Shown here in pieces: positions 1-34,201 of a stretch of DNA of 34,201 nt. How positions within the stretch are numbered: the first letter of the stretch is position 1; each line of letters opens with the position of its first letter. A model generated the notes under the pieces. That model searched no databases. It had not been told where the DNA came from and saw only the letters and a list, made by a program, of their open reading frames with translations. Location of the stretch: sequence record SRR20825010_1128; one strand, written 5' to 3'. The translations under genes were made by a program, and so were the position numbers.

Positions 1-84
1 TTCGAATACACCCTGGGCGCCAAGGAAGATGGTCCCATCAAGAAAGACGGTAAGCTTGTGATGAAAACCATCACAGCGAAGTAA
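1..84 (+). CDS. 3' end of a CDS entering from the left (FEYTLGAKEDGPIKKDGKLVMKTITAK*), product unknown
   Basis: Open frame 1 with host-like codon usage, ending at TAA 82-84 and followed by a hairpin. Confidence 0.6.
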   Translation, partial: FEYTLGAKEDGPIKKDGKLVMKTITAK

Positions 85-102
85 GCGACCGGCAAACAAC
101 TG

Positions 103-128
103 GGTGGGGCCGCTCCCGCGGCCCCACC
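103..128. terminator. Hairpin between convergent genes
   Basis: GGTGGGGCCGC-TCCC-GCGGCCCCACC, perfect 11-bp stem. Confidence 0.65.
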
Positions 129-131
129 TGA

Positions 132-2708
132 TCAGTCGGAGGGGGCATGATTACCCGCTGAAGGCTGCGCTTTCCGATACATCCAGGCCAGTCCCAGTAA
201 CGCCAGCCCAAGCCCCATAAACGCCGCCACTCGCCAAAGCCCCTGTAGGCCGGCCATATCGACCAGAAAGATCTTGGCAATCACCAGTCCCAACAGAGCC
301 ATACCAGCCTTGTAGAGCACCGCATTGTCACGCTTGGCGGAGTAGGCAATAGCGCCGATCGCGTACAAAAGGCTGACAACCGAATAAGTGTAAAGCTCGC
401 CCTCTGACATACCGAACGACAACCCCATGTCACTCCCCTGCCAGAGTTGCCGGATCTCCAGCGCGGTAAACAGCAGAAAGCCGGCAGACGCCACGCACAA
501 CGACCAGAACCGGGGCGCAAGCAAGGGAAACCGGCTGACCGCAAGCGCCAGCAGAATGGGACCACCGTAGCCGGGAAGCAGCATATTGATGATCGGTGCA
601 TCGCCAATATGGCCGCCGCCCCACCAGGGATTGTGCAGCGTCACCAGAGCGAGATAACTCAACATCGACAGCGCAACCAGTATCCGCGAGAACAACCGGT
701 ACAGCCAGGCCAGTGACTCACTTGCCCCGGCACGCACCATATAGGTCACGCCCAGTGCACCCCAGAGCAGTGTGTTGATTGCGGCCTCGGTAAAGCTGTA
801 CTGCTGGGAAAAAATATCGCCATCGTAAAGCCAGTAACGCATCTCGGCACCCAGGAACAGCACCAGTAGATGCAGGGTTGCCCCCTCCAGCCAAGGACGA
901 ATGGCGCGATCCTTCCCCGCCAGCCAGGTAGCAATGCCGGCAAACAACGTCGCCCCACCATAGCTCCAGAGTGACCAATGGAGACCGGTGTCGTAATCCT
1001 GCAGCCAGGGGTTGAACGTCAGCCGTGCCACCACCAGGGCCAGGGCCACCTTCAACAGCAGGTGAAGTTCGGGCATCTGATAACGACGCGCCAGCCAGGT
1101 AAGGCTGACAAACTGAGCAGACAGGGCGAGGGTGAGTGACGCCTCACGAACAATCATTATCGCCGCCAGGGAATAGCTGACGTGTGCCGCCATCACTGCC
1201 CAGACAACGCCCACTCGATAGCGCTGCACGCTTTCGAGCTTCCACGCGAGAACGCCGTAAACGCCGCCAACCAGCAACATTGCAACCGACCAGGCCGACG
1301 ACGTCTGGTAGCCGTGTACTAACAGCCAACCCAGCACCGCCCAAACCAGTGGCGACAACAGTGTAAAGGAGGCCCATCGGCGGCGATCATTCTGGCGAAC
1401 CCAGTGCCATAATCCGAGCCCGGTGGAGAGTATGGCGGCCCCAATCAGGTAGGACAGCAAACCACCCTGATGCTCCGGCGCCATCTGCGTAAAATAGGTC
1501 ACCTCGGTGCCATTGCGCCCGACGTATCCGAGCCATCCCAGCGCACTGACCAGCACCGCGGCCCAGGGCAGGAACCAGAGCGCTCCACGACTCTGCGGCA
1601 CCAGAGCTGCGGCCGGCAATATGATAAGCCAGCTCCAGAAAAACGGGCGATCACCTTGCCCGACCATCGATAGTGCCCAGAGAACCAGCAGGGATATCAA
1701 GACTTCCCGTAAATACGGCAACGCCTGCTTTGCGCGAACCGGAACCATGGCAAACACCACAAACAGGGCGGCGATGTACCAGGCTGTTGAGGCGCCGATG
1801 GCGGCTCCGCTGGACGTGGCCAACCACCACAGAAACGCGCCGGATAACGTGGCGTACCAAAGCCAGTCCCGATAGACATAACGCATCAACATCAACGAAC
1901 TGACGGTGATCAGGAAACTGTATGACAGCACAAAAGCCACGCTGCCATCATCGCCACCGATCAATAACGGCACCAGATAGGCACCACTCAACCCCATGAC
2001 AGCAAGCAACGGGCCATGAAAAAGCGACAGCACCATGGTACCCAGAGACACAATAGCCAGCCCGAACAGGCCCACGGTAGGGCCGACCAGCCCGTAATGG
2101 TGAACGCCCGCCAGCAATGCCGCATAGAGGGTGATACTGCCTCCACCCGCCAGCGCCGCAAATACTTCGTTTGCACCCCGGTTGCGACGACGCAGGTACT
2201 CCGCTCCCGCATGCAACACAAGACCGCTGAATAGCGCCAACATCAATTGCTGCGATGGGCCGATCATTCCTGCGTTGATGGAGTGGCTGACCATGAAAAT
2301 ACCGGCCAACCCAACGCTCAGGCCACCAAGCCAGACCATCCAGTTATCCTTCAGGGCCTGGACAAAGCGAGATTTATCGCGTGACGTCGCATCCGCTCCC
2401 GGGGAGCTTGTGTCAGGAAAGGGGCTTGTGTCAGAAGAGGGGCTTGATTCAGAAGGGGCTGGCGTGTCCTCGACAACGGCTTCGTCGAGTTCAAGCTCCA
2501 GCTCCGGGGCCGGCTGGTCTTGGTCCTTTCCGCCCAAATGTTGTTTTAGATAAGTCACTTCTTCGCGCAAACGGGACACTTCCCGGTTCAGGGACTCAAG
2601 GCGTTCCGACTGATCACGACGTCGGGAAAACGCAAGAATACCCAGCACGGAGCCCACCGGCAGGAGTATGGCAAGACCAAGTGCCAGAATAATCAATAAT
2701 GCTTCCAT
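132..2708 (-). CDS. DUF2339-family polytopic membrane protein
   Basis: 858 aa; N-terminal TM, coiled coil and Pro/Ser linker, then NWMVWLGG; many TM segments; C-terminal KIFLVDMAGLQGLWRVAAFMGLG typical of DUF2339. Confidence 0.85.
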   Translation of the reverse strand: MEALLIILALGLAILLPVGSVLGILAFSRRRDQSERLESLNREVSRLREEVTYLKQHLGGKDQDQPAPELELELDEAVVEDTPAPSESSPSSDTSPFPDTSSPGADATSRDKSRFVQALKDNWMVWLGGLSVGLAGIFMVSHSINAGMIGPSQQLMLALFSGLVLHAGAEYLRRRNRGANEVFAALAGGGSITLYAALLAGVHHYGLVGPTVGLFGLAIVSLGTMVLSLFHGPLLAVMGLSGAYLVPLLIGGDDGSVAFVLSYSFLITVSSLMLMRYVYRDWLWYATLSGAFLWWLATSSGAAIGASTAWYIAALFVVFAMVPVRAKQALPYLREVLISLLVLWALSMVGQGDRPFFWSWLIILPAAALVPQSRGALWFLPWAAVLVSALGWLGYVGRNGTEVTYFTQMAPEHQGGLLSYLIGAAILSTGLGLWHWVRQNDRRRWASFTLLSPLVWAVLGWLLVHGYQTSSAWSVAMLLVGGVYGVLAWKLESVQRYRVGVVWAVMAAHVSYSLAAIMIVREASLTLALSAQFVSLTWLARRYQMPELHLLLKVALALVVARLTFNPWLQDYDTGLHWSLWSYGGATLFAGIATWLAGKDRAIRPWLEGATLHLLVLFLGAEMRYWLYDGDIFSQQYSFTEAAINTLLWGALGVTYMVRAGASESLAWLYRLFSRILVALSMLSYLALVTLHNPWWGGGHIGDAPIINMLLPGYGGPILLALAVSRFPLLAPRFWSLCVASAGFLLFTALEIRQLWQGSDMGLSFGMSEGELYTYSVVSLLYAIGAIAYSAKRDNAVLYKAGMALLGLVIAKIFLVDMAGLQGLWRVAAFMGLGLALLGLAWMYRKAQPSAGNHAPSD
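2406..2460. repeat. About 3 imperfect 18-bp tandem repeats in the DUF2339 linker
   Basis: gcttgtgtcaggaaaggg / gcttgtgtcagaagaggg / gcttgattcagaaggg; encodes the Pro/Ser-rich linker. Confidence 0.55.
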
Positions 2709-2748
2709 GCTGCCCCTCGTGTGTCAGGCGCCCGACATAAGGGCCCGC

Positions 2749-3075
2749 TTAGCCAAAATAATCCTGCATCCAGTCCACCAGCGTTTGGGCACTGACCTCC
2801 GACAACGCCATGCCCTGGAACTCATCACCCACTTCATCATCGATGGTCACGAACTGATACAACAACACGCCTGGCTGGTTGTCGTGCAGGATCAACGTTA
2901 TGCGGCGACGGGTGCGCAGACAGTCAATGGTCATGACATCCGCAGGAATACCCGAATCACGCATGCCCCGGCGCACTTCCAACACCGGGTTGATGTGCTC
3001 ATGGGCAGCCTGGATGCGGGTATGGGCATCACTGGCAATATCGGACAAGGCTTTCAGGGGATCAACATCGGACAT
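2749..3075 (-). CDS. Hypothetical protein (108 aa)
   Basis: Gene-like ORF filling the gap, co-oriented with neighbours; no motif recognised. Confidence 0.7.
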   Translation of the reverse strand: MSDVDPLKALSDIASDAHTRIQAAHEHINPVLEVRRGMRDSGIPADVMTIDCLRTRRRITLILHDNQPGVLLYQFVTIDDEVGDEFQGMALSEVSAQTLVDWMQDYFG

Positions 3076-3195
3076 GCGTTGCTGCCTGTGTTATCTGGCA
3101 AGTAAGTGAAACGATTGTGAACACAGTTTACCTTGAATGACCCCCAATCATAACCTGCCGGCCAACGATCGGGGGCATCAACGCCTGCACTCACC

Positions 3196-3816
3196 TTACG
3201 CGGGCAGCACACCGTGCCACACCGGGAGTGCCATATCCTCGGGTTCCTCTCCAGGACCGCCATCCCGGCTTTTGAACGCGCCCTCCTCGATCGGAATCCG
3301 GAACAATGCCGTCGCCTTCCGCTCCTTCGCATTGGGGGCACGCACCTGCTCCCAGCGGCCCGGTTCAATCTGATTAATGATGGCCTGAAACGCGGCGTCG
3401 AACTCACGATCATCCGACACTGGCGAGGCCCTGCCGAACAGCACCAGCGATTCATAGTTGGCACTATGGTGGAACGCCGATTTTGTCATCACCCACTGGT
3501 TTGTCACGGCGAATGAAATGCACAACTGTTGTCCCGATGCCAGCGTCTGCGCCAACCTTCCACCGCTGAGTGTATGCAGGTAAAGATCGTCAGCAAGACG
3601 CCAGGCCGTGATCGGGATGATGCGTGGCTCACCTTCTTCCACAAAACCCACATGCGCTGTTTTTAACCGATCGATCAGGGCGTAAGCCGGCGCCCGCTCA
3701 TAACTGGCTCTCCTGGCCGCGCGCTTCACCCGACTGCGAGGACAGCAAGACAGCGGTGATGACGGCGGTGATAACGGTAGTGATAAAGGGGTATCCGTGA
3801 TTTCCTTCCGAGACAT
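3196..3816 (-). CDS. Pyridoxamine 5'-phosphate oxidase-like flavin-nucleotide-binding protein
   Basis: RVKR..RRASY, AHVGF, LYLH, SAFHHSANYES motifs; AAGGAG RBS before ATG 3816; divergent from a MocR regulator, the usual context. Confidence 0.85.
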   Translation of the reverse strand: MSRKEITDTPLSLPLSPPSSPLSCCPRSRVKRAARRASYERAPAYALIDRLKTAHVGFVEEGEPRIIPITAWRLADDLYLHTLSGGRLAQTLASGQQLCISFAVTNQWVMTKSAFHHSANYESLVLFGRASPVSDDREFDAAFQAIINQIEPGRWEQVRAPNAKERKATALFRIPIEEGAFKSRDGGPGEEPEDMALPVWHGVLPA

Positions 3817-3857
3817 CGTATGCTCCTTTTGCAAAGTACGTCTCTATTAGAAGCAAC

Positions 3858-3903
3858 ATCTGATACCATGGAAAGATCCAGATTATAGATTTCAATAGGA
3901 CCA
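3858..3903. promoter_or_regulatory. Candidate MocR operator repeats in the divergent promoter
   Basis: ATACCA (3863-68), GATCCA (3875-80), GGACCA (3898-3903), resembling GabR-type ATACCA boxes. Confidence 0.4.
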
Positions 3904-3909
3904 GTTAAG

Positions 3910-5340
3910 GTGATTGACGATATACGGTTCGAACACACCACACCGCTGCAAACACAGCTTTATCAACACCTGTCCCAACGCATTATCCATCGACGTTACC
4001 TGCCGGGAAGCCAACTGCCCTCCAGCCGTCAGCTGGCAGCAGACCTGGGTATCAGCCGCAACACCGTCAATGCCGTTTACGACCAGTTGAAAGCCGAAGG
4101 TTTCCTGCAAAGCCGAGCTGGTCGGGGCGTATTCGTGCATCAAGACCTCAACCTGGCCATCAACCAACCTACCGGCGGAGCCATTCAAACCACGCAGGCC
4201 ATGACCTTGCCGCCACTGCCGCCGGCTCCCGCCAGCCGCCTGAAGCTCGGGGAGGACGCCAACCTGCCCTTCCAGCCCGGGCTGCCCGACATCAACGCCT
4301 TCCCCATTCGCAGTTGGAACCGAATACTGCACCATCAGGAGAGCCGAACAAGCCTTCGCGGCTATGACACAACCCAGGGTTACCAGCCATTGCGCAGAGC
4401 CATTGCTGATTATTTACGAGCTTCCCGCGGGGTGCGTTGCCAGGAACACCAAGTGATCGTGACCAATGGGGCTCAACAGGCGCTGTCGCTGATTGCAGAC
4501 GTGCTGTTAAAACCCGGTGACAGGGTCTTTGTTGAGAACCCCGGCTACCGGGGCGCCCGATACGCCCTTGGTCGTCACGGCAACCCACTGCTGCCCGTAC
4601 CGCTCAAGCAACAGGTTCTGGATGTCGGCGTCCTGGACAGCCTTGGCGACGCCAAACTGCTGTTCTGCACACCGACTCACCAATACCCCATGGGCGGTAT
4701 TCTCGATGTCTCCCAGCGCATGGCACTGCTACAGTGGGCGCGCCGAAACCAGACGTGGATCGTGGAAGACGATTACGACAGCGAGTTCCATTTCTATAAC
4801 AAACCGTTTGCAGCCATTCAGGGCATGTTCGATACCGCCCCCGTTCTCTATGTGGGCAGCTTCAGTAAGACACTGCTGCCAGCCCTACGCGTCGGCTACC
4901 TGATCGTACCAGAGGCACTCGTCGACCATTTCCTCTGGGCCAAGCGTGTCAGCGGCGGAGAGACACCGTTACTGACCCAGGCAACCATCGCCGAGTTCAT
5001 CGACAGCGGCCAGTTCACACGACATCTGCGCCGTATGCGCCAACTCTATCGTGATAAGTGGCATCATTTTCAGGCGCGGGTTACCGAAAAGCTTGGCGGC
5101 AGGCTGGCCCCCATAGCGGAAAGTGCCGGGATGCATTTGGTTCTGAAAGGCAACGTGGATGACCTTGCCCTGAGTCAGCAACTGAGAGACCTGGGCTTCG
5201 GCAGCACGGCCCTCAGCGAGCACTACATCGGAAGAACCGCGCAAACCGGGCTGGTGATGGGATTCGCGAGTGCTAGCGAGTCACAGATCGAGGCGTGCGT
5301 GGATGCACTGTGCAGACTTACCGACTACGATGAAAGATAG
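3910..5340 (+). CDS. MocR/GabR-family (GntR wHTH + PLP aminotransferase domain) transcriptional regulator
   Basis: LPSSRQLAADLGISRNTV wHTH; TPTHQYP, EDDYDSEF, GSFSK PLP-lysine motif. Confidence 0.93.
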   Translation: MIDDIRFEHTTPLQTQLYQHLSQRIIHRRYLPGSQLPSSRQLAADLGISRNTVNAVYDQLKAEGFLQSRAGRGVFVHQDLNLAINQPTGGAIQTTQAMTLPPLPPAPASRLKLGEDANLPFQPGLPDINAFPIRSWNRILHHQESRTSLRGYDTTQGYQPLRRAIADYLRASRGVRCQEHQVIVTNGAQQALSLIADVLLKPGDRVFVENPGYRGARYALGRHGNPLLPVPLKQQVLDVGVLDSLGDAKLLFCTPTHQYPMGGILDVSQRMALLQWARRNQTWIVEDDYDSEFHFYNKPFAAIQGMFDTAPVLYVGSFSKTLLPALRVGYLIVPEALVDHFLWAKRVSGGETPLLTQATIAEFIDSGQFTRHLRRMRQLYRDKWHHFQARVTEKLGGRLAPIAESAGMHLVLKGNVDDLALSQQLRDLGFGSTALSEHYIGRTAQTGLVMGFASASESQIEACVDALCRLTDYDER

Positions 5341-5381
5341 AAAAAACACGCTCCAACGTACTCGACGAGGATATTACGCTT

Positions 5382-5525
5382 ATGACACTTCACCTTGAAC
5401 TGGCGCCACTGATCAGCCTGGGCGCGGGCATTGGCATACTCGTGTTTCCAAAGCTGCTGAACTACATCGTGGCGGGCTATCTGATCATCCTCGGTGTCCT
5501 GGGGTTGTTGGGGCATACGTTATAA
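5382..5525 (+). CDS. Small membrane protein, DUF3096 family (47 aa; missed by the ORF track)
   Basis: MTLHLELAPLISLGAGIGILVFPKLLNYIVAGYLIILGVLGLLGHTL*; P.LLNYIVA.YLI signature; GAGG RBS upstream. Confidence 0.8.
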   Translation: MTLHLELAPLISLGAGIGILVFPKLLNYIVAGYLIILGVLGLLGHTL

Positions 5526-5619
5526 GCCGACGCCCCATTGAGAAAATGCCACCTACTGGCACCATTTGTGGTGCGCCATTTATGTTGTTTTGCACCATGT
5601 ATGGAGAGTACCGGCAGCC

Positions 5620-8043
5620 ATGCGACGCAAAGGACAGCAACCCAATCTTCAAAGACAACTGATCGCGCTGGTGGCAGGACTGTGCCTCACGATCATCCTG
5701 ACGGTGTGTTTCATGGTCGCCGTGGTGCAGGTGCAGTCGGCAATCACTGCCTATACCTGGGGCGAAAGCGTCTGGTCCCGAGCGCAGATCGATACCGTCC
5801 ACCACCTCAACCGGTTTTCCGAATCTGGTGATTTTTCGCACCTTGCGAAGGCGAGGCAGGCGCTGGCGGTACCCATCGGCGATCTGCACGCCCGCGTCGC
5901 CATCACCTCCGATACGCTCGATTGGCAACGTGCCAGGCATGGTTTTCTCCAAGGGGGCAACCATGAAGAAGACCTGACCCGCATGATTCTGCTGATCCGT
6001 CTTTTTTCGTGGCTTGATCAACTGGAGCGGGCGTTAACCGCCTGGGAGGGCGCCGATGACCTGCTGTTTGAACTGGATCAGATCGGCAATGCGATGGAAC
6101 GAGAGTGGTTGGCGGCACCTCCGGATCGCGAGCAACTGCAGGCCCTGCGAGACAAGCTCGCGATTGTTGACCAGCAACTGCAGGTGAATGCCCGGGAATT
6201 CCGCCTTTCCATGGGAGACGCCTCGCGTTGGGCCGCCAGCTTCCTGTCTGTTGTCAGTGCATTGTTCCTGACTCTTGTGGCGCTGCTGTCCTGGTTCCTG
6301 GGATTCCGGCTGGTGAGACTGCTCAATCGAACCGAGCAGAACTTCCGCTCGATCTTCGAGCAGTCCGCCATCGGTATCATCCAGATTGATACCGAGGGCC
6401 GAATCGTGAATGCCAATCAGGCGACCTGCGACATCCTTGGCTACCGGCCCGATGACCTTGTGCAGCGCCCCTATCGGGAGCTGGTCCATCCGGAAGACTG
6501 GGACGTTGCCCGGGAAGAGCGACGGGATATCAGTTTCGGTAACATTGACAGCTATACGACCGAGCATCGCATTGTTCGAAAAGACAATGGCTTCTTGTGG
6601 GCCAGGCTCACCGTATCCCGTGTGTGGGATGCGCCCAGCGCTTCAGCGTACTTCACAACGGTTATGGAAGACATTTCCGAGTCTCACCGTCTGTCGACGG
6701 AATTGAGCTACATGGCGACCCATGACAGCCTGACCGGCCTGATAAACCGAAGAGCCTTTGAGCAGCAGCTTGCCAGCCATCTCGGGCACGTCCGCAACGG
6801 AGGAAAGCAACACGCCCTCTGCTACATCGACCTGGATCAGTTCAAGCTGGCGAACGACACGTCGGGCCATGACGCGGGCGACCAACTTCTGCGCCAGGTA
6901 TCCGACATCATTTCAAAGAATCTGCGCGAAGCAGACATCCTCGCCAGACTGGGCGGCGACGAGTTCGGTATCATTCTTCAGAACTGCGACCTCGACACCG
7001 CCCATCGTGTGGCTGAAAAGGTGCGGGCCTCTCTCGACCACCTGGTGTTTTCCTGGCAGCAAACCAGCCACACCATCAGTTGCAGTATTGGCGTGGTGCC
7101 TATAACCGCAGAAAGCGCGGGCATCAGCGCCCTGATGAAAGCCGCCGACATTGCCTGTTACACCGCCAAAGACGGCGGCCGAAACCGCGTGTGCGTGATG
7201 TCGATGGACGACAAGCAGATGGCCTCCCAGCAGGGCGAGATGGAATGGCACAACCGCATTCAGACCGCGCTTCAGGACAACCGCTTTTTCCTTGAATGCC
7301 AGATAATTGCCCCGCCCACGGGCCGGGGCAAGGGGTTGCGATACGAGGTGCTGATTCGCATGCGCTCACAGGATGGTTCGGTGGTGCCTCCCAGTGCTTT
7401 CCTGCCCCCTGCGGAGCGCTATGGCATGGCATCGAGAATCGACCGCTGGGTTATCGAGAATGTACTCGAAAAACTGTCCGCCGCCCCAGAACACCTTGGT
7501 GCCTTGGAAGCCTGCCACATCAACCTGTCTGGTCGCTCGTTCGATCAAACAGACTTCGCGGATTTTGTGGCTGGCAGGTTCCACCATTACGGGGTTCCAG
7601 CGAACAAGATCTGCTTCGAAATCACCGAAACTGCCGCCGTTCATAACCTGCTGGAAGTTCAGGCCTTTATGAAACGCCTGAGCGATATGGGGTGCAGCTT
7701 TGCCCTGGACGACTTCGGTTCAGGGTTGTCGTCGTTTGGTTACCTGCGCCGATTACCAGTTACCTGCCTGAAGATCGACGGGATGTTTGTTCGCGATATC
7801 GTCACCAGCAAAACAGACCTTGCAATGGTCAGGGCCATTCATGACATTGGCCGAACCATGGACATGATCACGGTGGCCGAGTACGTCGAGTCCGAGGATG
7901 CAGCGTCGTTACTGAAGGAGATCGGCGTGGATCTTCTCCAGGGCTTCTGGGTCCATCGGCCTTCCTCACTGGATGACATCCTCGGCACGGAACCCAACCG
8001 TCTCTCGGAAAAGGTGACGCATCTGAAGCTCCATACAACGTAG
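5620..8043 (+). CDS. Membrane-anchored PAS-GGDEF-EAL diguanylate cyclase/phosphodiesterase
   Basis: Two TM helices, PAS/PAC, HDSLTGL, RLGGDEF, EVLIR, FEITET, DDFGSG, LKIDG, QGF; ATG 5620 preferred over the ORF-track start at 5566. Confidence 0.93.
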   Translation: MRRKGQQPNLQRQLIALVAGLCLTIILTVCFMVAVVQVQSAITAYTWGESVWSRAQIDTVHHLNRFSESGDFSHLAKARQALAVPIGDLHARVAITSDTLDWQRARHGFLQGGNHEEDLTRMILLIRLFSWLDQLERALTAWEGADDLLFELDQIGNAMEREWLAAPPDREQLQALRDKLAIVDQQLQVNAREFRLSMGDASRWAASFLSVVSALFLTLVALLSWFLGFRLVRLLNRTEQNFRSIFEQSAIGIIQIDTEGRIVNANQATCDILGYRPDDLVQRPYRELVHPEDWDVAREERRDISFGNIDSYTTEHRIVRKDNGFLWARLTVSRVWDAPSASAYFTTVMEDISESHRLSTELSYMATHDSLTGLINRRAFEQQLASHLGHVRNGGKQHALCYIDLDQFKLANDTSGHDAGDQLLRQVSDIISKNLREADILARLGGDEFGIILQNCDLDTAHRVAEKVRASLDHLVFSWQQTSHTISCSIGVVPITAESAGISALMKAADIACYTAKDGGRNRVCVMSMDDKQMASQQGEMEWHNRIQTALQDNRFFLECQIIAPPTGRGKGLRYEVLIRMRSQDGSVVPPSAFLPPAERYGMASRIDRWVIENVLEKLSAAPEHLGALEACHINLSGRSFDQTDFADFVAGRFHHYGVPANKICFEITETAAVHNLLEVQAFMKRLSDMGCSFALDDFGSGLSSFGYLRRLPVTCLKIDGMFVRDIVTSKTDLAMVRAIHDIGRTMDMITVAEYVESEDAASLLKEIGVDLLQGFWVHRPSSLDDILGTEPNRLSEKVTHLKLHTT

Positions 8044-8067
8044 CGGTTTCCGAGGCCCCACGGGATA

Positions 8068-8940
8068 TCATTTGACTCGGCGAAACAGCACGTAATTTCC
8101 CAGGATGGCCAGTAGGGCACCCAATACGGCGGTTGTTGTCCATTCAAAGCCTTCCAGCCAGGTCGATACACTCAAGGCAACCACCGGAAACAGCACCGTT
8201 GCATAGCCAGCCCGGTCAGCACCGAGGGTCTGGATCACAGTGATGTAGCAATAAAACGCAATAATGGAGCCGGGTACCGCCAGGAAAACCGTTGCGCCCC
8301 AGAAGGTCGCGGAGGTTGGCACCACCCACTCCACTCCCTGCAACAGACACCAGACGCCGAGGATCACAGCGCCGTAAACCATGGCCCAGGCATTCGCCAC
8401 CAACAAGGGGATTTGCGCCAGCCGAACCTTGATACTCACCAGGTTCCCCATGGAAAACCAGAACGTGCCGGCAGCCGCAAACAGGATGCTGGCACCGGTG
8501 GCGTTACCAAGCTGCAAATCATGCCAGAACAGCAGCGCCACGCCTGTAATCCCTAACGCCACAGCGGGATACAGACGGGCGGTGGGCTTCAACCGCAACC
8601 ATAGCCAGCCATTCAAGGCATTGAACAGCGCCGCCAGTGAAAACACCACCGCCAGCAAACCACTGGTCATGGACTCGGCAGCACGGTATATGAGCAGGAA
8701 GTTCACGCTGTACAGCGTCAGCCCCTGCAAAAAAAGCCAGCCATGCTGCTTGAGCGTCAACGTCTGCAGGCGCCCAAGCAATGCAAGCACCACCAGAGCC
8801 ACAACAGAAGCCATCAAAAAACGATAGAACACCGAAACATCCACCGGCGCAGACTCAACCTGCAGGCGAATGGCCGTCCAGGTCAGGCCCCAGATCAGTA
8901 CCGTCAAACCGTAGTGCATGGAAATCGGCATAACAGTCAT
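8068..8940 (-). CDS. DMT/EamA-family transporter
   Basis: LIWGLTW N-terminal motif, about 10 TMs in two EamA repeats; start could be 8931, 8940 or 8961. Confidence 0.9.
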   Translation of the reverse strand: MTVMPISMHYGLTVLIWGLTWTAIRLQVESAPVDVSVFYRFLMASVVALVVLALLGRLQTLTLKQHGWLFLQGLTLYSVNFLLIYRAAESMTSGLLAVVFSLAALFNALNGWLWLRLKPTARLYPAVALGITGVALLFWHDLQLGNATGASILFAAAGTFWFSMGNLVSIKVRLAQIPLLVANAWAMVYGAVILGVWCLLQGVEWVVPTSATFWGATVFLAVPGSIIAFYCYITVIQTLGADRAGYATVLFPVVALSVSTWLEGFEWTTTAVLGALLAILGNYVLFRRVK

Positions 8941-9052
8941 TCCCTTTAATAAGTGACGCATTGATGTATCTAGTGGCCGATCTTATGACAGTGCGAAGGG
9001 GAAAACTTGTCAGATCCTGCGCAACCATGGATGATTCTTGCGGAGGCCCGAT

Positions 9053-9976
9053 ATGCAGACCAGCTCACCCCAGATACCCGATTCAACGAAGAATCCCCAC
9101 AGGGAACGCCGCGACATTGTGGACGCGCTGCGAGCCGCTGGCGTGGCGCCTCAAAAGCTCATGGAGCTGGACCAGGGCCGCGCCCTCGCACAGTGGCAGA
9201 ACCGCAAGGGCGAGGTGCGTTACGAGCGACCGCGCCATCACGCCCTGAGCATTTACATTAACGAGGGCGACAAAGCGAGGCGGGTGGTAAACGGACGGGC
9301 CGTGAGCCAGGGCTTTCCGGGGGCTGTTTGCCTGTTTCCCGCCGGCAGTCAATCCACCTGGCAGATCGACGGCCAATTCGAATTCTTCCACCTCTACTTC
9401 AATGACCTGGACATCGCCCGCTGCGCAGAACAGACCTGGGACTGCGAGCCTGACCGGGTTGAACTCAGTGAGCGATACCACACGCAGGACCCGGTTCTGG
9501 CCCAGGCGGGCCAGTTACTGGCACTGAGTGACTGGCTCGCCCCCGGTCAGTCCATGGCGATGGATCACCTGGCCCAGTGGCTGTTACTACAGGTGGTTAG
9601 TCGTCACTCGAACGTGCAGCAGGCAACTCCCTCTGTTACCGGACAACTCTCACTGCGTTACCGCCGATTGCTACAGGAACGTATTCACGCGCAGTTGGAC
9701 CGGACGTTGACCCTCGCGGACATGGCGGGCTGGGTTAATCTGAGCCCTTACCATTTTGCCCGCCTGTTCCGGGCGACCTTTGGCTGCGCACCCTATCAAT
9801 ACGTTCAGGAACAACGCCTGACCCGGGCCCGGGACCTACTCCGCCAACCGGGAAGTAAAATCACTGCCATCGCCCTCAACTGCGGTTTCAACGACGCCAG
9901 CCAGTTCAGCCGGGCATTCAAGGCGAGGTTCGGCGAGACACCTTCCGTCTACCGTGTCCGGACAAACGCCCGGTAG
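9053..9976 (+). CDS. AraC-family transcriptional regulator
   Basis: C-terminal LSPYHFARLF...IALNCGFNDASQFSRAFK..FGETPS.YR; GGAGG RBS; divergent from the DMT gene. Confidence 0.93.
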   Translation: MQTSSPQIPDSTKNPHRERRDIVDALRAAGVAPQKLMELDQGRALAQWQNRKGEVRYERPRHHALSIYINEGDKARRVVNGRAVSQGFPGAVCLFPAGSQSTWQIDGQFEFFHLYFNDLDIARCAEQTWDCEPDRVELSERYHTQDPVLAQAGQLLALSDWLAPGQSMAMDHLAQWLLLQVVSRHSNVQQATPSVTGQLSLRYRRLLQERIHAQLDRTLTLADMAGWVNLSPYHFARLFRATFGCAPYQYVQEQRLTRARDLLRQPGSKITAIALNCGFNDASQFSRAFKARFGETPSVYRVRTNAR

Positions 9977-10022
9977 AACGTCAGCATTACCTGCCACTTT
10001 CACTACATTGCCAAAATGTAAA

Positions 10023-10059
10023 GAAGAGGAATCCAGCATGCCACGCTGGATTCCTCTTC
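10023..10059 (+). terminator. 15-bp perfect hairpin after araC
   Basis: GAAGAGGAATCCAGC-ATGCCAC-GCTGGATTCCTCTTC; no strong U-tract. Confidence 0.55.
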
Positions 10060-10111
10060 AATATCATGCCGCACTCCGTAAATACCGTAACCATACATGT
10101 GGAGTGGGTTC

Positions 10112-10855
10112 ATGAAAGGAAAATTCGGGCTGACAATGGCCCTGATGTTAACGGCAGGTTGTACGACTGCCGCAGAAGAACTGCGGATCTACACAGAGCA
10201 ATACCCTCCTTATAACATGACCACCAATGGTCAGCCATTTGCCCACTCAGAAGCAGACATCACGGGTCTTTGTACCGATGTCGTGAAGGCGCTTCTGGGT
10301 AAAGCCGAGCTGGATTACAGCATTAAACTCCGGGACCTCAGCTATGGCCTCAACCGGGCCGAACGGCATCCTGACCACGCCATCTACTGTGTATCCAAAA
10401 CAGAGGATCGAGCGCCTTTTTTCGACTGGGTGGGGCCACTGTCTTCCATCGAATGGACACTGTTCGCCAAACCCGGTTCGTCCATTGAACTGAACACCCT
10501 GAACGATGCCCACAGCTATCAGATCGGTGGGTACAAGGGCGACGTCATGACCAACTTTTTGATCGACAAGGGCTTTGACGTTTCCGCAATCAGCAACAAC
10601 GGCCTGAATGCGCGCCGCCTGGTCCAGGATCAGATTGACCTCTGGGTGGCTGACGGTCTGGCTGGCCCGTACCTGGCTGCTGATGCGTCCGATGTAACCG
10701 GGCTCGAGCGCGTTCTGGTGTTCCGTGAAACGCCAATGTATCTCGCCGTCCACAAGGACACCGCCCCCGAGATCCTGCAGGCTCTGAACAAAAGTTACCA
10801 GGCACTGGTTGAGTCCGGCGAAAAGGAGACCATTTCCCGCTCCTACGGATTCTGA
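10112..10855 (+). CDS. Periplasmic substrate-binding protein (family 3 / PBP2-like), orphan
   Basis: Signal peptide, TEQYPPYN, FDWVGP, IDLW motifs; no permease or ATPase adjacent. Confidence 0.85.
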   Translation: MKGKFGLTMALMLTAGCTTAAEELRIYTEQYPPYNMTTNGQPFAHSEADITGLCTDVVKALLGKAELDYSIKLRDLSYGLNRAERHPDHAIYCVSKTEDRAPFFDWVGPLSSIEWTLFAKPGSSIELNTLNDAHSYQIGGYKGDVMTNFLIDKGFDVSAISNNGLNARRLVQDQIDLWVADGLAGPYLAADASDVTGLERVLVFRETPMYLAVHKDTAPEILQALNKSYQALVESGEKETISRSYGF

Positions 10856-10888
10856 GCGCGCCGCAAGAGCGCCCTTCCTGCCTCCCAA

Positions 10889-10917
10889 CGCCGACGTGAC
10901 CAACGCTCACGTCGGCG
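10889..10917 (+). terminator. Hairpin after the SBP gene
   Basis: CGCCGACGTGA-N7-TCACGTCGGCG, 11-bp stem. Confidence 0.5.
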
Positions 10918-11106
10918 CCTCCCGAAACCTAACGTTTTGTAATGTTTTCCGCCTGGATGGACAAAAAATCCGCGACTAGTCTTGCGGTAGGCATCGATGG
11001 AAGTAGTGATGCCCGGGCGCCTGTTTAACATCCATTCAGGCCTCCCCGCGCTGAAAGTCCGCCACAAGCGGACCTAACAACAAACTCCCAGGATTGGAGA
11101 ATCACA

Positions 11107-12729
11107 ATGAAAATCAGCACCGCAAGCCGCACCATGGCTTTAGGATCCCTTTTCTTTGCATTAACCGCACACGCCTCGCCAGGCCAGAAATCCACCGGCG
11201 ATTTACTCAACGATTTCTGGAGCCCGGATCGAATCAGTCCGTTTGAGTGTCGCTTTGGCATTCTCAATAGCACGCCATTTGGTCTGCCCCGCTGCATGCA
11301 GGCAAGCAACATCCAATACCACCTGGACCGGTTATACGGCATTGCCGAAGCCAATGATGGCAATCGCGCTGCCGGCTTACCTGGATACCAGGCGACGGTC
11401 GATTACGTTAAAACCACACTGGAGAGTGCGGGCTATGACGTGACCATCCAGCAGTTTCCTTTCAATGCCTTCTACCCGACCGGAGACGGCATTCTGCAGG
11501 CCACGGCACCCACTCCGACCGACTATGTATGGGAAGAGGACTTTACCTACCTGTCCCAGACGGAGCCGGGCGATGTGACGGGCATGGCCGTTGCCGTTGA
11601 CGTTCAACTCGGCCCCGACAATACCTCCACCAGTGGCTGTGAACCCGAGGACTTTACCGACTTCCCCGCTGGATCGGTCGCCGTCATCCAACGGGGAGCC
11701 TGCGCCTTCGGGCAGAAAGCAACCAACGCGGCCAATGCAGGTGCCGCGGGTGTGGTGATCTTCAACCAGGGCAACACGGAAGACCGCAAAGGCCTGATCA
11801 ACGCCACGCTCGGCGATGACTACGCCGGGGGAGTTCCCGTCGTGTTCACCACCTACGACATTGGCGCTGGCTGGGTTGAGCAGCAGGACCTCCAGCTCAG
11901 AGTCGTGACCAACGTGGTGAGAGAGCAAACCGAAACCTCCAACGTGATTGCCGAAACCAATCGGGGCAACCCTGACAACGTCGTGATGACGGGCGCTCAC
12001 CTGGATTCAGTGTTTGAAGGGGCTGGTATCAACGACAATGGCTCCGGCAGCGCTGCGCTTCTTGAACTGGCCCTGCAAATGAAACGGGCTCACCCCCGTA
12101 ATCAGGTCCGCTTTGCCTGGTGGGGTGCGGAAGAGGCCGGCCTGGTTGGCTCAACGTTCTACGTCAACAGCCTTTCCCAGGAAGAGAAGGACAAGATCAA
12201 GGTCTACCTGAACTACGACATGATTGGTTCGCCCAACTTCGGCAACTTTATCTACGATGGCGATGGTTCTGACTTCGATCTGGCAGGTCCTCCGGGATCA
12301 GCCGCCACGGAGGCGCTGTTCGAGAAGTACTTCAACCTGCGTGAAATAGCCTCAGAGGGCACGCAAATCAGCTTCCGCTCAGACTACGCGCAGTTCTTCG
12401 AGGACGGCATTGCGTTTGGCGGGCTGTTTACCGGTGCGGAAGTGCTGAAAACCGAAGAGCAGGCGGCCAAGTTCGGTGGCGAGGCTGGCGTTGCTTTCGA
12501 CCCCTGTTATCACTCAGCCTGTGACGACATCACCAACGTCGACGAGCTCGCTCTTGAGATCAACGGCGATGCTGCCGCCTTCGTGACCAGTTGGCTGTCA
12601 CTCTCAACGCGAGTGATTGACGAGGAAATCGCCGCAGCGGAAGAAGCGGAACCTGCGGCCGGTGCTCGCGCACTGCAGGCAGAGCCGCAACGCGACATTA
12701 CCCATTGGGGTGACAAGTGGATCAAGTAA
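11107..12729 (+). CDS. Secreted M28 aminopeptidase with PA domain (PaAP/SGAP-like)
   Basis: Signal peptide; GAHLDSV, GINDNGSG, WWGAEEAGL, NYDMIGSPN, RSDY, DPCYH zinc-ligand motifs; PA domain (IQRGAC.F..K). Confidence 0.93.
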   Translation: MKISTASRTMALGSLFFALTAHASPGQKSTGDLLNDFWSPDRISPFECRFGILNSTPFGLPRCMQASNIQYHLDRLYGIAEANDGNRAAGLPGYQATVDYVKTTLESAGYDVTIQQFPFNAFYPTGDGILQATAPTPTDYVWEEDFTYLSQTEPGDVTGMAVAVDVQLGPDNTSTSGCEPEDFTDFPAGSVAVIQRGACAFGQKATNAANAGAAGVVIFNQGNTEDRKGLINATLGDDYAGGVPVVFTTYDIGAGWVEQQDLQLRVVTNVVREQTETSNVIAETNRGNPDNVVMTGAHLDSVFEGAGINDNGSGSAALLELALQMKRAHPRNQVRFAWWGAEEAGLVGSTFYVNSLSQEEKDKIKVYLNYDMIGSPNFGNFIYDGDGSDFDLAGPPGSAATEALFEKYFNLREIASEGTQISFRSDYAQFFEDGIAFGGLFTGAEVLKTEEQAAKFGGEAGVAFDPCYHSACDDITNVDELALEINGDAAAFVTSWLSLSTRVIDEEIAAAEEAEPAAGARALQAEPQRDITHWGDKWIK

Positions 12730-12760
12730 CGCTTCTCGTTACATTATCCACTTAACGATG

Positions 12761-12789
12761 AGGGCCACTTTCAGGAGTGGCCCTTTTCT
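12761..12789 (+). terminator. Rho-independent terminator
   Basis: AGGGCCACT-TTCAGG-AGTGGCCCT followed by TTTCT. Confidence 0.75.
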
Positions 12790-12801
12790 GTGGCCCGGGC
12801 G

Positions 12802-13938
12802 TCATTGCCCACGAATGGCATGAATCAGCCGGGCTAGCTGTTCTGCACATTGTTCCAGGTTTTTCTGTCCATCCCGCATAGCCTCATCAAGCGTCATCGG
12901 TTCTGGCACAATAGAGAACGCTGCCGCCAATCCCAGGTCATGAAGGGCCGTCAAGTCACTGCCCACTTTTCCACCCAGGCCAAGAACCGGCACGCCGTGC
13001 TTTCGGGCCAAAGCTGATACACCTGCTGGTGTCTTCCCTGCCGCACTCTGGCCATCAATCGCCCCTTCCGCCGTGATTACAAGATCCGCCGAACGCATCT
13101 GTGTCTCAAGCCCCATGGTCTCCATCACCAGCTCGATTCCAGACTTCAGGCTGGCCCCCAGAATACCCGCAACCATTCCTCCAATTCCGCCTGCGGCACC
13201 GCTGCCCGGAAACGAACGTATGTCGTACCCGGATTTGTCCGCAATGTCCGCAAACCGGCTCAGGTTACGGTCCAGTTCGGCCACCTGTGCAGGAGTGGCC
13301 CCTTTCTGGGGGCCAAACACGGCTGCGGCGCCATCGGCGCCGTTCAGCGGGTTGCTGACATCACAGGCGACAACCAGGCGAGTGTTCTCCAGTGCTTTAA
13401 CGGCGGGGGACACGTCGAGACTCGACAACAAAGCCAGGCCGGCGCCACCTGCCGGAATTTCCTGACCGCCGGAGTCCAACAACCGGGCGCCAAGGGCCTG
13501 AAGAATACCAGCACCACCATCGGTTGTTGCGCTGCCGCCCAGACACATCACCAGGGTATCCGGTCTATGCTTCATGGCGGCCTTGATGAGCTCTCCCGTC
13601 CCCCGGCTGGTTGCCTTCATGGCATCCCTTCGGCCGGCAGGCACATGGTGCAACCCACTGCCCTCAGCCACTTCAACAATAGCAGTGCGGCCGTCGGCGA
13701 CCAGACCATATTGCGCCGTTACTGGATCACCCAGCGGCCCCGTTACGTCAGCACAATGCAGCGTCCCGTTTTGCGACTCTACCAGGGCCACCGTGGTTCC
13801 CTCGCCGCCATCGGCGAGCGGAACCTGCACCACCTCATCCGTCGGCGCCCCCCGACTCCAACCGCGCGCAATCGCAGCCGCCACCTCCTTGGCAGGCAGA
13901 CACTCCTTGAATGAGTCGGGCGCGATGAGGATCCGCAT
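12802..13938 (-). CDS. glxK: Glycerate kinase (GlxK/GarK family)
   Basis: IAPDSFKE, PLADGGEGT, LGGSATTDGG, FGPQKGA, GAAGG, GKTP motifs. Confidence 0.93.
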   Translation of the reverse strand: MRILIAPDSFKECLPAKEVAAAIARGWSRGAPTDEVVQVPLADGGEGTTVALVESQNGTLHCADVTGPLGDPVTAQYGLVADGRTAIVEVAEGSGLHHVPAGRRDAMKATSRGTGELIKAAMKHRPDTLVMCLGGSATTDGGAGILQALGARLLDSGGQEIPAGGAGLALLSSLDVSPAVKALENTRLVVACDVSNPLNGADGAAAVFGPQKGATPAQVAELDRNLSRFADIADKSGYDIRSFPGSGAAGGIGGMVAGILGASLKSGIELVMETMGLETQMRSADLVITAEGAIDGQSAAGKTPAGVSALARKHGVPVLGLGGKVGSDLTALHDLGLAAAFSIVPEPMTLDEAMRDGQKNLEQCAEQLARLIHAIRGQ

Positions 13939-13939
13939 A

Positions 13940-15283
13940 TTACAGTGCTACCAGTGAGGTCAGCCAAACCATTGAAATCGTGACCAGCCCCATAATCAGT
14001 GTTGCCGTGGTATGGGACTTATAGGCCGTAGCCACATCCATCTTGCTGAACTGGGAAACCACCCAGAAATAACTGTCGTTGGCGTGGGAAACCGTCATGG
14101 CGCCAGCACCGATGGCCATCACCGTCAACACGCGACCGAATTCCGAGTCCAGCCCCAGTTGCGTCATCAGGGGCGCCACAAGCGCCGACGTAGTGACCAG
14201 CGCAACGGTTGAAGAGCCCTGCGCGGATTTCAGCGCGGCGGCAACGAGGAACGGCATGATGACACCCAACCCAAGTGTCGAGAGCGTATCTCCAAGATAA
14301 TCCCCCAATGCCGTTTCAGCCAACACACTGCCAAAGGCCCCGCCCGCACCGGTGATCAGGATAATGGGTGCAGATACCTCCAGGCCCTTTTGCGTATGAC
14401 GGGCGAATTCATCCAGCTTTTGCTTGCCCTGAATAAGCATCAAAGCGAAGCCAAGGCCAATCATCAATGCGTTCAGAGGCTTACCAAGGAAATTCAGCGT
14501 CTCGTACAGAGCTCCCTCTCCGAGCGGAGCCGTCGGATAGCTCGCAACCGACCCCATACAAATCAATAGTATCGGGACAAAGATCGGTGCAAATGCAGCC
14601 CAGGGAGTCGGCAGCTCACCATAGTGCTCTCTGGCCTCCTCAAACGCCTCTTCTGCCAGCTCAAGCTCTGTGCTGCCCAGATTCCGGCTCCTGCTCGCCC
14701 AGAACAGGCCTGCCAGCGCGGCAATCAAAGCAAACACAAAGCCAACGGCAATAACCAGCCCCAGGTTGTCTTCCAGCCCCAGATTGCCGGCTGCCGCGAT
14801 GGGGCCTGGCGTGGGTGGAACCAGAGTGTGGGTTGCAAACAGCCCTGTGGAAAGGGCCACCGTCATGGCTACCGGTGACACACTGAGCTTCCTCGCCATG
14901 GATCGTTTAAGGCTGTTCAGGATCACGAAACCCGAGTCGCAAAACACCGGGATGGACACGATAAAGCCAACCAGCGACATCGTCAGCGTCGGGAAACGCT
15001 GGCCCAGCAGTTTGACGATACTCTCCGCCATGACAATGGCTGCACCGGTGCGCTCAAGTATGACACCGATGATGGTGCCTAAAACGATCACCAAACCGAT
15101 GTATCCCAGAATGCCGCCGAAACCCGACCTGATGGTACTCTCGATGGTGTCGATTGGCAGGCCAAAAGCAAATGCGGCCAGGAAAGAGGCCAGTAACAGG
15201 GTAATGAAGGGGTTCAGCTTGAGCTTGCTGGTGGCAAATACGATAAAAACGATCAATACCAGCAGAATCAGGACCAGATGCAT
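13940..15283 (-). CDS. GntP-family permease (probable glycerate/sugar-acid transporter)
   Basis: PVFCDSGF, PPTPGP, AQGSSTVA, SHANDSYFW motifs; 1 nt from glycerate kinase. Confidence 0.92.
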   Translation of the reverse strand: MHLVLILLVLIVFIVFATSKLKLNPFITLLLASFLAAFAFGLPIDTIESTIRSGFGGILGYIGLVIVLGTIIGVILERTGAAIVMAESIVKLLGQRFPTLTMSLVGFIVSIPVFCDSGFVILNSLKRSMARKLSVSPVAMTVALSTGLFATHTLVPPTPGPIAAAGNLGLEDNLGLVIAVGFVFALIAALAGLFWASRSRNLGSTELELAEEAFEEAREHYGELPTPWAAFAPIFVPILLICMGSVASYPTAPLGEGALYETLNFLGKPLNALMIGLGFALMLIQGKQKLDEFARHTQKGLEVSAPIILITGAGGAFGSVLAETALGDYLGDTLSTLGLGVIMPFLVAAALKSAQGSSTVALVTTSALVAPLMTQLGLDSEFGRVLTVMAIGAGAMTVSHANDSYFWVVSQFSKMDVATAYKSHTTATLIMGLVTISMVWLTSLVAL

Positions 15284-15408
15284 TCATACTCTCCGTTCAG
15301 TATTGTTTTCTATGCGTAGGGGACGGCATTCCTCGGCAGCTAGTTTAAAAGTTGACAGCACCCTGGTCGTTAGCGAAGAGAACAATTTTTTTGCTAATTT
15401 AGTACATT

Positions 15409-15430
15409 AAATTGTGGACTTGAACAATTT
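15409..15430. promoter_or_regulatory. Candidate CdaR operator upstream of gntP-glxK
   Basis: Palindrome AAATTGT-N8-ACAATTT (core TTGTGgacttGAACAA), resembling TTGTG..CACAA CdaR boxes. Confidence 0.45.
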
Positions 15431-15432
15431 TT

Positions 15433-16521
15433 CTAACGTGTTTCCAGGGCGAACTGGAGCACCAGCAAATCCCGGAGCACAAACGGAGACAGCCTGGTGA
15501 GCGCTTCGATTTTCTGCAGTCGATAACGCACCGTATTGGGGTGGATGTTTAGCTGATCAGCACACCGCTTTATTTCGCCGTCACAGTCAATGTAGCGTGA
15601 CAGCGTCTTGAGATAGAGTTCTCCCTGCCGATGCTCAACAAGGGGTTCAATCAGCGCCTGCAGTTCAGCTTGCTGCCAGTGTGGCGCAAGACTCTGCCAG
15701 AGCGCCGGGATTCGAAGCTCTTCATAGCGGAGAATGCTCGCTCCCGGTTTTCTCCTGCGCCCCACTTCCAGCGTCGCGGTAGCGGACTGATAACCGGCTA
15801 CGAAGTTCCTGGTGAATGATTTTCCTGTCGCAAGAATGACGTCGTCTTTGCCACGGGCAGCCAAGGTTGCCAGCAGGTTTTTGAACTCAGACTGGCCTGG
15901 CCCGGTTTCCGCGAAAATCAGGAGCTGCCTTGGCGACAGGCGAACGGTAAGCGCTGCTCGATGATGCTGCTCGAGATAGGGTGCCAACGGCACAAGCACC
16001 TGCTCCACCGCAACCTGGGTTGTTGCTTCGAGTATCAGCCCTATCCTCGGACAATCAGCTTCAATACCCAACTGCTCGAACCAGATTTCCGGCACGGTTT
16101 TGCCTTCACACGCCGCCAGCAGCACGTCTTCAATCTGTCGGCGTCGATGCTGCCCTGCTTCCAGCAATGCCGCCTGCTCGAGCATTAGCTCAGCGGTAAT
16201 ACGAACCAGATCCGCGTACTGGGAGACCTCTTCAGGCGCACCGGATATACCAACAACAGCCGCCATCTCCCCGCCAACGGTGACGGGCAGATTTACACCC
16301 GGACGGGTTCCCGAGTACGCGCCGGAGCGAGAGTCATCAATGATCAGTGGATGCCCACTGCTGGCGACAAGCTTCGCAGCTTCATGGTGATCACCGACCC
16401 GGCGAGGCTCGCCGGACGCGATAATAATACCGTCCGGCGTCATCACGTTGACGGACCAACCAATCGCTTGCATTGTGCGGTCGACAATTCGTTGCGCAGT
16501 TTGTTCGTCCAGAGTCAGCAC
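15433..16521 (-). CDS. cdaR: CdaR/SdaR sugar-diacid-recognition regulator
   Basis: AQRIVDRTM...VNVM...G.IIASG...R.G..HE N-terminal domain; C-terminal LNIHPNTVRYRL HTH; upstream of gntP-glxK. Confidence 0.9.
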   Translation of the reverse strand: MLTLDEQTAQRIVDRTMQAIGWSVNVMTPDGIIIASGEPRRVGDHHEAAKLVASSGHPLIIDDSRSGAYSGTRPGVNLPVTVGGEMAAVVGISGAPEEVSQYADLVRITAELMLEQAALLEAGQHRRRQIEDVLLAACEGKTVPEIWFEQLGIEADCPRIGLILEATTQVAVEQVLVPLAPYLEQHHRAALTVRLSPRQLLIFAETGPGQSEFKNLLATLAARGKDDVILATGKSFTRNFVAGYQSATATLEVGRRRKPGASILRYEELRIPALWQSLAPHWQQAELQALIEPLVEHRQGELYLKTLSRYIDCDGEIKRCADQLNIHPNTVRYRLQKIEALTRLSPFVLRDLLVLQFALETR

Positions 16522-16599
16522 GTGTTTTCGGGGCCCATGGCAGGTTCAGAGAAGCGTTCCAAAGGTATTGTGCCGTAGAGAACCCTTCCGCTCCTAATA

Positions 16600-17103
16600 G
16601 TGACCGGCCAAGTAGCGCGCGCCGCCAAAAATGGTGACATTATGCCGTTGGTTACCGCCTCGGACTCAGCGGGCGCCACCACGGTTGCCAATCCCGCTGC
16701 GGGACTGTTAGCGCCAGGAGAGACCACGACGGCAATCGTCAATACCAACAACGCCACAGCCAACACACAGCTTTCCGTCGTGGCCATGCTGCTGCCCACC
16801 AACGATGGCTTTCTGGCTCTCAACAGCCTGACAGTGCCCACCCTACCTGGCACTTACACCTACAACCTGAACGCCTACGACGCCGGCACCGAAGCCAATA
16901 CCGAATCCGCTGACACCGTGCCCGGTCCTGCTGCCAGTGGACTGGCCGAGGGTTTCAACGCCGATAGGGACGATGTTAGAAATGCCGTTTACGTTCACCC
17001 CGGAGTCGTTACCCAAGACGATGGACTGAATACCTCCACACTGGGAGGCAATCAGCGCTGGGATAACCCTATTGCGCGAGTACAAATTGAGCGAGTGCAG
17101 TAG
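16600..17103 (+). pseudogene. 5'-truncated Spondin_N-domain protein
   Basis: MLLPTNDGF, AYDAGTEAN, HPG, WDNP spondin motifs present; no signal peptide or N-terminal third; in-frame TAG at 16576-78; no clear RBS. Confidence 0.65.
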
Positions 17104-17109
17104 ACGATA

Positions 17110-17139
17110 GCCACAGGCACAACCCATTGTGCCTGTGGC
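17110..17139 (+). terminator. 13-bp perfect hairpin after the spondin fragment
   Basis: GCCACAGGCACAA-CCCA-TTGTGCCTGTGGC. Confidence 0.65.
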
Positions 17140-17148
17140 CCCCTCCTA

Positions 17149-17276
17149 CTGAGTAAGACCAAATACTCAGCGCGTTCCGACGAAATGTCAGTTATTCGTA
17201 ACTGAAGCGTGGTTTAGGCTCAGCGATAACCAGACTCAACGCATCGTATATGGCATTTCGATGCCGCTGAGTATTT
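17149..17276 (+). promoter_or_regulatory. Structured leader (candidate cis-regulatory RNA or operator array) upstream of the three-gene operon
   Basis: 12-bp perfect inverted repeat AAATACTCAGCG (17161-72) / CGCTGAGTATTT (17265-76), nested stem, two TTCG-loop hairpins, alternative pairings. Confidence 0.45.
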
Positions 17277-17295
17277 TCGTATGAGGAGCGCCACC

Positions 17296-18165
17296 GTGAA
17301 CCTCTTCGGTTTCCAGCACAGCATCATCAAGAACTGTGTAAACCTCGCCAAGTACCCGCTGACCCTGCCAGGTGACAGTGCCTGGAACGACACCATCGAC
17401 GGTATACGTCAGGATTTGGCGAGGGAAGGTTGCGCCATTCTTTCATCCTTTATTTTGCCGGAAGCTCTGGTACGTCTTGAGGCTGAAAGTTCAGCAATGG
17501 CGATCAACGCGTACTACAGGACGGAGATGGTTAACGCCTACAACATCGATATCAATACGGTGCTCCCCCGTTGGCACCCTGGCAACCTGACCATGGAACG
17601 TGGCAACGCATTTGTTGCACGAGACCAGATTCCCTCAACGGCTATAATCCAGCAACTCTACACCAACCCACTGTTCCAGAGTTTCATCGCAGATTGCTTC
17701 CAGCTTAAACGCGTCCACGAGCTGGCTGACCCGTTTTCCGGGCTCGTACTCAATGTCATCGCTCCCGGCAAAGAGCATCCGTGGCACTTCGATACGAATG
17801 AATTTACTGTCAGCCTGCTTACCCAGTCGCCAGAGGCGGGTGGCCTATTTGAATATTGCCCGCACATCCGCACAGCTCAGGAAGAGCACTTCAGAGACGT
17901 CAACGCTGTTCTCAGGGGCTCACGTAGCGGCCGTATTCGTAAGATCAACCTGTGTCCCGGCGACCTACAGCTCTTCATGGGGCGTTACTCCCTGCACCGT
18001 GTAAGCAGAGTCGAAGGCGCGACCACTCGACACTCCGCGATCTTTGCGTACAGCGAACGCAGGGGTGTTATTGGAAGCCCTACACGAACCCTTCAGCTAT
18101 TCGGACGACTGGCGCCAGTCCATACGGCAAGAGCTGTGGTAAGAAACGATCACTTGCTGGATTAG
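17296..18165 (+). CDS. Fe(II)/2-oxoglutarate-dependent oxygenase, BesD/HalD-like fold, hydroxylase type
   Basis: PWHFD (HxD) ... GG.FEY ... PGDLQLF.GRYSLHRV (distal His) ... R; GAGGAG RBS 7 nt before GTG 17296 (alternative ATG 17281). Confidence 0.8.
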   Translation: MNLFGFQHSIIKNCVNLAKYPLTLPGDSAWNDTIDGIRQDLAREGCAILSSFILPEALVRLEAESSAMAINAYYRTEMVNAYNIDINTVLPRWHPGNLTMERGNAFVARDQIPSTAIIQQLYTNPLFQSFIADCFQLKRVHELADPFSGLVLNVIAPGKEHPWHFDTNEFTVSLLTQSPEAGGLFEYCPHIRTAQEEHFRDVNAVLRGSRSGRIRKINLCPGDLQLFMGRYSLHRVSRVEGATTRHSAIFAYSERRGVIGSPTRTLQLFGRLAPVHTARAVVRNDHLLD

Positions 18166-18196
18166 CTATCAACAGGCTTTTGCTAACGGAGGCGCA

Positions 18197-19048
18197 ATGA
18201 ACGATACATCGCAACTGGACAACACCGGCAAAGTCTCACTGGATCACATCTATACCGCACCGGACCCCCGTGACTATTTCATAACGCTCCAGCGGCTTGG
18301 TTATTGCATCCCTCAACTGGCGCTGCCCCACTTTACCAACCTGATTGACGCTTATCGCCGGACTAGGCGAGTGTCGACGCCAACCATTGTCGACATTGGC
18401 AGCTCCTATGGCATCAATGCCGCGCTGATTCGCTACGGCACCAACATGAACAGGCTTTACAAACACTACGGCTGCCAGAGCGCTGGGGCTCTGTGCAGGG
18501 ACGCATTGATCAAACGCGACCGAATGTGCCTGACGGCGCAATCGTCAAAAGATCACAGCCGATGGATTGGTCTCGACTGCTCAGCCCCGGCACTAACGTA
18601 CGCGATCGACGCAGGGCTGTTAGACGATGTGATAAACGCGGACTTTGAGCATGACCAGCCCACGGCAGAGCAGCTTGCGCAACTTGAGAACACGGACATC
18701 GTTCTATCGACCGGTTGTGTGGGGTATGTGACGGAAAAAACCATCACGCGAATTATCGATGCCTCCGGAGAAAAACGCCCCTGGATGGCGCACTTTGTTC
18801 TGAGAATGTTCTCTTTCAAAGCGGTTGCTGACGCGTTGACTGTACGGGGCTACGAAACCAGAAAAGTGGCCGGCGTTTTCAGGCAACGTCGATTCGCTGT
18901 CCCACAGGAACAGGCGCGGGTGCTTGCCGCGCTGGCGGAGGCAGGCGTTGATTACCGGGGCGTTGAGGATGATGGTTGGCTCTATGCAGAACTGTATATC
19001 TCAATGCCAGCCAACGAAAAACCGATCCATGCCGACACAAGAGAATAG
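18197..19048 (+). CDS. Class I SAM-dependent methyltransferase-fold protein
   Basis: IVDIGSSYGIN (motif I), IGLDCS..AL (acidic motif II), ADFE, STGCVGY; GGAGG RBS. Confidence 0.75.
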   Translation: MNDTSQLDNTGKVSLDHIYTAPDPRDYFITLQRLGYCIPQLALPHFTNLIDAYRRTRRVSTPTIVDIGSSYGINAALIRYGTNMNRLYKHYGCQSAGALCRDALIKRDRMCLTAQSSKDHSRWIGLDCSAPALTYAIDAGLLDDVINADFEHDQPTAEQLAQLENTDIVLSTGCVGYVTEKTITRIIDASGEKRPWMAHFVLRMFSFKAVADALTVRGYETRKVAGVFRQRRFAVPQEQARVLAALAEAGVDYRGVEDDGWLYAELYISMPANEKPIHADTRE

Positions 19049-19050
19049 CA

Positions 19051-20868
19051 ATGCAAAAGCCTGACAAAACAGCCAACATGCCAGGGACTTTTTCCAAAGA
19101 GGCAGACCTGCCCCGAGTTAAACTTCCTGGATTGCACCAGAGTGCGGAGCACTTTCTCGACTGGTGTCGCCCCTTGCTCACCAGCGCAGAGTATCAGGAA
19201 ACCGTTACATCCGTGGCAGAATTCCTGAAGTCTGATAGTCCCTCACACACACTGTACTCAGCACTTGAGGCGTTCGATCAGCGCAGCGACGTATACAGTT
19301 GGCTCGACAAGTTCTGGCAATACCGATATCTGGGACGGCGTGACCGAATCGCCCTCAACGCCAATTTCTTCTTTCTTTTCAAGGAAACCGGAGAACCTTC
19401 TGTTCATCGGGCGGCAACGCTGGTTGATCGTGCGGTAGCCTATAAACAAGCGCTTGATTCAGGTCAGGTTCCGGTGCACATGCAGCGGGGAGCTCCCCTA
19501 TCCATGCGCCAGCACCAGTTTCTGTTTTCAACCACACGTATCCCCGGGGACCCGCTTGATACCGTACGCGCGCCATACACACCAGAGTGGCCGGGGCCGT
19601 CCAGTGCGCGGCATATTCTGGTGTTCCGTTACGGGCGAATGTTTCGAATGGACGTGCTGGACGTCGACGGTCAACAAATACCACAGCGTAAGATTCAGTC
19701 CGCAATCGAGATTATTCTGGCGGCTTCAGAGACACATGCAGCTGTGGACATGTCGGTTGGTCATCTGACGACCAAAGCCCGTGCCGAATGGGCAGAAAGT
19801 CGGCAACAGCTGCTGAGCATTTCCCCGATCAACGGCGAGTCTCTGGACAGTATTGAACGTGCCTTGTTCTGTCTGTGCCTGGACGACATTCAGCCCCAAA
19901 CCACCCTTGAAGCGTGCAACCAGTTGCTCAGAGGTAATGGCGGTAATCGCTGGTTCGACAAATCTCTATCCCTGGTAGTCATGGAGGACGGTAACGCCGG
20001 CATCAACATCGAACACTGTGAACTGGATGGCACGACCGCACTAAGCTTGGTAGACAGTCTAATGGAGACTCCTACAAACCCATCGAACTCATTGGGGCAG
20101 GACAACGACAGCTCCCCTACGCTGATATCACCCGTTGAATTCGTCCTGAATGACGCATTGAGAAAAGACATTCGGGAAGCCGCTACAGAATTCTCACATT
20201 ACGCAGCTAGCATGACATCTACCACGGTTTCACTGGACACTTTTGGAGCCAATCGAGCAAAACAGCTTCACGTCTCTCCGGATGCTTTGGTGCAATTGGC
20301 TTTCCAACTCGCCCATTACCGTGCGAAAGGTTTTATCGGGCCCACTTACGAGTCAATCGCCACCCGTCAGTACCGTCATGGGCGGACCGAGGCCATGCGC
20401 GTCGTCACTCCTGAAATACTTCAGCTTGTCATGGCTATGGAAAGCTGCGACACCAGCGACGAAGAATGTCGCAGCGCACTAGTGGCAGCAGCAAAAGCGC
20501 ATGTCGCAAGAGCAAAATCCTGCCAGATGGGTGACGCACCGGAACAGCTTTTATGGGAACTACAGCTCATACAACAGCGCGATGGCAAGCGTCTCGGCGC
20601 GCACCGACCACTGGCACTTTATGACTCTCCGGGCTGGCTCACAATGAGAACAGACGCCCTGAGTACCAGCTCGGCACCTTCAGAACACATTCAACATTTT
20701 GGGTTTGGTTCAACCAGTGAAACCTGCATTGGGGTGGGATATGTATTACTGCCAGGCAGTCTCAGAATCTACTTAAGCACAGCGAATACGGTTGCCAGCG
20801 AAATGGACGCTTTTGCCGAATCAATTCCCAAGGCGCTCGATGAGCTCTGCAACCTGCTGCAGCCATAG
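19051..20868 (+). CDS. Choline/carnitine O-acyltransferase family protein
   Basis: LPRV.LP N-terminus, NRWFDKS, catalytic EHCELDG, SPDA.VQLAFQLA, TYESIATRQY.HGRTE, LSTSS motifs; ATG 2 nt after the methyltransferase stop. Confidence 0.92.
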   Translation: MQKPDKTANMPGTFSKEADLPRVKLPGLHQSAEHFLDWCRPLLTSAEYQETVTSVAEFLKSDSPSHTLYSALEAFDQRSDVYSWLDKFWQYRYLGRRDRIALNANFFFLFKETGEPSVHRAATLVDRAVAYKQALDSGQVPVHMQRGAPLSMRQHQFLFSTTRIPGDPLDTVRAPYTPEWPGPSSARHILVFRYGRMFRMDVLDVDGQQIPQRKIQSAIEIILAASETHAAVDMSVGHLTTKARAEWAESRQQLLSISPINGESLDSIERALFCLCLDDIQPQTTLEACNQLLRGNGGNRWFDKSLSLVVMEDGNAGINIEHCELDGTTALSLVDSLMETPTNPSNSLGQDNDSSPTLISPVEFVLNDALRKDIREAATEFSHYAASMTSTTVSLDTFGANRAKQLHVSPDALVQLAFQLAHYRAKGFIGPTYESIATRQYRHGRTEAMRVVTPEILQLVMAMESCDTSDEECRSALVAAAKAHVARAKSCQMGDAPEQLLWELQLIQQRDGKRLGAHRPLALYDSPGWLTMRTDALSTSSAPSEHIQHFGFGSTSETCIGVGYVLLPGSLRIYLSTANTVASEMDAFAESIPKALDELCNLLQP

Positions 20869-20890
20869 GCTTATTGTTCCTGGGTGGCTG

Positions 20891-20950
20891 GCCCAGCTCT
20901 TAGTATGAGCTGGGCGTTCAAGTGTTTCGCTAACTCACCAAGCGCCCAGC
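20891..20950. terminator. Hairpin(s) between convergent genes
   Basis: GCCCAGCTC-N7-GAGCTGGGC (20891-20915); the 3' arm can alternatively pair with AGCGCCCAGC (20941-50). Confidence 0.5.
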
Positions 20951-20960
20951 CATTGATCAA

Positions 20961-21563
20961 TCAAGCAGGTAAATCCGTTATCTTGTCCACAACTGCGGCG
21001 TAAAGATCCCTCGTTGAAGCCAATGCGCCGTCATGCACTTCCTGCGCGGACAGTACCTTGCCATTTGCCGCCTTCAGGGAGCGGGTGGCCGTTGCACTGG
21101 CGACCACGGTAGGTGCATACCCCAGGTTGAACCCACCATGGGCGGTTGAGTTGATGCACATGTGCGTCATAAACCCTGCAAGGATGAGGTTTTTAATACC
21201 CTTAGCTTTGAGCTGTTCATCCAGATCGGTTTGCACAAACGAATTTGGAAAGTTTTTGGTAATAACCGGCTCGCCGTCTTTCGGCGCAACCGCGTCAGCA
21301 ATGGCGCCAATGCGAGCACTAACGTCATAGGGTGAGCCTGGGCCAGCATCGTGGCGAATATGAAACACCGGGATACCTTCGCCGCGGGCCAGTTCCAGAA
21401 GTTTCCGGCCCTCTTCCATGGCTTTGTCAGCCCCCTCAAGCTTCATGACGCCTTCAAGGTAGGTATTCTGGTAGTCGATCATGATCAGAGCAGATTCGGA
21501 AAGACTTGATGGGGCCAGGCTAAGGCCGTTCAGCTCTCTGAGCGTTGTTGATGCTGAGGTCAT
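20961..21563 (-). CDS. Cysteine hydrolase (isochorismatase family)
   Basis: ALIMIDYQN (Asp), ITKNFPNSF (Lys), AGFMTHMCINST (Cys) triad; GGAG RBS. Confidence 0.92.
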   Translation of the reverse strand: MTSASTTLRELNGLSLAPSSLSESALIMIDYQNTYLEGVMKLEGADKAMEEGRKLLELARGEGIPVFHIRHDAGPGSPYDVSARIGAIADAVAPKDGEPVITKNFPNSFVQTDLDEQLKAKGIKNLILAGFMTHMCINSTAHGGFNLGYAPTVVASATATRSLKAANGKVLSAQEVHDGALASTRDLYAAVVDKITDLPA

Positions 21564-21730
21564 TGGTGTTCTCCAGCGTCCGGCGTTTGGTTCTAAAGCA
21601 CGAGCGTATTCGATATGGCTCGTGCAGTCTATGAGACGAAGAAGCCGTTTCTATGAGTCTTTAGCACTACCTCGCTTTAGAATCAGATCGTTTTCACCAA
21701 TCGCTGCTCACAGGCAACATGACTATCGGT

Positions 21731-23482
21731 CTAGAACCGCGACCGCCCCCGCAATAGCACCTGCACCTGGTCAACGCTGTCGCCTCCCGCCAGCGGGAAG
21801 GCAAAGTCCAGGTGCAGCATTCGCTGTACTTCTATCCGGCTTGAAGCCAACCTGAGGCCAAAACCCACATCTGTCAGTACGCCGTCATCGGGTCCGTTAT
21901 TGCGACCATCATCAAACCAGGCTCTGCCTACATCGGTGAAAATCACACCCCCCATGCGAAACAGCTCGAAAGGGTGCCAGTCCGGGAAGTAACGGCGCTC
22001 CAGTGTCCACAGCGCTCTTCTGTTGCCCTGCTGGTAGTTGCTCGGATAACCACGAAGGCCGTTGTCACCGCCAATAAGAAGCTGTTGATCCACGGTCAAA
22101 TTGTGCGCTGCCGTGAACGACAGGTTGGTGTACCAACTGTTCCAGTCCACTGCCCCGCCATGAAAGTACTCCAGGCTCAGGGTTCCGATAAGGTTCTCGA
22201 AACGGTGCTGGTCAAATCGCCAGGTGCCGCTCTGACTGAACCCGTAGCTGGCGTAGTTGGTGTCAGTGGCCAGCAAAGCATCCCGGAAGTCCATATTCAG
22301 TACGGCGCGGTCTTCCGTCGCTCCAAGTCCCGGCGAGGAGTACCCCAGCTCGGTACGCCACACAAAGCCGTCCCGCACGTCCTCGACCCGTTGCAGACGA
22401 GTCAGGTTTGTCATTTCCCGGAAGCGGTTCTCACGGTAGTCAAACCCGACCCATGGGTAGCTCAGTGTCCGATCATCGGGCAGAAGGTCCAGATTGGTTT
22501 CATCCGGTAAGCGCTCAAACGCCCGGGCATCGTAGCGAAAACCGGCAAGCAGTCTTAACTGGCTGCCATTGCGTTCTGCCAGTCGCCAGCCGACATCAAC
22601 ACTGGCAAAATCGCGGTCCTGCCGATAGTCCGCAATTGCCTCCGCCCCCACATAGCGGGATTGTTCGCGAATGTCATCCTCACCACTCAGGCCAAATCGC
22701 CACTCCGCCAGCTCACTGTAGAATGGACGCTCAAGGTAGGCACTGCGACCGCGCCCATCACTGCGCTTATCGTAGGAAAGGCCTGCCTGCCAATGGGAGC
22801 CAAGCACGTTCGGATCGTCGAAATCGACACTGGTCTCGCTGCGGTCGGCATCTTTTTTGTGGGAAATCCCCACGCTCTTGCCGGAACCCAGGAAATTCGG
22901 ATCAGAAAGGCCGGTGTTGGTTTTATTCTCGCCTCCCGTCCTGGAAGCACCAACGCTCGGCAGTAACGTCCAGGTGTCACGTGCAAGGACAGTGACTTCC
23001 AGCTCATTCCCGCAAACGCGGGTAACACCGATCCACGCGGCCGTCAGGTACTCACTCTGCCGCAGTATTCGTTCGGATTCGTCCAGCGTACCCGGTTGGT
23101 AAACGTCACCTTCGTCGAACACCAACTGGGCACGCAGGGCCGATTTCCAGGTCGGGGTATTTAGAGCGTTCAGCGTGCGATAAAGAAAGTTGTCCTGTTC
23201 AGGATCGCTGGTATCGAAGATCGGGCGCCGAATAATGTTTACCCGGCCGATGCGGGCACCCTCTGGAATGTCCAGATCACTCTGGCGAGCCAGTTGATCC
23301 CGGGGCTGGTCAAGATCAATGGCGTCCGGCTGGATTTCGCTGACAATACAATTGTCGGTGTCAATTTGCGCCCAAGCGATCTGACTGAAAGAGAGAGTCC
23401 CAGCAATAAAGAGGGCTCGGCTTTGGAGCCGGAGGACACTATCGAGGCATTGAGTACGGGTCATCGTCTGGCCACAGAACAC
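21731..23482 (-). CDS. Omp85 (BamA/TamA-like) outer-membrane protein
   Basis: POTRA-like ESERILR segment, N.LG.G, GLRGY loop-6 motif, FTDVGRAW, GFGLR, C-terminal Phe; start may be ATG 23464. Confidence 0.82.
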   Translation of the reverse strand: MFCGQTMTRTQCLDSVLRLQSRALFIAGTLSFSQIAWAQIDTDNCIVSEIQPDAIDLDQPRDQLARQSDLDIPEGARIGRVNIIRRPIFDTSDPEQDNFLYRTLNALNTPTWKSALRAQLVFDEGDVYQPGTLDESERILRQSEYLTAAWIGVTRVCGNELEVTVLARDTWTLLPSVGASRTGGENKTNTGLSDPNFLGSGKSVGISHKKDADRSETSVDFDDPNVLGSHWQAGLSYDKRSDGRGRSAYLERPFYSELAEWRFGLSGEDDIREQSRYVGAEAIADYRQDRDFASVDVGWRLAERNGSQLRLLAGFRYDARAFERLPDETNLDLLPDDRTLSYPWVGFDYRENRFREMTNLTRLQRVEDVRDGFVWRTELGYSSPGLGATEDRAVLNMDFRDALLATDTNYASYGFSQSGTWRFDQHRFENLIGTLSLEYFHGGAVDWNSWYTNLSFTAAHNLTVDQQLLIGGDNGLRGYPSNYQQGNRRALWTLERRYFPDWHPFELFRMGGVIFTDVGRAWFDDGRNNGPDDGVLTDVGFGLRLASSRIEVQRMLHLDFAFPLAGGDSVDQVQVLLRGRSRF

Positions 23483-23594
23483 GGAAACTCACTATGGTGT
23501 TGATGTTACCCCACTATAGTGCCGATTCAGGTGTTCGTCCGGGATACTCGCATAAAACACCGTCCATACGTCCTGTACGTCATTGGTTAAAAGC

Positions 23595-23969
23595 TTATTC
23601 AACCAATCCGGACTGCGGGACAAGGCAGTTCATCGCGCTGAGGGCGACATCTCGGAACACCTGTTCCGAGGCGATCACACTCGGAAAACGATCATAAACC
23701 GCACGTCGGCAGGCCGATGTACGGGCCTCCCCTTCACTGACGCACGTCGAATGAGCCCCGGAGTCCGAATCCTGTCCAGTCGCGTCCTCACACAACACGG
23801 GGAGTTGGCGAACGACCCAGTCCATGGCTACGCTAAGTTCGACTGGATTATCCGCAAGGTTGGCAAAACGGCGGGCATCCACGGGTTGCGGGCGCTCCCG
23901 GGTCTGCTCCCAAAGTACGAACAACAGGGCTGCGGAAACCAATACGACCGTGACTTTTGGAAACTTCAT
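23595..23969 (-). CDS. Hypothetical exported or membrane-anchored protein with 4 Cys
   Basis: N-terminal hydrophobic stretch; gene-like ORF with GAAGG upstream. Confidence 0.65.
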   Translation of the reverse strand: MKFPKVTVVLVSAALLFVLWEQTRERPQPVDARRFANLADNPVELSVAMDWVVRQLPVLCEDATGQDSDSGAHSTCVSEGEARTSACRRAVYDRFPSVIASEQVFRDVALSAMNCLVPQSGLVE

Positions 23970-24079
23970 GGGGCCTTCTCAATCCGGTAAAACAGGCTCC
24001 GGATGATAAACGCTTGAGGCTGCCCTGTCCCGGTTTGCGCAACTATACTGTCTGGAATTTCTCAACGGAGCATGGGTAA

Positions 24080-24649
24080 ATGGCAACACTGATCGTTGGT
24101 CTGGTTTTATTTCTTGGCGTGCACTCTCTGTCCATCGTCAACGAACCGCTGCGCAATCGCCTGCACAACTCCCTTGGCGAAGGGGCGTTCAAGGGGCTTT
24201 ACTCGCTGGCCGCATTGGTCGGTCTGGTTCTGATCGTTTGGGGGTATGGCAACGCCCGCCTCGACCCGACCGTCATTTACACATCTCCAGGCTGGCTCCG
24301 GCACCTGGCCATGCTCCTTCTGATTCCGGTCTTTCCCCTACTGCTGGCCACCTATTTTCCGGGCAAGATCAAGGCAAAACTTGGGCACCCCATGCTCGTC
24401 GCGGTCAAGCTCTGGGCTTTGGCTCACTTACTCGCGAACGGGATGCTGCACGACCTGTTGCTGTTCGGCTCTTTCCTGGCCTGGGCCGTGGTGGATCGGA
24501 TCTCCTTGAAACGCAGAACCCAGCGGCCGATTGCGACCCTGCCGGCCAGCAAAGCGAACGATGCCATAGCGGTTGTTGGTGGCCTCGCGGTTTATGCGGT
24601 GCTGGTAATGTGGGCTCACCAATGGCTCTTCGGGGTGGCGCCAGTGTGA
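24080..24649 (+). CDS. nnrU: NnrU-family membrane protein
   Basis: GL.LFLG.HS, KGLYSL, HPML..VKLWA.AHLL.NG, H.WLFGV.P motifs. Confidence 0.88.
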   Translation: MATLIVGLVLFLGVHSLSIVNEPLRNRLHNSLGEGAFKGLYSLAALVGLVLIVWGYGNARLDPTVIYTSPGWLRHLAMLLLIPVFPLLLATYFPGKIKAKLGHPMLVAVKLWALAHLLANGMLHDLLLFGSFLAWAVVDRISLKRRTQRPIATLPASKANDAIAVVGGLAVYAVLVMWAHQWLFGVAPV

Positions 24650-24653
24650 CACC

Positions 24654-25547
24654 CTAAACACGCAACTCTGGCAGGTGGCTGGCCAAATGCCCTAGTTTGT
24701 CCGGGTTGCGCACGACATAGACCGACTGGATACGGCCATCCACCACATCCAGTGTCGTGATCTGTGGCAGCCCATCCTGTTCGATGGTCAACCATCCCGG
24801 TAGCCCATTCACGAAAACGGCTTTAACCCACCGAGGGCTGGGCGATGCAGACTTGCGCGCCACGCCTTCAAAGAACCGGCTGATCCTGTCGGCACCAAGA
24901 ATCAGGCGCCGCGCTGCAATCCTCTTTCCCCCACCATCGGTATGCAGTATGGCGTTCTCACTCAGCAGCGCCTTCAACGTTGCCACATCGCCACTGCGGG
25001 CGGCGTCGAAGAATCGATCGGTCAACTGATTATGCTCGCTTGAACTCACCTTATAGCGCGGGCGCTCAGCCTGCACACGTTTCCGGGCGCGGCTTGCGAG
25101 TTGGCGGCAACTGGCTTCACTGCGTTCCAGGCTCACAGCGACCTGGCTGAAATCCAGCCCAAATACATCGTGCAACAGGAATGCAGCACGTTCCAGGGGA
25201 GACAACCGCTCCAGCGCCAGCATCAGGGCAAAGGACACATCACTGGCAAGCGCCTCGGCGCCCGCCGGAGTGTCCTGACTTTCGACTATAGGTTCCGGCA
25301 GCCAGGGACCATCATAGACCTCCCGCTGCCGATGAGCGGCGCGAAGGCGATCAAGACAAAGCCGGCTGGTGACCATGGTCAGGTAGGCCCGCACATCATC
25401 GACTGACAGGTGATCGGCATGGTGCCAACGCAGGTATGCATCCTGCACCACATCCTCTGCCTCCGTCACCGAACCCAGCATGCGGTACGCGACGCCTGTC
25501 AGGTATCGGCGCCAGTGATCAAACTGATGCGCGGGCTGTTCATTCAT
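24654..25547 (-). CDS. sigJ: ECF41 / SigJ-type sigma factor with C-terminal SnoaL-like domain
   Basis: AYRMLGS..EAEDVVQD, GPWLPEP, DGGGK and RNPDKL, the ECF41 signature motifs. Confidence 0.92.
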   Translation of the reverse strand: MNEQPAHQFDHWRRYLTGVAYRMLGSVTEAEDVVQDAYLRWHHADHLSVDDVRAYLTMVTSRLCLDRLRAAHRQREVYDGPWLPEPIVESQDTPAGAEALASDVSFALMLALERLSPLERAAFLLHDVFGLDFSQVAVSLERSEASCRQLASRARKRVQAERPRYKVSSSEHNQLTDRFFDAARSGDVATLKALLSENAILHTDGGGKRIAARRLILGADRISRFFEGVARKSASPSPRWVKAVFVNGLPGWLTIEQDGLPQITTLDVVDGRIQSVYVVRNPDKLGHLASHLPELRV

Positions 25548-25572
25548 GGCAATTGGTTCCCGGCGTACTTGG

Positions 25573-26025
25573 TTACAGTTTACGGTCATTCGGGTGAACC
25601 GCCCGAAAGCCCACGCTGATCCGGTTCCAGACGTTGATCGCACCGATCAGCAACGTCAGGTCGACGAACTCCTTCTCGGTGAAACGCGCTCGCCCCTGCT
25701 CGTAATCCTGACTGGGGGCACCGGTGTCAGCCACGTTCGTCAGTGCTTCGGTCCAGGCCAGGGCAGCCCGCTCACGAGGTGTGTAGAGCCCGGACTCACG
25801 CCAAGCGGACAGCAGGTAGAGCCGTGCTTCACTTTCACCGGCTTTGCGGGCATCGCTGGTGTGCATGTGCAGGCAATAGGCGCAACCGTTAATCTGGGAT
25901 GCCCGGGTTTTCACCAAGTGGATGAGGCTGTGTTCCAGCCCACAACTGCCAACGTACTCCTCCAGCCGGGTCATTGCGGCGATGGCATCCGGGGAAGCCT
26001 TGTAGGCATTCAATCGCGTTTCCAT
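25573..26025 (-). CDS. Carboxymuconolactone decarboxylase / AhpD-family protein
   Basis: RASQINGCAYCLHMH (CxxC), WRES, ERAAL, IN.WNR; GAGGAG RBS. Confidence 0.93.
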   Translation of the reverse strand: METRLNAYKASPDAIAAMTRLEEYVGSCGLEHSLIHLVKTRASQINGCAYCLHMHTSDARKAGESEARLYLLSAWRESGLYTPRERAALAWTEALTNVADTGAPSQDYEQGRARFTEKEFVDLTLLIGAINVWNRISVGFRAVHPNDRKL

Positions 26026-26090
26026 TATCTTACTCCTCTGCATGGGGGGACACGAGGTGGCATCATGTCCACGTAGGTTCTACAGAGGTA

Positions 26091-26117
26091 GACGGGGCAG
26101 CCCTGATGTTTGTGACA
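26091..26117 (-). promoter_or_regulatory. ECF41-dependent promoter
   Basis: Minus strand reads TGTCACA-AACATCAGGGCTGCCC (16 nt)-CGTC, an exact match to the ECF41 consensus, upstream of the AhpD-sigJ operon. Confidence 0.85.
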
Positions 26118-26169
26118 TACAGAGACTAATTTTTAGCAGACCCTTGATAAACGGTGGTAAAACGGGACC

Positions 26170-27015
26170 ATGGCACAACCCTACTTTCTCGGCTGCCCCC
26201 AGTGGCAACATCCCGACTGGACCAGCCGACTCCCTCCCGGTCAGAGCCCACTGGCGCGTTACAGCAGTGCCCTCAATTGCGTGGAGGGCAACACCACTTT
26301 TTACGCCACGCCCAGCCAGGAACAGTGCCGACAGTGGCGGTCACAGGTGCCCGATGACTTTCGTTTTCTGTTGAAGTTTCCACGCCTGATCACTCATGAC
26401 CGTCTACTGAGTGGCGCTGGCCGCGAAGTATCGGACTTTCTTGAGATAATTGCGCCACTCAACGATGTGCTTGGCCCCATTCTTCTGCAACTTCCCGCCA
26501 GTTTCGGGCCAGAGCGTCTGGAAAACCTCTGGCGATTTATGGATGCCCTGCCCCCGACCCTGACCCGCACCGTTGAGGTTCGCCACAGTGCGTTCTTTGA
26601 CAAGGGGGAGGCCGAGAAAGCCCTGAATCGTGGCTTGAGAGAACGCCGCATTGCACGGGTGTGCATGGACAGCCGGGCACTCTTTGCCGCGACCCCGGAT
26701 AACGAGGAAACACGCGATGCACAGCGCAAAAAACCGCGAGTACCAGTGCATCTGCTCCCTGTGGATGCAGCGCCGGTGATCCGCTTTGTCGGCCATCCCG
26801 ACCTGGAGGCCAACCGTCCGTTTCTCGCACCCTGGGTTGAGCGCGCAGCTGCGTGGATCGAGGAAGGGAAACGTCCCTATATTTTCATGCACATGCCGAA
26901 CAAGGGCGATGCCCTTTCCCTGGCCGCGCTGTGGAATGAGTTGCTGAAAAAACGTGCGCCTACAGTGGACACGTTGTGCCTTGACGCCACCCGGCCACAG
27001 ATGGGGCTGTTCTGA
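26170..27015 (+). CDS. DUF72 (YecE-like) protein
   Basis: VEGNTTFYA.P, FRFLLKFP..ITH, LQLP..F, VEVRH, RFVG motifs. Confidence 0.92.
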   Translation: MAQPYFLGCPQWQHPDWTSRLPPGQSPLARYSSALNCVEGNTTFYATPSQEQCRQWRSQVPDDFRFLLKFPRLITHDRLLSGAGREVSDFLEIIAPLNDVLGPILLQLPASFGPERLENLWRFMDALPPTLTRTVEVRHSAFFDKGEAEKALNRGLRERRIARVCMDSRALFAATPDNEETRDAQRKKPRVPVHLLPVDAAPVIRFVGHPDLEANRPFLAPWVERAAAWIEEGKRPYIFMHMPNKGDALSLAALWNELLKKRAPTVDTLCLDATRPQMGLF

Positions 27016-27301
27016 AAGACACTGCGCCATTTGCTGTTTAAATTTGTAATTGCCGATAACGGCGCCGCGCCCAATCAACAGGTCTGACCATACAGGCGTT
27101 AGTATAAACGTTATAAATAACAGAAATTTAAGAAACCAAAATCGCCCCGAGAGCATGTAACGCTCAGTCTCACCGTGTATCGCTCTGTAAGCGCCAACTT
27201 CCTGACGATTCTCACCCGAAAAACCCTGAACCAGACCGCATATAACCGAAAAATGCCGCTGTAAGATTCGTCCGAACTCGTCAATAAATTGGTGCGAAAC
27301 A

Positions 27302-28678
27302 ATGTCAACTTGCGGCAATAATTTAACGAAGCATGGACTGCTGACTCTATCTTTAGCGGTTCTGCTTTCGGGCTGCGGTCTCGACATGACGTCCTCAGAC
27401 AACGCCACGACACCACAGTCAGAAGCGTCAACCACTCCGGCGGCTGAAACGGTTGAGCTTGCCGGCGCCGCCATGAAAGGCGTTATTCAACAAGGCCTGG
27501 TGACCGCCACTCGCCTGATATCCGACAAAGACGGCTACTATGCTCCACAGCGACAGGCCGCAAAACCGGTTTTGACAGCAAACGACGGTAGTTATGTGTG
27601 GCAATTGCGAGGAAAGGCGGACAGCTGGGCGTTGGTAGAACTTACCGCTGACAGTAATACCCGCATGACTTGCGACGTCGTTCCCCAATGCGAACGCAGC
27701 GGCGCCGAGCCGGTTGCCTTTGGCGACACCATGATGCTGGACGATAGTTTCAGTCTGCGCGGAGCCGGTGATCTTCGCATGGAGACCGTCAACCTCACGC
27801 CGCTGACCCATTTGGCCGTGGCGCTGGCTGAGCGTAACGAGAATGGGCTCTCCCCCGATGCACTCTCTGGGGCCTATGAAAGGGTTGAAAGCTGGTTTGG
27901 CCTGGCAGCAGGCTCCTTGCGCCTCGACCCGCCAGACCTGACTCGCCTGGACGAGTTTAACGGCGTGTCTGCCGATGCCCTGCAGGTCGCCGTTGCCAAT
28001 GCGGCTTTCCTTGCCCTGGTCAACAACAACGCCCAATGGAACAACATTTCCGATGTCCTGAACAACGTGGCAACCCAGATTCTCGAAACCGGCCAGATCA
28101 GCCTGATGGGCGACGGCGAAAACATCGCTCTGGCCGATCTCGTGTCTGCCGCGGCAGTGCAGGCCTCTGAGCTGCAGGCCGAGGTGGACTCGAGCGTCAT
28201 CAGCCAGAGACTCGTGGTGGCCGAATACCGCTACGTACAACGCTTAAAGACCATTGCAGAGGTATACGGCGAAGACGACACCAGCGTTGTCGACACACCA
28301 GAGCCCGATACCAGTGACGACAACAGCACTGGAGATACTGTCGCCGACAACGGAACGGACAACGACACCAGCGAACCGTCGGCCCCCGAGCCAAGCCCCG
28401 AGGACACCGTTCCGACCAACGCAGCCCTGCTAAGCTGGACCGCGCCGCTCACCAGAGAAAATGGTGACAGTCTCGCGATGGGCGAAATTGCCGGCTTTGA
28501 GGTGGTTTACGGCAACAGCGAGGACAGCCTGGACCAAAGCCTGGCCGTTGGCGACGCCTCTATCGACGAGTTGCTGGTGGACGAGCTCACCGAAGGCGCC
28601 TGGTACTTCGCTATCCGCACCCTGGATACGGATGGCAACCGCAGCCGGTTGTCAGAGGTGGTCTACAAGCAGATATAA
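27302..28678 (+). CDS. Lipoprotein with acidic linker and C-terminal fibronectin type III-like domain
   Basis: Lipobox LLSGC; NLTPLTHLA; D/T/P-rich linker; LSWTAP.TRENG...WYFAIRT.D..G..S Fn3 pattern. Confidence 0.8.
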   Translation: MSTCGNNLTKHGLLTLSLAVLLSGCGLDMTSSDNATTPQSEASTTPAAETVELAGAAMKGVIQQGLVTATRLISDKDGYYAPQRQAAKPVLTANDGSYVWQLRGKADSWALVELTADSNTRMTCDVVPQCERSGAEPVAFGDTMMLDDSFSLRGAGDLRMETVNLTPLTHLAVALAERNENGLSPDALSGAYERVESWFGLAAGSLRLDPPDLTRLDEFNGVSADALQVAVANAAFLALVNNNAQWNNISDVLNNVATQILETGQISLMGDGENIALADLVSAAAVQASELQAEVDSSVISQRLVVAEYRYVQRLKTIAEVYGEDDTSVVDTPEPDTSDDNSTGDTVADNGTDNDTSEPSAPEPSPEDTVPTNAALLSWTAPLTRENGDSLAMGEIAGFEVVYGNSEDSLDQSLAVGDASIDELLVDELTEGAWYFAIRTLDTDGNRSRLSEVVYKQI

Positions 28679-28690
28679 TGCAGCGTAGAC

Positions 28691-30649
28691 TTATATTTTG
28701 CTTTGGAACCTCGGCGCCTCAATCGCCTGCTGCTGCATCCAGCGATAGATAGTCGGGCGTGACACTCCATAACGACGTGCGACCTCAGAGACGTTCCAGC
28801 GGTATTTCTTTAGTGCCGCCAATAACGGATCGCTCTCGTCGGGGTCGACATCCCGCTCAACGCTCGTTGCCGCGATCGCAGGATCTCTCAAGCACTCGTC
28901 TGGTAGGTCATTGGCCGTGATCTGTCCATCGTCGCAGGTAGCTTCTGCAAACGCCAGTGCATTAACAAGCTGACGAATGTTACCCGGCCAGTCGTAGGCA
29001 AGCAGCGCACTCATCGCATCTGCCCGGATTCGAACATCGGGCAGCTGTCCCTGGTCGATCAGGTGTGTGAGTACCCGGTTAATGACATGCTGTCGGTCAG
29101 CCCTTTCTCCCAGAGAGGGCAAGCGCAGCGTGGCCCCATTCAGCCGGTAATAGAGGTCAGCGCGGAACGCACCATGTTCAATCAGTTGGCCCAGGTCCTG
29201 GTGCGTGGCGGCTATCACGCGACAGTTCACTTTCACGGGACTGTCGGCGCCCACTGGCAGAATTTCGCCTTCCGCCAGCACCCGCAGCAGCCGGGTCTGG
29301 AGCTGCAGGGGCATATCCCCGATTTCGTCCAGGAATAATGTCCCACCATCCGCCTGCTGGATCATTCCCCGCATTCCTCTGGCCCGCGCACCGGTAAACG
29401 CGCCCGCCACGTACCCGAAAAGCTCGCTCTCGATCAGTGACTCGGGAATGGCTGCGCAGTTTACGGCAACAAACGCCCGTCGGGAGCGGTGGCTGGACTG
29501 GTGTATTGCCCGGGCAAGCACTTCCTTGCCCGTGCCGGTCTCACCCAGCACCAGCAGCCCGACATCTCTGTTCCTCAGTCGTTTGGCAAGACCAAGAGTT
29601 CGCCTCATGACGGGGTCATCCGCTGCCAGCGCATCTAGCTCAGGCACAGATTCATCAGTGGGCAGGGCGTCAGAAGATGCGGAAGCCGTCGACTTGATCC
29701 TAGGCTGGATCAACGCTGCAAAAAAGGTATTGCCACTGATGCAGTGCCTGAACGCCCTGACCTGATCATCCTGATCGTAAGGGATGCTCCAGATGTCCCT
29801 TAACTCGCATTCAAACAGGCTGGTCAGCTTGGTATCGCTGCCGTTTCCATGGCTCCACATGAGTGAACGACCGGCTGTATTGGCGGCCTCCACGCACCCA
29901 TCCTCGTCAATGGCGAACAGGTACTGGCCATTTACCTGCACAAACTCCCGCGAGGCATCACACCGGAAGACCGTCTGATTGCGATAACGGCGGAGGAAAT
30001 AGGCGTCCTCAATCATGCGGGCGTAGAGCTGGGTAAGGTGCAGTGCAAACGTCTGGCTGCTGTGTGGATCAGGCGAATCCAGAGCCGAAATATCGAGTAC
30101 CGCAAGCAGGTTGCCCAGCGGATCAAGAATGGGCGCCGAGGTGCAGGTCAAGCTTATATGGGTTGCATCGAAATGGTCGACCCGGTGACATGTCAGGGCC
30201 TGCCCCTCTTCAATACACGTACCCACAGCACAGGTGCCCGCGTACTTCTCACTCCAATCGGCCCCCAGGTACAAACCGGCTTTACGCAAACGTTGGTCAG
30301 AACGCCGATCCCCCAGAAACTGCACGGTAATGCCCCGGTGATCCGTCAACAACAGCACATAACCCAGCTTTGCGATATTCATATACAGTTGCTCAACGCC
30401 GGCCCGAGCCACGTTGAGAAATTCATCGACCGAGTCCTGATGCTCCCTCAGGGTTTGATGAGTCACGATCCGGGCACGACGCGGCTGGCTCGGGTCCAGT
30501 CCGTACTCGTCAATACATCGCTTCCATGAGCGACCAATCAGTTCGGACTCCGGAGATAAAGCCGCACACACGCCTTCATCCGTATAACTTAGAATCGTAT
30601 CTATGTGGCGCCGCTGTGCCTGTTGCATCGTCATGCCAAGCTCCTGCAT
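28691..30649 (-). CDS. Sigma54-dependent activator, AcoR type (GAF-AAA+-Fis HTH)
   Basis: SW.RC GAF N-terminus, GETGTGKE, ESELFG, GAFTGA, LFLDEIGDMP, WPGNIRQL, C-terminal HTH. Confidence 0.93.
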   Translation of the reverse strand: MQELGMTMQQAQRRHIDTILSYTDEGVCAALSPESELIGRSWKRCIDEYGLDPSQPRRARIVTHQTLREHQDSVDEFLNVARAGVEQLYMNIAKLGYVLLLTDHRGITVQFLGDRRSDQRLRKAGLYLGADWSEKYAGTCAVGTCIEEGQALTCHRVDHFDATHISLTCTSAPILDPLGNLLAVLDISALDSPDPHSSQTFALHLTQLYARMIEDAYFLRRYRNQTVFRCDASREFVQVNGQYLFAIDEDGCVEAANTAGRSLMWSHGNGSDTKLTSLFECELRDIWSIPYDQDDQVRAFRHCISGNTFFAALIQPRIKSTASASSDALPTDESVPELDALAADDPVMRRTLGLAKRLRNRDVGLLVLGETGTGKEVLARAIHQSSHRSRRAFVAVNCAAIPESLIESELFGYVAGAFTGARARGMRGMIQQADGGTLFLDEIGDMPLQLQTRLLRVLAEGEILPVGADSPVKVNCRVIAATHQDLGQLIEHGAFRADLYYRLNGATLRLPSLGERADRQHVINRVLTHLIDQGQLPDVRIRADAMSALLAYDWPGNIRQLVNALAFAEATCDDGQITANDLPDECLRDPAIAATSVERDVDPDESDPLLAALKKYRWNVSEVARRYGVSRPTIYRWMQQQAIEAPRFQSKI

Positions 30650-30755
30650 TGCTCTGATATTGTTGTTGTCATTTACGATGAGATACTGCTTCGTCGTTCT
30701 GACAGCCTATACCGGATTACCCGGCATCAACATCCTCCTTTAGTGCCTGAGTGAT

Positions 30756-30804
30756 CGTTACACCTGTAACGCATTTACAGGCAATCGCATTACAGCCGTA
30801 ATGC
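30756..30804. promoter_or_regulatory. Probable enhancer (UAS) palindromes for the AcoR-like activator
   Basis: CGTTACA-CC-TGTAACG (30756-71) and GCATTAC-AGCC-GTAATGC (30787-804), about 110-160 bp upstream of the sigma54 site. Confidence 0.6.
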
Positions 30805-30912
30805 CAGGGCCTTCTGCCACATGGCTCCGCCACCCCCTCCTCCTTTCACAAAAATCCCTGAAACCCCTTTATTTCAGATACCTGGAAAATAAAAAGCCCT
30901 TGGAGACCGATG

Positions 30913-30928
30913 TGGCACGTCATCTGCT
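30913..30928 (+). promoter_or_regulatory. Sigma54 (-24/-12) promoter
   Basis: TGGCAC-GTCAT-CTGCT with GG-N10-GC spacing, upstream of the monooxygenase and divergent from a bEBP. Confidence 0.8.
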
Positions 30929-31011
30929 CCGTTCCTATTAGCGTGTTCAACAACGCACCGGGGATCAAAGACTCCCCGCCAACAAAAACAATGGAAATCT
31001 GGAGAACCGTG

Positions 31012-32814
31012 ATGACCGAAACCCAAATCACCCCCACCCAACGAGTTCAGCAGTGGCTTGACGGGTTCAGCGAGATACTGCAGTCGAGCGATCCTGGAAG
31101 GGCGGCGGAACTGTTTGAAGCAAACGGCTTCTGGAGAGATCTTGTTGCAATAACCTGGAACATAAAAACCCTGGAGGGCCGGGACCATATCCGCGACATG
31201 CTGGAACAGACCTCGAAACATGTCCTCCCCAGCAATTGGAAGGTTGCCGAAGACGCGACAGAACAGGACGGCGTGACCGAAGCCTGGATTACCTTCGAAA
31301 CCAGGGATGCTCTGGGTAAAGGGCACATCCGGCTTCGCGATGGCGGTGCCTGGACCCTGCTGACCACCATGCAGGAATTAAAGGAGTTTCCCGAGAAGAA
31401 AAACTTTCTTCGACCCAAAGGCGCTCAGCATGGAGCGACCAAGTCACGGAAAACCTGGCTTGAGGCAAAGCAGGACGAAGAACAGGAACTGGGATACAGC
31501 CGCCAGCCCTACTGCGTGATCATCGGCGGTGGACAAGGGGGCATTGGCCTGGCCGCCCGTCTGCGGCAACTGGACGTGCCAACGATTGTGATCGAGCGAA
31601 ACCCGAATCCAGGCGATTCCTGGCGCAACCGCTACAAGTCTCTTTGCCTGCATGACCCGGTCTGGTACGACCACATGCCTTACCTGCCGTTCCCGGACCA
31701 CTGGCCCGTTTTCGCGCCGAAAGACAAAATCGGCGACTGGCTCGAAATGTACACCAAGATCATGGAGCTCAACTACTGGAGCTCAACAGAGTGCACGGGG
31801 GCGCGCTACGATGAGGCCGGTCAGGAATGGGTCGTGGAGGTGGTTCGGGACGGCGAGAAAGTCACCCTTCGCCCCAAGCAGCTCGTGCTGGCTACCGGCA
31901 TGTCGGGCATCCCCAACATACCCGATATTCCCGGAATGGACAGTTTTGAAGGCGAGCAACACCACTCCAGCAAACACCCCGGTGGCGCTGCCTATAAAGG
32001 CAAGAAGTGCGTAGTCCTGGGCGGAAATAACTCCGCACACGATATCTGCGCTGCGTTATGGGAGAACGACGCCGACGTCACCATGGTTCAGCGTTCATCA
32101 ACCCACATCATCAAGTCCGACACTCTGATGGAGCTGGTGCTAGGCCCACTCTACTCCGAAGAGGCGGTACAGAACGGCATGACCACAGAAAAGGCCGATC
32201 TCACATTTGCGTCGGTGCCCTTCAAAATCATGCCCGATATGCACATCCCGGTTTACGAGCAGGTCGCCGAACAGGATGCGGACTTCTACAGTCGGCTGAA
32301 GCGAGCAGGGTTCCTGCTGGACTTTGGCGATGATGGCTCAGGGCTGTTCATGAAATACCTGCGCCGTGGCTCAGGCTATTACATCGATGTCGGTGCATCC
32401 GAACTTGTCGCCCAGGGCGAAATCAAGCTTAAAAGCGGGGTCGGTATTGAACGCATCAACCCCCGATCTGTCACCCTGACGGATGGCACCGAACTGCCGG
32501 CCGATCTGATTGTTTACGCCACCGGCTTCGGCTCCATGAATGGCTGGGCGGCACGAATAATATCCCAGGAGGTCGCCGATAAAGTTGGAAAGTGCTGGGG
32601 TATGGGATCAGATACCACCAAAGACCCTGGCCCCTGGGAAGGTGAGCTGCGCAATATGTGGAAGCCAACGCAACAGGAAGCCCTCTGGTTCCACGGGGGC
32701 AACCTGCACCAGTCACGCCACTACTCGCTGTATCTCGCACTTCAACTGAAAGCCCGAAAAGAGAGCATCGACACGCCAGTGTACGGTATGGAAAACGTTC
32801 ATCACCTTTCCTGA
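31012..32814 (+). CDS. Class B flavoprotein monooxygenase with N-terminal extension (type II FMO-like)
   Basis: IIGGGQGG (FAD), W..RY.SL.LH, LATG, FEGEQHHSSKH fingerprint, GGNNSAHD, YATGF; about 160-aa N-terminal domain; GGAG RBS. Confidence 0.88.
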   Translation: MTETQITPTQRVQQWLDGFSEILQSSDPGRAAELFEANGFWRDLVAITWNIKTLEGRDHIRDMLEQTSKHVLPSNWKVAEDATEQDGVTEAWITFETRDALGKGHIRLRDGGAWTLLTTMQELKEFPEKKNFLRPKGAQHGATKSRKTWLEAKQDEEQELGYSRQPYCVIIGGGQGGIGLAARLRQLDVPTIVIERNPNPGDSWRNRYKSLCLHDPVWYDHMPYLPFPDHWPVFAPKDKIGDWLEMYTKIMELNYWSSTECTGARYDEAGQEWVVEVVRDGEKVTLRPKQLVLATGMSGIPNIPDIPGMDSFEGEQHHSSKHPGGAAYKGKKCVVLGGNNSAHDICAALWENDADVTMVQRSSTHIIKSDTLMELVLGPLYSEEAVQNGMTTEKADLTFASVPFKIMPDMHIPVYEQVAEQDADFYSRLKRAGFLLDFGDDGSGLFMKYLRRGSGYYIDVGASELVAQGEIKLKSGVGIERINPRSVTLTDGTELPADLIVYATGFGSMNGWAARIISQEVADKVGKCWGMGSDTTKDPGPWEGELRNMWKPTQQEALWFHGGNLHQSRHYSLYLALQLKARKESIDTPVYGMENVHHLS

Positions 32815-32820
32815 CTCCAG

Positions 32821-32844
32821 GATGGCTGGCCTCGGCCAGCCATC
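32821..32844. terminator. Hairpin between convergent genes
   Basis: GATGGCTGGC-CTCG-GCCAGCCATC. Confidence 0.65.
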
Positions 32845-32874
32845 AACAGTGATCAGCAACCAATTCAGGTCAGT

Positions 32875-34201
32875 TCACAACTGCTCTGGCCGCGGTGGAC
32901 TGCCCACCCTCACTTCGCTGAGTTTCTCCTGGGCCAGGCCGCGGAACAGGGCAAACATCATGGCGAATACGAGGATGAACATCGGCAGGCCAACCACGGT
33001 GATCACTTCCTGCAACGCGGTCAGCCCGGCGTCACCGGCAAGTACGATCAGCATCGCTGCCAGCATGCCTTCAGACACACCCCAGAAAACGCGTTGATGC
33101 CAGGGGCCCGGGTCCGGCGAGCCCGTGCATAACATATCGACCACCAGGGAAGCGGAGTCCGATGAGGTCGCGAAGAAGATGGCGACAATCACAACCGCCA
33201 GGCCCTGGATCAACGTAGCCCCCGGAAAGTTTTCGAAGAACGCGAACATGGCCAGGGGAACACTCTCCCCTACGGCTTGTGACAACACCCCCGCCTGTTC
33301 GCCCAGCGCCTCCCTGGCCTCCGGCCCAATGCCATCGATCTGCATTGCTGACCAGCCGAAAATGGCGAACCAGATCAGGGTGAAGATTGATGGCGCGAAC
33401 AGGACCCCGAGCACGAATTCACGGATGGTCCGCCCCCGTGAAATCCGCGCCACGAAGATGCCGATAAAGGGCGACCAGGTCACCGTCCAGGCCCAGTAGA
33501 ATACCGTCCAGCTGCCCTGCCATCCCCAGCCGCCATCGTCGCCGGTATAGCTTGCAAGTGTGTCGTTCCAGAAGGCCATGGGCAGCAGGTTCGATATGTA
33601 GAGGCCAAACGTCTCAACCACGGCTCGCAGAAGGAAAACCGTCGAACCGGTGAAGAGCACGAATACCATCAGGCCAACGGCCATACCGATATTGATGTTG
33701 GACAACCGCTTCACACCCGAGTCCAGCCCGGCGACGATCGACCCCACAGCGACGGCCGTCAGGATGGCAATGATCAGCACCTTGGTGATTACCGCATCCG
33801 GAATGCCAAACAACTCAGTCAGCCCGGCGTTGATCTGCTGCGTGCCCAGCCCGATTGACACCGCCACACCGAACAGCGTGCCGAGGATCGCAAACACATC
33901 TAGAGTCTTGCCGAGAGGCCCGTATATGCGGTCGCCGATCAACGGATAGAACACCGAACTGAAGCGCATCGGCAGGTCGTAACGATAGATAAAATACGCA
34001 AAGGCAAGCCCCGGCATGGTGAAGATCGCCCAGGTGTGCAGCCCCAGGTGGTAGATAGCGAAGCTCATGGCATCGTCGGCGGCTTCGACCGAATAGGGCT
34101 CGACATTCGGCCTCGGCGGGGAAGAAAAGTGCGAGATGGGCTCGGCCACGCCCCAGAACATCAGCACGGTACCGATGCCGCCGGCAAACAGCATGGTGAA
34201 C
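32875..34201 (-). CDS. BCCT (betaine/carnitine/choline) family transporter, 5' end outside the window
   Basis: MLFAGGIG..LMFWGVAEP, WTVFYWAW...WSPF.G.F.ARISRGRTIREF, FFATSSDS motifs. Confidence 0.93.
   Translation of the reverse strand, partial: FTMLFAGGIGTVLMFWGVAEPISHFSSPPRPNVEPYSVEAADDAMSFAIYHLGLHTWAIFTMPGLAFAYFIYRYDLPMRFSSVFYPLIGDRIYGPLGKTLDVFAILGTLFGVAVSIGLGTQQINAGLTELFGIPDAVITKVLIIAILTAVAVGSIVAGLDSGVKRLSNINIGMAVGLMVFVLFTGSTVFLLRAVVETFGLYISNLLPMAFWNDTLASYTGDDGGWGWQGSWTVFYWAWTVTWSPFIGIFVARISRGRTIREFVLGVLFAPSIFTLIWFAIFGWSAMQIDGIGPEAREALGEQAGVLSQAVGESVPLAMFAFFENFPGATLIQGLAVVIVAIFFATSSDSASLVVDMLCTGSPDPGPWHQRVFWGVSEGMLAAMLIVLAGDAGLTALQEVITVVGLPMFILVFAMMFALFRGLAQEKLSEVRVGSPPRPEQL

Follow-up and report, generated by a model that had tools for sequence, protein, structure and literature searches.

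The window, the whole stretch of 34,201 nucleotides that was analysed, carries three co-oriented genes on the plus strand. HYD (17296-18165) encodes a HalD/BesD-family Fe(II)/2-oxoglutarate hydroxylase, MT (18197-19048) a protein with a class I SAM-dependent methyltransferase fold from an undescribed subfamily, and CAT (19051-20868) a member of the choline/carnitine O-acyltransferase family. For HYD an alternative ATG start at 17281 is available, from which the open reading frame (17281-18165, plus strand) counts 294 aa. The GTG at 17296 is the more likely start, since it lies 7 nt downstream of an AGGAG (17284-17288) and the database protein P0121, 99% identical to HYD, comprises 289 aa. The MT frame (18197-19048, plus strand) follows after a gap of 31 nt (18165 to 18197) with a GGAGG ahead of its ATG and encodes 283 aa. 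Only 2 nt separate MT from CAT (19048 to 19051), whose frame (18976-20868, plus strand) yields 630 aa from a TTG and 605 aa from the ATG at 19051.

The trio is flanked by two hairpins. Upstream, a hairpin with a 13-bp stem (17110-17139, plus strand) is found 3' of a spondin-domain gene and forms the boundary of the trio; with -27.8 kcal/mol and a z of -7.6 its folding was equalled by none of 200 shuffles. The downstream hairpin (20891-20915) has a 9-bp stem and 12-nt arms with 92% complementarity, lies where the CAT gene and the isochorismatase gene converge and scores a z of -3.2 on the minus and -1.5 on the plus strand. A T-run is absent from both, and a simple scan, with the sigma-70 consensus for promoters, revealed neither a terminator at these hairpins nor a sigma-70-like promoter. 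Co-orientation, gap lengths, intact key motifs and flanking hairpins are all as given in a preliminary description of this DNA.

The three genes are present in RNA libraries. Contigs from two runs of one study, X17 (17237-21268) and X18 (17240-21582 in three pieces, the first being 17240-17912), extend across all of them, which is compatible with the co-transcription assumed earlier; contigs of this kind cannot prove a single transcript, and their 3' part overlaps the convergent gene. Their 5' ends at 17237-17240 (plus strand), about 57 nt upstream of HYD, mark a possible transcription start, which contigs can likewise not prove. Depth over 16400-17107 is zero in both runs and the upstream hairpin lies outside the contigs of both. 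Run X15 showed coverage everywhere and is uninformative, and from run X22 no reads were placed.

The host of the trio is a Marinobacter, in which the genes are part of an accessory stretch of about 9 kb (12731-21716) that is missing from the nearest genome. There, the counterparts of window positions 12000-12730 (97% identity) and 21717-26000 (99%) abut at 2583496/2583497. Further genes of this stretch encode a glycerate kinase, a GntP permease, a CdaR regulator, the spondin-domain protein and the isochorismatase-family hydrolase. No tRNA was found in the window and no match to mobile-element families among the scanned open reading frames of the accessory stretch.

Conservation and distribution of the trio

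With MT alone as query, 80 genome loci were collected, 79 from actinomycetes and one from Marinobacter. In 79 of them HYD, MT and CAT follow one another in this order on a common strand; the lone exception is a Frankia, where HYD is located elsewhere in the genome. Similarly, both neighbours of MT are present in 33/36 metagenome contigs with room on both sides. Natural fusions of both kinds, MT-CAT and HYD-MT, were also observed: among 29 longer relatives of MT, 26 (782-965 aa) contain PF00755 and two PF23169. One fusion, P0244, was checked and is a single uninterrupted frame of 902 aa in locus L073, and the fusion P0261 (546 aa) shares 56% identity with HYD and 53% with MT. Family sizes match as well (2,433 protein clusters for MT compared to 2,311 for HYD), and all three window proteins have diverged to a similar extent from those of the actinomycetes (53-59% identity). 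The trio is thus a conserved functional unit, and its co-occurrence elsewhere, on which the preliminary description had let its proposal depend, is observed. A chance adjacency or an annotation artefact joining three functionally unrelated genes is refuted by the conserved order in genomes and metagenomes and by the fusions, and the similar divergence of all three proteins speaks against it as well, so that we regard it as practically excluded.

A further conserved partner was not found, other flanking frames each being common to at most 27 of the 80 genome loci. Across these loci the trio has no conserved transporter, dehydrogenase or regulator at its side, and likewise no NRPS, PKS or other tailoring gene and no aldolase or aldehyde dehydrogenase. 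The cassette is widespread in actinomycetes and no rarity of the window genome: its range covers hundreds of Streptomyces, Actinomadura, Amycolatopsis and related genomes as well as a marine Marinobacter lineage.

Choline/carnitine acyltransferases are textbook eukaryotic enzymes. Their sporadic occurrence in bacteria, pointed out before, is reflected in the sampled genomes, where Carn_acyltransf genes were found in 3/301 Actinomycetota and 2/401 Pseudomonadota. We know of no role assigned to these rare bacterial homologues, and full-text literature searches returned none either. The same searches gave no published description of the HYD-MT-CAT cassette, in accordance with its earlier designation as a candidate undescribed pathway.

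Enzyme families and active-site residues

HYD matches the HalD model PF23169 (E 2.2e-13, 50.6 bits, cut-off 26), the only other Pfam match being a weak one to PF22814, and in the PDB a lysine hydroxylase (7jsd/9oet, E 4e-4). When its AF2 model (pLDDT 73) was compared by Foldseek, ranks 1-40 as listed were all chains of BesD, HalA, HalB, HalD or 'Hydrox' (6nie, 7u6h-j, 7jsd and entries beginning with 9oe) with E 9e-13 to 6e-9 and TM 0.62-0.70 on target. HYD thus shares fold and Pfam family with these proteins, and its closest folds all belong to enzymes of free Lys or Orn. In contrast, identity to the solved members amounts to 15-21% only, a profile of the trio-type HYD subfamily misses the solved proteins in the PDB, and the model, with 294 aa, exceeds the matched chains (244-256 aa) by about 40 residues.

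The residues H169-F-D171, H239 and R250 are invariant in 80/80 sequences (the window and 79 loci). In the alignment, the counterpart of H169-F-D171 in the solved lysine hydroxylase is H-W-D, the HxD being shared with the lysine 4-hydroxylase homologue 'Hydrox'. Because of this invariant HxD, HYD is assigned as a hydroxylase, and a halogenase, in which H-x-G/A replaces the carboxylate iron ligand, is ruled out. Directly behind the HxD follows Thr172 (80/80), whereas the solved lysine hydroxylase has Asp, and the Asp after HxG/D in BesD presumably binds the alpha-amine of the substrate. The substrate of HYD may therefore differ from an ordinary alpha-amino acid. In Lys/Orn-specific members, according to PMC10041140, Arg83 in the N-terminal beta-hairpin of HalB is among the residues that hold the alpha-amine and alpha-carboxylate of the free amino acid. 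This residue is not alignable to HYD, where R107 (80/80) and R114 (79/80) are conserved candidates for such a hairpin Arg.

Searches against Pfam and NCBIfam gave no match for the window MT, and of 17 aligned members of its family 15 gave a weak one to Methyltransf_12, with a best E of 1.7e-4. MT is assigned as a class I Rossmann-type methyltransferase by its fold and by these weak matches of relatives, with a predicted dependence on SAM. In place of the standard motif I (D/E-x-G-x-G-x-G) an invariant variant, D-I-G-S/C-S-Y-G, is found and is followed by an equally invariant G-L-D127; D66, G68 and G72 of DIGSSYG as well as G125 and D127 of GLD are kept in 81/81 sequences. A sequence-level match to any solved methyltransferase was not obtained, including the betaine-forming class I N-methyltransferases of sarcosine/dimethylglycine and phosphoethanolamine, and O-, C- and N-methyltransferases tie in the fold scores. 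A circumstantial link of the family to betaine metabolism is given by solo MT relatives (33-36% identity), which in four actinobacterial loci from few related genomes adjoin a LysR gene and a GbcA-like Rieske oxygenase; the latter matches the glycine betaine monooxygenase model NF058607 with E 7e-119, below the cut-off of the model. MT probably founds a new family of betaine-forming methyltransferases.

CAT is a full-length member of Carn_acyltransf (PF00755, model positions 3-572 of 574, E 3.4e-155, 518 bits, cut-off 22.3) and a true homologue of CPT2 (E 3e-61), CrAT (5e-56) and ChAT (5e-54) from the PDB. E321-H322, D326-G327 and T539-S540 are conserved in 80/80 sequences and S538 in 79/80. 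The family motifs E-H and S-T-S are thus both present, with the catalytic His322 aligned to the E-H of CPT2 and CrAT. Shared with these enzymes is also the carboxylate triad of Tyr433 (80/80), Ser435 (77/80) and Thr446 (80/80), which aligns to Y-E-S...G-R-T of CrAT and CPT2 and corresponds to what we take to be Y452/S454/T465 in CrAT numbering. Overall, the positions aligned to the carnitine site of CrAT are nearly all kept (Trp84, Tyr93, His322, Tyr433, Ser435, Thr446, S-T-S and Phe552).

Two positions differ from CrAT. In the alignments with CrAT and CPT2 alike, Gln499 (80/80) occupies the place of CrAT Arg518, the Arg of the D-R-H motif, which matters for the Km of carnitine. Because this replacement is found in 80/80 sequences, CAT is, judged by its pocket residues, not a canonical carnitine enzyme. 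Phe550 (80/80) is aligned with CrAT Met564, where CPT2 has Gly; as this position presumably governs acyl length, the Phe suggests a short acyl group. A choline acetyltransferase type was considered and rejected: ChAT has Val at the carboxylate-binding Thr and Asn at the Arg518 position, whereas Thr446 is kept in 80/80 sequences and position 499 is Gln.

Proposed product and alternative readings

In the eukaryotic carnitine system the Fe/2OG hydroxylases TMLH and BBOX work on a substrate N-trimethylated by way of SAM, and CrAT is the carnitine acetyltransferase. The trio unites the three chemistries of this system, methylation from SAM, hydroxylation by an Fe/2OG enzyme and O-acylation with acyl-CoA as donor, in one bacterial operon with genes that are at times fused. 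The parallel to TMLH and BBOX drawn in the preliminary description holds for the chemistry and fails for the family: both belong to the TauD type, HYD to the HalD/BesD free-amino-acid hydroxylases and halogenases (PF23169). Furthermore, no counterpart of HTML aldolase or TMABA dehydrogenase is conserved beside the trio. With its hydroxylase in PF23169 and no further conserved gene, carnitine biosynthesis of the eukaryotic type was rejected.

We consider the trio a self-contained biosynthetic cassette for one small metabolite, with a short-chain O-acyl hydroxy-betaine resembling acetylcarnitine as product, and give this reading a probability of roughly 0.5. HYD would hydroxylate a small amino-carboxylate, either a free amino acid or an omega-amino acid, at an aliphatic carbon, and MT would methylate the same substrate, most probably exhaustively on nitrogen, to a betaine. 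With acyl-CoA as donor, CAT would then place a short acyl group, acetyl or propionyl, on the new hydroxyl. Plausible roles of such a product are those of a compatible solute or an acyl/CoA buffer. The earlier methylate-hydroxylate-O-acylate interpretation is partly supported, the functional unit being borne out by 79/80 loci and the fusions.

Since the fold of MT ties with O-, C- and N-methyltransferases, MT might instead O-methylate a carboxyl or second hydroxyl group or C-methylate its substrate. CAT would then acylate a hydroxy-amino acid that is charged through a free or mono-methylated amine, and the cassette would yield a small specialised metabolite or building block in place of a carnitine analogue. 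The missing Arg518 equivalent in CAT and the closest folds of HYD, which work on plain Lys or Orn, point in the same direction, and carnitine-acyltransferase domains of fungal PKS use non-quaternary alcohols. On the other hand, CAT retains the Tyr/Ser/Thr triad and Phe552 of the carnitine pocket, every characterised stand-alone family member to our knowledge uses a quaternary ammonium alcohol, NRPS, PKS and tailoring genes are not conserved nearby, and solo MT relatives adjoin the betaine oxygenase, which leaves this product rather doubtful. At the opposite end, the cassette could form authentic L-carnitine and acetyl-L-carnitine de novo by C3 hydroxylation, N-trimethylation and acetylation of a simple omega-amino acid such as 4-aminobutyrate, with enzymes that are not orthologous to the eukaryotic ones. 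The nearly complete carnitine site of CAT, the lack in HYD of the Asp that follows HxD in lysine hydroxylase and the sufficiency of three enzymes, with no other conserved partner needed, would fit. Such a route is nevertheless quite unlikely in view of Gln in place of Arg518 in 80/80 sequences, as this Arg is important for the carnitine Km.

The preliminary description had also allowed for a catabolic role by oxidative demethylation. CAT would salvage the acyl groups of imported acylcarnitines or acylcholines, the reaction of carnitine-type acyltransferases being reversible, and the amine set free would be demethylated or hydroxylated by the oxygenase; Fe/2OG enzymes are capable of oxidative demethylation. 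This is disfavoured because the SAM-dependent MT, an obligate partner, is fused to either neighbour and because no transporter, dehydrogenase or regulator is conserved. As the HalD/BesD relatives from the PDB searches are also all C-H hydroxylases or halogenases, we consider salvage very improbable.

The two partner enzymes found in essentially every case provide a fixed genetic context for the bacterial acyltransferases, and the product of this widespread orphan pathway is directly testable with three genes. The cassette may bring to light a carnitine-like metabolite of prokaryotes that serves in osmoprotection or acyl buffering. In the most far-reaching case, which we regard as unlikely, many actinomycetes and a few marine gammaproteobacteria would produce carnitine, acetylcarnitine or a compound very close to them de novo, starting from a simple amino acid and using a three-enzyme route that evolved independently of the eukaryotic pathway. 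The route would consist of a hydroxylase of the HalD type, a novel methyltransferase that forms betaines and a bacterial carnitine acetyltransferase. If this is true, prokaryotes would have their first carnitine-type biosynthesis, and a bacterial Carn_acyltransf enzyme would for the first time have a function assigned to it.

For the HalD/BesD hydroxylases, the trio probably adds a new substrate class. Relatives of HYD are labelled 'HalD/BesD family halogenase' or 'arpA protein' by NCBI. Going by the iron-binding motif, the name 'halogenase' does not fit an HxD enzyme, and the HxD evidence corrects it for this enzyme.

Arrangement and conservation of the three genes

In the window, which comes from a Marinobacter, HYD (an Fe/2OG enzyme of the HalD/BesD family), MT (a class I SAM-methyltransferase fold) and CAT (a choline/carnitine O-acyltransferase) are encoded in a row on the plus strand. 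The HYD reading frame occupies 17281-18165 (294 aa counted from ATG), MT 18197-19048 (283 aa) and CAT 19051-20868 (605 aa counted from ATG; the mechanical ORF opens at TTG 18976). For HYD, the GTG at 17296 used in the preliminary description is the likelier start compared to ATG 17281; AGGAG lies seven bases ahead of it, and the database protein P0121, with 99% identity to HYD, has a length of 289 aa. HYD and MT are separated by 31 nt, with GGAGG ahead of the MT ATG, and MT and CAT by 2 nt. Upstream, a hairpin with a 13-bp stem (17110-17139, −27.8 kcal/mol, z −7.6) follows the spondin-domain gene; downstream, a 9-bp stem (20891-20915) is found between CAT and a convergent isochorismatase-family gene. 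A T-run is absent from both hairpins, and simple scans revealed no sigma-70 promoter. ORF and fold checks thus reproduce the layout described before, namely three co-oriented genes with gaps of 31 and 2 nt and flanking hairpins.

To search for related loci, one genome per species was scanned with an alignment of MT relatives. From at least 600 stretches with at least 589 confirmed MT relatives, the best 80 loci were analyzed. In 79 of these best 80, MT is flanked on its own strand by HYD immediately before it and CAT immediately after it. The sole exception, a Frankia locus, has HYD (57% identical) on another contig. One of the 80 is a Marinobacter locus with 94-95% identity to the window proteins; the remaining 79 belong to actinomycetes (Streptomyces, Actinomadura, Kitasatospora, Spirillospora, Amycolatopsis, Saccharopolyspora, Actinokineospora, Thermomonospora and Frankia) and share 53-59% identity in all three proteins. 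Using six reference loci for comparison, we found no flanking ORF outside the trio that is common to more than 27 of the best 80 loci. The neighbor reaching this number is a glutamine synthetase encoded right after the trio, on the other strand (9780-11321 in L007, and relatives). Pfam searches with picked actinomycete flank ORFs, most of them in the wrong frame, returned only glutamine synthetase, Ser/Thr kinase and GFO/IDH oxidoreductase.

An independent metagenome set of 80 loci gave a similar picture. Both neighbors occurred in 33 of the 36 loci with room for both, HYD in 53/58 and CAT in 39/42 with room for the respective gene. The five loci that lack HYD despite sufficient room all carry MTs of at most 46% identity. 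The MT and HYD families are also of near-equal size (2,433 and 2,311 clusters at an E of 0.001 or better). Among 29 longer MT relatives, 26 contain PF00755 (782-965 aa), two contain PF23169 (546 and 577 aa) and one matches no family. P0244 is a single 902-aa ORF of Streptomyces specialis (L073, 7004-9712) whose C-terminal 591 residues are 59% identical to CAT, and in P0261 a HYD part (56%) is followed by an MT part (53%). A fused trio was found in only one of the best 80 genome loci. The co-occurrence of the trio elsewhere is therefore borne out by genomes, metagenomes and fusions alike, and the three genes almost certainly form a functional unit.

In one actinomycete with the trio (L103, contig G540:C88), the MT match at about 6470-7273, with 47% identity, is interrupted by one in-frame TAA; either decay of this copy or an error in sequencing may be the cause.

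Families and active sites

HYD scores 50.6 bits with the Pfam family HalD (PF23169), whose cut-off is 26. Its sequence match in the PDB is a lysine hydroxylase (7jsd/9oet, E 4e-4), and the 7jsd enzyme is a lysine 4-hydroxylase according to PMC10041140. With an AF2 model of HYD (pLDDT 73), Foldseek ranks 1-40 as listed were all BesD, HalA, HalB, HalD or 'Hydrox' chains (E 9e-13 to 6e-9, target TM 0.62-0.70), followed by prolyl-hydroxylase-type proteins with E 4e-8 or worse. A PDB search with the HYD subfamily profile was poorer than the single-sequence search and gave 6gem alone (E 0.008). H169-x-D171, H239 and R250 are invariant in 80/80 sequences, and because of the invariant HxD motif HYD is assigned as a hydroxylase and not as a halogenase. 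In NCBI and UniRef, many HYD relatives bear the name 'arpA protein' or that of a 'HalD/BesD family halogenase'. The motif argues against the latter label; a literature search for 'arpA' yielded no lead.

The BesD/Hal relatives of HYD act on free Lys or Orn by hydroxylation or halogenation, and HYD is only 15-21% identical to them. Whereas the lysine hydroxylase has an Asp right after HxD, HYD has Thr172 there in 80/80 sequences, so its substrate may be one without a normal alpha-amine. Arg83 is given as the carboxylate binder of HalB in PMC10041140; a search of the text of two preprints for contact residues of BesD yielded none.

CAT, a full-length member of the Carn_acyltransf family (PF00755, E 3.4e-155), has CPT2 (E 3e-61), CrAT (5e-56) and ChAT (5e-54) as its nearest solved relatives. 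The catalytic His322 is kept in 80/80 sequences. Tyr433 (80/80), Ser435 (77/80) and Thr446 (80/80) align to the carnitine-carboxylate triad, and S-T-S, Phe552 as well as Trp84 and Tyr93, aligned to a Trp and a Tyr of CrAT, are also retained. In contrast, the Arg518 of the CrAT D-R-H motif is replaced by an invariant Gln499, and CrAT Met564, a Gly in CPT2, by an invariant Phe550. Since the Met564 position gates acyl length, the bulky Phe550 predicts acetyl or propionyl as the acyl group. We read the residue pattern as pointing towards a carnitine-like, non-canonical acceptor, presumably a hydroxy acid with a cationic nitrogen nearby. The predicted complex of CAT and MT scored 0.00 in both runs, which is neither for nor against binding.

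Proposed pathway and alternatives

The cassette would be self-contained and biosynthetic. HYD would hydroxylate a small amino-carboxylate, MT would methylate the same compound, probably on nitrogen, and CAT would then O-acylate the hydroxyl group from a short acyl-CoA, giving an acetylcarnitine-like product. We put the probability of this chemistry, i.e. hydroxylation, N-methylation and short-chain O-acylation of a small amino-carboxylate, at about 0.5.

A link of the MT family to betaines is offered by 'solo' MT relatives. At four actinobacterial loci (L098, L099, L100 and L102; e.g. L099, 3711-8035), solo MTs with 33-36% identity have as neighbors a LysR gene and the genes for a carbon-nitrogen hydrolase and a Rieske oxygenase; asparagine synthase B is encoded nearby. 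The best NCBIfam match of the oxygenase is GbcA, a glycine betaine monooxygenase subunit (NF058607, E 7e-119; at 397 bits under the 670-bit cut-off). The tie of the MT family to betaines via these loci, which may represent a separate betaine-related locus, is circumstantial. No such lead came from the solo MTs of five Pseudomonadota genomes; the neighbors of a proteobacterial solo MT (L089: DUF4153, M15 peptidase, trypsin-like protease, carbonic anhydrase) offered none either. A PDB search with the MT profile returned 3cc8 alone (E 0.4). 

The main rival, a non-betaine product with MT methylating oxygen or carbon, is possible and clearly less probable. The boldest reading, in which the cassette turns an omega-amino acid into carnitine or acetylcarnitine itself, we consider doubtful. 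A catabolic role, named as an alternative in the preliminary description, is unlikely because the other two enzymes come with a SAM methyltransferase as obligate partner, in some cases as a fusion. Chance adjacency of HYD, MT and CAT is refuted.

No paper on the HYD-MT-CAT cassette was found in the open full-text literature, and the earlier statement that no characterized bacterial pathway has this composition stands within that range. A literature search on acetylcarnitine in Streptomyces gave no lead. All three enzymes can be placed in known superfamilies, but within the same range no description was found of their combination or of the MT and HYD subfamilies.

Expression, distribution and history

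Four RNA-seq runs were compared. Contigs from X17 and X18, two runs of one study, are identical to the window and cover 17237-21268 (X17) as well as 17240-17912, 17922-18295 and 18311-21582 (X18). Both runs have zero depth over 16400-17107, which argues against plain DNA carry-over. A 5' end about 57 nt ahead of GTG 17296 is a possible candidate, as derived from contigs that are no proof of a single transcript. X15, even across the whole stretch, and X22, without reads, are uninformative. Over 20869-21582, contigs also extend beyond CAT, crossing the downstream hairpin and entering the isochorismatase gene that converges on CAT; one of them ends at 21582, about 19 nt past the start codon of that gene. 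Convergent transcripts may have been merged by unstranded assembly, or read-through may occur.

Few bacteria have a protein that matches the family model PF00755. Such a protein was found in 3/301 evenly drawn Actinomycetota genomes, two of which carry the trio, and in 2/401 Pseudomonadota genomes (both 26-29% identical to CAT, no partners nearby), while the 14 control genomes had none. In the genus to which the window belongs, a CAT was found in 1/37 genomes. Bacterial Carn_acyltransf proteins outside the trio (L191 in G687, L192 in G209, L193 in G355; 26-29% identical to CAT) have no HYD or MT nearby and seem to be separate, equally uncharacterized subfamilies; the neighborhood in G687, the only one of the three scanned, contained nothing informative.

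In G001, the genome nearest to the window, positions 12731-21716 are missing and the two flanks join without a gap, which places the trio in an accessory stretch of about 9 kb. This stretch also holds a glycerate kinase (12802-13938, minus strand) forming a module with a GntP permease and a CdaR regulator, the spondin-domain protein (16600-17103) and the isochorismatase-family hydrolase (20961-21563, minus strand). The window contains no tRNA, and no mobile-element family was detected among the accessory-stretch ORFs scanned. In a quick ML tree of MT, with solo MT relatives as the root, the trio-type MTs fall into a single clade (SH-aLRT 97). The Marinobacter group, which includes two metagenome proteins with 75% identity (support 100), branches beside the actinomycete and soil clade (95) as its sister and not from within it. 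This placement thus speaks for either an ancient divergence or a transfer from a lineage not sampled here, and against a recent gain from one of the sampled actinomycetes.
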